The notes below the pieces were generated by a model. The model made no database searches, was not told the origin of the DNA, and saw only the letters and a list, made by a program, of their open reading frames with translations. A stretch of 64,000 nt of DNA from Candidatus Zhuqueibacterota bacterium (GTDB taxonomy: Bacteria; Zhuqueibacterota; Zhuqueibacteria; Thermofontimicrobiales; Thermofontimicrobiaceae), in contig JBMOPW010000004.1 in assembly GCA_049322915.1 (NCBI GenBank), positions 32,001 through 96,000 on the forward strand. Reading direction: 5' to 3'. A program made the translations under genes and the position numbers. Of the stretch, positions 1 through 64,000 are shown one piece after another (positions within the stretch are counted from its first letter, which is position 1; each line of letters starts with the position of its first letter).

Positions 1-1
1 C

Positions 2-232
2 ATGATCATCGCATTCGATGATATTGCCAAAGCCAATGACATTTCCCCGATGATCGTCGCCAATGGCATCTCGATTGCCTTGATAACCACGCTGTTTGGG
101 CTGATTGTCGCTATCATCATTCAGTTTTTTCACAACCTGTTTGTCTCGATGATCGATAGATTGATCATCGAAATGGAAGAAAGCTCTGTTGACCTGGTGG
201 ATAATTTAATTGAAATTGAAAAGTCAAAGTAA
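2..232 (+). CDS. MotA/TolQ/ExbB proton channel protein, C-terminal part (5' truncated by window edge)
   Basis: AF..IA...ISP..VANGISIALITTLFGLIVAI is the TM2-TM3 signature of ExbB/TolQ; two ExbD genes follow. Confidence 0.9.
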   Translation: MIIAFDDIAKANDISPMIVANGISIALITTLFGLIVAIIIQFFHNLFVSMIDRLIIEMEESSVDLVDNLIEIEKSK

Positions 233-258
233 ACAACACAGAGCACGGGGAGAAAGTT

Positions 259-660
259 ATGTTCGCTGATAGGAAAAAATCACGACCGTCCGAAATCCCA
301 ACAGCCTCGTTGGCAGACATTGCGTTTCTCATCCTGATATTTTTTCTGGTGACGACGACCATCGATGTGGACAAAGGGATCAGCCTGGCCCTGCCGCCTC
401 GGGGAGAGCATAAGGAAGTGCCCAGGAAAAATATATCGAGGCTTTTGATGGATGAGTCCGGGCGCGTGATGATCGATGACGAACTGGTCGAAATTCCGAT
501 GATCAAAAGTGACATTCAGACAAAGCTGCAGAAAAATCCGAATCTCATCATCTCGGTGAAGACAGCCCAGGATACGGAGTATCGCTATTTCGTACAGGTG
601 TTGGATCAGTTGAAACAGGCCAAAGCGACGCGGATTTCCATCGCTGAGCCGGAGCAGTGA
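259..660 (+). CDS. exbD: ExbD/TolR biopolymer transport protein
   Basis: EIPTASLADIAFLILIFFLVTTT has a single TM with the conserved Asp; C-terminal VLDQLKQA..RISIA; SD GGGGAG upstream. Confidence 0.92.
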   Translation: MFADRKKSRPSEIPTASLADIAFLILIFFLVTTTIDVDKGISLALPPRGEHKEVPRKNISRLLMDESGRVMIDDELVEIPMIKSDIQTKLQKNPNLIISVKTAQDTEYRYFVQVLDQLKQAKATRISIAEPEQ

Positions 661-715
661 TTCGCATGGATTCTCGGAAGACACGAAATATTACAGCAAA
701 GGGGAGAATGAAGCG

Positions 716-1138
716 TTGAGGTTCTACAAGAAAACAAGAGTTGAAGGGAGCATTCCTACTGCGTCGCTGCCGGACATTGTATTTATGCTTCTCATCTTTT
801 TTATGGTGACCACGCAGTTCAAGGAATTTCGGGGAATTCCAGTTCGGTTGCCTTCGGCGCAGCAGATCGAGAAGTTACCTGGCAAACGAAATGTGGCGTA
901 CATTTGGGCTGACGACCGCGGTCGCGTTTCAATTGATGATAAATTTGTCGATACCAGTGTGATTGCAAAAATCATGACTGATAAATGCAATGACCCATTG
1001 CATCCGTTGCGGGTTGTCTCCATGAAAATCGATCAAAATGTGAAAATGGGACTGGTGACCAAAATCCATGAGGAGTTGAGAAACGCAGGCGGCGGCGCGC
1101 TAAATCTCAATTATTCAACGAAAACGCTGGGTAAGTGA
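716..1138 (+). CDS. exbD: ExbD/TolR biopolymer transport protein (second copy)
   Basis: IPTASLPDIVFMLLIFFMVTT and IDQNVKMGLV motifs typical of the second ExbD in FCB-type exbB-exbD-exbD operons; TTG start after GGGGAG. Confidence 0.9.
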   Translation: MRFYKKTRVEGSIPTASLPDIVFMLLIFFMVTTQFKEFRGIPVRLPSAQQIEKLPGKRNVAYIWADDRGRVSIDDKFVDTSVIAKIMTDKCNDPLHPLRVVSMKIDQNVKMGLVTKIHEELRNAGGGALNLNYSTKTLGK

Positions 1139-1223
1139 GTGCGCCCGGGCTGGATTTCTAAAACGGATAATCGAGTTGTTGGTCTTTTCACAAGTTGCTT
1201 TTCGCCAATCGGAAGGAGAAAAA

Positions 1224-1409
1224 ATGACGCACAAAACGCGATATACCATTGGATTGGTGATTGGGATTCTCGGCATTGTGTTCCTGCTTCTCAATGCTGC
1301 TGACTACGTGATGAGATGGAACCAGATAAGCTCTGGAATTTCAGGGATCGGAATTGCATTAACTGTCATCGGCGCAGGTCTCATGGTGCGCACAAAGGGT
1401 AACAGATAG
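1224..1409 (+). CDS. small two-TM membrane protein
   Basis: SD AAGGAG before ATG at 1224; two hydrophobic segments (IGLVIGILGIVFLLL; ISGIGIALTVIGAGL). Confidence 0.65.
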   Translation: MTHKTRYTIGLVIGILGIVFLLLNAADYVMRWNQISSGISGIGIALTVIGAGLMVRTKGNR

Positions 1410-1731
1410 ATACAGTCGTTCGGCAATTGGTGAATCATCGGGTAAGCTTCTGACTCGCGATGAGTTGAGTGCTTCACGACAGATACCATTGCGGTGGATG
1501 CGGGCCATGTGTCGTTTCTGGTCGTGGATGGGCCGCTTGGATTAAGCATTCAGATCGTCGTTGGTTAGCGGCGAGGTTCGGTCAATTCATGCCGCAGCAG
1601 GCCGACTGAATTCAGCGTGCTCTTCCGGCAGGTTTCATTGCATCAATAACTATCCGGCGATGAATGCAATAAAAACAGGCCGTGAAATACTGGTCTATCT
1701 GAGCGGTTCAGTAACTTTGGAATAATTTTTC

Positions 1732-1760
1732 TTGAATAAAAAAATTGAAAGCGGTATATT
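1732..1760 (+). promoter_or_regulatory. sigma70-type promoter TTGAAT-N17-TATATT
   Basis: Exact 17-nt spacer, 45 nt upstream of the ORF at 1806. Confidence 0.55.
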
Positions 1761-1786
1761 GGCAGTGGCCGGTATACCGCTTTTTA
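1748..1786 (+). terminator. 11-bp inverted repeat with T tail (terminator or operator)
   Basis: AAAGCGGTATA (1748-1758) / TATACCGCTTT (1773-1783) followed by Ts. Confidence 0.5.
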
Positions 1787-1805
1787 TTGGATGTCGCGAG
1801 GGTGA

Positions 1806-2327
1806 ATGAAGTCAACAACTGTAAAAAATTTTGTGAATGTCGCCGTGTTCGCTTTGGCGCTGAGTTGCTTCAATCCCTTTGCTCCAAAACTTGAGGACGC
1901 CGGCGAGACCGATTTGATCATCACCGAACAGAGAAGTCCGGATGAGGTGCTGCAAAATTTTAAATACTCTTATGTATTCAAAGACTCGGTTTTATACAGC
2001 AATATTCTGGACAGTTCCTTTGTTTTCATCTATTTCGACCCGACCATCGAATCGTCCGGCCGGTTTGTGAGCTGGGGCCGGGATGTTGATCTGAAAACGA
2101 CCGGTCGTCTGTTCCGAAATTTTGATGTCATTGACTTGATCTGGAATAGCACCATTTACCAGTTCGATGAAGAAGATCGGTCGGAAGTATCGAAAAGCTT
2201 CAATCTTTCACTGATTAAAAATGACGAGACGCTGAATATTACCGGGAACGCAATATTCATTTTCAGGAAAAGCGCCTATGATAACAAGTGGCGAATTGTC
2301 CAGTGGAAGGATGAATCGGATTTATAA
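1806..2327 (+). CDS. putative lipoprotein of unknown function
   Basis: Signal peptide with lipobox LALSC followed by FNPFAP; ends WRIVQWKDES; followed by a terminator. Confidence 0.75.
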   Translation: MKSTTVKNFVNVAVFALALSCFNPFAPKLEDAGETDLIITEQRSPDEVLQNFKYSYVFKDSVLYSNILDSSFVFIYFDPTIESSGRFVSWGRDVDLKTTGRLFRNFDVIDLIWNSTIYQFDEEDRSEVSKSFNLSLIKNDETLNITGNAIFIFRKSAYDNKWRIVQWKDESDL

Positions 2328-2350
2328 ATTGTTGAAAAATTCAGCAGTGT

Positions 2351-2390
2351 AAAAAAAAAGCAAAGAGCCAAATGACTCTTTGCTTTTTTT
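2351..2390. terminator. bidirectional intrinsic terminator
   Basis: AAAAAAAGCAAAGAG / CTCTTTGCTTTTTTT with A and T tails, between convergent genes. Confidence 0.85.
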
Positions 2391-2494
2391 ATTTTCTTTC
2401 ATGAACCCATGCCAGAGAGGGCGAATCGAAAATCATCGGATTGAATTCGGCCTCATGCTTGTACGATTGGAACGCGGGCAGCGGCGTCGATATG

Positions 2495-3865
2495 TCAGCT
2501 TAGCTTTGTGAATACGAATGGGAAGACCATCGTCACATTGCCGGATGAAATTGGCTCGAACTTAAGTCGCTGAACGAGACTGAGAATATCCCGTTCCAGT
2601 TGAGGATGGTCAATGGTCGATTCAAGAATTTTTGCGCTGGTCACAAATCCGTTCGCTGCAATGGTGAACTCGACGGAAATTTTACCGCGTAAATTGGGAT
2701 TTCGCTTGAGATACTTTTCGTAGAAATATGTAATTTGGCCCTGCCGCTGGAGAATGACCTCCATCACCGATTGATCAGTCCGTTGTCCCAACGCTTCAGC
2801 GCTGCCTGTCTTTTTGCTCGGCTTAACCAGGTCCACTTTCGCCTGTTTTGTGAGCGTCACCTGGGGCACGTCCTCATCCATGTCCGCAATGAAATCGTCG
2901 ATACCGCCGGAGCTGCCATCTCCACCGAGTCCGATAAGCTGATCCAGCGGATCGCCTGCATCTTTTGTGTTGCCCTTACCGACTTTCAGATTAGTCCCGC
3001 CACCCACAATGCTCTGTAAATCTGCAACCAGCCCGCGGTCGACAAGAGCGTCAACAATGGAACTGGCATTGTTCGAAGCGCCGGTGCCGCCGATGAGGCC
3101 TAACAAGCCCGATGAAGCAGCCCGATTGCCACCACTGTTTCCGCTGTTTCGCCGGCTTCGATTGCCTGAAGACGACTTGCTGTCTGAACTTTTTTGGCCA
3201 TCTTTATTCTCATCGGTGGTCTCAGTATTCGAAGATAGTGATTTCGTATCAAATTGTAAAGGTTCCGTGGGAGTGACATTGATGTATCGCGCCAGGCGTT
3301 CCGGGATTTTATCTAAATCGAGCTTTTGTTCGATGTTCACCTTATAATCTTTTAATGAATAGATGATAAGAGAATTCAGCGTTAGCAACACCAAAAAGAT
3401 CGACTTGAATACCAAATCCGATGTAAGATTTCGGACCATCGCCCGATGCCATGAAAACTCCGGCAGACTTGAAAGCTCAGCAGTGGTTTGCACGGCTACT
3501 TGTTTGAAATAGAAGTCGATTTTGACATCGTCAAAGGCAATGTAACCTTCCTTTCCCGGGGATAAGTTCAGCAATCGCGTGTTCCCCTTGCGAGGCAGGA
3601 TATCGTGCTTCAGCAAATCGTGGATCTGCAGCGTGGAATCCTGCATCGAAATTTTGCCATCAATGAACGGCTGAACATTCAGAACATAGGACCCGTTCAT
3701 CTGTTCGATCAGGGTATACCGCCGGGGATAATGCTGGCCGTACAGGGTGAGGTCATTGTCTCCTCGCTGGCCAATGGTGAATTTTCCGCCGGGCGGAATA
3801 ACCACCTGGCGTCCCTGACCAGCTTGCTCAATATGTAAAATAAGTTGTTTGTATGTTTTTGTCAT
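2495..3865 (-). CDS. GltG/PglI-like protein: FHA-like N-terminus, TM, Gly/Ser-rich linker, TonB C-terminal domain
   Basis: FTIGQRGDNDL (FHA-like); TM LVFKSIFLVLLTLNSLII; SSGLLGLIGG; YEKYLKRNPNLRGKISVEFTIAANGFV...FPFVF matches the AgmX/PglI-type TonB_C domain. Confidence 0.85.
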   Translation of the reverse strand: MTKTYKQLILHIEQAGQGRQVVIPPGGKFTIGQRGDNDLTLYGQHYPRRYTLIEQMNGSYVLNVQPFIDGKISMQDSTLQIHDLLKHDILPRKGNTRLLNLSPGKEGYIAFDDVKIDFYFKQVAVQTTAELSSLPEFSWHRAMVRNLTSDLVFKSIFLVLLTLNSLIIYSLKDYKVNIEQKLDLDKIPERLARYINVTPTEPLQFDTKSLSSNTETTDENKDGQKSSDSKSSSGNRSRRNSGNSGGNRAASSGLLGLIGGTGASNNASSIVDALVDRGLVADLQSIVGGGTNLKVGKGNTKDAGDPLDQLIGLGGDGSSGGIDDFIADMDEDVPQVTLTKQAKVDLVKPSKKTGSAEALGQRTDQSVMEVILQRQGQITYFYEKYLKRNPNLRGKISVEFTIAANGFVTSAKILESTIDHPQLERDILSLVQRLKFEPISSGNVTMVFPFVFTKLS

Positions 3866-3907
3866 AGAAGAATTTAATGTTTAGAAGTACCAATTCTATC
3901 GCGATTT

Positions 3908-4417
3908 TCATTCGGGTTTAATAGTTGCCAGAAGCATGTCGTTGTACCCGACTTTCCCACAGGTGTACATGATCTTTTTAATGACAAGATAGGGAAGTTC
4001 ACGGTCGCCCTGTATGGAAATTTTACCGGTGAATCCCATTTCTGTATTTATTTCGCCGACGCGTTCGCTGAGCTTTTTAATCTGCTGAAGTTCGGCCAGT
4101 AATTCGGGGATAATCAGGTCTGTTCCCTTTATAACTTTATCGACAGTGGTTACTTTTCTCCCATCGAACATAAGAGACTCCTCGGTGATAGCAATGATGG
4201 ATGTCGTTATTGGAAGTTTTTGCGCTGTTGACTCAGGCAAGTTTAAATCCGGAGCAACAGACATGATCTGCCCTTCCACCGAAAAGTTTTTTAAAAGAAA
4301 CACTAACAGAATCGTGAACATGTCGATCATGGAAGTCAGCTTCAAAGCAACTTCCCGGCGTTTCTTTTTCCTTGTAATGGGTTTGAATGATGTATTCAAT
4401 GATGTTAGATTTGCCAT
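3908..4417 (-). CDS. ExbD/TolR family protein, AglS-like
   Basis: LKLTSMIDMFTILLVFLLKNFS, LNLPEST and IQGDRELPYLVIKKIMYTCGKVGY. Confidence 0.88.
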   Translation of the reverse strand: MANLTSLNTSFKPITRKKKRREVALKLTSMIDMFTILLVFLLKNFSVEGQIMSVAPDLNLPESTAQKLPITTSIIAITEESLMFDGRKVTTVDKVIKGTDLIIPELLAELQQIKKLSERVGEINTEMGFTGKISIQGDRELPYLVIKKIMYTCGKVGYNDMLLATIKPE

Positions 4418-4451
4418 AATTTACTCTTGACATAGATGTGATTGAATTAAA

Positions 4452-4922
4452 CTAACCGGAAAGTGAAACGTTTAAGAATCCAGTTTCCCGGCATTGATCC
4501 ATAACCTTGATTACAACGTCATACTTAACCTTTGCATCTGGCGCGACAATAATGTCTTCAGCAAATGGGAATTGGCTTTTCAAATTCTTTAATTGTTCAG
4601 CCAATTTGCTGTAAATATACTCTGTTCCATTTTTGGCAATCGGATCGAACTTGATGTTCGTATCTTTGATCGCCTTGAGCTGAAAACCATCTTCTTTTAT
4701 CGCGAGTACAACCAGAATCAAGTTTTGCTTCGGCGTTTGGGTTATATCACCTCCCCCTTTGCTCAATGAAGGCAGGGAAAGTTCCACAACAGCAATCTGG
4801 ACAAAGGCTGCTGTCAGCAACAAAAACGGGATCAGAAGCAAAAAGATGTTCATGACAGCAATGATATTGACGTCGTCATCGCCTGCGGATCGGTCTCTTC
4901 CTAATGATTGCTTCAGATTCAT
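4452..4922 (-). CDS. ExbD/TolR family protein, AglQ-like (TM Asp replaced by Asn)
   Basis: VNIIAVMNIFLLLIPFLLLTAAF..IAVVELSLP; PDAKVKYDVVIKVMDQCRE. Confidence 0.85.
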   Translation of the reverse strand: MNLKQSLGRDRSAGDDDVNIIAVMNIFLLLIPFLLLTAAFVQIAVVELSLPSLSKGGGDITQTPKQNLILVVLAIKEDGFQLKAIKDTNIKFDPIAKNGTEYIYSKLAEQLKNLKSQFPFAEDIIVAPDAKVKYDVVIKVMDQCRETGFLNVSLSG

Positions 4923-4923
4923 G

Positions 4924-5550
4924 TCAATAACCTTTAACCATAATTAGACGTTTATAGATACGCGCGATATTCTGATTGATTTCATCGATGAGTTCATTGG
5001 TTTTTTCCTGAAAGATGGAATATCCGATCAGGCACGGAATGGCTGCGATCAGCCCGAATGCGGTGGTATTCATAGCCTGGGAAATGCCGTTGGAAAGAAG
5101 AGTTGCTTTCATGGCGGCATCAGCTTTGGCGACCGCTTCAAAGGAGGCGATCAGACCCGTGATTGTTCCCAGCAGGCCTAACAACGTGGCCACATTGGCA
5201 ATGGTGGACAGGTATTGCGTCCGCTTTTCGAGTTTGGGAATTTCAACCATGGCAGCAAGTTCAAATGCATTTTGTACATCGGCAGCAGATTTGCTCGGTT
5301 CTTCGAGTCCGGCCCGGGCAATATTAGGCAGAGCGGCTTTTGACACACTGCAAAATTCGACTGCGCTTTTTATATTATCCCGCTGGATCAAATCGAGCAC
5401 GCGATTCATGAATGCCGCAGTATCAATTCGGTTCTTTATCAAAATGAACATTGACCGTTCAATGATGATTGCAAAACCGGCGATCATGACCAAAAGAATG
5501 ACGTACATGAACGGTCCCCCGAGTCTGAAGAAAGTGACAATAGAATCCAA
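4924..5550 (-). CDS. MotA/TolQ/ExbB proton channel, AglR-like
   Basis: GGPFMYVI TM1; IANVATLLGLLGTITGLIASF; GISQAMNTTAFGL; TTG start with SD AAGGAGG. Confidence 0.92.
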   Translation of the reverse strand: MDSIVTFFRLGGPFMYVILLVMIAGFAIIIERSMFILIKNRIDTAAFMNRVLDLIQRDNIKSAVEFCSVSKAALPNIARAGLEEPSKSAADVQNAFELAAMVEIPKLEKRTQYLSTIANVATLLGLLGTITGLIASFEAVAKADAAMKATLLSNGISQAMNTTAFGLIAAIPCLIGYSIFQEKTNELIDEINQNIARIYKRLIMVKGY

Positions 5551-5708
5551 AGTGACAACCTCCTTGAATAGAATGAGATGGTGTTGATTATAAGCGAATA
5601 GTATGAATTAAAACTAGAAATTAGCTTTTTGATTGTAATGTCGATGTAAATAGTGGCAGAGGATATTCAGAAAAAATCCAGCCAGGATTACTTACCGCCC
5701 CGGAATGC

Positions 5709-6113
5709 CTACCAAAGAATGTGATCCCTATCTTTTTCCTGTTTAATCCTATCGCGACGCAGCGTGCTTTTTTCAACAGGTCTGAAAATGTGGGAGAAAA
5801 AATGCCGATTGATCAGGAGTCCATCGACGCGCGGATCAGTGCCCGGAATGATGAATACGGTTTGTGGTTTGGCGATTGAGCCATACACCTCAATACCCTT
5901 CAAAAACACTTTTACCTGGTCATTGGAAATGACAGCCTGATCCGGCTCGGTCGTCTTTTTATCCTGCATGGATTTTTCCTGCGCAGACAAGGGGGCTGCC
6001 GCAGGCTTTTCCGGTTCTTCAGCCAGGACATGAAGCGTCTGACTGATGAGTAACATCGAAAAAACAACGGCGCTGATTAATTTTTTATTGGCCTTGATGT
6101 GAGTGCTAATCAT
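5709..6113 (-). CDS. small exported protein, GltF/CglF-like
   Basis: Signal peptide, low-complexity linker, then IEVYGSIAKPQTVFII...RHFF resembling the GltF I-x-G-x-x-x-K-P motif; located between the large TPR gene and the motor genes; ATG at 6113 overlaps the upstream stop. Confidence 0.6.
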   Translation of the reverse strand: MISTHIKANKKLISAVVFSMLLISQTLHVLAEEPEKPAAAPLSAQEKSMQDKKTTEPDQAVISNDQVKVFLKGIEVYGSIAKPQTVFIIPGTDPRVDGLLINRHFFSHIFRPVEKSTLRRDRIKQEKDRDHILW

Positions 6114-9072
6114 GATCTGTTTCCCTTTGGCTTGCTGGCACAATCTTCGTGTTATTTGAATTGCCGGAACTGTTCAGGCCTGTGCCCAGCCCCAGTTCGA
6201 TAATTAATTTTTCCATTCGCTGCTTGCTATTTTCTACCCATTCGTTTTGAATGTTGTTCTTTTCAGCGCTGGCAACGTTGGCTTTGTAATATTCAAGCGC
6301 TTTTCTTTTCAATGGAATTACCTGCTGTTCATTCAATTTGAGCATGTATTCCTTTTTTTCCTGAGGATTCAGTTCGTCCGGTGTGGGCGAATTCAATACT
6401 GCCTCTGCCAGATTCTCAACGGTTATCCCTGATTTATAGAGAGCCGCAGTCGTCCAGTCCGCGACTTTGAATTTGCCGGCGTTGCCATATTCATTCAAAA
6501 CCACCTTGAGCAATTGGGTCTTTTTATTGAACGACACATCCAGCGGTGGAACAATTTGTACGGCCTTATATTTTTCAAAATTAATCTCAGCGATCATGTA
6601 CTGCGCCTTAGCCGGGATATATTCATCCACTTGTTTTCGGGCTGTTCTGAACTCTTTAAATTTAGTAATGACTTCACCAAATTCCTTCAACGCGTTGGTC
6701 GTACTCCCCTGGTTATGGGAAATCTCAGCAATATTGTAGAGGCTTTCGATATATTCATCCGGGTCGTCCAGCGGATATTCATTGACATATCGCTGGTACG
6801 TTTCTTTCGCTTTGTTCATCAGTTTCATCTGCTCGTAGCACTTGGCCGCATAGAGTAACGCGCTCGGAGCAAACTTGGACCTGGGATGCAGTTGAACCAT
6901 TTTGATATAGTTGTCAGAAGCGCGAACGAAGTTTTGCATCTTTTCATAAAGCAAGCCGGATTTGACATAGAGCTCATCGACAAATGAAATATTCGGCTGC
7001 TCATCAATCATCCGTTCGTACGATTTCACTGCTTTATCCAGATCGCCGGCTTGCTCAAATTGACCGGCAGCTTGTGTGAGCGCTGCTTTGGCAATTTCAG
7101 GATCCGATGTGTTAAAGGCAATGGTCAAAAATTTCACTGCCGCTTTTGTGGATTCCCCGGTGTCGCGCATCTGCTCGGCAAGTTTGAAATTTGCCGAAGC
7201 GACCATCGTCCTGGCCTTTTTGACATACTGCGTGGAGTCAGGGAAAGCGACGGCGATTTTATTGAACCACTTTTCCGATTCCTGATAATCCTTCAATTTG
7301 AAATAGGTCTGGGCGACCATGTTCATGGCCTGACCATAATAGGGGCTATCTTTGAATTTATCGTCGGCGACTTTCTCGTACGTCCTGGCAGCGAGACGCC
7401 ACTGCTGAAGCTCATACAACGTTTCGGCATATTTCATCAGCACTTCAATGAGGTTTTTGCTGTCGGGCAGATTTTTCACAAAGTCGTTGCAGGCTTTCAG
7501 TAAATTTGCCTGAGTCTCACAACTCACCTTGACCGGCGTGAGCGCGCCGCCACTGGCCAGGAAATCTTCGATATAGAACGTCAGCGAATCCTTTTTCGAA
7601 ACGGTCTTGAGCAATTGATAATAGGATAGAATGCGATTATATGCAGCAGCGTCCTTGTATTCTGTGCTATCGTAGAGCGTCATGACATTATCATACTCGA
7701 CCGCGGCTTTATCATATTCTTCGATGGAATAATAACATTCGGCCAGGTAGTAGTTCACCTTGGCGGCATTTTTTCCATGCTTGAATTTGTTCAGAAAATC
7801 TTCATATTTTTGAATGGCGATTTGATACTCGCGCTTCCTGTTTTTCTCCTGAGCCTGTGTCTGATAATAGGTCCCCAAAGAGAAAAGCATTTCCTCGGAG
7901 AGTTCAATGGCGTCGTTTCGCACTTTGCCTTCAGGATAATTGTTGATCCACTGGCTGTTAGGCCCGTATTTTTCAACGAACACGTCCTTCGCCTGAATCG
8001 CCTTTTCTTCCTCCATGTCCTTTTCGTAGCATTGAATGATCTCTTTTTGAATGAGCGGCGCCTGTGGATAAAGCGGGAAAAGCGCTAACAGGCTCTCGTA
8101 TGTTTGAATCGCCTCGGTGAAGAAATTTCGCTTCTTGTAGATTTCACTCATTCTGAGAAATACTTCGACGGAATAGCTCTGCGTGTCTTTCGCTGAGAAA
8201 AGCTTTTTTGCAGTCTCCGGGCCGCCGTATTCAGTCAGCGAATGGGCGATATATTCGATGGCCTCGTTCCGCACGTCTGCTTTGGTTTTCCCCAGAAGCT
8301 CGGTGTTCATGCTCTCGAGAAGTGAAATATCGCTGATTAAATAGATGTACGTGCTGATGGCATTGGAATAGTCATTGATATTGAAATATGCCCAACCCAT
8401 TTTATATAATGCCATATTGAAATAGGGATCGTTCCAGTGCTCCAAAAGGTAACTATAATGCTCGATGGCCTTGTGAAAATCGCGCTGGTTAAAAAAATGT
8501 TCGCCGAGTCGAAAATGGCCTTCTGAAATTTTAGCGCTCTGCGGCGTTTCAAACAACAGCCGCTGGAAATACTCTTTGGCTTTCTCCTGGTTCCCCTCGT
8601 CCAGGTGGCAGATGGCCAGCCGATACAACACTTTATCTTTAAATTGGATGTCCGGGTATTTTTCCAGTAACTGATAGCACAATTCAATCGTCTGCTTGTA
8701 GCTGACCCGCGGCAAGAAGGGTTCAGTCAGAATTTCGCCTTTTTCAAATTTGGTGATTTCCGTGTCGTATGTTTTCATGAATTGTTTGAATTCAAATTGG
8801 GACTTGCTGGCATGGGACTCAGCCAGCTCGAACAGCATGAATGGAATGAACGGTTCATCCGGATATTGTTCGATGATTTTGATATGATGGTCAATCGTCT
8901 TCGACAAGCCCTCAATATCGATGGAAGCGGTTGTATCCGCTAATTCATATTTCTGATTGGGTCGATAATTTTTCGACTTGCCGGCGCTGTTCTGCGCCTG
9001 ACTATTTTGAAAAACAACCCCTATCATTAAAAATGTAAATATGCTAATAGACTGAATTCGTGTTACTTTCAT
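6106..9072 (-). CDS. large exported TPR protein, GltD/AgmU-like
   Basis: Signal peptide; many TPRs (VLYRLAICH, HFRLGEHFF, ALYKMGWAYFN); C-terminal FNKKTQLL...Y..A....ADWTTAALY motif as in GltD-type proteins. Confidence 0.8.
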   Translation of the reverse strand: MKVTRIQSISIFTFLMIGVVFQNSQAQNSAGKSKNYRPNQKYELADTTASIDIEGLSKTIDHHIKIIEQYPDEPFIPFMLFELAESHASKSQFEFKQFMKTYDTEITKFEKGEILTEPFLPRVSYKQTIELCYQLLEKYPDIQFKDKVLYRLAICHLDEGNQEKAKEYFQRLLFETPQSAKISEGHFRLGEHFFNQRDFHKAIEHYSYLLEHWNDPYFNMALYKMGWAYFNINDYSNAISTYIYLISDISLLESMNTELLGKTKADVRNEAIEYIAHSLTEYGGPETAKKLFSAKDTQSYSVEVFLRMSEIYKKRNFFTEAIQTYESLLALFPLYPQAPLIQKEIIQCYEKDMEEEKAIQAKDVFVEKYGPNSQWINNYPEGKVRNDAIELSEEMLFSLGTYYQTQAQEKNRKREYQIAIQKYEDFLNKFKHGKNAAKVNYYLAECYYSIEEYDKAAVEYDNVMTLYDSTEYKDAAAYNRILSYYQLLKTVSKKDSLTFYIEDFLASGGALTPVKVSCETQANLLKACNDFVKNLPDSKNLIEVLMKYAETLYELQQWRLAARTYEKVADDKFKDSPYYGQAMNMVAQTYFKLKDYQESEKWFNKIAVAFPDSTQYVKKARTMVASANFKLAEQMRDTGESTKAAVKFLTIAFNTSDPEIAKAALTQAAGQFEQAGDLDKAVKSYERMIDEQPNISFVDELYVKSGLLYEKMQNFVRASDNYIKMVQLHPRSKFAPSALLYAAKCYEQMKLMNKAKETYQRYVNEYPLDDPDEYIESLYNIAEISHNQGSTTNALKEFGEVITKFKEFRTARKQVDEYIPAKAQYMIAEINFEKYKAVQIVPPLDVSFNKKTQLLKVVLNEYGNAGKFKVADWTTAALYKSGITVENLAEAVLNSPTPDELNPQEKKEYMLKLNEQQVIPLKRKALEYYKANVASAEKNNIQNEWVENSKQRMEKLIIELGLGTGLNSSGNSNNTKIVPASQRETDHD

Positions 9073-9096
9073 ATCCCCGTTGTCCAGTTGAATGAA

Positions 9097-10548
9097 TTAT
9101 TTTCCCTGAGCTTTTAATTCCATTTGCTTGAGGAACATTGCCCGTGACGTTCCGTACTCAGCGTATCCACGCCAGTTTTTCCGACGCTCTCTGCGCTCGG
9201 CTAATTTTTTGAGTGAATTAATATTATCCTGCATAAGAAGCAGATTATCTTTTTCACCTAACAGATTCTTTATCAGTTGCTCTCTGAAATCTCTCAGTTC
9301 TTTTTTCTCTTCGATCAAATAATGAGGCACATTCTCGCCGTACCCATTCATTGCGATGGCGTCTAACAGTTTGGTCTCCTCGATCAGGACTTTCACTTTG
9401 AGTTTTTCGACTCGATCTTCTTCGATTTCCAGACCGCTGTTTACCTTCTTGATGATATTGGGCACTTGAAAATCGTCCGGGTAATTTTCGACAATCGTTT
9501 GATACGATGTTATGGCTTCATCATATTGTCCCAGAGCAATGTTCGCCTGGCCCAAAAGAAAGTAGGCTTCTTCAGCATTTTCACTATCCGGGTACAGCTC
9601 GATCAATTTTTCCAGATATTTGATAACGTTCTCGTTGTCCTCTACTTTGAGATAGCACCAGCCTAAACCCAACAGAGCGTCCTGGTAATGTTCATGCCTG
9701 TCGGAAATCCCTAAGAATAATTTTGTGGCTGGCTTGAATGCGTTCAATTCATAATACATGAATCCCAATGTCAACCGGGCATTATCAATAATATTCCGTC
9801 TTTCCCCGCTGATGTTTGGCAGAACGATGATTTTGCGCAAATAGTCAATCGCAACAGAGACGTTTGATTTCTTCAAATATGCCAGAGCTGTGTTATACAG
9901 CGCCGCATCATAGTAGCTACTATGGCTATCAATTTTCTTGAGCAAGCTGATTGCCATATCATAATTTTTCAGATTGAAGTGACTCTGGCCGGCAAAATAG
10001 CTGGCCGCGTTAAGTAATTCTTTATCTTCGGGTGTTCTTTTTACCAGTGCAAAATAAACGCGCAGCGCCTGTTTATAGTCACTCTGATGAAAATAGGCTT
10101 TTTCCAGTCCAAGTAATGCCGCCGGAACCATGGGGCTCTTGGGAAATTTCTTGAGGAGATAGGCAAACATACGAGTGGATGCCACACCCAATTCCTCTTC
10201 AAAAAGACACTGACCCAGGTAATAAACCACTTCATCCAGTTTTTCATACGACGAATGGTAATCCATCAGGATTATCAGCTCGCGGGCGCAATCCCAGTAC
10301 GCGCCCTCTTTATAAAGCTCAATGCTGCTGCGAAGAATCTGATTTGCGGCATGCTCAATTTCCTTATCAATCTTCTTTTCGCTGTGTGATGGGTTTGGAT
10401 CTTGTGTGTCTGAAGCAAAATTCGTTCCTGAACTATGCGCCAGGACAGCTATATTAAATACGAATATTATGTTTAATGCATACACACTAACTCTTAAATA
10501 TTTTAATGTTTTGGGCATCTTCATGAGGGGCAAAAACCTGGTTGTCAT
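9097..10548 (-). CDS. exported TPR protein, GltC-like
   Basis: TPRs including NARLTLGFMYYEL...ALLGLGWCYL; C-terminal coiled coil; start codon uncertain (alternative Met codons nearby). Confidence 0.75.
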   Translation of the reverse strand: MTTRFLPLMKMPKTLKYLRVSVYALNIIFVFNIAVLAHSSGTNFASDTQDPNPSHSEKKIDKEIEHAANQILRSSIELYKEGAYWDCARELIILMDYHSSYEKLDEVVYYLGQCLFEEELGVASTRMFAYLLKKFPKSPMVPAALLGLEKAYFHQSDYKQALRVYFALVKRTPEDKELLNAASYFAGQSHFNLKNYDMAISLLKKIDSHSSYYDAALYNTALAYLKKSNVSVAIDYLRKIIVLPNISGERRNIIDNARLTLGFMYYELNAFKPATKLFLGISDRHEHYQDALLGLGWCYLKVEDNENVIKYLEKLIELYPDSENAEEAYFLLGQANIALGQYDEAITSYQTIVENYPDDFQVPNIIKKVNSGLEIEEDRVEKLKVKVLIEETKLLDAIAMNGYGENVPHYLIEEKKELRDFREQLIKNLLGEKDNLLLMQDNINSLKKLAERRERRKNWRGYAEYGTSRAMFLKQMELKAQGK

Positions 10549-10550
10549 TG

Positions 10551-11585
10551 TTACTTCTTCTCTTCTTGTTTTTTATCGAGAATATTTTTCATATTCTTGA
10601 GATCTTCATTTGCTTTTTCACGGCGCTTCCGAATTTCCTCCAGCTTCTCCAACTCTTCTTTTTGTTTCTGGCGTTCAAGCTTGGATGTCTTGTCAAAATA
10701 TTTGAAGACAGAAAATCGATGGGTCACCCCAACAGCGACTTTCCACGTGAAATATTCTTTATGAAACACGTCTTGATTTTTCAGAGAATCATAATCTGTG
10801 AAAGCAAAATCAAAGGCAATGTCAATTGTATTTTTCCATGGTCCCAAAAATTTTACACCTGGAGTAATTCGCATGGAATTTTGATTGAATGGCACGAGAT
10901 CGGAATTGTTAGTGAATATTTCCCCGGAGTATTCTGTATAAAATTGGAGTGAGCGAATCGAAAATTTGAAGCCCGAACCAATGAACAACTGGTCAATGTC
11001 CGCTTGAAAATAACGATCATAAATGCTATGATCGATGTAGCCAACATTGAAATTCCACATGAGCGGAAAATTAGGGAATAGTTTGATGAAATCGAGCGAC
11101 AACAGAGCTCGTAACTCCCATGCAGGTTTCGATGAGGAAAAAATTTCGTACGGAACGTTGGGAACTTCGGCCGTCGGAAATTTGTAATAGCCCATTAAAC
11201 CCAGTTTAAAACCGTCTGTAGACAAGGGAGTCAAATATTTTAAACCGAGTTTTGTGTCGCCAATTCGTCCTAAAATATGGTACTGATCATCCTGATAAGG
11301 CACGAAATTGGCGATGAGCTCCAGATAGTGGGCTAATCCCACGGTTGCATGTAAATTGACCGCATAATATTTAGCCAACTGCTCCGGCCCTGTCTGCTCA
11401 AAGAAAGTAGAAATATTAGCTCCTACAAATATATCGGTCGGATTGACCGGCTCGGCTGATAATACTCTCCATAATCCCTTTCCCCCGAACATTGAGACTT
11501 GAGAATATACTTTTTCTGAGAAACTGAAAAATACCAATGCGATGATAAAGATGATGAAAGTATTTCTCTTCAATGCGCTACCCAT
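10551..11585 (-). CDS. exported protein, probable outer-membrane beta-barrel with charged C-terminal coiled coil
   Basis: Signal peptide; alternating aromatic strands (IGDTKLGLKY, NFNVGYI, FIGSGFKFS, MRITPGVKF); K/E-rich tail. Confidence 0.65.
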   Translation of the reverse strand: MGSALKRNTFIIFIIALVFFSFSEKVYSQVSMFGGKGLWRVLSAEPVNPTDIFVGANISTFFEQTGPEQLAKYYAVNLHATVGLAHYLELIANFVPYQDDQYHILGRIGDTKLGLKYLTPLSTDGFKLGLMGYYKFPTAEVPNVPYEIFSSSKPAWELRALLSLDFIKLFPNFPLMWNFNVGYIDHSIYDRYFQADIDQLFIGSGFKFSIRSLQFYTEYSGEIFTNNSDLVPFNQNSMRITPGVKFLGPWKNTIDIAFDFAFTDYDSLKNQDVFHKEYFTWKVAVGVTHRFSVFKYFDKTSKLERQKQKEELEKLEEIRKRREKANEDLKNMKNILDKKQEEKK

Positions 11586-12260
11586 GATTAAATTAAATTG
11601 ATTTTGAACCTATGATGAATTAAATAAAAATTTTAAAGGAAGTAAACAATCGAAATTTAATATAAATGACCTTTAATTGCAAGGACATTTTTAGTAATTA
11701 ATTCTTAAAAATGTTTAAATTAACTAATATGGTAATTTACAAAAAATTAACAATATAGATTTTAGGATTAAAAATGGTTAGCCTCCAGCTTGCAAGAGAA
11801 AATTGTGGCCATATTCAGTATCCTGTTTTTTGATCATATTGTTTAATTTATGGTTAAGAATGAGTTAGATATTTTTTCAAAATTAATGTATTGTTAATCA
11901 ATTATTATGCCACAAAAAATATACAAGGCTTTTTTTTGCAATACTTGTATTTCTTTGAAATTTAAAGAATTGGTGATGAAGTAAATGTTACAGGAAAAAT
12001 TCATTTCTCAGGCCGCCAGAGAGGTACTGCTTCAAATTGATACAATCAGGAGAGGTTGTCTTGATTTGATTAAAAATTTTCAAATTAGTAATTGCGTGAG
12101 TGCCTGTAATGTTTTAAATTATCTTTCACTGCGAATGAGTTTTTCATACCCATTTCATTCTGATATATAAAGTACATAAATGTAATTTCGTCGACAGGCA
12201 TTGTCCGAACTCGAAAGAAATGTGAATGGGTAGTTTATTGAAAAAAACTTCAGAAGTTAT

Positions 12261-12289
12261 GCAAACCATTTTTCGATTGTTGTGTCTAA
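12261..12289 (+). promoter_or_regulatory. ECF-type promoter GCAAAC-N16-TGTCTAA (probable autoregulation)
   Basis: AAC and GTC elements with ECF spacing, 24 nt upstream of the ECF sigma gene. Confidence 0.5.
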
Positions 12290-12313
12290 CTATTCGGATT
12301 CAAGGAATGACGG

Positions 12314-12889
12314 ATGGAGAAGAGCGAAAAACTGTTAATTCTGAAAGCACAGCGCGGTAGCCAGAGCGCGTTCGAATCGCTGGTAGCCAATTATGATGCT
12401 CGAGTACTGGGCTTAATCTATTCCATGTTGAATAATTGGGAAGATGCACGCGACGTGTACCAGGATGTGTTTTTAAAAGTCTTCAAGTCCATAGGTAATT
12501 TTCGATTTCAGAGTGAGTTTTACACCTGGCTCTACCGAATTGTTGTGAATGAGTGCATCAATTACAGAAGAAAGAGATCACAAAAAATGCACGATTCTAT
12601 CGATGATGTGGTGGAACAGATGGAGAGTGATTTGAAATTCGTGCATGATGAAGTAATTTCCAATCCGGAGCGGAACATGCTCGAAAAAGAATTACAACGC
12701 GAAATCAGTCAGGGCATTGAACATTTGTCGCCGAAACAAAAAGCCGTGTTTACATTGCGGCATTACCACGGTTATAAATTGTCAGAGATCGCTGAGATTA
12801 TGAACTGCTCTGAAGGGACGATAAAAAATTACCTGTTCCGGGCCCTTCAAAAGATGAAGGAACAGTTGCGTGACTATTATCAAAATTGA
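12314..12889 (+). CDS. ECF RNA polymerase sigma factor
   Basis: DARDVYQDVFLKVF...FYTWLYRIVVN (region 2); LSPKQKAVFTLR..GYKLSEIAEIMNCSEGTIKNYLFRA (region 4). Confidence 0.96.
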   Translation: MEKSEKLLILKAQRGSQSAFESLVANYDARVLGLIYSMLNNWEDARDVYQDVFLKVFKSIGNFRFQSEFYTWLYRIVVNECINYRRKRSQKMHDSIDDVVEQMESDLKFVHDEVISNPERNMLEKELQREISQGIEHLSPKQKAVFTLRHYHGYKLSEIAEIMNCSEGTIKNYLFRALQKMKEQLRDYYQN

Positions 12890-12899
12890 ATGGTGAATC

Positions 12900-13847
12900 A
12901 TGAAGAGCTGCAAACATTTCAGGAATATGATATGGCTCAGGATATATGGGGAGCTTTCCGAGCAGGAGAATGCTGAACTCGCTGAGCACATTGCGCAGTG
13001 CACCTCATGCCAGTTGGATTATGAAGAAGCGCTGAGTATGAACAAGGTTTTGGATAAGAAAATCCAGTACGCCCCGGATGAAAATGTGCTGAAAGAATTG
13101 CGGAATGATCTCCATTTACGGCTATTGTCGGTCAGGAAGCCGAACCGACAGATCGCCTGGACTGAACGACTCTGGCGCATTATTTCACTTGATTTTTCGC
13201 CCTTCATTAGAATGGGAACGGCTGTTGCTTTAGTGATCGTTGGAATGTTCATCGGCAGCAAGTATTTTCAGATGAAAGGTGGCAGTCCTGATGCGCTAAA
13301 AAAAGTATCGGATAATTCAATCCCGAAAGTGACCGGCGTTGAATTCATAGATTTTAATCCGGCGACACATCAGATTGAAATCACCTTCAATACGATGCAG
13401 GATGTCACTGTGGAAGGTGATCTGAATACGCCCGAGATTCAGAAAATATTAGCTCAGATGCTGATGGCTGACAATAGGCCAAATTTCAAGCTACGGACAG
13501 TGAGGGCGCTGGAGAGCAGCGCGCGCCTGGAAAATGATGTGCTTCAGGCTCTGGCGACGCTCGTTGAGACAGATGAGAATCCGGGCATTCGCTTGAAAGC
13601 GATGAAAGTGCTGACGGCCGCGCCCGTAACGCCCAAGATGAAAAATCTAATGACAAAAGTAGCCGTCAAAGTGTTGTTAAATGATACCAATTCCGCAATG
13701 CGAATAGAAGCGTTCAATTACCTCGGCAGGATCAATAACGGTTACATGGAATCTGATGTGTGCCATGCAGTAAAAGCAGATTCGTCCGAGTATATCCGAA
13801 CCAAATCATCGCATCTTTTGGATCGAAGAGAAAATCCACAATTTTAA
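12900..13847 (+). CDS. zinc-binding anti-sigma factor with TM and periplasmic HEAT-like repeats
   Basis: HxxxCxxC (HIAQCTSC); TM AVALVIVGMFIG; repeats DNRPNFKLRTV, DENPGIRLKAM, DTNSAMRIEAF. Confidence 0.88.
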   Translation: MKSCKHFRNMIWLRIYGELSEQENAELAEHIAQCTSCQLDYEEALSMNKVLDKKIQYAPDENVLKELRNDLHLRLLSVRKPNRQIAWTERLWRIISLDFSPFIRMGTAVALVIVGMFIGSKYFQMKGGSPDALKKVSDNSIPKVTGVEFIDFNPATHQIEITFNTMQDVTVEGDLNTPEIQKILAQMLMADNRPNFKLRTVRALESSARLENDVLQALATLVETDENPGIRLKAMKVLTAAPVTPKMKNLMTKVAVKVLLNDTNSAMRIEAFNYLGRINNGYMESDVCHAVKADSSEYIRTKSSHLLDRRENPQF

Positions 13848-13887
13848 TAAACCACATGTTACATAAATCGAATTGGAGGAACAAACC

Positions 13888-15150
13888 ATGAGAAACAAAT
13901 TCATTATCGTGCTGTTGCTTGGATTTCTTCTGCCCGTCTTAGTGGTCGCGCAGGAATTGAAGAAGGAAGATAAATACTATGTGGCTGATATCACAAAGGA
14001 ATTCGATGTCTCCGGAGGCGGGAATCTCATCATGGAGAAAATTCGCGGCGATGTCTATGTGACCACCTGGGACAACGCAAAAGTGAAGATCCACGAAATC
14101 CGAAAAATGGATGTGTACACGAAAGAGGAGGCCAACGCGCTGTTAAAAGAAAGCGCCACAATTTACAAACAAGAAGGCAATACCATTAAAATTGGAACAG
14201 GGAATGAATACCGGTCATACATGCAAAGTCGCTTTGAAATCACCCTGCCGAGGGAATTCAATGTCACAATCGGCACAAGTGGAGGTGATATTTCGGTGTC
14301 TGATTTGCGCGGGAAAGTGATCCTGAAAACCTCGGGTGGCGACATTGAGCTGCTGGCAATCGATGGTGAGGTCGAGGCTACTACGTCCGGTGGCGACGTG
14401 ACTGTAAAAAAGAATACACAAATGGTAACGATCAAAACATCCGGCGGTGACATTGAGATTATCGACGTCGAAGGAGCGGTTGAAGCCCATACATCCGGCG
14501 GCGATATTGTCGTCAAGAATAACAAGGCCATTGTCAATGTCGCCACGTCCGGTGGGGATATTGAGCTATTTGATGTCGGTGAAAAAATTTCAGCTCGCAC
14601 GTCCGGTGGAGATATTCTGGTTGATGGGACCAAAGGCAGCCTGAATGTTTCAACTTCTGGCGGTGACGTCACACTAAAAAATATTGGTGATGTGATAGAT
14701 GCTGGCACGTCCGGCGGAGATATTGAAGCGGATAATGTGAAAAACGGTATCAGTGCAAAGACTTCCGGCGGTGATATTAGCCTGGTTAATATTCAGGGAT
14801 ATATTGAAGCACAGACATCCGGCGGCGATGTGGATGCCGAGATGCAGTTGACTGATTTTTCGAAAGATCATCATGTGGAAATTGGCTCTTCCGGAGGTGA
14901 TATCACGCTGTATATTCCTGAAAATCTTCCGGCTACCATCAATGCGGAAATCAAACTCAGCGATTCATCCATGCGCGATTACAATATCTATTCAGACTTC
15001 TCCATAAAAATCGAAAAAAGCGATGATACTGAAAAGGGAAATCGGCGTCGCAATGAAGTGATTCATGGACAGGGTAAAATCAACGGCGGCGGCGATTTAA
15101 TCCAATTGACTACTTCCAATGGAAATATTAACATCAAAAAATTGAGATAA
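13888..15150 (+). CDS. exported DUF4097-type beta-strand repeat protein
   Basis: SD GGAGGA before ATG 13888; signal peptide; 12 (T/S)SGGD(I/V) repeats; ends INGGG..I.L.TSNGNI.I. Confidence 0.88.
   Translation: MRNKFIIVLLLGFLLPVLVVAQELKKEDKYYVADITKEFDVSGGGNLIMEKIRGDVYVTTWDNAKVKIHEIRKMDVYTKEEANALLKESATIYKQEGNTIKIGTGNEYRSYMQSRFEITLPREFNVTIGTSGGDISVSDLRGKVILKTSGGDIELLAIDGEVEATTSGGDVTVKKNTQMVTIKTSGGDIEIIDVEGAVEAHTSGGDIVVKNNKAIVNVATSGGDIELFDVGEKISARTSGGDILVDGTKGSLNVSTSGGDVTLKNIGDVIDAGTSGGDIEADNVKNGISAKTSGGDISLVNIQGYIEAQTSGGDVDAEMQLTDFSKDHHVEIGSSGGDITLYIPENLPATINAEIKLSDSSMRDYNIYSDFSIKIEKSDDTEKGNRRRNEVIHGQGKINGGGDLIQLTTSNGNINIKKLR
14275..14904 (+). repeat. intragenic coding repeats, about 19 aa period (TSGGD)
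   Basis: In-frame, synonymously diverged repeats inside the DUF4097-like gene. Confidence 0.85.
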
Positions 15151-15178
15151 TTCGAACCGTACTTTTGATGTCCACCTG

Positions 15179-15212
15179 AAAGGGAGATATGGAATCCATA
15201 CCTCCCTTTTTT
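15179..15212 (+). terminator. intrinsic terminator
   Basis: AAAGGGAG-ATATGGA...TCCATAC-CTCCCTTT followed by a T run. Confidence 0.8.
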
Positions 15213-15218
15213 AATGGC

Positions 15219-15247
15219 TTGACTCATAATAGTTTTTTCGCTATATT
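15219..15247 (+). promoter_or_regulatory. sigma70-type promoter TTGACT-N17-TATATT
   Basis: Near-consensus -35 and 17-nt spacer, immediately after the terminator and upstream of the epimerase gene. Confidence 0.65.
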
Positions 15248-15322
15248 ATCACCGTGAAAATCATCCGGCAGAGTAGGGGGACAATATAGCTGGAGTTCAA
15301 TTTTTTGTATGAGGTAGCACCG

Positions 15323-16273
15323 ATGAACGATGTGCAACGTGTCATTGTAACCGGGGGTTCTGGCTTTATTGGGAGAATGTTGTGTCAAGCGCTGATTGAA
15401 AAGAATTATGAAGTCATTGTCCTGACGCGCTCTGAGCAAAATACTCAGCAAAGATTGGGGGACCGGGTCCGCGTGCGACAATGGGATGGCGCATCGCCAG
15501 AGCCGGTAGCTGATTTGCTCCATAAGCAAGTGGCGATCATAAATCTGATTGGCGAGAATATTGGTTCCGGCCGGTGGAGCGCTGCGAAGTTGAAACGAAT
15601 CATCGACAGCCGCGTGTCTGCCGGAAAGGCCATCACCGAGGCCATCCGCGAAAGCAATCGAAAACCGGCAGTCCTGGTGCAGGCTTCGGGCATCGGATAT
15701 TATGGCAATCAGGGCGATATTTTACTGAACGAGAATTCGCCATCGAAACCATCGACGCTGACAGATATCGCCACGCAATGGGAACAGTCTGTGGCGGCGA
15801 TCCCGGGCATGGGAGTCCGCTTGGCCATTTTCCGGCTTGGCGTTGTTCTGGCCGGGCATGGAGGATTTTTGTCCCGGGTGATGTTGCCATTCAAGTTCTT
15901 CCTGGGAGGTCATCAGGGAAGCGGAGAGCAGTGGATTTCATGGATTCATCTGAATGATGTGGTTCAGGGGATTTTGTACCTGTTGGAAGACCCGAAGCTC
16001 AGCGGCATTTTCAACCTCACGTCGAATTCGCCGGTCAAAGCCAGGGAATTTTATCGCGTACTGGGCGAGGCGATGAATCGGCCTTCCTGGCTGCACGTCC
16101 CTGGATTTGCCATGCGCCTGCTGTTGGGAAAAATGGCCGACGAGCTGATACTCACAGGTCAGCGAGCGGTTCCGAAGCGTATGCTCGAAGCCGGATTTCA
16201 GTTTGAATTCGGGGATTTGAAACAGGCTCTGACGCATGTGCTGAGTCCCGCAGACTCGGTCAAACCAAGGTGA
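15323..16273 (+). CDS. TIGR01777/YfcH-like NAD-dependent epimerase family protein
   Basis: VTGGSGFIG; INLIGENIG..RW; QASGIGYYG; GSGEQWISWIH..D; SD GAGG before ATG 15323. Confidence 0.93.
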   Translation: MNDVQRVIVTGGSGFIGRMLCQALIEKNYEVIVLTRSEQNTQQRLGDRVRVRQWDGASPEPVADLLHKQVAIINLIGENIGSGRWSAAKLKRIIDSRVSAGKAITEAIRESNRKPAVLVQASGIGYYGNQGDILLNENSPSKPSTLTDIATQWEQSVAAIPGMGVRLAIFRLGVVLAGHGGFLSRVMLPFKFFLGGHQGSGEQWISWIHLNDVVQGILYLLEDPKLSGIFNLTSNSPVKAREFYRVLGEAMNRPSWLHVPGFAMRLLLGKMADELILTGQRAVPKRMLEAGFQFEFGDLKQALTHVLSPADSVKPR

Positions 16274-16289
16274 TTGCAGCGATACGTAT

Positions 16290-17642
16290 ATGAATGTCCC
16301 ATCGATCCGCATTTTTCATAATTCAGCAGAATTAAAAACGTTTATTGCCCGCAGTTGGTCCGTAAGCTGGCCCATAACGCTCATCATGTTTTTCGAGTTT
16401 TTGATCAACCTGACAGATGTTTTCATCGCCGGGAAAATCGGGAAAGAGGTTCAGGCCGCGTACGGCTTTGTCACGCAGATCTATTTCATCTTCACTGTGA
16501 TTGGCAATGCGCTGACTGTGGGAACCGTGTCGGTGATCTCCCGGCTTTGTACAACAACGGAAGAGAAGCTATTCGCCGACTCCATTGTGTCTTCAGTGGC
16601 GGCTTCCCTGTTTGCCGGGATATTATTGGGCGCGACCGGGATTGTATTCACGCCCGTGCTGTTTCAAATGCTCAATGTGCCGAATGCGATAAAAGAATAC
16701 GGACAGCCATTGGCGGTTATCTACGCCAGCGCGTTGATTTTTCATTATCTGCTCATCAGCACGAATGGAATTTTACGATCGTGCAAAGGGATAAAAAAAT
16801 CGCTGCGCACCATGGCGATTGTCTGTCTGCTGAATGTGGGGCTCAATTTTCTGCTGGTGTTTCACACGTCCCTCGGGTACAAAGGAATCGCTCTGTCAAC
16901 GGCTATCAGCGTTCTCATTGGAAGTCTGTTGAATTTATGGATTGTCCGATCGTTTTTCAACTCGCTCAGGCAAGTCACCTGGTCCATTGTAAAAAAAATC
17001 ACTTCAATTGGCTGGCCATCCGGTTTGCTTCAGATAATCTGGCAGCTTGCCTCGATGGTGCTGTTCATTATTCTGAGCGCCCTGCCGGAAAATAATATTG
17101 AAATCATCGCCGCGTTCACCAATGGTTTGAGAATTGAGGCCGCGATCTTTTTGCCGGCGTTCGCGTTCAACATGGCCAATGCCGTCATTGTGGGAAATGT
17201 TCTGGGGGAACGAAGGAAGGAAGATGCATTTCGGGCTGGCCTGACGACCGCTTCCCTGGGAGTGCTGCTGATCATTTTTCTCTCGGTCGTGGTGCTTTTC
17301 AACGCAAAAGGCATCGTGACACTCTTGTCGAACAACGAAATTGTCGTTCGGGAAAGCGTCCGTTATTTATATATCTGCTTGATTTGCGAACCCATCATGG
17401 CCTGGGGAGTGATTCTTGGGGGCGCGTTGAACGGAGCGGGTGATACGCGGAGCATGATGAAAATAGTCGCTCTCAGTGTCTGGCTCGTTCGGATCCCATT
17501 CGCCTATGTGCTGGGCGTTGTGGCGGATTGGGGCGTCACCGCGATCTGGTGGTCGATGAATGCGTCTCTCATTGCGCAGGCGTTTTTCATCACCCGAAGA
17601 TTTTATCTGCGAAAATGGCTTCCCGGCGATAGCGAAAATTAA
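16290..17642 (+). CDS. MATE family efflux transporter
   Basis: About 12 TMs; D.F.AGKIG; LNVGLN.LL..GYKGIALST; GALNGAGDTR. Confidence 0.92.
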   Translation: MNVPSIRIFHNSAELKTFIARSWSVSWPITLIMFFEFLINLTDVFIAGKIGKEVQAAYGFVTQIYFIFTVIGNALTVGTVSVISRLCTTTEEKLFADSIVSSVAASLFAGILLGATGIVFTPVLFQMLNVPNAIKEYGQPLAVIYASALIFHYLLISTNGILRSCKGIKKSLRTMAIVCLLNVGLNFLLVFHTSLGYKGIALSTAISVLIGSLLNLWIVRSFFNSLRQVTWSIVKKITSIGWPSGLLQIIWQLASMVLFIILSALPENNIEIIAAFTNGLRIEAAIFLPAFAFNMANAVIVGNVLGERRKEDAFRAGLTTASLGVLLIIFLSVVVLFNAKGIVTLLSNNEIVVRESVRYLYICLICEPIMAWGVILGGALNGAGDTRSMMKIVALSVWLVRIPFAYVLGVVADWGVTAIWWSMNASLIAQAFFITRRFYLRKWLPGDSEN

Positions 17643-17717
17643 ATTTGATTCCTCAATGAACTACCGATAGCTTTGCCACGCTCTTTCTACCTGACACTTT
17701 TTTAATAGTTGGGCCTG

Positions 17718-17883
17718 ATATGTCATCCCTATGGAATTTTAATTTATTTTGCTGTATTTCTATAAACATTTCATCCCTAACGGGATTATTCAACTGGATG
17801 TTATATTGAAATAACCGCGTAGCGGTGAGATGTTTGTAGAAAAGGATCGATCTATTCCCTTTTAATCCCGCAGGGATGATATA
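17718..17883. repeat. cluster of four REP-like palindromic units in inverted arrangement
   Basis: TTTCTATAAACATTTCATCCCTAACGGGATT (17757-17787) vs reverse complement of 17813-17842 TTTCTACAAACATCTCACCGCTACGCGGTT; outer pair 17718-17738 and 17864-17883 share the TCATCCCT core. Confidence 0.7.
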
Positions 17884-17933
17884 AAAATGATAAATGAAAA
17901 AGAGTCCGGTAGCAAAGCCACGCTAATCAAATT

Positions 17934-19427
17934 TTATTTCATAAAAAATTTGATTGAGAAAATGACTCCCATCATATCCCGAATTGCATTGCCGGGAGTG
18001 TCCGTTGGCCTTTGTCGACCGATGTAAGCGTATAGATCGGACTCCATGCCTTCCCGCGACAGACCCAATCCCCAGGTGAAAATGTGCGCGCTGTGTGCCG
18101 GGAGAAATTCACTGAAGTCAAGTAACGCCGCCTCTGTTTCATTCTCGCGATACAAATACCCGGCCCTAATCGCCCAACCCTGTAACAGGCGAACTTCGGC
18201 GCCACATTTCAATTCCCGGCCGGTGACATCGCCATTGGCAAACAGGTGGCTGACATAATCCTTCTTGTCGACTGAGGCAGCGCTCCACGATGCTTCGATG
18301 CCGGCAGAGAGAGGCATCGTTTCCGGCTCAAAGGCAAGGCCACAGCCAACCACGTTCTGAGCAAAATGGTCATCGCCCAGCAGCAGGTCGAACCGCGGAT
18401 GTTTCGCCCAGTCGTTGTAATAAATTCGATCTATTGAAAATCCCAGGAGGAACGGTACATTCGGCGCATGCAACCGGTTCGCCCAGTGAATTTCATAGCC
18501 GCCCAATTCCCATGTCCCATCTTTCACCGGTTTCGAACGGCTCTCGGTGGCGTCCAACGTCGCCAGCGTGGAGCGGACGTTGACAGCGGATTCCACAAAT
18601 TCCACCGGCCGGTAATTGGATTGAAAACCGATCTGGTAATGGGCGGTTTTTGTGAATCGTTCCATTTCGCCAATTCGCTCTGAACCCATGGTCTCGCCGC
18701 GGAATTTCATGACGATGATGGACCTCGGATCGTTGGAACTGGGCGGAATACATTCCGTGAATTCCTGAGTGTGCGAATACGTGAAGGTAGCGCCCAGGGA
18801 TAACTGATCATTCACGATGTAGGCCAGTCCTGTACCGAGGCTGGCGTAGCGGTAAAGCGTTCGGGATTGAGGAAAATAGTCCTTCAGCCCTGTTTCAATC
18901 TGATATTCGAGTGAAGCGCCAAAAAACAATTTATCCTGAAAAATATTTCTGCTGTATTCGGCTGAGATAGTGGGCCCCCAGTAGTTAATCGAGCCAGTGG
19001 TATTATCGGCCAATCGGAACGGATGCGCTTCGTAGGGATTACGGTTGATCGCCTGATAGACGTTGTTGATGCTCAAATTGTGATAGTCGACCACGCCATG
19101 GAATACCTGATTTTTACCCATCACTTTGACGCCCTCAACAAATGCGTTCAGGTCAACAGTCGATTCAGGGTCATAGATTCGCCTGAAATCGCCGGTGAAC
19201 ATATCGGTGGTGAAATACGACCGCAGCCAGGAACGCGTCTGGTCTTTGATGAGCCAGGCGGGATTGGCGCCAAAATCATAAAGGTTGAGCTGATTGTCTT
19301 TATCTTCGAGGATGAGCTTCAACTGCCCCATGGATTGTACCCGCAGATCCGATGCAGCAAGCGTCGCTGATAGAGTGAGAATGACAATAATAATTAAGGC
19401 TTTGTGCGCATATCTGTTGATGACCAT
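17934..19427 (-). CDS. outer-membrane beta-barrel, DUF6850-like
   Basis: Signal peptide; YDFGANPAWL; NPYEAHPFRLADNTTG; many amphipathic strands; last gene of the TBDR-DUF4876 locus. Confidence 0.7.
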   Translation of the reverse strand: MVINRYAHKALIIIVILTLSATLAASDLRVQSMGQLKLILEDKDNQLNLYDFGANPAWLIKDQTRSWLRSYFTTDMFTGDFRRIYDPESTVDLNAFVEGVKVMGKNQVFHGVVDYHNLSINNVYQAINRNPYEAHPFRLADNTTGSINYWGPTISAEYSRNIFQDKLFFGASLEYQIETGLKDYFPQSRTLYRYASLGTGLAYIVNDQLSLGATFTYSHTQEFTECIPPSSNDPRSIIVMKFRGETMGSERIGEMERFTKTAHYQIGFQSNYRPVEFVESAVNVRSTLATLDATESRSKPVKDGTWELGGYEIHWANRLHAPNVPFLLGFSIDRIYYNDWAKHPRFDLLLGDDHFAQNVVGCGLAFEPETMPLSAGIEASWSAASVDKKDYVSHLFANGDVTGRELKCGAEVRLLQGWAIRAGYLYRENETEAALLDFSEFLPAHSAHIFTWGLGLSREGMESDLYAYIGRQRPTDTPGNAIRDMMGVIFSIKFFMK

Positions 19428-19578
19428 TCTGGTTTCCTGCTACGTTAGGTGTCAATTGAATTGTTATTACACAGCGTAATGTTACATAAAACAGCTCTTA
19501 CATTTTCGCATTTGTCTGATCTGCATCACCTGAAGCATTGCCGCCTTGATTCAATGTCATGACGGACGTAAAGTGGTT

Positions 19579-20772
19579 TCATCGTTGCTTTTTCAAAGGC
19601 GCCAGCAGATCGGACTGACTGTGCTGGTATCCCGGCGTTGGGCTGAGGAGGCTGACGAAATCGAACGTGCTGTTATTGGTGTCGTAGCCCGGCCCACCCG
19701 TCTCCGGATTTTCCCGCTCGGTGGAGTGACCGCTATATTTTTGAATGCCATTTCCTGCCAATCCGGTATCGAGACGCGAGTCCATCTCTTTATTTGCATC
19801 CGGCGACGTCGCATATTCGACGCCATCCAGTACCTCGGCAAAGTTGAGCAAAATATAACCCTCGTCGGTGTAAACAAACTGGGCCACATCAGCGACTCTG
19901 GCCAGGATAACGCCATTGTGGGTGAGCGATGTCATGAAATCCACCGGGCGGTTGGGATTGACGTTGATTAAATTCGGCACATTGGGATTGTCCAGGTCGT
20001 TTCCCAATTGATTATAACATTCCCAGTCAGCGTGGGACAGGTCGATGCTGCCGGGCGCTCCGCCAACGGCCACATGATCCAGGGCATCCTGGGCGACGAC
20101 GATAAATTGTCCCGGTTGAATAGGATTGTCCGTGCCATTGCCGGGGAATTGATAGACGTAAAAAACTTCAGCAAATAGCCCCAGATAATCCAATCGCGTG
20201 GAAGCGCGGCACAGGAGCAATCCATCCAGATATTGTACTGACTCCGAAGCATTGTACAGCTCGACGAATTGATCCGAGTAATATATGCCGCTGGATGCCG
20301 GGCCACTGTAGTAAATTTCGTTCATTACGATGGATGATAAGGTATTTGCTCCCATGTAGATGACATACCGGCTACTGGGATCAGGCGTCCTGCTCAGGTC
20401 CAATTCAATGGAGCCTGTTAATTGTACGGCAATGGCGCGCTGATTCAATTCCAGGTTTGTTTCTAAGGAAATGAATTTATCAGCGGAAATGCGGTAGCGC
20501 GCGGCGCGAACATTGTCAAGTTCGAAAAAACCATTTTCATCGGTTTCCAAATCCAAGGGAGCCTGATATTCCACGCAGGTAGCGCGGACGCGCGCGCCGG
20601 GCACACCGGTCAAATCCGAAAGCGATTTGCCAGCTAATGTGCCGGAGGTGTCAATGACGATGAAGCCAGCGCTGACTGTCCCGTCGATGGCGGTTGGTTT
20701 CTCTGCAGAGCAGTATAAAAAAAGAAGATAGGCTGAAGTGATTGTCCAGATTTTCAATGCGTGAAATTTCAT
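19579..20772 (-). CDS. DUF4876-like lipoprotein (paralog 3 in transcription order)
   Basis: Lipobox FLYC; IVMNEIYYSG..YYSDQFVELYNAS..YLDGL; FPGNG..PI.PG; DLSHADWE; DNPNVP; DTNNSTFDF. Confidence 0.85.
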   Translation of the reverse strand: MKFHALKIWTITSAYLLFLYCSAEKPTAIDGTVSAGFIVIDTSGTLAGKSLSDLTGVPGARVRATCVEYQAPLDLETDENGFFELDNVRAARYRISADKFISLETNLELNQRAIAVQLTGSIELDLSRTPDPSSRYVIYMGANTLSSIVMNEIYYSGPASSGIYYSDQFVELYNASESVQYLDGLLLCRASTRLDYLGLFAEVFYVYQFPGNGTDNPIQPGQFIVVAQDALDHVAVGGAPGSIDLSHADWECYNQLGNDLDNPNVPNLINVNPNRPVDFMTSLTHNGVILARVADVAQFVYTDEGYILLNFAEVLDGVEYATSPDANKEMDSRLDTGLAGNGIQKYSGHSTERENPETGGPGYDTNNSTFDFVSLLSPTPGYQHSQSDLLAPLKKQR

Positions 20773-22650
20773 TCAATGTCTCTGTTATTTTCGGGGAATG
20801 ATATCCTGTTCAGAGTGCTGCCAGCCCGGCGTTGGATGATACAGACGGACAAAATCAAACGTGCTGTTGTTGCTATCGTAACCCGGACCGCCTGTTTCCG
20901 GATGATGGCGCTCAATGGATTTTCCTGAGTACGCTGAAATGGTATACCCGGCCAGTCCGGCGTCAATTCTGGAGTCGAGCACTTTCACATGGTCGGCTTC
21001 CGGTGCATATTCGACGCCGTCCACAATATCCTGAATGTTAAATAATTTATTCGACTCGTCGTAAAAAGGAACAGCATCCAGATCGTCCACCTGGATGAGA
21101 CATACTTTATCGTAAAATAAATTCATAAAGAAATCCAAATAGTCGGGTATCGGCTCGGCGTTGAGAACATTCGGCACATTGGGATTATCCAGATCGGAAG
21201 AGAGTTGATTATAGAATTCCCAATCGGCATGGGATAAATCGATGCTGCCGATCGCGCCGCCTGCATTCACATGATCGATGGCGTCCTGCGCCACAACGAC
21301 AAGTTGGCCCGGTTCGATGGGATAGTCCGTCCCTGAGCCGGGAAATTGGTAATAGCAATACGCGGCATGTTGGTTGGCGAACACCGCTTCGCTGTACATC
21401 CGGCAGATGAGCAACTGGTCCAGGTATTGGATGGAATCCGATGCATTGTACAACTCGATGAATTGATCCGAATAGTAGATGCCGGAGTTCGGTGGGCCGC
21501 TGTAATAAATTTCGTTCATTACAATCGATGATAAGTTGGTCGCTCCCATGTAGATGACATAGCGGCTGTCGGGATCTGGCGTCCTGCTCAGGTCCAATTC
21601 AATGGAGCCGGTTAATTGTACGGCAATGGCGCGCTGATTCAACTCCAGGTTTGTTGCCCGGGGAATGAACTTATCAGCGGAAATGCGGTAGCGCGCTGCG
21701 CGAACATTGTCAAGTTCGAAAAAGCCATTTTCATCGGTTTTCAAATCCATAGGGTCATAATATTCCACGCAGTTAACGCGGACGCGCGCGCCGGGAACGC
21801 CGGCCAAATCAGAAAGAGATCTATCAGTCACGGTGCCGGATGTATCGATGACGATGAATCTGGCAATGACAGTACCGTCGATTGCAGTGGGCTTATCAGC
21901 TGAACAGTATAAAAACAGCAGATATGCTGAAAAGAAAATGATGAATTTTGCTTCGCGGAATTTCATTCAATGTCTCTGCTATTTTCGCGGAATGATATCC
22001 TGTTCAGTGTGCTGCCAGCCCGGCGTTGGATGATACAGACTGACAAAATCAAACGTGCTGTTGTTGCTATCGTAGCCCGGACCGCCTGTTTCCGGATGAT
22101 GGCGCTCAATGGATTTTCCTGAGTAGGATGAAATGGTATACCCGGCCAGTCCGGCGTCAATTCTGGAGTCGAGCACTTTCACATGGTCGGCGTCCGGCGA
22201 ATATTCGACGCCGTCCACAATATCCTGAATGTTAAATAATTTATCTGACTCGTCGTAAAATGGAACAGCATCCAGATCGTCCACCTGGATGAGACATACT
22301 TTATCGCTATTCAAATTGATCATGAAATCCCAGCCTCCTGATATCGGCGAAGCATTGAGCACATTCGGCACATTGGGATTATCCAGATCAGAATAAAGTT
22401 GATTATAGAATTCCCAGTCAGCATGCGATAAGTCGATGCTGCCGACCGCGCCGCCAACGTTCACATGATCGATGGCGTCCTGCGCCACGACGACAAATTG
22501 ACCCGGTTCGATGGGATAGTCCGTCCCTGAGCCGGGAAACTGATAGTACCGAATTGCAGCATGCTGGTTGGTGAACTCGGCGTGGCTGGACATCCGGCAA
22601 ATGAGCAATTGGTCCAGGTATTGCGTCGTATCCGAGGCATTGTACAACTC
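20260..22650. repeat. diverged tandem duplication, period 1194 bp (boundaries approximate)
   Basis: Starts 20772/21966 and stops 20785/21979 are both 1194 apart; near-identical DNA at about 20764-21112 vs 21958-22306 and about 20348-20545 vs 21542-21739. Confidence 0.85.
20785..21966 (-). CDS. DUF4876-like lipoprotein (paralog 2, chimeric)
   Basis: Same motifs; N-half matches 19579-20772 and C-half matches 21979-23187. Confidence 0.85.
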   Translation of the reverse strand: MKFREAKFIIFFSAYLLFLYCSADKPTAIDGTVIARFIVIDTSGTVTDRSLSDLAGVPGARVRVNCVEYYDPMDLKTDENGFFELDNVRAARYRISADKFIPRATNLELNQRAIAVQLTGSIELDLSRTPDPDSRYVIYMGATNLSSIVMNEIYYSGPPNSGIYYSDQFIELYNASDSIQYLDQLLICRMYSEAVFANQHAAYCYYQFPGSGTDYPIEPGQLVVVAQDAIDHVNAGGAIGSIDLSHADWEFYNQLSSDLDNPNVPNVLNAEPIPDYLDFFMNLFYDKVCLIQVDDLDAVPFYDESNKLFNIQDIVDGVEYAPEADHVKVLDSRIDAGLAGYTISAYSGKSIERHHPETGGPGYDSNNSTFDFVRLYHPTPGWQHSEQDIIPRK

Positions 22651-23187
22651 GATGTATTGATCGGAAAAATAAAGCCCGCTATTAGCCGGGCAGGCATAGT
22701 AAATCTCATTAATCACAATGGATGAAAGGAAAGAAGCGCCGACCGGAATGAAATAATAATTGTTCTCTTCCTGATGTTCCGAAAGATCGATTTCTACGGA
22801 GCCGCTCAACATCACATCCTGCGCTTTTTGGCCGACGGCGACCATGGAATCGCTGGGGAAAAATTTATCCGCAGAAATGCGGTAGCGACCGGCGAGAATA
22901 TCTTTTACTTCCAAAAAGCCATTTTCGTCGGTTTCGTACATCAACGGCGAGGAATAATCGATGGCGCTCAGCCGAACACGCGCACAGGGGACGCCAATCA
23001 ATTTTGATAATGAAAAGTCGGCCAATGTGCCGGAGGTGTCCACAACCATAAATCGTACGCTGACCGTTCCATCGACTGCGGACGGCTTTTCAGTGGAGCA
23101 GTGGAAATGCATTGAAACAATGAGCAAAGATCCAAGGCCGAAGATTATTTTGTTGAAGAACGAACGAGTCATTGACATGAATCTCAT
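21979..23187 (-). CDS. DUF4876-like lipoprotein (paralog 1)
   Basis: Probable lipoprotein Cys (FHCSTEKP); same DUF4876-like motifs. Confidence 0.85.
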   Translation of the reverse strand: MRFMSMTRSFFNKIIFGLGSLLIVSMHFHCSTEKPSAVDGTVSVRFMVVDTSGTLADFSLSKLIGVPCARVRLSAIDYSSPLMYETDENGFLEVKDILAGRYRISADKFFPSDSMVAVGQKAQDVMLSGSVEIDLSEHQEENNYYFIPVGASFLSSIVINEIYYACPANSGLYFSDQYIELYNASDTTQYLDQLLICRMSSHAEFTNQHAAIRYYQFPGSGTDYPIEPGQFVVVAQDAIDHVNVGGAVGSIDLSHADWEFYNQLYSDLDNPNVPNVLNASPISGGWDFMINLNSDKVCLIQVDDLDAVPFYDESDKLFNIQDIVDGVEYSPDADHVKVLDSRIDAGLAGYTISSYSGKSIERHHPETGGPGYDSNNSTFDFVSLYHPTPGWQHTEQDIIPRK

Positions 23188-23192
23188 TTAGG

Positions 23193-25919
23193 TTAAAACA
23201 GTTTATCGATGAGCATGCTGATTTCCATGCCGTAAAAAATTTCCGGATTGCCGGGCAGGTAATAGCCGGGATAACGCGGATCTTCATAAAAGGCGCGATC
23301 ATCTAAAAAATTGTTCACAAAAAGAGACACCTCCGCGCCGCGGAACAACGACTTGCTCACGCGGACATTGAACAGCCACTTGTTGGGATAGAAGAACGTC
23401 ATATAATCGATCGGGTTACGGGTGAGGCGATAGTTATCATACTCCGGATTCATGCGCTCGTGATTGGGAATTTGCACGATCTCGTTGGTCAGGCCATTGT
23501 AATAGGCTACTGCCAGAGAGTCGCTGTACCCGACTGTTTTGGTCTTGTAATGCGGCCGTTGCTGCGCTGTGAGAGAGACCCAGATGCCCAGGGGCTTTGA
23601 CACGTAATTCACCTGATAGGTCAGTAATAATTTTTGCGTCCAGCGTTTGGTGGGATTGTAGATGGGAATGGTGTAATCAGAACGCACCGAGCCCCAGCTC
23701 AATCCGTCCGATCCGCTCTCCACGTGATGGTAGGTCGCGTTGAAATTGAAATCCATATTGAGCTTTTTCAATCGGCGCGTTTTAAACGTGAATTCGAGTC
23801 CGTCAAAATTGGACCAGCCGCCATTGATCGTTGTTCGCGTGACATCCATCAGCGTATCAGCAATGGATTCGCCTTCTGTGCTCGGCCAGTTGGGTCGGTT
23901 ATATTTGAAATAGACGTAAGGCAATGTCTCGCTGATCGGCTCGTCCGCTCGCTTCGAATAAAATCCTGTGAGGGAAAGGCCGAAATCGCCAATCTGATGG
24001 TCGAGGCTCAGTTCCACTTTGTTCTCCTGGTAGCCCTTTAAATCCGGATTGGACAGGTCGAAAATGTAGGTCGTAACGAGGCTATCGCGCACAAACAGCG
24101 TATCGGTCTCACGAAAAACCGGCACAATATCCAGCACATCCAGATAATAGGGATCCGGGAAAATTTGCATCAGGGCCGGCGACTTGGAGGAGGCGCCATA
24201 ACCCAGACGCACTTGTGTATTCTCACTCAGATAATAGGCCAGATTGATCCGCGGATTGAAGAACGTACCATTTTTCGTTTTCAGCAGATTGAGCCTATCA
24301 AAACGTCCGGTTGAATACCGCTCCAGCCGAAATCCCAGATTGAGCGTAAAGGCTTTCCACAGCGTGCCGCTAATCTGGTCGTTGAAATAAACACTATGCT
24401 GGAACGTGCCGGGCACATCGTCGAATGAACGGGGCCGGTCGCTCGCGCTGCTGGGATACAATAAATCAAACTTTTTGCCTTCGCCAAAGTTATCATCGTA
24501 CTGAAAATTATTTCCAATGTCAAATTTATTCAAATAGCTGCCGGTATAAAACTGCCGCGACCATTCCAGCGTATGGCCAATGCTGACCTCGTCGCCAATG
24601 GTGGTGTAACGGTAAATGTACGGCCCGTATTGGCGAATTCCAATTTGGGTCCCTTCATTGAGCAGCGTCGAGGTGACCCGGTTATCGGCCATGCGGCGAT
24701 ATTGCTTGTATGAATTGACGCGCCGGTAATTCACAAAGAAATTGGAAAGGAGCTCGGTGATCGGATCCAGTTTGTAGGTCAGTTTGTTGCCATAAATGAA
24801 GCGATAGCCTTTATTGATGCTCTCCAGAGCGTCCGGGTCTTCCGGGTTCTGGTGTATCTCCTCGAACAGGGTCGAATATTTGAATTGATTCTTCATCGCC
24901 AAACGCTTGTCGAAAAGATCGTTGTCCAGTATGAGTTGAGCCGCTAAACGCTGGGTGTTATCATAATCTTTCCGAATGTCCTGTTCGCTGTATCCCCAAT
25001 TGACATTGTAATTCACTCCGGTCGCGCCCAAAGGTAAACTGCCGCCCCAGTTGAGTTCTTTCGTGTCCGGATTATTCTTTCCTTTCAGTCGGCTGGTGGG
25101 CTTCATGCTCGTCTTTGTTTTGACATGGATGAGTCCGCCCACGTAATCGCCATGATTCGCCGGGGCGATACCCCGTACAATTTCCACGGATTCAATATTG
25201 TCCGCCGGAATTTCGCGCAAGTCGAGACCATTGGACGTGCCGGTGTAAACGCCGCTGAGCAGCCCACCCTGCATATTGGAATTATTGGAAATAGGAATAT
25301 CGTCGATGACCACTTTTGCGCCAAACGAAGTGACAGAGTTATCGCTTCGGGGATCGCGGATTTGTACCTTGACCGGTTCTTTCAGCGCTGGCTGGTTTTT
25401 CATTTCCACGCCGGGAACAAGGTCCAGGACGTCCCCCAGACTGGTTGCCTGAATATGTTCGATATCGCTGGATTTAATTTGAGTGACGGTTTCCACTTTT
25501 TCGGGCAGCAGCGCTTTTTCAGCGGTAATTTCGATGCCGCCGATGAAGAAGAGGACTTCCTCGGCGTTGGCGCCGGCGACCAGTTCAACGCGGATATTTG
25601 TTGTTAAGCCTGCGGAAATTTTCTGGCGCGGGATGATGGACTTTTGATAGCCGTCTTTGATGAATTCGAGATTATAGGTGCCGGCGGGAATATTCAGAAA
25701 TTCGAATTCCCCTTTTGCATTGGACACGGCCTCAGCGGAAAGATTCTGAATTTTGACGAGAACATCGTTGATAGGTCGAAGGGTGGTCAGATCAACGACT
25801 TTGCCCGTGAGATTGCCAGTTGTTTGCTGTGCAAAACTCCGATTGGAAACAAGTGTGAGAGAAATGAATATCCAGAAAATGCAACGATAGGGTAACCTGA
25901 GATTTTTGAGCACATGCAT
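23193..25919 (-). CDS. TonB-dependent receptor with N-terminal carboxypeptidase-regulatory-like domain
   Basis: GNLTGKVVD..; plug IEHIQATSLGDVLDLVPG, GLDLREIPADNIESVEIVRGI; C-terminal SLFVNNFLD..IFYGMEI. Start chosen at ATG 25919; the ORF track extends to 25997. Confidence 0.92.
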   Translation of the reverse strand: MHVLKNLRLPYRCIFWIFISLTLVSNRSFAQQTTGNLTGKVVDLTTLRPINDVLVKIQNLSAEAVSNAKGEFEFLNIPAGTYNLEFIKDGYQKSIIPRQKISAGLTTNIRVELVAGANAEEVLFFIGGIEITAEKALLPEKVETVTQIKSSDIEHIQATSLGDVLDLVPGVEMKNQPALKEPVKVQIRDPRSDNSVTSFGAKVVIDDIPISNNSNMQGGLLSGVYTGTSNGLDLREIPADNIESVEIVRGIAPANHGDYVGGLIHVKTKTSMKPTSRLKGKNNPDTKELNWGGSLPLGATGVNYNVNWGYSEQDIRKDYDNTQRLAAQLILDNDLFDKRLAMKNQFKYSTLFEEIHQNPEDPDALESINKGYRFIYGNKLTYKLDPITELLSNFFVNYRRVNSYKQYRRMADNRVTSTLLNEGTQIGIRQYGPYIYRYTTIGDEVSIGHTLEWSRQFYTGSYLNKFDIGNNFQYDDNFGEGKKFDLLYPSSASDRPRSFDDVPGTFQHSVYFNDQISGTLWKAFTLNLGFRLERYSTGRFDRLNLLKTKNGTFFNPRINLAYYLSENTQVRLGYGASSKSPALMQIFPDPYYLDVLDIVPVFRETDTLFVRDSLVTTYIFDLSNPDLKGYQENKVELSLDHQIGDFGLSLTGFYSKRADEPISETLPYVYFKYNRPNWPSTEGESIADTLMDVTRTTINGGWSNFDGLEFTFKTRRLKKLNMDFNFNATYHHVESGSDGLSWGSVRSDYTIPIYNPTKRWTQKLLLTYQVNYVSKPLGIWVSLTAQQRPHYKTKTVGYSDSLAVAYYNGLTNEIVQIPNHERMNPEYDNYRLTRNPIDYMTFFYPNKWLFNVRVSKSLFRGAEVSLFVNNFLDDRAFYEDPRYPGYYLPGNPEIFYGMEISMLIDKLF

Positions 25920-26056
25920 GTTCTTACTCGCTTCGTAAAGAATAGCCCGATTTATAGGATTATATAAAACCTGGGTGGGATGGACAGTTGCCTTCAACCG
26001 ACCTGATCGGAATTTTAGACAGGGTAAGTTGAACCACGGTCTGAAAATGTTAAAAA

Positions 26057-26085
26057 AATATAATCAGAAAAATCAGGAAAGTCAA
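26057..26085 (-). promoter_or_regulatory. sigma70-type promoter TTGACT-N17-TATATT for the TBDR operon
   Basis: Minus strand -35 at 26085-26080 and -10 at 26062-26057. Confidence 0.65.
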
Positions 26086-26214
26086 CAAAAATTTCCGGCG
26101 GTACTTTTAGCCCATCGTGTGTTGGAAAGGAATTGTGAAGAGATTAAATTGAAATGGGAAAGTCGTGGAATTCATTCTGCCAGGAGTGATTTCAGAAGAG
26201 AACCAGCCACAGCA

Positions 26215-26571
26215 TCATTTCAGTGTAGCCGAATAGTCTCTGAATTCCTGTAATTCAGCTTTGAGTTCACGAAATAAATCGAATAACGTCCCGGAGCTAG
26301 ACAGGTCAGTGGCCCTGTGCTCAAGTCGTTCCGATATCGCCTGCAACGAGGAAACGCCCAGATTGGCCGCGCTACCTTTGATGGAGTGTGCGGCAAATTT
26401 CACTTTTTCATGTTCATCAGAGGCAATTCCATCTTCGATGTTTTTGAGATACTCATGCAACGTGTCGAAAAACAATGTGATCATCTTGAGATAAAACTCA
26501 AAATTGCCGCGAAACCGATTGTGAATGACATCCTGAATGGATGCATGATTTTTATATTGATCTGGAAGCAT
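26215..26571 (-). CDS. stand-alone Hpt phosphotransfer protein
   Basis: AAHSIKGSAANLG...ISERLE. Confidence 0.9.
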   Translation of the reverse strand: MLPDQYKNHASIQDVIHNRFRGNFEFYLKMITLFFDTLHEYLKNIEDGIASDEHEKVKFAAHSIKGSAANLGVSSLQAISERLEHRATDLSSSGTLFDLFRELKAELQEFRDYSATLK

Positions 26572-26620
26572 GCTACTCTCGGTTTTTTAATGAGATCAAC
26601 TATTTCAGTCCATGCAAGAA

Positions 26621-26971
26621 TCAGCCTTCGTTGTGCCAATATCTTTTCACCCGATTAATTTCCATTTTGAGCGTCGAAATGGCTTCTTCAGCGCGATCCA
26701 GTTGGTTTTCAAAACCAATTTGTTCCAGCACTAGCGCAGACTGATGGACAAAGTTCACGCCTAAATTTCCGGCAGCGCCTTTGATACTATGAGCAAGTTC
26801 GCGAATGGATTGCGCCTGCTGGTTTTTAATGGCATCGTCCAGAGCTTTGATCTGCTCCTCTGATTGTTCGAAGAATAAATCCATGAGTTCATGATATAAT
26901 TCAAAATCACCGCCTGTCCGCCGGATACCGCCTTCTTTGTCGATGAGCAAATCCGAATTCGTTGTTACCAT
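26621..26971 (-). CDS. stand-alone Hpt phosphotransfer protein
   Basis: GGDFELYHELMDLF; LAHSIKGAAGNLG...LE. Confidence 0.92.
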   Translation of the reverse strand: MVTTNSDLLIDKEGGIRRTGGDFELYHELMDLFFEQSEEQIKALDDAIKNQQAQSIRELAHSIKGAAGNLGVNFVHQSALVLEQIGFENQLDRAEEAISTLKMEINRVKRYWHNEG

Positions 26972-27339
26972 GTCCCGCCTTTCAGAAATGTTGGCTTTGT
27001 TTCATTGTATCCTCATTCTCGCGCCGTTGCCGAATAAAACCTGTCCCTTGCTGCGAATGAGAATATACCAGCAAAGAGATACATGCTGCTTTGTTATAAA
27101 ATCGGTTTATTTTGACAAATGTTTAGTGAAAAAATTCCTCATTCGTTCAGAGTGGCGATAGGACTGAATTGCCGATGAGTTGAAGGATAACAGATATGTT
27201 AAATCAATAAAAATTACTTGAATTTTTCACTAAATATTCTATATTTGATATTGTTTATTTTCGAGCATGGTTTACGGAAAACTGACTGAGGCGTACTCAA
27301 TATTTTTTGAATGCAGTATTGAAAAGCGAAGTTACACCT

Positions 27340-28317
27340 ATGACTCACTATTCTGAACATACAATTGCCACGAAAACCGCTTACAATCGAATCGCGAAAT
27401 ATGTACGGCATACGCCGATGGAAATCTGTCGGTCATTGAGTCGATTGTCGGGCGGAACAGTGTACATGAAAATGGAGCACTGGCAACACACTGGTTCATT
27501 CAAAGTCCGCGGCGCGTTGAGCCGCATGATGACGTTATCCGAGGCGGCGAGAGAGAAAGGCATTATTACGGCATCGGCTGGCAATCACGGACTCGGGGTT
27601 GCCTATGCCAGCGAAATATTAGGCATTCGGTCCCGCATTGTTTTGCCTGTCACTGCTTCGCCCACGAAATTGCGATTGCTCAAATTTTACGGGGTGGAGA
27701 TTGTCCAGGCCGGCGAGGACTATGACGAGGCCGAGGATATCGCCCATCGAATCGAAGCGGACTGCGGTCTCACATTTGTCCATGCGTTCGACGATGCAAA
27801 AATCATCGCTGGCCAGGGCACGTTAGCGCTCGAAGTATTGAAGGACCTGCCCGATCCGGATATCTTTCTGGTGCCGCTTGGCGGCGGCGGACTCATTTCC
27901 GGCATGGCCATCACACTGAAAAAGTACTGTCCTCATGCGAAAGTCATTGGCATTCAGAGCACGGCCTCACCGGCGGTGTACCGCGCGCTTCAGGCGAACC
28001 AGGTCATCGAAACCCCCATCGACGAGACGATTGCCGATGGATTGGCCGGCCGATTGGTCAGCCCCAAAATCTTCGAGACCATTCAAAAGTACGTCGACGA
28101 CGTGATTCTTGTCGACGAGAAAGACATTGTCCTTGCCATCCTGTATTTGTTGCAGCAACAACACACGCTCATTGAAGGCGCGGCTGCTGTGGGAGTTGCT
28201 GCGCTACTCTCCCATAAAATCTCCATCACCAACAAAAAATGCGTCGTTCTGCTGACCGGCAGAAATATCGATGTGTCCACTGTCAAAACGGTGATGAACC
28301 ATAAATTCGAAATATAG
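27340..28317 (+). CDS. threonine/serine dehydratase family PLP enzyme (no regulatory domain)
   Basis: KMEHWQHTGSFKVRGA; ASAGNHG; AGQGT; VPLGGGGLISG; TIADGL. Confidence 0.92.
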   Translation: MTHYSEHTIATKTAYNRIAKYVRHTPMEICRSLSRLSGGTVYMKMEHWQHTGSFKVRGALSRMMTLSEAAREKGIITASAGNHGLGVAYASEILGIRSRIVLPVTASPTKLRLLKFYGVEIVQAGEDYDEAEDIAHRIEADCGLTFVHAFDDAKIIAGQGTLALEVLKDLPDPDIFLVPLGGGGLISGMAITLKKYCPHAKVIGIQSTASPAVYRALQANQVIETPIDETIADGLAGRLVSPKIFETIQKYVDDVILVDEKDIVLAILYLLQQQHTLIEGAAAVGVAALLSHKISITNKKCVVLLTGRNIDVSTVKTVMNHKFEI

Positions 28318-28448
28318 CACGAGTTGAAAAAAAGCGGGGAGTGTTTGTTTCGGCGTCCCTGTCAGAAGGCGAATATTACAGGCATCTCCCTTTGCGCTGA
28401 ACTTGATAAAGCAGAACAATTTCCAGGATATTCAGTTTGGAGATTGAA

Positions 28449-29234
28449 ATGACGGATGTTCTTCACAGCATCGTCGCCTCGCTGGACGGGCGCGATGACG
28501 AGATTTTCCCGTTTATTCCCCACATTCTTCAGGACTTGTGGGAGATTGGATCGAATCCGGCAACCATCAGCGATATGATGAAGCGGCATCAACTGGCGGC
28601 AGGCGATCCGACCCATGTGCTGGATCTGGGCTGTGGCAAAGGGGCTGTGTCGATTCGCCTTGCCAGAGAATTTCCCACGGTTAGGATCCTGGGTATCGAC
28701 GCGATGGAGCCTTTCATTCAGGATGCAACGCGATACGCGGAAGAATATGGTGTGACTGATCGATGTCGCTTCCGCATTGGGGACATTCGAACGGAAGTGC
28801 CTCAACTGACAAATTTCGATGTCGTCATCCTGGGCTCAATCGGCCCGGTGTTTGGAACTGTCGGGCGCACCCTGCTTGCGTTGAGAAAATGTTTGAAAAA
28901 TAACGGAACCATCATTTTGGATGACTGTTACATCCCGGATACAAGTCCTGACCAGGTGGGGAATTATGAAAAACGCGCAATGATTGTCAAGCAGTTTCAG
29001 CAGAGCGGATTTGAAATCGCTGAAGAGTGGTTTTGCGGGGAAGCGTCTATCAAGGATTCCAACGAGGCGATGTACACGGCGATAGAGAATCGCTGCAAGG
29101 AACTCATTGCCCATCATCCGGAAAAGACGGAGCTTTTCGAAGGCTATCTCCGGGCGCAGATTGAGGAGAACGAAGTTCTGGAATGTGAGGTCATCGGTGT
29201 GACATGGTTATTGAAATATCGGGAGTTGATGTGA
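28449..29234 (+). CDS. class I SAM-dependent methyltransferase
   Basis: VLDLGCGKG; GIDA; FDVVILG; SD GGAG before ATG 28449. Confidence 0.9.
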   Translation: MTDVLHSIVASLDGRDDEIFPFIPHILQDLWEIGSNPATISDMMKRHQLAAGDPTHVLDLGCGKGAVSIRLAREFPTVRILGIDAMEPFIQDATRYAEEYGVTDRCRFRIGDIRTEVPQLTNFDVVILGSIGPVFGTVGRTLLALRKCLKNNGTIILDDCYIPDTSPDQVGNYEKRAMIVKQFQQSGFEIAEEWFCGEASIKDSNEAMYTAIENRCKELIAHHPEKTELFEGYLRAQIEENEVLECEVIGVTWLLKYRELM

Positions 29235-29261
29235 GAAAAAATCGCGGTAAGTCAAGAAGGT

Positions 29262-29933
29262 CTATTCCACGTGGGTGATTATTGACTGCCGCGACACGGA
29301 GAATTCCTTGCTCTTCCCGGCGATCACCCGGTCGCCAAAGCCGGTGAGCGCCATGAGCATTTTGAAAATCCCGCCCTTTATCTGCTTCTCCTGCTGATCT
29401 GCATCTCCCAATTTTTTCAACTGAAAACTTTTAACCTCGCCGCCAAGCCAGTTTTTGATCTCCTGGTAATTTTCCACAGATAATGGCCGCAGAACCACTT
29501 TGACGGTGACGAAGTAGTGCGCGGCGCTGTCCATCCGGCTGATGAAGTGAATAGGGCTATTGGAAATGATCGAGCATTTGTCGCGCACGGTCTCGATTGA
29601 GCTCGTCATGCGCGTTTCGTCCCGGCTTAAAATGACGTATTTGTTCTCCCAGTTGTCATAATAGACTTTCATGCGAACGGCGTTTTCAGCGATGAGATTG
29701 TTGATCCAGCCGCTCTTCTTCTCCCATAATTGAATCTGGTATTCAAGCGTGCTGGTCAATCCCTTCTGCAAGCCTTCGGAAATTTTTTGATCGATGATTC
29801 CTTCCACAGTGAAATCAAGGAGCAGGACATCCGCTTTGACTTTCACCGAATCGATGAGAACCCGTTTGCTGGCGCCAAACGCGACACCAGTCCCGATCGT
29901 ACAGAGCAAGATTGTCAGTATGATTTTTCTCAT
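29262..29933 (-). CDS. exported protein, DUF4390-like
   Basis: Signal peptide; EGLQKGL...LEYQIQL; VYYDNWENKY. Confidence 0.6.
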   Translation of the reverse strand: MRKIILTILLCTIGTGVAFGASKRVLIDSVKVKADVLLLDFTVEGIIDQKISEGLQKGLTSTLEYQIQLWEKKSGWINNLIAENAVRMKVYYDNWENKYVILSRDETRMTSSIETVRDKCSIISNSPIHFISRMDSAAHYFVTVKVVLRPLSVENYQEIKNWLGGEVKSFQLKKLGDADQQEKQIKGGIFKMLMALTGFGDRVIAGKSKEFSVSRQSIITHVE

Positions 29934-30044
29934 GGAAGGAAAGATATTTTGACTCCATAATTCCGATGACCGGACTATCAGAACACGCTCCGAATCTGTC
30001 CATTGCGTGCGCTTTCCGCATCGGATAATTTAAAATTCACAAAT

Positions 30045-30220
30045 AAAGACGCGATCCTACTCCTGCCGGGATGTAATCACCCCGGAAAACCGCGTTCCGG
30101 ATGAGGGCCTGGCCGCGAACTCGGTGCGTCGCTCCCGTTTTTTTACCCACGATGCAAGCGCAACTCTCCCGACTCATTGAACCGTGCCCTTTCGGCGCCT
30201 GGTGCCGAAACAGGCGCTGT
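30045..30220 (-). ncRNA. candidate structured non-coding RNA (6S-like size; identity unknown)
   Basis: TG-TATAAG -10-like box just upstream on the minus strand; long irregular stem with G-U pairs on the minus strand; several hairpins; U-rich end. Confidence 0.35.
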
Positions 30221-30452
30221 AATTTTCTTATACATAACGAAAAGACGCTGAAAAGGTTCACACAAATCAGGCGAAAATCGAAGGAGTCGTGCAGATGCCG
30301 GATCCGGAACGGGATCGAACGATGATTCCCCAGCAGGAATTTTAGTTCAGCAATGTATCGACGAACAGCGTTTGCGCCTGCCGGCCGCGTCAATCCCCCA
30401 TTTCCCGCGCCGGATGGAATTGATCCAACTGGGTATAGCATCCGAATTCAGT

Positions 30453-31319
30453 CTAAATTTTTTGGATGACAAGCCCGATCCATTCGTCCTGTCTGGATTC
30501 CTCAATCACCTGAAAACGACCGGTCAGCTCAGATAAAATTTTCTCCCGCTCATCGAAAAGAATGCCTGAAAGAATGGCGATCCCTGACGACTTCAGGCGC
30601 GCCATCAGGCTATTCAAATATTCTAAAATGATTGTCCGATTGATATTGGCCAGGATCAGATCAAACGATTGTTTGTGTATCGCATCCAGCGCGCCGCAGA
30701 AAAGTCGGATTCTTTCTGCAACATTATTGTTAAGAAAATTCTTTTGGGCTGTCTCCGCGGCGATGGGATCATTGTCGAACGCAACAATTTCTCCGTCTGA
30801 AAGTTGCGCCGCTGCAATGGCGAGAATGCCTGTCCCTGTGCCAATGTCCAGAGTTCGGTGGTGAGGCTGAATGTATTTGAGCAGAAACTTCAATACCAAC
30901 TGCGTGGTGGCATGGGTGCCGGTGCCAAATGCCATTTGAGGATCAATTTCAATGACGCGAGTCCCGGGCGGCGGCGCATAGTCGGACCAGCTCGGCTTGA
31001 TGACGATTCGTCCTTCAATGTCGATCGGCTTGATCGACTTTTTCCAGATGGCATTCCAGTCCTTATTTTCGAATTCCTGATGAGAGACTTTTTCCGGCTG
31101 CACAGGAAAGCCCATTTCTTTCAACTGACCGAGATAGCCGATCAATTGCAGATATTTTTCTTTATTCCAATTCTGGTATTTGAAATACGCGTGAAGATGG
31201 TTTTCAAAGGTGGAACAGCCGTCGGCGCCCAATTCGAAAAGAAAATTGGAAAGGATTTCCTCCATTTCCGGGGAGATGGTCAGACCGACTTCTATCCAGG
31301 TATTTTTTGTTTTGTTCAT
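30453..31319 (-). CDS. prmA: 50S ribosomal protein L11 methyltransferase
   Basis: DWN..WK; IDPQMAFGTGTHATT; LDIGTGTGILAIAA; DLILANI; ILSGIL. Confidence 0.96.
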   Translation of the reverse strand: MNKTKNTWIEVGLTISPEMEEILSNFLFELGADGCSTFENHLHAYFKYQNWNKEKYLQLIGYLGQLKEMGFPVQPEKVSHQEFENKDWNAIWKKSIKPIDIEGRIVIKPSWSDYAPPPGTRVIEIDPQMAFGTGTHATTQLVLKFLLKYIQPHHRTLDIGTGTGILAIAAAQLSDGEIVAFDNDPIAAETAQKNFLNNNVAERIRLFCGALDAIHKQSFDLILANINRTIILEYLNSLMARLKSSGIAILSGILFDEREKILSELTGRFQVIEESRQDEWIGLVIQKI

Positions 31320-31342
31320 GACACAATCACGTTTAGGGTGAA

Positions 31343-33025
31343 TTACCAGTTCCCGCGCAGTCCAATCTCGAAGTAGATGCCGGTCCCGGCGTAGCCTTGC
31401 CACGGTTCGTTTGTCTGGTTGAGAAGATTTTTGCCATTGATGAAACCGATCACATGCGTGTGAACTTTCATCTCCACGAGCAGGGAGAGCAGGCCGTAGC
31501 CAGCGAGGGTGTCAGTGGAATTGAGCGCATAATAACGCGGGCCGATCCATTGAAATCCCAGTTTGGCTGAAGTCATCTTCGTGATCTGATATCCCAGATT
31601 GACAGGAATTTTATAGCGTTCCAGGTATGGAATATGGTCGACCGAAGAGGCTGAACTATCGCCCGGAACGCCGTACAGCCATTGCAGACCGACATCGAAC
31701 AGAATGTCCGGTGAGAGGTTCATTTTGCTCTTCACGGTGAGAGATGTGAGATCGACGGAATTCATGTCCGACAGCGAAATAAGTCCGGTGCTCACATCGC
31801 GATGCCAGAAGGCGTAATGAGCCCAGTCCTGATAGGCAGCTTCGGCCATAAAAGTGATCGCGTTCGTGGGACGATATTCCATGGAGGCTTTCAATTCCAG
31901 ATCTTTTTTCGCCGGGATAAAATCGAAGGCGTGCGAGATGAACGGATTGGTCTTCCACTGCTGCGAGAAAACCAATGGCGAATACTCCCGTCCGGCACTG
32001 AGACGAATGCCAAATGTTTGAATCGGGGTGTAGATGACTTCGACTTCCGGGGAGAGGAGCGTTTCGCTGAAGCCATTGCTGAGGTCGATATTTTCCAGTG
32101 TCAGCCCTGGCCTGATGACGACAAATTTGCCCCAGGGCTGGAGCACCCACGTCTTCAAAGCGATATATTTCTGTGAGTTGCTGAGGTCGGGATCGTCGGC
32201 AGTGTTGATTTTGTTATACTGATACAATCCGTTGAAATGGACCCGCGTCGCCCTGATTTTCGTCGTGTAGGCTGCGGACAATCCGACATTCCTTTCGCTC
32301 AGTTCTGAACGGTAGTTGGCGGTGTCGGCATCCTCAAAATTATTCAGATGGAGCGAGAGTCCGAATTCAATGGCTTGTTCCGCAGATATATTCCAGTGCG
32401 AATCGAAATCGAATTTTTTATTGCTGACGTTTCGTTTCAGGTCGTGCAGCGCCACGTTGTACATGCCGTAATCGGATGTGTACAAATGGCCACGGGCTGT
32501 CATGAAGAACTGGTCAGACAGATAGCCGCCGAACTGTCCATCCACCAGCCCGATGAAATACTGGCTATTCCCGAACTGGCCGTTGCTTCGGGAATACCTG
32601 CCGCTGAAACTGGTATTGATTTTATCCAACTCCTGCCAATATCCAGCCAGCGCATCGAACTGCTGAAATCTCCCATAATCGATTTGCACCATGGTTCGGG
32701 ATGAAGCGCGACCATCGGCCTGGTTGAAGGATACTTTCTGGTTGGCAAAATCCTGAGCATTGGAAACCGGCTGGTAATTTTCAGTCGGCGGGATCAATTT
32801 CACATCGTCCTGACGGGAGTCAATTTTATCGCCGGGGGTGCGCGCCGATTTATCCGTGCCATAAATCAGCACATCCGGCAATTCGATCTTTTCCTTCGAC
32901 GGGACGATCTTGCTGGAATCCGGCGGAACTGTCTTCTGAGTTTGGGCAAGCGCTGTTTGCGGTTGCATCGATACAACCATGGCGCCCGTAACCAGCAGCG
33001 CGAAAAATTTCTGAGCGATATTCAT
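31343..33025 (-). CDS. TonB-receptor-like outer-membrane barrel, apparently lacking a full plug
   Basis: Signal peptide; IELPDVLIYG (TonB-box-like); C-terminal FINGKNLLNQ...WQGY...FEIGLRGNW; only 560 aa. Confidence 0.7.
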   Translation of the reverse strand: MNIAQKFFALLVTGAMVVSMQPQTALAQTQKTVPPDSSKIVPSKEKIELPDVLIYGTDKSARTPGDKIDSRQDDVKLIPPTENYQPVSNAQDFANQKVSFNQADGRASSRTMVQIDYGRFQQFDALAGYWQELDKINTSFSGRYSRSNGQFGNSQYFIGLVDGQFGGYLSDQFFMTARGHLYTSDYGMYNVALHDLKRNVSNKKFDFDSHWNISAEQAIEFGLSLHLNNFEDADTANYRSELSERNVGLSAAYTTKIRATRVHFNGLYQYNKINTADDPDLSNSQKYIALKTWVLQPWGKFVVIRPGLTLENIDLSNGFSETLLSPEVEVIYTPIQTFGIRLSAGREYSPLVFSQQWKTNPFISHAFDFIPAKKDLELKASMEYRPTNAITFMAEAAYQDWAHYAFWHRDVSTGLISLSDMNSVDLTSLTVKSKMNLSPDILFDVGLQWLYGVPGDSSASSVDHIPYLERYKIPVNLGYQITKMTSAKLGFQWIGPRYYALNSTDTLAGYGLLSLLVEMKVHTHVIGFINGKNLLNQTNEPWQGYAGTGIYFEIGLRGNW

Positions 33026-36000
33026 TTATTTTCCAACGATTTCTTGAAGTTTAAGCTGAGCCTTTTGCTGAAATTCAGCGTCCTGGAATTGCTCCAAAAT
33101 GGTCCGGTACAGCAGGCGCGCTTCGCCGTACTGCCCCTGGTTCTCATTGGAAACAGCCGCCTGAAATACCCCTCGGACAATCCAGTGCTGAACATTGGGA
33201 AACAGATATTTTATTTTCAGGAATTCCCGCGCAGCCCTGGAATAATCCTTCTGGTTGAAATAGACCTGGCCGATCCAGTACTGGGCTTCTGCGGAGACGT
33301 CGCTGCTGTGGGCATCCACGACGGATTGAAGCGCTGTCAGTGTATCCGGATACAGCCCGCGCCTCAGCCCGATTTTGCCGATTTCCAGTTGCGCTTTCAA
33401 ACCCGTCTCCGTCCCATTAAATTTTTTCTGAACCTGCTGCAACACTGCTTCGGCATTATCAATTTGATTGAGATGCAAAAAACAGATACCAACCTGCAAC
33501 AAAGCCCTGCCCTCGTTTTCAGTGCCAGCCGATTTTTCTGATGCGCGTTTGAACACTTCGATAGCGCTGGAATAATCGGATTGTCCCTGGTAAATCGACC
33601 CGACTTTGAGCAATGCTTCGATTGAACTAGGGCTGTCCTGATACAAATTCGCCTGTCGGTTGAATGCATCGATAGCCTGAGCGCGTTCGTTCAGATTCAA
33701 ATGACATTCTCCGATATGGTACCAGGCCGCGGATGCAGGTTCGGAACGAGGGTAGCTATTCAATAGCGCCTCATAGGCGACGATGGCGTCCCGGTATTTA
33801 TTCAGATTGAACAGTAGTTCAGCTTTTCTGCCGGATAAATTGGCGGCCAATTCCGAGTCCGGATTTTTTTGAATATACTCATCGCCAAAACGGAGCGCCT
33901 CGTCAGTTTCTCCCTGCTGCAGCATGGCCCACTGAATGCCGCTGATGGCGTCGTCAACCAGCGGACTTTCCTGGTGGTGTTGCAGCAGTTGAAAATATTG
34001 CTGCACAGCCTCATCGTATTTGCCGAGATTGTAATAACAATCCGCCTGGGCATAGACAGCGTCATCGATGAACTGACTGGCTGGAAAATTAGCCAGGACT
34101 CGCTGAAATTCCGTGAGCGCCAGATCATAGCGGCCATCCTGAAAATAGGATTTGCCGGTCATAAATTGCGCTTCCGCTGCCCATGCGCTCGTGGAATACA
34201 ATGAAATGACCAGTTGAAATTCATTGGCTGCGGCATGATAGTCAGCCCGACGGAACAAGCTCACACCGATTTGAAATTGCGCTTCGGCTTTGATGGACGA
34301 ATCGATATTCAGCTTCTGCGCCTTGCGGTAATCGGCAATGGCGCCTTCGTAGTCTTTGAGGTTGAACAAGACATCGCCGCGCCGGATCATGGCGTCGCCC
34401 TTCATGGATTCGTCGCTCGAAAGCCGAATGGCCTGATTGAAATTCTCGGCAGCAGCCTTGAAATTAGTCTGCTTGAAATTGCACCAGCCCAATCCATAGT
34501 GACTCTCGGCCAGTTTGGACGATTTGGGAAATTGCGCGATGAGTAATTGATAGGTTTTCGCCGCCTGCGCTAGTTCATGCAAATTGAACAGGACTTCCGC
34601 CTTCCAGAATAATGCATGGTCGGTCTGGACAAAATCTGGATAGTCGTTCAAAATCGCATTGAATTTACTGAGCGCGGCCTGGTACTGGTCGCGCTGCAGC
34701 AAACACCAGCCATATTTCAGGTACGCCAGCGGCGCGATGGTGGAATTCCGGTACCGCTCCAGAACGGATTGGTAAGCCATCTCAGCCTCGGGGCAGTTGC
34801 CCTCGTCGCGAAAACATTCACCGACCATGAATCCTGCCTCGGGCGCCAGGTTGCTGGAAGGGAACTGGGTCATCACTTTCTTGAAGAACGTTCGCGCCGG
34901 CCCAAGGTTGCCCTGCGAAAAATCAATGGACGCAATTTCATAGAGCGCGTCGGCGACCTTGGCGTTGGTCGGGTATTGCTCGATCAAACCGATGAGGGTT
35001 TGCCGGGCCAGCGTTGTCTCTCCCATTCGATTGTAACAGCGACCTTTATGGTACAGCGATAGCGGCCGAAACTGACTTTCGGGATAGGTTCGGATCAGCG
35101 TATCGAATTCTTTGACCGCTTCAGCGCAATTTTCCAATTTGATATAGGCCCAACCGAGGCCGTACTGACAATCATCGGCAGCTTCAGGATCCAGCGCTCC
35201 ACGAATGACTTTTTTATACTGCTCGATGGCTTTTGAGAAATTGTTCAATTTGAAATAGGCTTCCCCTGAGATGAATTCAGCGCGACCGCGCAGTTTATCA
35301 TCCGGGTATCTGGCGACGGCGGACGCCAGCAGTTTGATTGAGAGGTCATAATTTTTGCTGCCGTAGGCGGAGAAGCCAATGCGATACTGGCACACCGAAA
35401 TCAACGCGCTGTTGGGATAGTCATTCAGTAATTTTTTATAGGTAGTGATGGCCTTTTCAAATTCACTGTCAGATTCGAAAATGAAGCCAACGGAGTAGAT
35501 CGCATATTCCGCCAGGCTGCTTTTGGGATAGAGATTGAACACCTGCGCGTAGTGCAGCGAAGCTTCTTTCTTCAGGCCCAGCCGGTATTCAGACTCCGCC
35601 AGCCAGTAATAGGCGTCGTCCAGCAAATTCCCATCACTCGAAGTGAGGATGAATTTGTTCAGTACTTCTTTGGCCCGGGAAAATTGATTCAGATGAAAAT
35701 AGGCTTCCCCCACTCTCAGATTCGCTTGCTCACGATGCTCGATGGCCGGCGATGACGTGAGCAAATTTTGATACACGCTGACCGCCCGCGAATAGTCCTT
35801 CAGATTGAAATACGACTCGGCCAGGTAAAACGTCGCCGATGCGCTGTGCGAGCTATTCGGATATTGAGAGAGAAAATCGGAAAGCTGGTCAACAGCCATT
35901 TTATACAGACCGTCCTGGTAAATGCCCCTGGCTGCTGTGAACGCCTGTTCTTCCTGTGATTGGTGAATTTGCGAGAGTGAAGCTGAATGACACAGAAAAA

Positions 36001-36037
36001 GAGTGCATGTAAGAATGAACCATGAGTGAATTTTCAT
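33026..36037 (-). CDS. large exported TPR protein (YbgF/BamD-like repeats)
   Basis: Signal peptide; more than 20 repeats of the form YP.S...A.Y..G; directly abuts the barrel gene. Confidence 0.9.
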   Translation of the reverse strand: MKIHSWFILTCTLFLCHSASLSQIHQSQEEQAFTAARGIYQDGLYKMAVDQLSDFLSQYPNSSHSASATFYLAESYFNLKDYSRAVSVYQNLLTSSPAIEHREQANLRVGEAYFHLNQFSRAKEVLNKFILTSSDGNLLDDAYYWLAESEYRLGLKKEASLHYAQVFNLYPKSSLAEYAIYSVGFIFESDSEFEKAITTYKKLLNDYPNSALISVCQYRIGFSAYGSKNYDLSIKLLASAVARYPDDKLRGRAEFISGEAYFKLNNFSKAIEQYKKVIRGALDPEAADDCQYGLGWAYIKLENCAEAVKEFDTLIRTYPESQFRPLSLYHKGRCYNRMGETTLARQTLIGLIEQYPTNAKVADALYEIASIDFSQGNLGPARTFFKKVMTQFPSSNLAPEAGFMVGECFRDEGNCPEAEMAYQSVLERYRNSTIAPLAYLKYGWCLLQRDQYQAALSKFNAILNDYPDFVQTDHALFWKAEVLFNLHELAQAAKTYQLLIAQFPKSSKLAESHYGLGWCNFKQTNFKAAAENFNQAIRLSSDESMKGDAMIRRGDVLFNLKDYEGAIADYRKAQKLNIDSSIKAEAQFQIGVSLFRRADYHAAANEFQLVISLYSTSAWAAEAQFMTGKSYFQDGRYDLALTEFQRVLANFPASQFIDDAVYAQADCYYNLGKYDEAVQQYFQLLQHHQESPLVDDAISGIQWAMLQQGETDEALRFGDEYIQKNPDSELAANLSGRKAELLFNLNKYRDAIVAYEALLNSYPRSEPASAAWYHIGECHLNLNERAQAIDAFNRQANLYQDSPSSIEALLKVGSIYQGQSDYSSAIEVFKRASEKSAGTENEGRALLQVGICFLHLNQIDNAEAVLQQVQKKFNGTETGLKAQLEIGKIGLRRGLYPDTLTALQSVVDAHSSDVSAEAQYWIGQVYFNQKDYSRAAREFLKIKYLFPNVQHWIVRGVFQAAVSNENQGQYGEARLLYRTILEQFQDAEFQQKAQLKLQEIVGK

Positions 36038-36114
36038 ATCATTGAAATATTATAGGTTGACCTGCCGAAACGATTGTGCTAATTATACGATACTAACACG
36101 AAAAATGTCCAAAG

Positions 36115-37011
36115 CTAAAAATTGACATCACTCACAATCACTTTCAGCGCCTTGGGAAGCATGGTGACAATGACCCGCTTGTCCCCTTCGTGGACTTCGC
36201 CGTCGAGTGTGTACGGCGCCGGATACTCCCTGAGAATTTCAAAGTGGGTCGCTCTGAAAATCTTCGTGTAGGGAGTTTTATCGATATTGCCGGTGAACAG
36301 CGTGGGCAAATAGTAGACTGTCTCGACGAGATTTGTTTGCTGAATGATCGCGAGGTCGAAAAGCCCATCGTCCGGTTTGGCATTAGGCGCTATTATCGCG
36401 TTATTGCCGTACTGTTTGATGTTGGCAATGGCGACAACGAGCGCGTTGGTGCGAATCACCTGATTGTCAAATTTGATGATGTATTTGGGCGCGCGGTAGC
36501 GAAAGAATTCTGTCAGTCCGGCCAAATAGTAGGGAGCGGGACCCCGAATTTTACCGTCTTCAAATTTTTTCCCAACGATGGCATCAAAGCCGAGGCCGGC
36601 GATGACGAAAAAATAGCGATTCCCAATCTGCCCGACATCGATCGGTCGATCCTGCCCGACAGTGATCATCCTGGCAGCGCGGCGAATCATCAGCGGAATT
36701 CCCAATCCTCTAGCAAAACCATTGCCGGAGCCGAGCGGGATGATGCCCAGCGACGTGTCGGAATTGACCAGCCCTGAGGCGGCTTCGTTCACAGTGCCGT
36801 CGCCCCCAATAGCCACGACAATATCATACTGTTTTTCGACGGCTTCGCAGGCTAATTCATAGGCATGGTTCTTTGCCATGGTGATGTTAAAATCAAAGCT
36901 GCATAAATTTTTCGGGAAATAATACTCGATGGCTTTTTTGATATATTGGACCGGGTGAATGATCCCTGACTTTGGATTCAAAATGAATCGGATTCTTTTG
37001 GCGTTACCCAT
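36115..37011 (-). CDS. diacylglycerol kinase family lipid kinase (YegS/BmrU-like)
   Basis: ILNPKSG; AIGGDGTVNE; IIPLGSGNGFAR.LG; DDGLFD; LDGE. Confidence 0.95.
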   Translation of the reverse strand: MGNAKRIRFILNPKSGIIHPVQYIKKAIEYYFPKNLCSFDFNITMAKNHAYELACEAVEKQYDIVVAIGGDGTVNEAASGLVNSDTSLGIIPLGSGNGFARGLGIPLMIRRAARMITVGQDRPIDVGQIGNRYFFVIAGLGFDAIVGKKFEDGKIRGPAPYYLAGLTEFFRYRAPKYIIKFDNQVIRTNALVVAIANIKQYGNNAIIAPNAKPDDGLFDLAIIQQTNLVETVYYLPTLFTGNIDKTPYTKIFRATHFEILREYPAPYTLDGEVHEGDKRVIVTMLPKALKVIVSDVNF

Positions 37012-37434
37012 GACTTCGCTTTCTCACAGTCTGTATTCGCTTTTCACTCAATCGGATTGTGGAGAGTGTGAACTTATGTTTTTCAAAAACTGACATGGAA
37101 ACGTAGCTGATAATTTGCTTGAATCTTTGGGCGCAGCAGTGAAAAAATTATCGAGCGAACAAACCCACTTGTTCAATCCTTCTGCGTTGAGCCGAAGATA
37201 TGAGACCATAATGCCAGCGGAATATCTGTTTCATTCACTCAGACAACGAAAGAGTGGCAAAAGTTTTTAATGCCGCGATTCTGTGCGCCTCTGATTGGTG
37301 CAAAGCTTTGGATAAAAATAATTATCTGTGAACCAAAAGTCAAGTGAAAATTATACATGCAGTGATTTTGTGGCAAGCTGATACAGGCAGAAAATGAATT
37401 GGGAAAGATCGCCTTTGGGAGAAGTCCGGGAGCG

Positions 37435-37821
37435 TTATGCCATGCGCTGCGCTCCCAGAATAGAGTGAATTTTCTCGTGCAGGTCATTAAGTTTGAATGG
37501 CTTGCTGATAAAGTCCTGTGCGCCGCATTTCAGCATTTCGTCGAGATGGGCATGGTCAGAAAATCCTGTGAGGACGAGGACCGGGCAGTGTTGTTCCGGG
37601 TCTGATTTTCGAATTTCCTGCAAAGCCCGAACGCCATCCATTTCCGGCATTTTAATATCCAGAAAAATCAGATCCGGGTGAAATGCATGGTATTTATTCA
37701 GGCCATCAAAGCCATCGACTCCCAGCTCCACCTGGTAACCAGCGGATTCCAGCATCCATTTAAAGAGATTTCGAATTTCACTGTCATCGTCGATGACAAG
37801 AATGATTGGTTTTTTGATCAT
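37435..37821 (-). CDS. single-domain response regulator
   Basis: ILVIDDD; PDLIFLDIKMPEMDG; LTG; FISKPF. Confidence 0.95.
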   Translation of the reverse strand: MIKKPIILVIDDDSEIRNLFKWMLESAGYQVELGVDGFDGLNKYHAFHPDLIFLDIKMPEMDGVRALQEIRKSDPEQHCPVLVLTGFSDHAHLDEMLKCGAQDFISKPFKLNDLHEKIHSILGAQRMA

Positions 37822-37872
37822 GAGGAATCAATTTTGAACAGGTGAATTTCATCGATGATGTTTTGATTAATT

Positions 37873-37904
37873 AAAAAAGGCAGCGGAACGAGGTCCACTG
37901 CCTT
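37873..37904 (-). terminator. intrinsic terminator
   Basis: Minus strand AAGGCAGTGGA-CCTCGT-TCCGCTGCCTT-TTTT; the G-U pair is only possible on the minus strand. Confidence 0.8.
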
Positions 37905-38015
37905 AAAGCTGATCTACCTGACTCCTGCCCAAGAGTCAATGAGGTCCAGATACACTAAGAAGGGAGGTAATAGAAAACTCACCAAATTTTTATTATTCGA
38001 TAAAGGCCTCCTTTC
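37873..38015 (-). ncRNA. candidate sRNA or structured 3' UTR
   Basis: Three consecutive hairpins ending in a terminator; CU-rich anti-SD-like segments (CCUCCCUUC, GGACCUC twice). Confidence 0.4.
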
Positions 38016-38056
38016 GTTTTGTTCAAAAATAATCGGGGAGATTGATATGCACATTT

Positions 38057-38263
38057 TTATGCTAAAACATATTCTTCCACTTCAACTTCTTTCCTGATCA
38101 TCATCTGCTCATCATGTCCATCCACTGTGTCATACGCAATCTGTACTTCTTCTCGACGATCAAAACTACTTGCCTTTTCATGTATTGTTTTAGTGACATT
38201 ATTCAGGAGAAAGTACAAACCCTCATAACGGCTGATCTGTTTATAAGTCCCATAGACGACCAT
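38057..38263 (-). CDS. small hypothetical protein (68 aa)
   Basis: Strong SD GGAGG shortly before the ATG; no recognisable family. Confidence 0.5.
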   Translation of the reverse strand: MVVYGTYKQISRYEGLYFLLNNVTKTIHEKASSFDRREEVQIAYDTVDGHDEQMMIRKEVEVEEYVLA

Positions 38264-38291
38264 GGCATTCCTCCGATTGCGGGTTTTAACT

Positions 38292-38424
38292 AAAAGGAAA
38301 GGTATCGTAATAAATCAGAAGCTGCTACAATCGAAAGAAGAGTAATCACGATACCTTTCCTTTCAAACCATTAAGGATGAGGACCAACATGAAAATTTTA
38401 CCATAACATCTAACCTGATCGCAC
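38292..38424 (-). ncRNA. candidate sigma54-dependent sRNA or leader RNA, about 130 nt
   Basis: Predicted start after the -24/-12 site; CU-rich GGUCCUCAUCCUU; perfect 16-bp stem 38293-38308/38348-38363 ending in UUUU. Confidence 0.4.
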
Positions 38425-38434
38425 TGTCACTTTA

Positions 38435-38451
38435 AGCAAACACCAGGCCAA
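38435..38451 (-). promoter_or_regulatory. sigma54 (-24/-12) promoter
   Basis: Minus strand TTGGC-CTGGTGT-TTGCT with exact GG-N10-GC spacing. Confidence 0.6.
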
Positions 38452-38650
38452 AAAAATGATAGGCAATCTGCCGGGGATAAATGACGATGTAATAAATTGA
38501 AAATACATTTTTTAACGCTGTGGGAAAAAATGTGGGAGAAACGCCGGACACGGTGGTTTTACTGGAGAAAATTCCTGAGTTCGGAAGTGATTTCCATACA
38601 GGAAAATCCACACCCGGCATGACGAGGGAAAAAGGATCGGCTTATCTTTC

Positions 38651-41512
38651 TCAGAGGCACACGTTGGAGATTGCTTCTTTGAGTTCTTCAAAACTGAATG
38701 GTTTGCTCAGGCAATTGCACTGATGGGTGCTGAGGAAGCGGATGACTTCTTCACTGTCCGCGTCGCCGGTGGTAAAAATCATTCGCTGCTGTAGATTCGG
38801 CGCTGTTTTGCCAATCAGGTCATACAATATCTCACCGCTGATTCCCGGCATTTTCATGTCGGAGATGATCACTTCATATTGATTGTTTTTCATCTGCTTC
38901 AATGCGGATGCGCCATTGGGGGCCACATCCACGACATGCCCCTCGCGACTGAGGTAGCGATGCAGGATTTCAATGATTACAGGCTCATCATCAATGACCA
39001 GAATGCGTTTTGTCGGCACAGGGGAATCGTCTTCTTGAGATGTTTGCTGATTCGCTGCCTTCAATTTTCGATGAATCGGGAGTTCAAGATGAAAACAGGC
39101 GCCGCTATCCGGGAGATTTTCGACGGTAATTTTCCCGTCGTGATTGTCGATAATGCCGGAGCAAATGCTCAGCCCCAGTCCGGTCCCTTTGCCGGGGTCT
39201 TTGGTTGTGAAAAAAGGATCAAAGATTTTTGTCACGATGGAAGATGGAATACCGCGGCCGTTATCCGAAATGGAAATGATCGCCTTTCCATGCTCGGCCT
39301 TTGTGCGAATGGTAATCCGCCGCTCCCCGGTTTTCTCCATCAATTCGTGATGAGCATTGGTGAGGATGTTTAAAAATACCTGTTGAAGCTGGTGAAAATC
39401 GACATATAGCCGGGGAATTCCGGGAGCGAATTCCTTGTCAATACCGATGTTATCTTTTTTGAATTGGAAAAGGCGCAGTTCAAGCACCGAGTTTATCACG
39501 TCGTGGATATTTGTCCATGTTTTTTCAGGCGCGTGTTTTCTGGCAAATGTCAGCAGATTATCGACAATTTTATGGCAGCGATAGGCTTCCCGTTGGATGA
39601 TCTCCAGGTCGTCCCTGAATTTTTTAACGCCAATTTCCTGAATGAGCAGTTTGGACATCCCCATGATGCCGGCAAGCGGATTGTTCAGCTCGTGGGCAAC
39701 TCCGGAAATCAGTTGACCCAGGGCTGATAGTTTTTCAGATTGAATGAGCAGCGATTCGAGTTTCTTTGTCTCCGTGATATCCACAAACACAGCCAGCGCT
39801 CCGCAATAGGTTTCCCCTTCGAATAATGGATGACAACTGATTTGCACAACAATTTCTTCGTGGCCGTCACGGACGAGGGCGGCCTCAAATCGGCAGGGCT
39901 GTTTTTTCAGCAGCAGTTTTTTATTGTACTGAAGAATTTCGTGATAATCTTCCTTCACCAGGTCCATCATCTGTTTGAACTGTAAGTTATCCTGTGAGCG
40001 ATTCACCAGCTTTTCCATCCTGGGATTGGCGAAAGTAATGTCGCCTTTGTCATTCTCGATGAGAATTCCCTCCTCCAGATTCTGGACGATGTTTTCATTG
40101 AATTCTTTCAATTGCCTGACCTGCTGAAACAGACGCGCTTTAGCAATGGCGGTGCTCACCTGGTCACTGATGGCTTTCAGTAATGGCGCGTCATTATCAG
40201 AAAAGGCATTTTCCCTGTCACAGCCCAGATCGATGATGCCGATGATTTCGTTCTTGCTGCGGATGGGAATGCTGATGAACGATTGCAGCGCGCCCTTTCG
40301 GGGATGCTTTTGAACGGCGTCGCGGCGATCCGGATTCACGGACAGGTGATTATTCCCGAAATGCATCTTCTGGATTTTATTCAGCTTTTTCAATCGCGAT
40401 AAAACAGGCGCTGGCAGACAATAATGATACACCGCTTCGAAGGAATTCGAGTCGGCTTTGAAAATGAAAATAGCGCCGCAGGTGGCATTGACGTAGGTGA
40501 TAATTTTGTTCAACACTGAGTTGAGAACGTCATCAATGTCCGTGCTGCTATTGATTATTTCTGAGATGGCCCTCAAATTATCGGAGAGCTCGCGCGCGTT
40601 CTTTTCCTGGATCAGCAAAAGATTCCGCTCGATGACAACGACAATCTGATTCAGCAGGGAGTCGAAGATATTCTGGTCCGTCTCGGTGAGCGCTCTGCCG
40701 CCTGTGATGAAAAATCCCATGTTCTTTCGCTTCAGCGCAAGCCGATAGATATAAATGTGGCGGAAATCCGCATTGAGTTCGGACTCAAACATAGTGGAGC
40801 AAGGGATGATGTCATTCAGTGTGACAGGGCGTTTTTGTCCCTGAGTGAAAAATTTGATGAATGAGTCCCCCAGCAAATGCTGTTTCAAATGATCCCGAAT
40901 CGCTGGCTCGAATCCCTGGCAAAAAACATCGGCGAGGTTACCGGTCAAATTTTCAGAGAGATAAATTGCGCCATAATCCAGCTTCATCAATTTCAGAATT
41001 TTGGAAAGCGAGTCGTTGATCAATTCCGGGAAAGGCTTGGATTTATTGAGCGTGGACGAAATCTGATACAGGATCGAGAGGGTTTTATTCTGCTCGAAAA
41101 GCTGGTCTTTCATTCTCTGCTGTTCCAGTGTGAGCAGATGGGTTTCAATCGCCTTTCTGATGATCAGCGGAAGGGTTGTGAGATAGCCCGTCGATTTTGT
41201 GATGTAGTCGTAAGCCCCGGCTTTCATGGCCTCGACCGCCACTTTTTCATCGCCCTGGCCGGTGATCATGATGATGGCGATGTTGGATTTTAATTTACTG
41301 ATTTCGTTCAGAATAGTCAGGCCGTTACAATCCGGCAGGATGTAATCCAACAGCAAAATATCAAACCGACGCGTTCGAAGAAGCGCCAGACAGCTCTTGC
41401 CATCGGGTGTCACGTCGACAGTACAGTGAAAATTTTTTTGTAAAATGGATTTGCTTAATTCGGCATGATCTGTATTATCTTCTGCAATTAAAATCCTGGT
41501 TGCTTCGTCCAT
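38651..41512 (-). CDS. cytoplasmic hybrid sensor histidine kinase (REC-GAF-GAF-PAS-HisKA-HATPase-REC)
   Basis: N-terminal REC (LLDY, ITGQG); GAF-like segments; [40 protein letters not shown]-terminal REC. Confidence 0.93.
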
Positions 41513-41865
41513 GATGTGCTGCGCCTGAAGTTATAGGTTAATTCCCGTTTTGTAGAGTCGCCAGATCGTCCAGCCTGAAAAATTCAACGTTGTGTAAACT
41601 ACAAAAGAGCAAACCAGCGGTACGAGGTTAGGAGACTGATTTTGTCCGATCGGAGCAGGGCACATGTCCCGTCGTGAGAACGCAATAAATATAGGGTAAA
41701 TAAATTACCAATCAAGATAAAATTGAAAATTTACTAAATATTAATTTTGCAATAACGTTACGTCACATTATTTCTGAAACCGGCATCTGAGGAACCGCTT
41801 TAACTGAAGCAGCGTCATTACGAACACGCACCCCGATGATTAATTTTTCAAGTCAAAATATTTCC

Positions 41866-41894
41866 TTGATTTAGTTGTGATTAGTTATTATATT
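41866..41894 (+). promoter_or_regulatory. sigma70-type promoter TTGATT-N17-TATATT
   Basis: 17-nt spacer; upstream of the deoxynucleoside kinase gene. Confidence 0.55.
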
Positions 41895-41971
41895 TTTGTC
41901 GTTGCGGATAAAATTTCATTCCGGACGAGCACGGTCGGGAAAGAACAACGCTTATCAGAAAAGGATTTCGT

Positions 41972-42637
41972 GTGAACAAGAAAATGTTCATCACAATGGC
42001 CGGCAATATCGGCAGCGGGAAAACGACGGCGGCGAAGATTTTGAGCCAGCATTTTGGCTGGGAATTGTTCGATGAACCGGTGATCGACAATCCGTTTTTA
42101 CGCGAATACTATGCCGATATGCAGCGCTGGTCGTTGACGCTCCAGATGGAATTTCTCATTCGCCGCGTCGAGCACCACGAATTGATTGAGACGGTGCCCA
42201 AGTCGTGCGTCCAGGACCGTTCGCTGTATGAGGACCCTGAGATTTTTGCCAAATATCTTCACGGGCTGGGGCACATGACGGACAACGAACTCAAGCTGTA
42301 TTTCGAGTATTTTGACCGACTCAATCGAAATCTGATACGGCCGGATTTGATCATCTGTCTTCAGGTTGATAATGTAGACATTCTGCTCAACCGTATCCGG
42401 AAACGCGGCCGTAAAGAAGAACAAAATATCAGCCGCGAATTCCTGCTGGGGCTCGGTGGCTATTACATCAGTTTCCCCAATGTCTGCCGTAACAAATGGC
42501 GCGTGGCAACGGTCACGTTCAATGTTTCAGAAATGGATATCCGCGTTCGGGAAGGGCGAGATAAGTTTCTAAAAATAATCGAGAATAGTTTAGAAAAAAT
42601 CAGTTCTCCTGCACCGTCAGAAATGGAGCCGCGATGA
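41972..42637 (+). CDS. deoxynucleoside kinase
   Basis: AGNIGSGKTT; EPV..NPFL..YY; QDRSLYED; RIRKRGR.EE. Confidence 0.94.
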   Translation: MNKKMFITMAGNIGSGKTTAAKILSQHFGWELFDEPVIDNPFLREYYADMQRWSLTLQMEFLIRRVEHHELIETVPKSCVQDRSLYEDPEIFAKYLHGLGHMTDNELKLYFEYFDRLNRNLIRPDLIICLQVDNVDILLNRIRKRGRKEEQNISREFLLGLGGYYISFPNVCRNKWRVATVTFNVSEMDIRVREGRDKFLKIIENSLEKISSPAPSEMEPR

Positions 42638-44178
42638 GTGAGACAAAGACCTTTTCGCTTCGAAACAGAATCGGGCTTTTTGGAGCCATCCCTTTGTTCC
42701 TCTTTTTGTTACATTTTCCAATTTCCGACACATTGCAGCCGCTTGCTCAGAAGACGCTGGCAGTGGCGGCGCTCATGGCATGGCTCTGGATTTCGGAGGC
42801 GTTGCCCATCCCGGTGACGTCGCTGATTCCTGCCATTGCCTTCCCTCTGCTGCACATTATGGACGGCAATCGCGTGTTCCAATCTTACAGCGACAGTAAT
42901 ATTTTTTTATTCATGGGCGGCTTTTTCATCGCCATGGCCATGCAAAAATGGGAACTTCATAAACGCATTGCGCTTCACATCGTTCGTTTCATTGGATTGG
43001 GGCCAAAGAAAATTGTGCTGGGATTCATGGCGGCCACTGCATTTTTATCGATGTGGATTTCGAATACAGCGGCGACGATGATGATGTACCCCATCGGATT
43101 GGCGGTGATTTTACAGATAACCCAACACAGCAGTGAGAATGGGCCGGAAATACCTGAGAAAAGCGTAAAAAACTTTCAGACAGTGTTGATGCTCGGGATT
43201 GCCTATGCTTCCAGCGTTGGCGGAATAGGCACCGTGATTGGCACCCCCCCCAATATCGTGTTAGTCTCAGCGATGAAATCAATTTTCCCTGACTCACCAG
43301 AGATTGGATTCCTGCGATGGATGATGGTGGGAGTGCCCATTGTATTGATATTTGTCCCGGTGGCCTGGTTCTTCCTGACCAGTATTGTTTACCCAATACG
43401 CATCAAATCCCTTCAGAGCAGTTCTTCAGTGATACAGGAGGAACTGGAAAAAATGGGTCCGATGAGCAAGGGAGAGCGGATGGTCCTGATCATTTTTGTA
43501 TTGACTGCCCTGATGTGGATTTTCCGACAGGATTTAGTTCTGGGAACATTTGTCATACCGGGATGGTCTAACGCACTTGGTATTGAAAAAATGGTCAACG
43601 ACGGCACTGTGGCTATTTTTTCAGCGCTGCTTCTTTTTGCTATCCCGGAAGATCTGAAAAGTAATAGCTTCTTGCTGGATTGGGAATGGGCCAGAAAAAT
43701 TCCCTGGGGCATTCTTTTGCTGTTCGGCGGCGGCATTGTTCTGGCAGAGGGAATAAAAACGACTGGTCTGTCAGCGTGGATTGGCAACAATTTAACCCTG
43801 CTATCGGAAGTGCCGCTTTTTGTCATGATCATGATCGTGTGCTTTATTCTCACATTTCTGACTGAAGTCACCTCGAACACCGCCACGGCTCTTATTTTTA
43901 TGCCAATTATGGCAGCGACCGCAGTGGCCATGGAAACGCATCCATTGCTCTTCATGTTTCCGGCGGCTATTTCCGCGTCGTGCGCGTTCATGCTGCCGGT
44001 AGCCACGCCGCCCAACGCCATTGTCTTTGCCTCCGGTCATATCACCATTCCGCAAATGGCCAAAGCCGGGGTGTGGCTGAATTTCCTTGGAATTATCACC
44101 GTCACTGCGGTGACCTACTGGCTGCTCGCTCCGGTTTTTGGCATTGCCTTAAAAATATTGCCGGAGTGGGCGCGTTAA
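42634..44178 (+). CDS. SLC13/DASS family sodium-coupled anion (dicarboxylate/sulfate) symporter
   Basis: LSMWISNTA; GTPPN; LTEVTSNTA; AFMLPVATPPNA. Confidence 0.95.
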   Translation: MSETKTFSLRNRIGLFGAIPLFLFLLHFPISDTLQPLAQKTLAVAALMAWLWISEALPIPVTSLIPAIAFPLLHIMDGNRVFQSYSDSNIFLFMGGFFIAMAMQKWELHKRIALHIVRFIGLGPKKIVLGFMAATAFLSMWISNTAATMMMYPIGLAVILQITQHSSENGPEIPEKSVKNFQTVLMLGIAYASSVGGIGTVIGTPPNIVLVSAMKSIFPDSPEIGFLRWMMVGVPIVLIFVPVAWFFLTSIVYPIRIKSLQSSSSVIQEELEKMGPMSKGERMVLIIFVLTALMWIFRQDLVLGTFVIPGWSNALGIEKMVNDGTVAIFSALLLFAIPEDLKSNSFLLDWEWARKIPWGILLLFGGGIVLAEGIKTTGLSAWIGNNLTLLSEVPLFVMIMIVCFILTFLTEVTSNTATALIFMPIMAATAVAMETHPLLFMFPAAISASCAFMLPVATPPNAIVFASGHITIPQMAKAGVWLNFLGIITVTAVTYWLLAPVFGIALKILPEWAR

Positions 44179-44523
44179 AATAATAGAGCGGTTATTTTTA
44201 TGGCTGATGCGGATGAATTCGGGAGTTACAAAAATAGAGGCGACATCTTTCTGCCCTGCTGCAACGCTTTACAAATAAGGAACCCGCTCCGTTTGAAATA
44301 CAATTGCTGATAGTAAATTCACCCAATCTGACTGAGCGGCGTCAGTCAAAGATTGATGCAGAATGAATTGACGCCGTCAGTGGAGGGTGTTCACGAAAGG
44401 AAAATACTCAGCGCAATGCCTTTTAAGGCATGTCAGAGTGAACACATTGAATCACCTAAACATATACCATCAATTAAATAATGAGTGGTAAGTAATCATT
44501 GGATACCAGGAGGAATGACGTAC

Positions 44524-45726
44524 ATGAAAAGTCAAGAATTTATTGCAATCGAAGATCGATATGGCGCACACAATTACAAACCGCTGGATGTTGTCATTAC
44601 CAGCGGACATGGCGTATGGCTTGAAGATGTGGATGGCAACAAGTACATGGATTTTTTAGCGGCGTATTCAGCGGTGAATCAGGGACACTGTCATCCGCGC
44701 ATCGTGAAAGTGATGCAGGAACAGGCAGCGAAACTGGCGTTGACTTCCCGCGCTTTTCGCAATGACCAGTGGCCGATGCTGGCCAGGGAATTGAGCCAAT
44801 TGACCGGCTACGACATGGTGCTGCCCATGAATTCAGGCGCCGAAGCCGTGGAAACCGCCATCAAAGCCGTCAGGAAATGGGGCTACAAAGTGAAGGGAGT
44901 TCAGGATGATAAAGCTGAAATCATTGTGTGCGATGGAAACTTTCATGGACGTACCATTACCATCATCACGTTTTCGCCGGAAGAGCAATATCGCGATGGC
45001 TTTGGTCCATTGACCCCTGGATTCAAGATGATCCCCTATGGCGACGCCGACGCGCTTGAGAAAGCCATTACCAAAAATACGGTCGCTTTTTTAGTGGAAC
45101 CGATTCAAGGGGAAGGCGGCGTCGTGGTCCCTCAGAAAGGATTTCTGAAGAAGGCGCGGGAGCTTTGCACGAAAAATAAAGTGCTGCTCGTGGCGGATGA
45201 AATTCAGAGCGGACTGGGACGAACCGGAAAAATGTTCGCCAGCGAACATGAAGGCGTGCGAGCGGATATGGTGACCATTGGTAAGGCGCTTTCCGGCGGT
45301 ATGTACCCGGTCGCAGCGGTCTTGTCATCGCAGGAGATATTGGGCGTGTTCAAACCGGGCGATCATGGGTCAACGTACGGCGGCAATCCATTGGGCTCAG
45401 CCGTAGCCCGGGAAGCGCTGCGGGTGATTGTGGACGAAAAGCTGTGCGAGCGCGCCGAAGAATTGGGGACATACCTCATGAAGCAGCTCAATCAGATCAA
45501 AAGTAGCCACGTGGATTTTTATCGCGGACTGGGACTGTGGGTCGGTATTGTCCTGAAAAAAGAGGCAAACGGCGCGCGACGTTTCTGCGAAGCGTTGATG
45601 AAAAAGGGTGTTCTGGCCAAAGAAACCCACTGGAATATCATTCGCCTGGCGCCGCCTCTTGTCATCACCAAAGAGGAAATTGATTGGGCGCTGGAGCGAA
45701 TCGAGCAAGTGCTCATGATGGATTAA
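44524..45726 (+). CDS. rocD: ornithine--oxo-acid transaminase
   Basis: YGAHNYKPL; AYSAVNQGHCHP; LTSRAF; PMNSGAEAVETAIK; EPIQGEGG; DEIQSGLGRTG; GKALSGG; SD AGGAGG. Confidence 0.96.
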   Translation: MKSQEFIAIEDRYGAHNYKPLDVVITSGHGVWLEDVDGNKYMDFLAAYSAVNQGHCHPRIVKVMQEQAAKLALTSRAFRNDQWPMLARELSQLTGYDMVLPMNSGAEAVETAIKAVRKWGYKVKGVQDDKAEIIVCDGNFHGRTITIITFSPEEQYRDGFGPLTPGFKMIPYGDADALEKAITKNTVAFLVEPIQGEGGVVVPQKGFLKKARELCTKNKVLLVADEIQSGLGRTGKMFASEHEGVRADMVTIGKALSGGMYPVAAVLSSQEILGVFKPGDHGSTYGGNPLGSAVAREALRVIVDEKLCERAEELGTYLMKQLNQIKSSHVDFYRGLGLWVGIVLKKEANGARRFCEALMKKGVLAKETHWNIIRLAPPLVITKEEIDWALERIEQVLMMD

Positions 45727-45869
45727 TCGGCGTCACTAGTCCTGGCAGCCCTCTGTTTTGTTGGAATTGCCCCATCGAGTCAGAGGGCCTGGCCATTGCT
45801 CCTTTGGAACACATTATTTCGATGCATCAGCAGGGAAGTTGAGAGAATAACCATGTTCAGGCAGATCCC

Positions 45870-47870
45870 ATGAGAGGCGATTTCATCCGATATACGTGGG
45901 CGCTGTTTTTGATATTGCTGGTTGCGCAATGTCGAAAGCAGCCGTTCGCAGATCCGAACTGGCAAGCGCTCGTCGCATTGGAGGACAGCCGCACTCGCGA
46001 CGTAACTGCGATTTACCGTCTCCTCCGCGATGAGAATCCTGACATCCGCGCACGGGCGGCTTTGGCTCTCGCGCGATTGCAGTATTTGTCCAGCGCTGAT
46101 TCGTTGTCCCGAAGGCTCACCGATTCAGAAGCGAGCGTCCGGGAGATGGCCGCGTTTTCTCTGGGGCAAATTGGCCTGTCGCTGAAACTGCACGGCGATA
46201 CCACAACCAATGTGGCGGAGCGCCGGCTGCTCTCAGCATTGGCCGAAGAAAATGACCTCGCTGTCCAATCAAAAATTGTCGACGCCCTGGGGAGCGCTGG
46301 TACGCGCGCATCGGTTCCGCTGCTGCTGCAATTGGCCCGGGGACAGAATCTGGAATTGCAGGCAACCGCGATTCAATCCCTCGGATCGCTGGCGTATTGG
46401 AATTGCGCCGATCCGGCCATCGCACTAGAATTGGTGGAATTTCTCCGCAGTCCCAATGCCGCAGTGCGCTGGAAAACAGCCTATGCGCTCATGCGTCTGA
46501 AAAACGATTCCACCGGGACACCGCTCGCTGATGCTCTGCACGATGCCGAGCCATTGGTTCGAATCTTTGCAACGCGGGCTCTTGGTGAATTCCGGAATCG
46601 TTCATTCCTCCCCAATTTGATCGGGTCGCTGCATACTTCGGATTGGCGCGTGCGGGTGAATGCGGTGCGCGCCATCGAGCGCATGGGAGATTCGACGGCG
46701 GCATCTTCGATGTTCCCGCTGCTGTCCGATCGGAGCGAACACGTGCAGCGAACCGCCATTGCCGCATTGGGAAGTCTGAAATCGAGAGCCGCGATTGAAA
46801 AATTGATGGCCATCAGTCGCAGCGGCCAGCCGGTTTTGGCGGGTGAAGCGGTTGTCAGTCTGGCTCACATGATGAACGCCGGGGCTTTGCCCGTGATCGA
46901 ATCGTTCCATGCGTCAGAGTCGGTTTATGTGCGCCGACAGGCCGCCAGAGCGTTGGGTCTGATCGATCATCCGCAGAGCTATCTCCTGCTGCGGCGCCAG
47001 CTCAACGATCCTGATGCCGGGGTGCGCACTCAGGCGATTGAATCCATTGGTCAGATCGGGATGCGGGAATACCGCAGCGAGGCCATTCAGTTTTTTAGGG
47101 AGAAATTGAAAAATCCGGACATTGCTGATGCAACGGTCATCGCCCAGATCTGCGCGAATCATACCCTCGTTGAATTGATCCCGGAATTGATGACTGCGTA
47201 TGGCCAGTTCACCCATCCGGACGGGATCGAACCGAGGACCGCCATCATCCAGACGCTCGGTGAATTGAAGTCCGAATCAGCGCTGCCCCTGTTGCGAGGC
47301 GCTCTGGAAGATGAATTTGAAGTGATCCGGTTGGCTGCGGTTCAATCGCTGAAGATGATTACCGGCCGGGACTATCCCATGCCTGAACGCGCTGCGCCCG
47401 AAGCGATTCTGCCTGCTGAAAAATATGCAGCGCTCACGTTAAAAAAAGCCCAGGCGACCATTGAGACGAATCGGGGCCTGATTGTTGTGGAGTTGCATCC
47501 GCTCGATGCGCCGTTCACAGTCGCCAATTTCATTCGACTGGCCGAAGAGGGGTTTTATGATGGCGTCATTTTTCATCGAGTAGTTTCCGATTTTGTAATT
47601 CAGGCAGGCTGTCCGCGCGGCGATGGCTGGGGCGGCCCGGGTCAGGCGATTCGCTGTGAAATAAATCTGAAAAAGTATGGCCGCGGAACCATGGGCATGG
47701 CGTTGGCTGGCAAAGATACCGGCGGCAGCCAGTTTTTCATCACGCATTCTCCGCAGCCGCATCTGGATGGCCGGTACACGGTGTTCGGGCAGGTCGTCCA
47801 CGGCATGGAAATTGTAGATAAAATTCAGCCGTTCGATGTGATCCTCAAAATTCGCATCGATAAATCCTGA
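45870..47870 (+). CDS. lipoprotein with HEAT repeats and C-terminal cyclophilin PPIase
   Basis: Lipobox-like VAQC; many VR..AA.AL repeats; FHRVV.DFVIQ.G.PRGDG.GGP; GKDTGGSQFFI..SPQPHLDG.YTVFG. Confidence 0.92.
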   Translation: MRGDFIRYTWALFLILLVAQCRKQPFADPNWQALVALEDSRTRDVTAIYRLLRDENPDIRARAALALARLQYLSSADSLSRRLTDSEASVREMAAFSLGQIGLSLKLHGDTTTNVAERRLLSALAEENDLAVQSKIVDALGSAGTRASVPLLLQLARGQNLELQATAIQSLGSLAYWNCADPAIALELVEFLRSPNAAVRWKTAYALMRLKNDSTGTPLADALHDAEPLVRIFATRALGEFRNRSFLPNLIGSLHTSDWRVRVNAVRAIERMGDSTAASSMFPLLSDRSEHVQRTAIAALGSLKSRAAIEKLMAISRSGQPVLAGEAVVSLAHMMNAGALPVIESFHASESVYVRRQAARALGLIDHPQSYLLLRRQLNDPDAGVRTQAIESIGQIGMREYRSEAIQFFREKLKNPDIADATVIAQICANHTLVELIPELMTAYGQFTHPDGIEPRTAIIQTLGELKSESALPLLRGALEDEFEVIRLAAVQSLKMITGRDYPMPERAAPEAILPAEKYAALTLKKAQATIETNRGLIVVELHPLDAPFTVANFIRLAEEGFYDGVIFHRVVSDFVIQAGCPRGDGWGGPGQAIRCEINLKKYGRGTMGMALAGKDTGGSQFFITHSPQPHLDGRYTVFGQVVHGMEIVDKIQPFDVILKIRIDKS

Positions 47871-47994
47871 GCTACACCGATCGACCGAATGACCAATGGC
47901 CTGGGATGAATCCATTGAATGAAAGTGAGTGAATGGGACGCCTGTTTTTTCATTTTCAAAACAGATTGCTTTTTCGCTGTAGCTTAAAAAAACA

Positions 47995-48023
47995 TTGACA
48001 TTTGCGATAAAAATATTTATATT
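47995..48023 (+). promoter_or_regulatory. sigma70-type promoter TTGACA-N17-TATATT
   Basis: Consensus -35 and 17-nt spacer, 15 nt upstream of the tRNA. Confidence 0.75.
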
Positions 48024-48038
48024 CAAAACCTAAAAAAT

Positions 48039-48121
48039 GCGAGAGTGGCGGAAATGGCAGACGCGCTAGACTTAGGATCTAGTACCTTATCGGTATGGGG
48101 GTTCAACTCCCCCCTCTCGCA
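48039..48121 (+). tRNA. tRNA-Leu (anticodon TAG)
   Basis: GCGAGAG/CTCTCGC acceptor stem; anticodon arm CTAGA-CTTAGGA-TCTAG; long variable arm; GGTTCAACTCC; CCA not encoded; classic position before tig. Confidence 0.96.
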
Positions 48122-48172
48122 CGTGTAAATCCGGTATGAAGAGGGTCTGAATTTAATTTGTGAGGAATTGTT

Positions 48173-49465
48173 GTGGAAATTAATGTTGTCGATCAGGGGC
48201 AATGGGAAAAAGTAATTGACGTGACTGTGCCGTATAGTGAACTGTTACCCAAAATTGAGTCATCGTATCAGGATTACAAAAAGTCCATTCAGTTAGAAGG
48301 CTTTCGTAAAGGCAAAGTGCCCTTAGACCTGATAAAGAAAATATTCGGTGCGAAAATTGAAAAAGAGACCGCGGAAAGCTCGATTCAAGACTTTTTGAAA
48401 CAGGCGATACAGGATAAAGCTATCAAAGTGTATGATATTGTGAAAATTGATCCTGTGGATTTCAATCAGGAAACAGGCCTTCATTTCGGAGCGACCGTTC
48501 AGCTTGAGCCTGAGGTCAACCTGGTTCAATTCAAAAATCTCGAAATCGAAAAAGAGAATTACCTCGTGACCGATGATGACGTGGATGCGGTGTTGAAGGA
48601 CATCCAAGAAGAACATGCTGTCATGAATGATGTCAAAACCGAAGCGATGAAGGGTCATTTTATCGTGGCGGATTTACAGCAGACCGATGCCAGCGGTATC
48701 CCTCTTGTGGGCAGAAAGTTCGAGAACAGATATCTGCGGCTGCTCGATGAAAATAATGAAAATGCCATTACCGAGCAACTCGTCGGCGTGAAGATCGGGG
48801 ACACCCGGCAGATCCGCGTGCCGAGCAGCAAGGGCGAAGAAGGGCCGACAGCAGAAGAATATTTCGCTGTGACCGTAAAAGAAATCAAAGAGAAGATATT
48901 GCCGGAAATCGATGATCAATTGGCCAAAGCATCCGGTCAGTTTGAAAGTCTGGATGTGATGAAAAAGGATATCCGGGAAAATCTGGTGAGGCAGTTTGAG
49001 GTCAGAGCGATGCAACAGGTGAATAATTCCATCCGGGATAAAATTGTCAAAACCAATCCAATTGATCTTCCAGATTACATGATCGAAAATTTTCTGACCG
49101 GCTTTGTCGAAGATCTGAAAAAAGACAATCGCACTAAAATGGATGATCAAGACTTACGGGAGCAATACCGAGCCGATGCTATCTGGAATCTGAAATGGCT
49201 CTTATTCCGCGACAAGATCATGGAAGCTGAAAATATTCATATCGATGATGCTGAAGTGGATAATTACATCGAATCGTTCGCCTTAAAAGCCGGGCGCGAA
49301 GCGGCAATGGTCCGGAGCAATTTCCGCAAGGCGGAAACCCGAAAACGGTTGAAGCAGGATTTACTCGAAAAGAAGATCATCGACTTTTTGCGCGACAATG
49401 CCCGGATCACCGAAAAGACAATTACCTTAAAGGAAAGTGAAAAAGCGAGCGATATAATCGTATAA
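48173..49465 (+). CDS. tig: trigger factor
   Basis: GFRKGKVP ribosome-binding motif; VKEIKEK.LPE.DD; upstream of clpP. Confidence 0.95.
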   Translation: MEINVVDQGQWEKVIDVTVPYSELLPKIESSYQDYKKSIQLEGFRKGKVPLDLIKKIFGAKIEKETAESSIQDFLKQAIQDKAIKVYDIVKIDPVDFNQETGLHFGATVQLEPEVNLVQFKNLEIEKENYLVTDDDVDAVLKDIQEEHAVMNDVKTEAMKGHFIVADLQQTDASGIPLVGRKFENRYLRLLDENNENAITEQLVGVKIGDTRQIRVPSSKGEEGPTAEEYFAVTVKEIKEKILPEIDDQLAKASGQFESLDVMKKDIRENLVRQFEVRAMQQVNNSIRDKIVKTNPIDLPDYMIENFLTGFVEDLKKDNRTKMDDQDLREQYRADAIWNLKWLLFRDKIMEAENIHIDDAEVDNYIESFALKAGREAAMVRSNFRKAETRKRLKQDLLEKKIIDFLRDNARITEKTITLKESEKASDIIV

Positions 49466-49543
49466 ATTTCTGATGATTAATTTCAAACCGCAGCTTGATA
49501 CATCATTGCAAAACTAAGAATTCTCAAATTGAAGAGGTGTGGA

Positions 49544-50152
49544 ATGAGTTTGGTACCGATCGTGATTGAACAAACCGGACGCGGGGAAAGAGCCTACGAC
49601 ATATTTTCAAGACTGCTCAAAGAACGAATTATTTTCATCGGTTCGCCCATAGATGATATTGTAGCGAGTCTGGCCATTGCCCAGCTTTTGTTTCTTGAAG
49701 CGGAAGACCCGGAAAAAGATGTGTTCATGTACATCAATTCGCCCGGCGGCTCAGTGACCGCGGGTTTAGGAATTTACGATACCATGCAGTACATCAAACC
49801 GGATGTGGCGACGATTTGTCTGGGACAGGCAGCCAGCATGGGCGCAATTTTATTAGCTGCCGGTGCAAAGGGGAAGCGATCCACGCTGCCCCATTCGAGA
49901 ATTATGATTCACCAACCCTGGGGCGGCGCGCAGGGACAGGCTTCGGACATCGAAATCCAGGCCAATGAGATCTTAACAATGCGCAAAGAGCTCAACCAGA
50001 TTTTGGCCTTGCATACCAACCAGAAAGTGGAAAAAATTGCCAAAGATTCGGATCGAAACTTTTTCATGTCCGCTCAGGAAGCAAAGGATTATGGGATTGT
50101 CGACGAAATTATGGCGCCGCGAAGTGAAGGGAAGAAAATTAAAAACTCGTAA
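49544..50152 (+). CDS. clpP: ATP-dependent Clp protease proteolytic subunit
   Basis: [48 protein letters not shown]. Confidence 0.98.
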
Positions 50153-50176
50153 TCAGGGAAATGTGCTGAGGTCCAC

Positions 50177-51430
50177 ATGGATAATTACAACAAACGCCGC
50201 GAAAGATTATTCATTTGTTCGTTTTGCGGGAAGAATTCAAATCAGGTCGATTGCATCGTCACCGGCCCTGATGTGTATATTTGCAATGAATGCGTAAAGA
50301 ACGCAAGCGAAATTATCAAGGAAGATCTGAATCGGCGCGCGGTTGTTGCAAAAAGTAAAATCAGGACGCCGGCGGAAATCAAGCGGGAACTGGATGATTT
50401 TGTCATTGGCCAGGAAAACGCCAAGAAAATCGTTTCTGTCGCGGTGTACAACCATTACAAACGCGTCGAAGCAGCCGAACTGGTCAGTGACGAAGTGGAA
50501 TTGGAGAAGAGCAACATTTTGTTGATCGGCCCCACTGGCACAGGCAAAACCCTGATGGCCCAGACTCTGGCGCGATTCCTCCAGGTTCCGTTCACCATTG
50601 CTGATGCGACAACGCTCACAGAAGCTGGTTATGTGGGCGAGGACGTCGAGAACATTTTAGTGCGGTTGCTTCAGGCCGCGGATTACGATGTGGAGCAGGC
50701 GGAGCGCGGCATTGTCTATATCGATGAGATCGATAAAATCGCCCGCAAGAGCGGCAATCCATCCATCACCCGCGATGTGTCCGGCGAAGGTGTTCAGCAG
50801 GCGTTGCTCAAAATTTTGGAGGGGACGATTGCCTCTGTCCCGCCCAAAGGTGGACGAAAACACCCGGAGCAGAACCTGATCAATATCAATACCAAAAATA
50901 TCCTGTTCATCTGCGGCGGTGCTTTTGATGGTCTGGAAAAATTTATTGCCTCCCGCGTCGGTAAAAAAGGCGTCGGCTTTGGCGCCGAGTTGAAGCGGGA
51001 TAAAAATGAGAAAATCGGCGAGCTCCTTCGATCGGTGCAGCCGGAAGACCTGCTGGAATTCGGCCTGATTCCGGAATTGATCGGTCGATTGCCCATCGAT
51101 TGCATTTTCGATGAACTGACTGAAGATGCGCTTTACAGTATCCTCATTGAGCCAAAGAATGCATTGACCAAACAGTACAAAAAGCTGTTCGAACTGGACG
51201 GCGTGGAATTGATCTTCGAAGAAGAAGCCCTGCGGGATGTGGTGGGAGAAGCGATTCGTCGCAAAACTGGCGCCCGAGCGCTGAGAGCGATTATGGAAGT
51301 CGTTATGCTCGATATTATGTTCAACCTGCCCCAGATGAAAAACGTGAAAAAGTGCACCATCACCAGAAACGTCGTTCGGGAAAAGAAAGACCCGGTTTTT
51401 GTGTACCAGGAGATTAAAAAAACTGCTTAA
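50177..51430 (+). CDS. clpX: ATP-dependent Clp protease ATP-binding subunit
   Basis: CSFCGK zinc finger; [36 protein letters not shown]. Confidence 0.98.
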
Positions 51431-51460
51431 ATGAGTCTGCCACAGCTTTAGCTTGCATAT

Positions 51461-51504
51461 AAAATCTTCCCTGGAATTTCAGATTTTGGGGAAGATTTTT
51501 TTTT
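51461..51504 (+). terminator. probable intrinsic terminator
   Basis: AAAATCTTCCC / GGGAAGATTTT plus T run after clpX. Confidence 0.65.
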
Positions 51505-51621
51505 GAAAAGTCAAAACATCCGGGCGTCGGAACAGGCGCATCGAAATGACTCCATTGAGTTGCGCTCCGAGCCCGCGAAGAAATAAACCATGAGTTTCTG
51601 GCATTGGGTGGAAAAGTCAAT

Positions 51622-52221
51622 ATGAAAGTTACTTCAATAAAATTTGTGACGAGCGCGGCAAAGATCAGTCAGCTACCGAAAATTCGTCTCCCTGAAATCG
51701 CGTTTGCGGGTCGGTCCAATGTCGGAAAGTCAAGTTTAATCAACAGCCTGGTGAACATGAAGCATCTGGCCAAGACCAGCGCCACTCCGGGGAAGACGCG
51801 GCTGCTTAATTATTTTTCCATCAATGATATTTTTTACATGGTGGATTTGCCCGGCTATGGCTACGCCAAAGTCTCCCGAAACGAGCGCTATATCTGGAAA
51901 CGGCTGATGGAGTCCTATCTGTCGAAGAATAAGTATATCAAAGGCGTAGTGCAAATTATCGACAGTCGCCACGGCGTCACTCCGCTGGATGAGGAAATGC
52001 TGACCTGGCTATCATCGCTGAATTTGCCAACGCTCATTGTGGCGACGAAGGTCGATAAACTTCCCAAAAGCAAAGCGCGGCATCTGATTCAGACTATTGA
52101 AAAAGACGCGCAACGACTGGGCGCTCTTGGTGTATTGCCCTTTTCCGCCCTCACCAAAGTTGGTAAAAGTGAACTATGGCAATCCATTGATGATCTATTA
52201 AAAACCGATAATTCCAGGTGA
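51622..52221 (+). CDS. engB: ribosome biogenesis GTPase YihA/YsxC
   Basis: GRSNVGKSSLIN; TPGKT; DLPGYG; TKVDK. Confidence 0.96.
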   Translation: MKVTSIKFVTSAAKISQLPKIRLPEIAFAGRSNVGKSSLINSLVNMKHLAKTSATPGKTRLLNYFSINDIFYMVDLPGYGYAKVSRNERYIWKRLMESYLSKNKYIKGVVQIIDSRHGVTPLDEEMLTWLSSLNLPTLIVATKVDKLPKSKARHLIQTIEKDAQRLGALGVLPFSALTKVGKSELWQSIDDLLKTDNSR

Positions 52222-52225
52222 AAAC

Positions 52226-53311
52226 GTGAAACCGCCTCTGTTACTGACGACCGGGCCTGTGCCCATTTCGGAATCGGTGAGTTCTATTCTGAGCCAACCG
52301 ATGCAATATCATCGCGATAAAAAGTTTGTTCTGCTGTTCAATCAGGTTCTTGAAAATTTAAAATATTTTCTTCAAACCAGCTATGATGTATTCGTCCACT
52401 CCGCCAGTGGCACCGGCGGCATGGAAGCCGTGGTCGCCAATTTTTTCAGCCGGGGTGATCGTGTGATCGTCGTTGAAAATGGCAAGTTCAGCGAGAGGTG
52501 GTCGCAGATCGCTAAAGTATATGGGTTACAGGTTTCGCGCGTCAAAATTCCCTGGGGACAGAGCATTCAGCCCGAGCAGTTGAAAGAGGAGGTGAAGCGG
52601 GTTCCCGATGCCAAAGGCATTTTTCTCACCCATTGTGAATCTTCCACCGGCGCGCTGACCGATGTCGGGACCCTTGTGCCGGCGATTCGGGATCTCACTC
52701 CGGCGTTGGTGATCGTCGATGCAATTTCGAGCGCCGGCATTATCCCGCTAAAAATGGATGCGTGGCAAATCGATGTCGTCGTCACTGCATCGCAAAAAGG
52801 TCTTGGCCTGCCGCCGGGGTTGGCCATTGTCGCGCTGAATGATCGCGCCTGGCAGCGTTCGGAAATGGCCGATCTCCCCCGATTTTACTTTGACTTCATG
52901 CGCGCCCGACAGGCCTGGTTATTGGGTCGGGGAGGCGCATTCACGCCGGCCATCCCGCTCATTGCCGCCGCCGCACACGTGTTGGATGAAATTGTCAATC
53001 TCGGCCTGGAACGTATTTGGGAGCAGCGCCGGGCAATGGCCTCGAAATTCAGAGGGGCGATGAATGATCTGGAGCTCTCCATTTTTCCGGCGCAGCCAGC
53101 CGATGGAATGACAGTTGTGCAGATCGATCATCCGCTTCAGGCCAAAAAAATTATCGCCCGGCTCAGGGATGACTATCACATTTTTGTCTCAGGTGGCCAG
53201 GGACAGTTGCAGGATCTGGTTCTCCGGATCGGCCACATGGTCGAGGTGAGCGAAGAGCAACTTCATCAGTTTGTGACTGCGTTAGAAACTATTTTGTCAG
53301 AAGCAAAGTAA
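52226..53311 (+). CDS. class V aminotransferase (alanine-glyoxylate/serine-pyruvate family)
   Basis: SGTGGMEA; HCESSTG; VDAISS; ASQKGL.LPPGL; RIGHM. Confidence 0.92.
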   Translation: MKPPLLLTTGPVPISESVSSILSQPMQYHRDKKFVLLFNQVLENLKYFLQTSYDVFVHSASGTGGMEAVVANFFSRGDRVIVVENGKFSERWSQIAKVYGLQVSRVKIPWGQSIQPEQLKEEVKRVPDAKGIFLTHCESSTGALTDVGTLVPAIRDLTPALVIVDAISSAGIIPLKMDAWQIDVVVTASQKGLGLPPGLAIVALNDRAWQRSEMADLPRFYFDFMRARQAWLLGRGGAFTPAIPLIAAAAHVLDEIVNLGLERIWEQRRAMASKFRGAMNDLELSIFPAQPADGMTVVQIDHPLQAKKIIARLRDDYHIFVSGGQGQLQDLVLRIGHMVEVSEEQLHQFVTALETILSEAK

Positions 53312-53544
53312 AAAAACCTGAATCAGTCGATGCGATCACTTTGGCTGATTCGAAATTGCATCGCGATCTTCACCATGATTCGCTGCCACTTCCCGGGACG
53401 ACGGATCGGAATGGCCGCTGAAGCAACGCCGGTCAGGAAAGGGGCGATTCATTCGCGATGTGTGCTCTTGCTGTCATCAATAAAAATCTTCTCTGGTGAA
53501 CGCATCCCCCAAATTACTCATGCTACGGAAAATGAGGTAACGCC

Positions 53545-54909
53545 ATGGTCCGAATATTAGTCGTTGAAGATGATTTGAATACGCTGTCCGGATTGCTGGA
53601 AATTGTCAAGGATGAAGGCTATGACGCGGTCGGGGTTGATTCCGGAAAGAAAGCGCTGAAAGTGCTGGAGCGGGAACGATTCGATTTGATGTTGACGGAT
53701 TTGCGCATTCCGGAAATGGATGGAATCCAGCTTTACGAAAAATCCATCAGCCTCAATCCTGAGATGAAAACGATCGTGATGACCGCGTACAGCTCGGTGA
53801 AAGATGCGGTGGAAGCGATGAAAAAGGGCGTTTACGAGTACCTGACCAAACCGCTGAATCTGGATGAATTGTTCATCACCATCCGCAAGGCGCTGAATGA
53901 AAAGGAGATCCGGGAAGAAAATATTCAACTCAAAGATCAGTTGAGATCGTCGTATCGGTTTGAGAATATCATTGGCACCAGCAAAATTATGAAGGATATT
54001 TATACCATCATCCACAAAGTCGCCCAGACGCAATCGACCGTGTTGATCCGCGGCGAAAGCGGCGTTGGAAAAGAGCTGGTGGCCCGGGCAATTCATTATA
54101 ACAGCCCGCGCGCGGAGAAACCGCTGGTTGAAATCAGTTGCGCCTCGCTGCCGGAGACGCTGCTGGAGAGTGAATTATTTGGTTATGAAAAAGGGGCCTT
54201 CACCGGCGCCGTGGCCAGCAAGAAGGGCCGGTTTGAATTGGCCCAGCACGGCACGATTTTTCTGGATGAAATTGGCGACATTTCCGAGAGTGTTCAGACC
54301 AAGCTGCTGCGCGTGCTGCAGGAAAAGGAGATCACCCATCTGGGTGGAACTGAGGGCATCAAAACCGATGTCCGCGTCATCGCTGCGACGAACCGCAATC
54401 TGGAAAAAGCATTGAAAGAAGGCCGCTTTCGGGAAGACCTGTATTACCGTCTCAATGTCATCCCCATCGTCATCCCGCCGCTGCGCGATCGGAAGGGCGA
54501 TATTCCCCTGTTGATTAATCATTTCATCAAAAAGTTTTGTTCGGAGACCAATCGTCCGCTGATGAAATTCTCCGAGGAAGCCCTGGAAGTCTGTTTGAAT
54601 TACGATTGGCCCGGCAATGTGCGCGAGTTGGAGAATGCCGTGGAGAATTCCATTGTCCTGGGCGAAGGCGATGTCATCCTGCCTGAATTTTTACCGTTGA
54701 ATATTTTCTCCCATCAGAGTCAGCCGGTGGATCGCCATTTCATGGATGAATTGAAAGAAGGGACCTATCGCAAGAAGATGGAATTTGCCGAGCGAATTGT
54801 CATTCGGGACGCTATTGAAAAGGCCGGCGGCAACAAATCGGTCGCGGCCAAAAATCTGAGGATAAGCCTGCGCACCATGCGATACAAGATCAAGAAGTAC
54901 CATTTATAA
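53545..54909 (+). CDS. sigma54-dependent response regulator (NtrC/AtoC family)
   Basis: [47 protein letters not shown]; Fis-type HTH. Confidence 0.97.
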
Positions 54910-54956
54910 TGCCGGTACTTGTAAAAAAAATTACTCCATCAAAATAGCGAATCAGG

Positions 54957-57350
54957 CTAAAAGAGGATATTCACTCTGAAATTGAAAATTCGTCGCGATA
55001 GATTATTCCGTACATCCTGCCAGTGGCCACTTTGTAAAATAAAATACTTATACGAAAGCACATTCCTGAAATCAAAGATATTGAAGATTTCAAACATCAT
55101 TTTTGCGTCCACACTTTTCCACAATCGTTTCGAATAACTCAGTCCAACATCCATGCGCCGGTAATACGCCATTCGATAGCCCATTCTGTTGAATGATTCA
55201 GGGTAATAAATGCCTGTCTCTTCATCGAGTTTAGCTGTGTAGGCGGTGTAAGGATAACCGCTGCCAAACAGCACTCTCACATGCGCCTTCATGTTTGGAA
55301 TATTGGGCATATCATCCTGCAAAACTACTGAAACAGTGTTGCGCTGATCAGTGGGGCTGGGGAATTCGTCATTGCCCAGGCCCGGAATGCGCTGCCTGGA
55401 AACGAGATACGTGTAACTCAGCCAACTATTCAATCGCTGATTCAGCTTACCATACCAGTGGACATTCAGCCCATAGGCTCTGCCTGAGCCAGTTAATTCC
55501 GGTTGATACTGAATGAAGATGTCTTCAAAATCGTAGGGGATGAGATGTTTCTGTGTGATGTAAAATAACTCGACCCGGGAGATGGTAGCGCGGGACGTGT
55601 GATGATAGAAAGATAAAACCGATTTATTGGATTGCTGGGCGCGGACGTTGGTCAGCAACGTGTGGTTGGAGTCGCGTAGCTCGCGATATTGTGGCGGTTG
55701 CGAGTAAATGCCCCACGAAGCTGCCAGCCACGTGTCCGGGGAAAAAGTCCATTTTAATTGGAGGCGGGGGTCTACTGTGAGCTGCTTGTTGTACGAAAAA
55801 TAATGGACGCGGAGACCATACTGCGCTTCCAGTTGACCCGGGAGTGTCCAGCGATCTTCGCCATAGAGAATGTATGAAAAATTGTCAAGCCGCGCAGAGG
55901 AATGAAAGTCATAGCTCTGTTGCCGCGTGAAAACCGTATCTCCGGACGTCACAGCGCTGATGTGCATCCGCTCCTCCAAATGATCCCGAAACGAATGGCG
56001 CCTCGCGCCGACGCCAAAATAAAGCGCGTGATTAGGGGATGAGTAGGTCAGTTCATTCTGATAACTCATCGTGTTTTCATGAAGACTATTATTCCGAAAT
56101 TCCACTTCCGTGCTCAGGTATTCAGTTGATTCCGCATTGCCGGAGTCGTACTGAATATTCTGCCGGTTGTAAACATCACCCGTGAGATCTACCCTGTCCA
56201 GTTCTTCGTTTTTTGTGAACATAAGGGATTGCGCCATTTTCAGGTCGCTGGTGAGCAGGCTCTCCAGAGTTAACGAGACCAGATTGGAATTGAAATCGGA
56301 TCGCTCATTCCCGTTGTAATCGATTTCAAACTGGTTATACATCATGCCAAACACGCTGTAATCTGCCCGGTATTTTTCAGGTGTAAGCACGAATTGATTC
56401 CTCAATAACATACCGATCACACTGAGCCTGTGGCGATACGTGAGAGGAATCCGGCCGACTACCTGCAAATCCATGAATTTGGGATGGTACTGCCCCTCGG
56501 TTTGCAGCGTCTGGAGAATTGCCCCGGTGTCAGCCCAGCGCCCGGCGATTGCCCAGTACCCGGAACCAAAGGCGCGGCCGGATATCGTGAGCCCGGCATT
56601 GATGAGGCCAACCTCGAACTCACCCTGGACTGGTTTTTCAGCGGAATTTTTATAATCCGCTATCAACACCGAGTGCATTTTTTCTCCGTACCGCGCCGAA
56701 AATCCGCCGGTCATGAGTTGAAAATTTTTCACCAGCGACGGGTTGATCTGGCTGAATCCCTCCTGGTAGCTGTTCCTGATTTGCTGCGGCTGAGGCAATC
56801 GAATTGATTCTAAGAGAATGAGATTGTCGTTGCTGCTTCCGCCGTGCACGTGAAAGGTGTTGCTCATTTCATTATTTGAGATAACGCCGGGGAGAGTCTT
56901 GACTACGCTGAGGGCGTCGGAGTAGAAACCAGGAATGGTTCGAATTTCAGTTGGCTTTATTTCATAAATCCCGACATTGGGTTCATATTTTTGTTCGCTG
57001 ACTTCCACGCCAGGCATACTGAGAATCTCCGGCACCAACGCGATATTGAGTTGAATATGGTTGGAACCATCGAATCGAATTGTGCGCGACTGTTTTTTAA
57101 ACCCGATAAATTGAAACATAAGCGTAAGAGATGCATTGTTCGCAAGCGTTATCTTGTAAGCGCCGCGCTCATCTGTCGTCGTTCCGATTGACTGGCCTGA
57201 CACAAAAATATTTACTCCTTGCAGCGGCTGATTCTTTTCATTGACGATCTTCCCGGCAATTGTATATGTACGCGCCTGCTGAGAAAATATCATGCCGGGG
57301 AGTAACAGCAGTATTGAAAGCGCGATGGAATATCGGAAGAATGGAAACAT
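54957..57350 (-). CDS. TonB-dependent receptor
   Basis: IAGKIVN..PL.GVNI; plug TLPGV..N, GGFSARYG; EIFNIFD..N; terminal F. Start chosen at ATG 57350, which gives a signal peptide. Confidence 0.9.
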   Translation of the reverse strand: MFPFFRYSIALSILLLLPGMIFSQQARTYTIAGKIVNEKNQPLQGVNIFVSGQSIGTTTDERGAYKITLANNASLTLMFQFIGFKKQSRTIRFDGSNHIQLNIALVPEILSMPGVEVSEQKYEPNVGIYEIKPTEIRTIPGFYSDALSVVKTLPGVISNNEMSNTFHVHGGSSNDNLILLESIRLPQPQQIRNSYQEGFSQINPSLVKNFQLMTGGFSARYGEKMHSVLIADYKNSAEKPVQGEFEVGLINAGLTISGRAFGSGYWAIAGRWADTGAILQTLQTEGQYHPKFMDLQVVGRIPLTYRHRLSVIGMLLRNQFVLTPEKYRADYSVFGMMYNQFEIDYNGNERSDFNSNLVSLTLESLLTSDLKMAQSLMFTKNEELDRVDLTGDVYNRQNIQYDSGNAESTEYLSTEVEFRNNSLHENTMSYQNELTYSSPNHALYFGVGARRHSFRDHLEERMHISAVTSGDTVFTRQQSYDFHSSARLDNFSYILYGEDRWTLPGQLEAQYGLRVHYFSYNKQLTVDPRLQLKWTFSPDTWLAASWGIYSQPPQYRELRDSNHTLLTNVRAQQSNKSVLSFYHHTSRATISRVELFYITQKHLIPYDFEDIFIQYQPELTGSGRAYGLNVHWYGKLNQRLNSWLSYTYLVSRQRIPGLGNDEFPSPTDQRNTVSVVLQDDMPNIPNMKAHVRVLFGSGYPYTAYTAKLDEETGIYYPESFNRMGYRMAYYRRMDVGLSYSKRLWKSVDAKMMFEIFNIFDFRNVLSYKYFILQSGHWQDVRNNLSRRIFNFRVNILF

Positions 57351-57520
57351 CGGAAATGACCTTTCAGCGATGGTGATTCGACAGGATGATGCATCAATAA
57401 GCCGGGAATTGACGCTGATGGAACATGAATTTTGACGGGACAGCCAGGGCAATTTAAGCGACAACGTCATACTTGTAAAAATATGATTCGCTCCGGAAGT
57501 GCGTCAACTCCAAAGCAAGT

Positions 57521-58600
57521 TTATTTACTTGAACGCACTAAAATATAAATTGCTCCCAGGCCGAAGAAGAGATTACCCAGCCAGGCGGCAATGAAGGGGG
57601 GCAGCGTGCCATTGTGCCCTAAGCTCTGGCCGACTTTAATGAAGCCAAAATAGAGGAAACAGATGAAGAGGCTGACGCCGAAACTGATTGCTGTCCCGCT
57701 TCGGGTTTTTCTCGAAGCTAACGGCGCGCCAAAAAGGATGATGATGAAATTGGCAAAGGGGAATGCGAACTTGAGGTATAAATCAACGCGCCAACGGTCC
57801 GGATTGCCGCCGGTGCGTTTCACTTCGTCGATGAAATTTTTGAGCTCCCAGTAGCTCATCTCCTCGTGATTTTTCTGAATCCGGGCGATATCCGTGGGTT
57901 TGAATCGGTCGTTTTTCAATTCATAGGTTTCAAAGGACTGGGTTCGCTCCATGTCGTTTTTGAAATATCGAATGTAACCATCCTTCAAAATCCAGCGATC
58001 TTTCTCCCACACCATTTGCGGCGCGTCGATTCGCTTGACCAGTTTATTTCGCTGGTAGTCCTGGACGCTGACTTTGAGCGCGGTGTTTATTTTTGTATCG
58101 AACACGCCAACTAGGAGCCAGCGGTTTGTGTCGATTTGCAGGTTGATGTCTTTGGTGCGAACTTTGAGATTTTGCTTTTGCACTTTGTTGACATGAGTTT
58201 CGTAAATCTCTTTCTTCTGTTGGTTGGCATAAGGCACGAACCGCTCGCCCACATAGGTCGCAATCAGACTAATGATGAGACCCAGCACCAACAGCGGCGC
58301 TAATATTCGGTAAGTGGATAAACCGGATGCCTGCATGGCAATGAGTTCGCTGTATCGCGCAAGCTGGCCGACGCTGAACAGGCTGGCCAATAATGTGGCC
58401 ACGGGCAGCGTGAGGATGATGATGTAGGGCAAGTAGAAAAGGTAATACTGGCTGACAGTGAGAAATGCCACGTCCTGATCGATGAATTTATCCATGAAAC
58501 CAACCATGTCGATGACGACATAGATGGCTGAAAATGCGATCAGAGAGAAAAGGAGCGTGCCCAAAAATTTCTGGGAAATGTATCTGTCCAGTATTCTCAT
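57521..58600 (-). CDS. lptG: LPS export ABC transporter permease LptG
   Basis: ILDRYI; SELIAMQASG; KFAFPF...GAPL; AAWL.N; overlaps the lptF stop. Confidence 0.9.
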   Translation of the reverse strand: MRILDRYISQKFLGTLLFSLIAFSAIYVVIDMVGFMDKFIDQDVAFLTVSQYYLFYLPYIIILTLPVATLLASLFSVGQLARYSELIAMQASGLSTYRILAPLLVLGLIISLIATYVGERFVPYANQQKKEIYETHVNKVQKQNLKVRTKDINLQIDTNRWLLVGVFDTKINTALKVSVQDYQRNKLVKRIDAPQMVWEKDRWILKDGYIRYFKNDMERTQSFETYELKNDRFKPTDIARIQKNHEEMSYWELKNFIDEVKRTGGNPDRWRVDLYLKFAFPFANFIIILFGAPLASRKTRSGTAISFGVSLFICFLYFGFIKVGQSLGHNGTLPPFIAAWLGNLFFGLGAIYILVRSSK

Positions 58601-60006
58601 TCGGAAAAAGCCCGCAAACGTTTGGGTATGAATTTAACCAGCGAATTGAAATTGATGAACGACGATTCCTTGACAGTTCTCAATAAAAGATACACGCCGA
58701 ATCCTCCCACAATGAAGTTGGCCAACCACATGGAAAGAAACGGGGACAACATATCGCGATCGGCAAGCTCTTCCCCGCCGATGAGAAAAATCCAGTAAAC
58801 GATGAAGAAGATCAGGCTGATGCCGCCGCCGATGGCCATATTACCGCGCTTCGCCAGAATGCCCAGTGGCGCGCCGATGAGCACAAAGACGATGCAGGCG
58901 AACGGGATGGAAACTTTTTTATAAATCTCCACTCTGAGCCGGTTGTTGGACAGCTCGTGCCCACGGGCGACATCGATTTCCCCGTCGATACGCTGCACCA
59001 CATTGTTGCACGCGCGGATCTGTTTCTGCAGATTCAATTTGAACCGGGGCGACTGTTTCAGGGAGAGCGGCGCGAGCACCGGCATGGGGTCCTCAAATTG
59101 CTGAAGCGCCGTATCCGTGTTTTTAGGAAAATAACGGTAGATCTGCGCTTCGATGAAGGTCAGCAGATTCTTGTACCGCTTTTCAATCGTGTCAGTATTC
59201 TCAGCGATGCGCGCTTTCATCATGCCGGTGCTTTGCTCGCGATCCCCGCGATATTCCGAATCCGAGCGCTGCAACACCATGTTGGGAATGGGAATTCTCA
59301 TGACATGTTCCGGAAAATTGATCCGGGTATAATTGTCCAGTTTATCGATGCGGATTTCGTGGATCTCGCCATTGTACAGCGTGATCTGTAGAATACCATT
59401 GTTCTTGTTCACGTAAATCTGGCCGCGTTCGGCAATGACGGTTTTGTTGACGTTCGGATCGCTGTTGTCGTAAATAATCACATCGCGGATCATTGACAGA
59501 TTTTCTTTCTCCGTGAGTTCGTTCACGCGGATGGAAATGTTGGGGATGTCCTGATTGAGATAGCCCGCTTCGAGCGTGACAGTTGGCTTTTTGATCGTGA
59601 TATCGCGGGCCAGCAAACGAAGCCGGTGATTTGAATCCGGCAAAACATCATTGTTGAACCAGATCAGGAACAATGTCAGACCGATGGCGACCAGAAACAC
59701 CGGCAGCAGAATCCGATACAGGCTGATGCCACTGGCTTTAATAGCGGTGATCTCATGATCGGCGGACAGTTGGCCGAAGGCCATCAGGCAGGCCATCAGC
59801 ACAGCCATGGGAACGGCTAGCGCAACGATCCAGGAGAGGTTGAGTGCGAAAAATTCGACGACGGTGAAAAAATCCAGACCCTTGCTCAGAATGCGTCCCA
59901 GTTCTTTGAAAACAAGGTTGAGCATGAAGAGCAGGGTGATGATGAACAAGCCAAATAAAAAAGGCCCGATGTGCTGTTTCAATATATGTTTGGATAGTAT
60001 GTACAT
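58597..60006 (-). CDS. lptF: LPS export ABC transporter permease LptF
   Basis: PF.FG; LSADHEITAIKASGIS; VEIYKK.SIPFAC.VF.LIGAPLG. Confidence 0.9.
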   Translation of the reverse strand: MYILSKHILKQHIGPFLFGLFIITLLFMLNLVFKELGRILSKGLDFFTVVEFFALNLSWIVALAVPMAVLMACLMAFGQLSADHEITAIKASGISLYRILLPVFLVAIGLTLFLIWFNNDVLPDSNHRLRLLARDITIKKPTVTLEAGYLNQDIPNISIRVNELTEKENLSMIRDVIIYDNSDPNVNKTVIAERGQIYVNKNNGILQITLYNGEIHEIRIDKLDNYTRINFPEHVMRIPIPNMVLQRSDSEYRGDREQSTGMMKARIAENTDTIEKRYKNLLTFIEAQIYRYFPKNTDTALQQFEDPMPVLAPLSLKQSPRFKLNLQKQIRACNNVVQRIDGEIDVARGHELSNNRLRVEIYKKVSIPFACIVFVLIGAPLGILAKRGNMAIGGGISLIFFIVYWIFLIGGEELADRDMLSPFLSMWLANFIVGGFGVYLLLRTVKESSFINFNSLVKFIPKRLRAFSE

Positions 60007-60052
60007 AATTCAAAAAAATTTTTGGGAACCGGGTTAATTGCGCGGACGTTAC

Positions 60053-60081
60053 AATATACGTAATTCACGATAGATTAGCAA
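60053..60081 (-). promoter_or_regulatory. sigma70-type promoter TTGCTA-N17-TATATT
   Basis: Minus strand, 46 nt upstream of lptF. Confidence 0.55.
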
Positions 60082-60549
60082 GTAATTTTCAGCCCACCAT
60101 ATTATCAATCTGTTACCTATTTCTCATTAGTAAGACTTACATCTCATCAAACCCGGGAGGTTATTGGTTAAACTTGTTATCGCTATTCGCTCTCAATCTT
60201 GTGATGAATAACGTTCTCTGAAAATGTTTGTGATGAGCAAATTCCGGGTCATCGTCATTCCCTGAACCCCCAGGCCAGACTGCTTTTTCATGTGACATCA
60301 AAAATTTTAATTTCCAGCATAAAAAGACTGGCGGGAAAAGCGGAGCGGGAAGTCGACCAATATTCGAATGTGCCGATAAAAATTATGGCGCGACCCGGTT
60401 CATTCCATGGCCATCGAACATGCGAATTGCACTGTGCAATGGAATAAACTCAAAAAAATAATTGTCTCCTCTGAACATTTGAAAACGTTTCAAGTTTAAC
60501 TTAATAATTCACGCTCAATTTCTTAACCACGGCTAATAAGACAATCTTC

Positions 60550-63500
60550 ATGGTAGTACGGAATAAAACTGGATCGAAATCCTTTTTCATTCTTCTTGTG
60601 ACGATTTCGATCTTTTTTTCTCTCATGTCAGTTACCTCGAGTATTGCGAATTCCTCAAACGACTCATTCATCGGATTGCGTCTGGATTCCAATCGACAGT
60701 TTGGTACTCCGTTGTTTCATAAAAAACCGGACATAGGACTGTCGCTCATCGGGCCAATCGACTATTCGGCGACAGTTACCTCAAAAAGTCTTCAGCGGAA
60801 AGTTGAGATCGATTCCAGCGGTAGCATGGTATCTGTCAAAGAAGATTATTTCAGCCTCCCTGTGCACATCCCGGCAAGCTATTCGTTGGCTGTTTTCACG
60901 GATTACTGCCTCCGGCAGAATGTGAATATTTTGTGGCAGGATTATAAGGTCAAAGATATCGCCGGCGAGCGGGTCGAGAAAAAAGGCTCGGCCGGATTGG
61001 AGATCGCCATTCCGGTGAAAATCCGGAACCGCGCGTTCCAGACCATTTTTGGCGGGGACCAGGTATCGCTCTCAGTGACTGGACAGATCAATATCAATGG
61101 CGGATTTCGTCATGAAAAGCGCAGCGAAGTGAAAACCGCGTACAACCGCGGTTCGGACTATAACTTCAAGATGGAACAGACCCAGCAATTTAAAGTCCAG
61201 GGGAATGTGGGCGAAAAAGTGACGGTCAGCGTGGATCAGGACAGCGAGCGGCCATTCGATTTTGAAAATACAGTGAAGCTGGATTATAGCGGTTATGACG
61301 ACGAGATCATTCAATCGATTCAGGCTGGAAATATTTCCCTGTCCTTGCCGGCGACGCGGTTCGTGTCCTTCAGCGCGCAGAATAGCGGTTTGTTCGGAAT
61401 TAAATCCGAGGCGCAAATTGGCAATTTCCAATTGACGACCATCGCCAGCCAGGAAAAGGGAGAGAACAAAACCCTCACCATCACCGGCGGCGCTGAAGAG
61501 GGACAAACGACAATCAAAGATTATAATTACATGCGCGGCGTGTATTTTTTCGTCGACCATAGCTATCGCGCTAGTTATACAAATTACGACCAGAGCGGCG
61601 CCCATCTTTATGAGCTCAACAAAATTCTAACGGATTTCGAAATCTATAAATCCGGTGCCGGATACAAGCAGAAGCAGGGTCGCGTCTATGGCTGGGCGCT
61701 GATTGATCCGGACGAGGGAGACACAACGACCATCGATCAGGAAAATACCAATGGGTACTGGATTCGGATGGATCGATCTGAATATTTTCTGGAAACCGCC
61801 CTCGGCTATATTCGGCTGAACAATCCGGTTTCGGACGACGAAATGCTGGCTATTGCCTATCGCGACAGTTCCGGCCAGGTCGTGGGCAATGTCAAATTCG
61901 ATCCGACGACGCAATCCACGATTTTCCTGAAAATGCTCAAGCCGCGCAGCCCGCGTCCTTCAGATACCACCTGGGATTTGATGTTCCGGAATGTTTATTA
62001 TCTTGGATCCAGAAATATCGAATGGGAAGGTTTTGAAGTAAAAATATTTTTTGATCCACCTTCCGGCGACGACCTTGAAACACTGGAGATAGACGGCAAA
62101 CCCTATTCATTCCTCAATATCTTCGGGTTGGATCGTGTGGACCAAAACGGGGATAATAATCCGGACAATATCATTGACCGCAACAACAACTTTCTCCGCC
62201 TGGGCGAGGGAGAGATTGAATTCCCCAGCCTGCGCGCGTTCGCTGATACGACCAATTCATTGCTCCCCTCGGAAAAATATGTTTCAGCCATGTACGACAC
62301 CACCAACCAGAGCTACATCACCAGCCAGAGCAAGTTCTACATTCAGGTGAAATCCAAAAACCGAAGCGCGAATTACGATCTGGGCTGGAACGTCATCGAG
62401 GGGTCCGAGGAAGTGACTCTCAACGGCTCGCGGTTGGCCAAAGATAAAGATTATATCATCGATTATTACTCCGGAAAGCTCACCATTCTGCGCGAAGAGG
62501 CAACGAACCCATCTGCCAATGTTCAGGTCAATTATCAGCGCAATGAGATGTTTCAACTGGAGAAGAAGACATTGCTGGGTATGCGCGGTGAATATAAATT
62601 CTGGGAGAATTCATTCATCGGCGGTACATTTCTGTATTTGAACCAGAGCACTCTGGACCAGAAAGTCCGCGTTGGCAAAGGCCCCATGCGCAACCTGATC
62701 TGGGATGTGAACACATCCTTGAAATTCCAACCCAATTTCCTGACAAAAGCCATTGATGCGTTCCCGCTCATCGAAACAAAGCAGGAGTCTAGGTTCACGT
62801 TCGAGGGGGAAGTCGCCCAGATTTTACCAAATCCAAATACATTGAATAATGAAGCCACCGGCGATCCGGATGGCGTTGCCTACATCGATGATTTTGAAGC
62901 CGCAAAAAAAATTACTCCGTTGGGCGTCATTCGAAGCGGCTGGCGGGACAGTTCCTCGCCGCTGGAAGTGGGTAAAATTCCGGATCCTACCAATGGCTGG
63001 AAAACAACGCTCGACGTGTACAAAAAGCGAGGACAACTGATCTGGTGGAACCCCTACGAGCAGGTCGCCATCAATGAGATCTGGCCCAATCGCGACACGC
63101 ACAATCCCAATACCCCTCAGCGCGTGCATGTCCTGGACGTGCTTTTTAAACCGGCGGAACGACCGGACGATCCGGATTTCAGCCGGGAACAGTCCTGGTC
63201 CGGCATTATGCGCTGGCTCTCTGCCGGCTATGCCGATCAATCGGACAGTAAATTCCTCGAAATTTGGGTGAAGGGCGACAATGGCCGGCTGCACATCGAT
63301 CTGGGACAGATTTCCGAGGACGTAATTCCCAATGGTCAATTGGATACCGAAGATATTGAAGAGAATGGAATTTTGAATAACCTGCTGGACGCCGGCGAAG
63401 ACGTCGGCATCGACGGGATGGCCGGGAAAGACCCTACTGACTGGTGGGATATAAACAATAACAAGATCAAAGACGACGGCGAACCATTGAGTTACGATGA

Positions 63501-64000
63501 CTGGGAATACAGCACCGGCAGCATTAATTATGAAAAGATCAATGGCAGTGAAGGCAATGAAAATGATCCCGGCGGTCGCTTGCCCAATACCGAAGATATC
63601 AACGGCAACGGCTCGCTGGACATGCGAAATGATTATTTCGAATATTCCTTCTCCCTGTCGAAATCCCACGAAGATACAACGTACATCGCCGGCGGGCAGG
63701 ACAATGAGAGCGGCTGGCGTATGTACCGCATTCCATTGAATGAATACCGAAAAAAAGTCGGCGAGCCGGATATGTCCCGCATCGAATACACCCGAATCTG
63801 GATCGACAGTTGCGCCGCGACCACATTCCTGCGAATCGCAGAAATAAATATCGTGGGCAATGACTGGAAAGAGATGGGCGTGGCGCCTGACGATTTTTCA
63901 GAGTTTGACCCCAAAAACGATTCCACACTGGTGGCGGCAGTGACTAACACCCACGATAATGATGATTACATTGCGCCACCGGGTGTGTCCGGCGAAGTGG
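60550..64000 (+). CDS. sprA: SprA/Sov type IX secretion translocon homologue (3' truncated; absent from the ORF track)
   Basis: Frame +1 from ATG 60550 (after in-frame TAA TAA at 60502-60507) was translated by hand in the 5' part and at spot checks up to the window end. Signal peptide; QGNVGEKV.V..DQDSE..FDFEN..KL.Y.G..DEIIQ.I.AGN.SL.LP, GLFGIK, IASQEKG, AYIDDFE, DLGQISED.IPNG..DTED, P.TEDINGNG.LD, GWR.YRIPL, Y..PPGV. Confidence 0.92.
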   Translation, partial: MVVRNKTGSKSFFILLVTISIFFSLMSVTSSIANSSNDSFIGLRLDSNRQFGTPLFHKKPDIGLSLIGPIDYSATVTSKSLQRKVEIDSSGSMVSVKEDYFSLPVHIPASYSLAVFTDYCLRQNVNILWQDYKVKDIAGERVEKKGSAGLEIAIPVKIRNRAFQTIFGGDQVSLSVTGQININGGFRHEKRSEVKTAYNRGSDYNFKMEQTQQFKVQGNVGEKVTVSVDQDSERPFDFENTVKLDYSGYDDEIIQSIQAGNISLSLPATRFVSFSAQNSGLFGIKSEAQIGNFQLTTIASQEKGENKTLTITGGAEEGQTTIKDYNYMRGVYFFVDHSYRASYTNYDQSGAHLYELNKILTDFEIYKSGAGYKQKQGRVYGWALIDPDEGDTTTIDQENTNGYWIRMDRSEYFLETALGYIRLNNPVSDDEMLAIAYRDSSGQVVGNVKFDPTTQSTIFLKMLKPRSPRPSDTTWDLMFRNVYYLGSRNIEWEGFEVKIFFDPPSGDDLETLEIDGKPYSFLNIFGLDRVDQNGDNNPDNIIDRNNNFLRLGEGEIEFPSLRAFADTTNSLLPSEKYVSAMYDTTNQSYITSQSKFYIQVKSKNRSANYDLGWNVIEGSEEVTLNGSRLAKDKDYIIDYYSGKLTILREEATNPSANVQVNYQRNEMFQLEKKTLLGMRGEYKFWENSFIGGTFLYLNQSTLDQKVRVGKGPMRNLIWDVNTSLKFQPNFLTKAIDAFPLIETKQESRFTFEGEVAQILPNPNTLNNEATGDPDGVAYIDDFEAAKKITPLGVIRSGWRDSSSPLEVGKIPDPTNGWKTTLDVYKKRGQLIWWNPYEQVAINEIWPNRDTHNPNTPQRVHVLDVLFKPAERPDDPDFSREQSWSGIMRWLSAGYADQSDSKFLEIWVKGDNGRLHIDLGQISEDVIPNGQLDTEDIEENGILNNLLDAGEDVGIDGMAGKDPTDWWDINNNKIKDDGEPLSYDDWEYSTGSINYEKINGSEGNENDPGGRLPNTEDINGNGSLDMRNDYFEYSFSLSKSHEDTTYIAGGQDNESGWRMYRIPLNEYRKKVGEPDMSRIEYTRIWIDSCAATTFLRIAEINIVGNDWKEMGVAPDDFSEFDPKNDSTLVAAVTNTHDNDDYIAPPGVSGEV

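Follow-up and report, generated by a model that had tools for sequence, protein, structure and literature searches.

The Agl-Glt core complex comprises gltC, gltD, gltE, gltG, aglR, aglQ and aglS together with one additional gene (Luciano et al. 2011, PMC3169522). Its carriers include gamma-, beta- and some deltaproteobacteria as well as Fibrobacter succinogenes, a member of the FCB group (PMC3169522), so the statement in a preliminary description of the DNA studied here that compact versions occur in other lineages agrees with the literature. In gammaproteobacteria the genes follow the order C-D-E-X-R-Q-S-G, in Fibrobacter the order C-D-R-(Q)-S-G, and the published products measure 933–1292 aa for GltD, 205–242 aa for AglR and 162–185 aa for AglS, with non-myxobacterial GltG homologues of 308–371 aa (PMC3169522). 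The same authors state that motility requires more than the core genes (PMC3169522). GltF has been reported as restricted to Myxococcales and Bdellovibrionales, as have GltA, GltB, GltH, GltK and GltI. A review places a membrane Asp in both AglQ and AglS, and a published AlphaFold model docks the central FHA domain of GltG on the AglR pentamer and wraps GltG residues 371–543 around GltD. Here, we describe an operon that probably represents the Agl-Glt-type core complex in a variant form specific to the KSB1/Calditrichota lineage, that is, an envelope-spanning machine driven by the proton motive force.

The window analyzed, by which we mean the whole stretch of 64,000 nucleotides, contains eight tightly packed, co-directional open reading frames (g1–g8) running on the minus strand from position 11585 to 2495. 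They had been described as an outer-membrane protein (g1), two TPR proteins (g2 and g3), a small exported protein (g4), a TolQ-like protein (g5), two TolR-like proteins (g6 and g7) and an FHA-TM-TonB_C protein (g8), closed by a terminator, and this order was confirmed by ORF calling, Pfam matches, predicted folds and a 15-pair stem. Neighboring genes are spaced by 1 to 42 nt, save for 158 nt between g4 and g5 and an overlap of g3 with g4. The stem belongs to a bidirectional intrinsic terminator at 2353–2390, located 105 nt past the g8 stop and common to a convergent gene at 1806–2327; with an A run on one side and a T run on the other, it can be read as a terminator on both strands. Upstream of g1 lies an AT-rich region of 728 nt (11586–12313, minus strand; GC fraction 0.33 in the interval 11001–12000) that should contain the operon promoter, and a promoter scan there yielded consensus-level matches only. 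Beyond it, divergent from the operon on the plus strand, family matches identified an ECF sigma factor, a zf-HC2 anti-sigma factor and a LiaG-family protein (12314–15150). The same three genes border the operon, arranged in one of two ways, at 10 of the 37 related loci and are possibly tied to it functionally.

The gene order is retained in all 37 related KSB1/Calditrichota loci, in which g8 identity falls to about 33%; an arrangement kept so consistently is far beyond chance. The full set is present at 22 of these loci, and the remaining 15 hold collinear subsets of it. Across a phylum sample whose tallies take in the unpublished genomes G144 and G088, g8 found a match at E ≤ 1e-10 in 147 of 151 genomes and in every one of the 105 high-quality genomes, and 99 genomes had matches that include the FHA part (counted from the table). 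Within its class, the operon is near-constant and single-copy.

The same genome also encodes a paralogous cluster, hereafter C32, which is phylum-wide and whose layout resembles the published core complex of Fibrobacter. It begins with TPR proteins of 967 and 1546 aa, continues with a small protein, one TolQ-like and two TolR-like proteins, and ends with a protein of 395 aa that has an AgmX tail (NF033768); it directly follows genes for ParA, ParB, an M23 (DipM/EnvC-like) peptidase and a bactofilin. Using phmmer, we paired g5 (E = 2.1e-40), g6 (8.7e-11), g7 (2.6e-28) and g8 (1.8e-20) with this cluster, and g3 with its 1546-aa TPR protein (E = 1.1e-62). The small proteins that occupy the same position in the two clusters are likewise homologous (hhalign probability 95.6%, E = 1.1e-8, 42 columns).

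The clearest link to the Agl-Glt family is the last gene, g8 (2495–3865, minus strand, 456 aa). Pfam assigned it TonB_C (25.2 bits; cut-off 24.6) and reported no FHA match at E ≤ 0.01; in the AF2 model, residues 1–124 match FHA domains, with FHA structures making up all top Foldseek hits. This domain is followed by a TM helix (139–171), a long linker with conserved motifs at about 250–330 and a C-terminal region (341–455) that matches the TonB C-terminal domain 6sly, so the layout first read from the letters is borne out at the level of fold. The terminal domain is of a particular type: against NF033768, the model of the AgmX/PglI C-terminal domain, g8 scored 86.2 bits by hmmscan and 89.9 bits in a genome search (cut-off 40). 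That cut-off was exceeded in none of 14 control genomes, and the three ordinary TonB-like matches of the genome reached 21.8–25.5 bits. The best full-length family for g8 was Myxococcus GltG (NF033760; 93.9 bits, E = 8.8e-27), although this score is far below the equivalog cut-off of 650. Because the alignment pairs g8 residues 23–453 with model positions 220–646 of 650, the FHA domain of g8 corresponds to the central FHA of GltG (190–329, just before the TM helix), the one placed on the motor in the Myxococcus model. These sequence comparisons support classifying g8 as specifically GltG/AgmX-like, as had been proposed for the last gene.

Ahead of g8, a TolQ-like gene and two different TolR-like genes stand together, as in the core complex. 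g5 (4924–5550, minus strand, 208 aa) matched Pfam MotA_ExbB at 100.7 bits; its best NCBIfam model was tolQ, at 83.1 bits against a cut-off of 221, and its best sequence match in the PDB was TolQ, over nearly the full length (residues 15–187, E = 7.2e-13). Judged from its sequence, g5 is likely a TolQ/AglR-like stator subunit. g6 (4452–4922, minus strand, 156 aa) and g7 (3908–4417, minus strand, 169 aa) matched Pfam ExbD at 70.2 and 52.5 bits and the tolR model at 39.3 and 19.3 bits, respectively, versus a cut-off of 127.3. The two are mutually dissimilar, each with a counterpart of its own in C32. At the membrane position where TolR and ExbD have Asp, g6 carries Asn25, with Asn in 35 of 35 orthologues, and g7 retains Asp32, with Asp in 36 of 36; the g7 family profile gathered 1581 representatives at E ≤ 1e-10. 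Within the genome, the only relatives at E ≤ 1e-3 were the two TolR-like proteins of C32 for g6 and the 168-aa TolR-like protein of C32 for g7 (phmmer). In a tree of TolQ-like proteins built with own-genome and E. coli references, the window and C32 types formed one clade (100/99), apart from five other ExbB/MotA paralogues of the genome and from E. coli TolQ and ExbB. Tree and phmmer results agree with the earlier view that this motor is separate from the ordinary exbB-exbD-exbD genes nearby.

The periplasmic components resemble those of the core complex chiefly in their place in the operon. g2 (9097–10548, minus strand, 483 aa) and g3 (6106–9072, minus strand, 988 aa) both belong to TPR families in Pfam, and no lipobox Cys was read in either sequence. 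g2, whose N-terminus is hydrophobic and whose C-terminal third reads as charged and helix-like, sits at the GltC position of the published order, and it had been labeled gltC. Similarity to GltC was weak and did not establish this label: g2 scored 27.5 bits (E = 1.2e-6) on the GltC model, whose cut-off is 450, and it was not among the three matches of that model genome-wide, the best of which was the 967-aa TPR protein of C32 at 50 bits; the model had no match in 14 control genomes. g3 is an exported TPR scaffold with conserved non-TPR regions at its N- and C-terminus, and in an alignment of 26 sequences its invariant residues are concentrated at 820–945. It has the position and size of GltD (988 aa versus 933–1292 aa), a likeness of TPR content, position and size. 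The GltE model NF033758 gave 68 matches genome-wide, with neither g2 nor g3 among them, in keeping with the reported lack of an obvious gltE; this model also matched in 12 of 14 control genomes and so mostly detects generic TPR repeats. g4 (5709–6143, minus strand, 144 aa; an ATG 30 nt downstream may be the true start) is exported and small, and a 23-sequence alignment shows the conserved core EKPQ..F.IPG..P..D...I.R.FF. Placed after the TPR genes and before the TolQ-like gene, it occupies the position of the additional gene of the core complex. It matched no family in Pfam or NCBIfam, and with GltF reported only from Myxococcales and Bdellovibrionales, its designation as gltF was not supported.

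The operon opens with g1 (10551–11585, minus strand, 344 aa), an exported protein for which neither Pfam nor NCBIfam returned a match. Its AF2 model (pLDDT 81.5, pTM 0.72) comprises a 12-stranded barrel followed by a charged C-terminal helix of roughly 45 residues (299–343). The best Foldseek matches in the PDB were FapF, the COG4313 channel 4rl8, Tsx, NanC and OmpG, and its structural look-alikes in the Atlas were Phenol_MetA_deg-type barrels. It is therefore the fold, not Pfam, that bears out the reading of the first gene as an outer-membrane protein. Of the 24 related loci that have space for g1, 23 yielded a match to it.

Taken together, the operon presents a complete-looking set that comprises an inner-membrane motor, its transducer, a TPR scaffold in the periplasm and a barrel in the outer membrane, in line with the trans-envelope machine that had been proposed. 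The Agl-Glt interpretation was supported in part: the motor distinct from ordinary exbBDD, the GltG-like transducer and the missing gltE stood, and the gltC and gltF labels were not established. The genes, their folds and family matches, their synteny, their paralogy with C32 and the Asn/Asp pattern were observed; the protein contacts, stoichiometry, direction of energy flow and cellular role set out below are inferred. g5 would form an inner-membrane channel around a heterodimer of g6 and g7, in which only g7 would supply a protonatable Asp. g8 would bind this motor through its TM helix and membrane-proximal FHA-fold domain, and conformational work would cross the periplasm along its linker and AgmX/TonB-like end domain. 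The latter may engage g3 and g2 as TPR scaffolds together with g4 as a small adaptor, with the g1 barrel anchoring the scaffold to the outer membrane through its periplasmic C-terminal helix. The mechanical work so delivered would act on the outer membrane or on a cargo that travels along the envelope. We consider gliding less likely than a housekeeping task in the envelope, since the operon is near-constant and single-copy in its class and lacks both adhesin and gliding-specific partners; the task could be to tether the outer membrane, to remodel it or to serve transport.

One such task would make the operon, alone or with its C32 paralogue, a functional equivalent of Tol-Pal, serving outer-membrane attachment and constriction at division by means of a TolQ-TolR-TolA-like motor, CpoB/YbgF-like TPR proteins and an outer-membrane anchor. 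This proposal concerns role and is compatible with core-complex homology; we regard it as possible and hold it tentatively. TolQ is the closest solved relative of g5 and also its best NCBIfam model, in both systems the motor is coupled to a transducer that spans the membrane once and has a long periplasmic linker, and the 96.3% complete genome yielded neither TolB nor Pal over cut-off. Consistent with the same role are the near-constancy of the operon, its recurrent envelope-stress-type ECF neighbor and the genes that precede C32. Moreover, g2 and g3 contain YbgF-type (TPR_6) repeats and exceed the cut-off of the YbgF/CpoB model TIGR02795 (96.6 and 137.9 bits versus 90.1), but these scores are sums over 4–7 TPR stretches in proteins 4 to 8 times the length of the 119-position model. 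Further points set the operon apart from Tol-Pal: g5–g7 fall far short of the TolQ and TolR equivalog cut-offs, the TolR-like subunits are two and unlike, the TPR proteins are giant, g8 combines an AgmX/PglI-type end with an FHA domain, a barrel stands where Tol-Pal has the Pal lipoprotein, and the operon encodes no partner resembling TolB or Pal. Being phylum-wide and located beside division genes, C32 is also the better Tol candidate of the two clusters, which leaves the window copy unexplained. An extended version, which we consider doubtful, would have both clusters replace Tol-Pal in this FCB-related lineage: the ancestral job of the core complex would be Tol-like and proton-powered, managing the outer membrane as cells grow and divide, and the window copy would be a specialized second machine acting through g1, driven by an asymmetric stator with one proton-accepting Asp and controlled by the neighboring ECF envelope-stress module. 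If so, the gliding and spore-coat motors of Myxococcus would have branched off from a machine for division and the envelope.

An improbable alternative is a surface-motility or transport machine of the Myxococcus Agl-Glt/Nfs kind that moves an adhesin or polymer along the cell surface. With the M. xanthus Agl-Glt machinery and its Nfs sporulation paralogue, the operon shares a TolQ/TolR-type motor, a GltG-like transducer whose FHA domain lies beside the TM helix, a long periplasmic segment that is disordered yet conserved (compare GltG 371–543), a TPR scaffold of giant size and outer-membrane parts that resemble porins. The similarity to GltG, the operon layout and the suggestion by the Nfs authors that the core might serve as basal machinery for transport would fit this explanation, as would an MglB-like gene that lies beside a small GTPase gene elsewhere in the genome; however, MglAB-like pairs also match in the non-gliding control genomes of Thermus and Deinococcus. 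The N-terminal FHA domain of GltG, docked on GltI in the model, is missing from g8; the genome search found no match to the CglB adhesin; GltE is lacking; and GltJ matches (23–42 bits) are confined to the shared tail domain. Neither in nor beside the operon is there an adhesin or polymer-export gene, GltA/B/H/K and GltI are reported only from the two myxobacterial and bdellovibrio orders, and the core genes are by themselves reported to be insufficient for motility. The M. xanthus genes also lie in three clusters, as opposed to one operon here. Finally, an ordinary ExbB-ExbD-ExbD-TonB energizer of outer-membrane uptake with accessory TPR genes would share the Pfam TonB_C, ExbD and MotA_ExbB matches, the MotA/ExbB-ExbD-type proton channel and the TonB-like fold, and the genome holds several ExbB-ExbD(-ExbD)-TonB sets, one of them with a TPR protein and a phosphate-binding-like protein, but this explanation is highly improbable given that g1 is not a 22-stranded plugged TonB-dependent transporter and no such partner is present, that the FHA domain and AgmX-type tail of g8 are missing from the ordinary TonB-like proteins of the genome, that g6 and g7 match no other ExbD at E ≤ 1e-3 (C32 aside) and that g5 is set apart from the ordinary ExbB paralogues.

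The variant core complex is the preferred reading. The operon by itself does not reveal its function, and most carriers are uncultured; nonetheless, this lineage offers a compact and nearly universal version of the core, in which one operon encodes all envelope layers, the outer-membrane part included, and which can be compared directly with its sister cluster in the genome. From the clean pairing of an Asn-type with an Asp-type TolR, the stator is predicted to be a heterodimer that has a single proton site. Such features provide concrete structural and genetic predictions and hint at a housekeeping envelope role of the core.

Set against the published core complex, the operon fits in both order and sizes. 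It is likewise an eight-gene operon in which TPR proteins of ~500 and ~950–1000 aa lead, a small gene, a TolQ-like gene and two TolR-like genes follow, and a single-pass protein with an AgmX/PglI-type TonB-like end comes last; the Fibrobacter-type layout itself is seen in the second cluster of the host genome. For the TPR proteins the likeness is one of position and size, and they differ in having no lipobox Cys. The window operon also differs in that it has no GltE-like small TPR protein, Asn replaces the membrane Asp in g6, at variance with the Asp reported for both AglQ and AglS, and g8 keeps a cytoplasmic FHA-fold domain, for which the published GltG homologues of 308–371 aa would be too short if they are also to hold the rest of the protein. 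Core complexes as a kind are already known; new here are the absence of GltE, the conserved Asn/Asp pair of TolR-like proteins and a dedicated outer-membrane barrel that leads the operon.

The preliminary description reported eight co-directional minus-strand genes between positions 2495 and 11585, and ORF calling recovered them with the sizes it gave. From first to last they are g1 (10551–11585, 344 aa), g2 (9097–10548, 483 aa), g3 (6106–9072, 988 aa), g4 (5709–6143, 144 aa), g5 (4924–5550, 208 aa), g6 (4452–4922, 156 aa), g7 (3908–4417, 169 aa), and g8 (2495–3865, 456 aa). Intergenic gaps are 1–42 nt, apart from the 158 nt that separate g4 from g5; g3 and g4 overlap. A hairpin whose 15-pair stem is bordered by an A tract and a T tract (2353–2390) is common to the operon and a convergent plus-strand ORF of 173 aa (1806–2327), which has no family match. 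Pfam assigned TPR families to g2 and g3, MotA_ExbB to g5, ExbD to g6 and g7, and, marginally, TonB_C to g8; it returned no family for g1 or g4 and no FHA match in g8.

We assessed g8 using family models and a structural model. g8 scored 86.2 bits on the NCBIfam AgmX/PglI C-terminal domain model (cut-off 40). On the equivalog model for Myxococcus GltG it reached 93.9 bits (E = 8.8e-27), far under the cut-off of 650 for that model, with residues 23–453 aligned to model positions 220–646 of 650. The AgmX/PglI model proved selective, as it exceeded its cut-off in none of 14 control genomes, and four of its seven matches in the source genome passed; the three ordinary TonB-like proteins of this genome reached 21.8–25.5 bits. 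Two stand-alone proteins with AgmX/PglI tails are also encoded in the genome (contig C12, 50328–51581, and contig C16, 267202–268374; 82.7 and 76.8 bits, over the cut-off), with no motor genes beside either.

In the structural model of g8, residues 1–124 form a confident beta-sandwich for which the top PDB matches are FHA domains without exception, followed by a transmembrane (TM) helix (139–171), a low-confidence stretch (175–339), and a confident TonB-type C-terminal domain (341–455). Alignments showed that the low-confidence stretch is strongly conserved, with invariant G253, L255, G262, D272, L274, and L310, as would be expected if it folded against a partner protein. In a published AlphaFold study, Myxococcus GltG is given two FHA domains: an N-terminal one (1–114) docked on GltI, and a second one (190–329) that immediately precedes the TM helix and rests against the AglR pentamer from the cytoplasmic side. 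The periplasmic portion of GltG is described there as disordered, with segment 428–543 wound around GltD, and the protein ends in a TonB-like domain. Because the GltG model alignment covers positions 220–646, the FHA domain of g8 corresponds to the motor-binding FHA domain of GltG. In contrast to GltG, g8 lacks the GltI-binding FHA domain, which fits a system without GltI.

We modelled g1 with AlphaFold2 from 24 orthologues (pLDDT 81.5); the predicted fold is a 12-stranded beta-barrel that leads into a helix of ~45 residues. Its Foldseek neighbours include FapF, the COG4313 channel, Tsx, NanC, and OmpG, and its look-alikes in the Atlas are Phenol_MetA_deg-type barrels, some of which carry an OmpA domain fusion in Fibrobacterota, Myxococcota, and Bdellovibrionota. 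The folds of g1 and g8 thus uphold the earlier calls of an outer membrane protein and an FHA–TM–TonB_C protein, respectively. Two distant g1-like barrel genes lie elsewhere in the genome (contig C44, 89072–92030, E = 7.1e-10; contig C16, 222139–225472, E = 7e-6), each with a neighbouring gene that encodes an OmpA-domain protein of ~500 aa.

Outside the window, the source genome encodes a paralogous motor cluster on contig C32 (160650–171906; locus L053, 4650–15906). It starts immediately downstream of parA, parB, an M23 peptidase gene, and a bactofilin gene, and encodes, in order, TPR proteins of 967 and 1546 aa, a 139-aa exported protein, a TolQ-like protein of 217 aa, two TolR-like proteins (178 and 168 aa), and a protein of 395 aa that has an AgmX tail but no FHA; aspS comes next. 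Each of g3–g8 finds its best or only in-genome relative in this cluster, with the exception of g3. Comparison with the C32 counterparts gave E-values of 2.1e-40 for g5, 8.7e-11 for g6, 2.6e-28 for g7, and 1.8e-20 for g8; g3 matched its counterpart at 1.1e-62 and is closer to an orphan paralogue on contig C7 (217908–220961, 1017 aa, E = 3.1e-144).

We then asked how the motor relates to TolQ and to ordinary ExbB proteins; the preliminary description had set it apart from the ordinary exbBDD genes at 2–1138. The nearest solved structure to g5 is TolQ (E = 7.2e-13, residues 15–187), ExbB giving a weaker and only partial match. When 32 TolQ-like proteins were placed in a tree, the window and C32 types grouped in one clade (support 100/99) that excluded five other paralogues of the genome, as the earlier distinction implied, and also the TolQ and ExbB proteins of E. 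coli. The tree has an arbitrary root and long branches beyond this clade. Neither g6 nor g7 matched any other ExbD of the genome at E ≤ 1e-3. The genome does contain several ordinary ExbB–ExbD(–ExbD)–TonB sets, including one at the start of the window (exbB, cut by the window start, then exbD and exbD; 2–1138, plus strand, convergent with the operon), followed by a 77-aa plus-strand ORF with no family match (1176–1409). The exbD pair and the 173-aa gene hold their place in closer relatives (e.g., loci L008, L009, L013, L017, L019, and L044). We rejected the reading of the operon as one more ordinary ExbBD–TonB set, given the FHA domain and AgmX tail of g8 and the separation of g5, g6, and g7 from the ordinary ExbB and ExbD proteins of the genome.

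The two TolR-like proteins differ at the membrane position that carries Asp in E. coli TolR and ExbD and in the six ordinary ExbD proteins of the genome: the residue there is Asn in g6 and Asp in g7. Asn is present in all 35 g6 orthologues and Asp in all 36 g7 orthologues. The C32-type first TolR-like protein (L053, 13470–14006 in this genome) has Asn in 25 of 27 sequences and Asp in two, and the second one of the source genome keeps Asp. From this conserved pattern we predict that g6 and g7 form a heterodimer in which a single site accepts protons. Since a review gives a membrane Asp in both AglQ and AglS, the pattern appears to be a difference from Myxococcus.

The TPR proteins g2 and g3 gave no Glt-specific signal with the GltE and GltC models, and no GltD model surfaced in the NCBIfam scans. 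The GltE model, which rings in 12 of the 14 control genomes, returned 68 matches in the source genome, none of them g2 or g3, and GltJ produced tail-level matches only. The GltC model had three matches in the genome and none in the 14 control genomes; the best was the 967-aa TPR protein of the C32 cluster (50 bits), and g2, at only 27.5 bits, was absent from these genome-wide matches. The best in-genome relative of g2 is a 1003-aa protein, very rich in TPR_6 repeats, encoded at 33026–36037 on the minus strand (E = 1.6e-44). Its gene has a diacylglycerol-kinase-like gene on one side and, on the other, an unannotated 560-aa ORF and then prmA. For g4, we rejected the proposed assignment as GltF: no similarity supports it, and Luciano et al. 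(2011, PMC3169522) report that GltF is confined to Myxococcales and Bdellovibrionales. The g4 family aligned weakly with the single C32 small protein sequence (hhalign probability 11%, E = 0.0027). Profile–profile comparison with 30 C32-type orthologues gave a probability of 95.6% (E = 1.1e-8, 42 columns), and on this profile similarity g4 and the C32 small protein are homologous. Of 81 genomes sampled from the phylum, 67 have the C32-type small protein.

Next, we examined the conservation of the operon. A scan of species-representative genomes identified 37 related loci, all from KSB1/Calditrichota-like MAGs. All eight genes occur in identical order in 22 of them; in one, g8 runs past the locus end; in another (L037), g2–g8 are conserved and the g1 position is occupied by a 313-aa ORF (2478–3419) with no similarity to g1 even at E ≤ 10; and the remaining 13 are truncated at contig ends, with collinearity preserved among the genes that they contain. 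No differing gene order was found in any of the 37 loci. The named sequences among 98 g8 homologues (E ≤ 1e-5) are labelled KSB1, Calditrichota, or similar. Within the phylum, a g8 match at E ≤ 1e-10 was found in 147 of 151 genomes, a sample that takes in two unpublished genomes (G144 and G088), and in 105 of 105 high-quality genomes. By our own table count, 99 of the phylum sample have a match starting within the first 30 residues and thus including the FHA part, the remaining matches covering the tail half only.

The g7-type family is large. A profile search returned 3130 matches, close orthologues saturating the list, and among the best 120 the named ones were all of KSB1/Calditrichota type, with no Agl-named protein. 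Of 1.84 billion representatives, an exhaustive profile search picked out 3155 at E ≤ 1e-3 and, at the stricter E ≤ 1e-10, 1581. Among 20 of these looked up, four clusters were labelled, as Nitrospinota, Candidatus Azotimanducaceae (a gammaproteobacterial family), and twice "bacterium", with no Myxococcus label. These labels show that the g7-type family is widely spread.

With regard to function, we weighed gliding against a housekeeping role in the envelope. The genome has an MglB-like gene (82 bits on a Thermus MglB model, below its cut-off) adjoining a gene for a 194-aa small GTPase (contig C14, 71500–72650; L102, 691–1839); the pair is unlinked to the window operon and the C32 cluster. CglB had no match in the genome, and in the papers examined, the literature on gliding in KSB1 held only gld genes or a reference-list entry. 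The genome, which is 96.3% complete, has no TolB or Pal match over the cut-off. Divergently upstream of g1 lie plus-strand genes for an RpoE/SigW-like ECF sigma factor, a zf-HC2/HEAT anti-sigma factor, and a 425-aa LiaG-family protein (12314–15150). This trio adjoins the operon in 10 of the 37 loci: in five it is upstream and divergent (L008, L009, L010, L017, and L019), and in the other five (L021, L024, L025, L027, and L030) it is downstream and shares the strand of the operon. Because the system is near-universal and single-copy, lacks adhesin and export genes, occurs where Tol–Pal is missing, and has an envelope-stress neighbour, a housekeeping envelope function seems more plausible than gliding.

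Finally, we compared the operon with the Agl–Glt core complex. As Luciano et al. (2011, PMC3169522) outline it, the complex comprises gltC, gltD, gltE, gltG, aglR, aglQ, aglS, and one gene without a myxobacterial homologue. These genes share a single genomic region in gamma- and betaproteobacteria, Geobacter, and Fibrobacter succinogenes, and according to the authors, the complex is not sufficient for motility. Published core gene sets include Sde_2954–2961, Maqu_1595–1602, and Fisuc_1892–1897. The table in that paper implies a gammaproteobacterial order of GltC (550–692 aa), GltD (933–1016), GltE (162–263), an unlisted locus tag, AglR (217–242), AglQ (169–188), AglS (162–185), and GltG (321–334), and a Fibrobacter order of GltC (746 aa), GltD (1292), AglR (212), an unlisted tag, AglS (164), and GltG (308). 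The literature that we searched contained neither an account of the operon for KSB1 or Calditrichota nor any later functional work on the core complex. The gene layout of the C32 cluster corresponds to that of Fibrobacter. The window cluster follows the general order, with g2 in the place of GltC, g3 in that of GltD, and g4 in that of the extra gene; unlike the core complex, it has no GltE, adds the barrel protein g1, and bears an FHA domain on its GltG-like protein. The operon is real, its layout and key domains are homologous to those of the known core-complex system, and it is a new lineage-specific version of that system.
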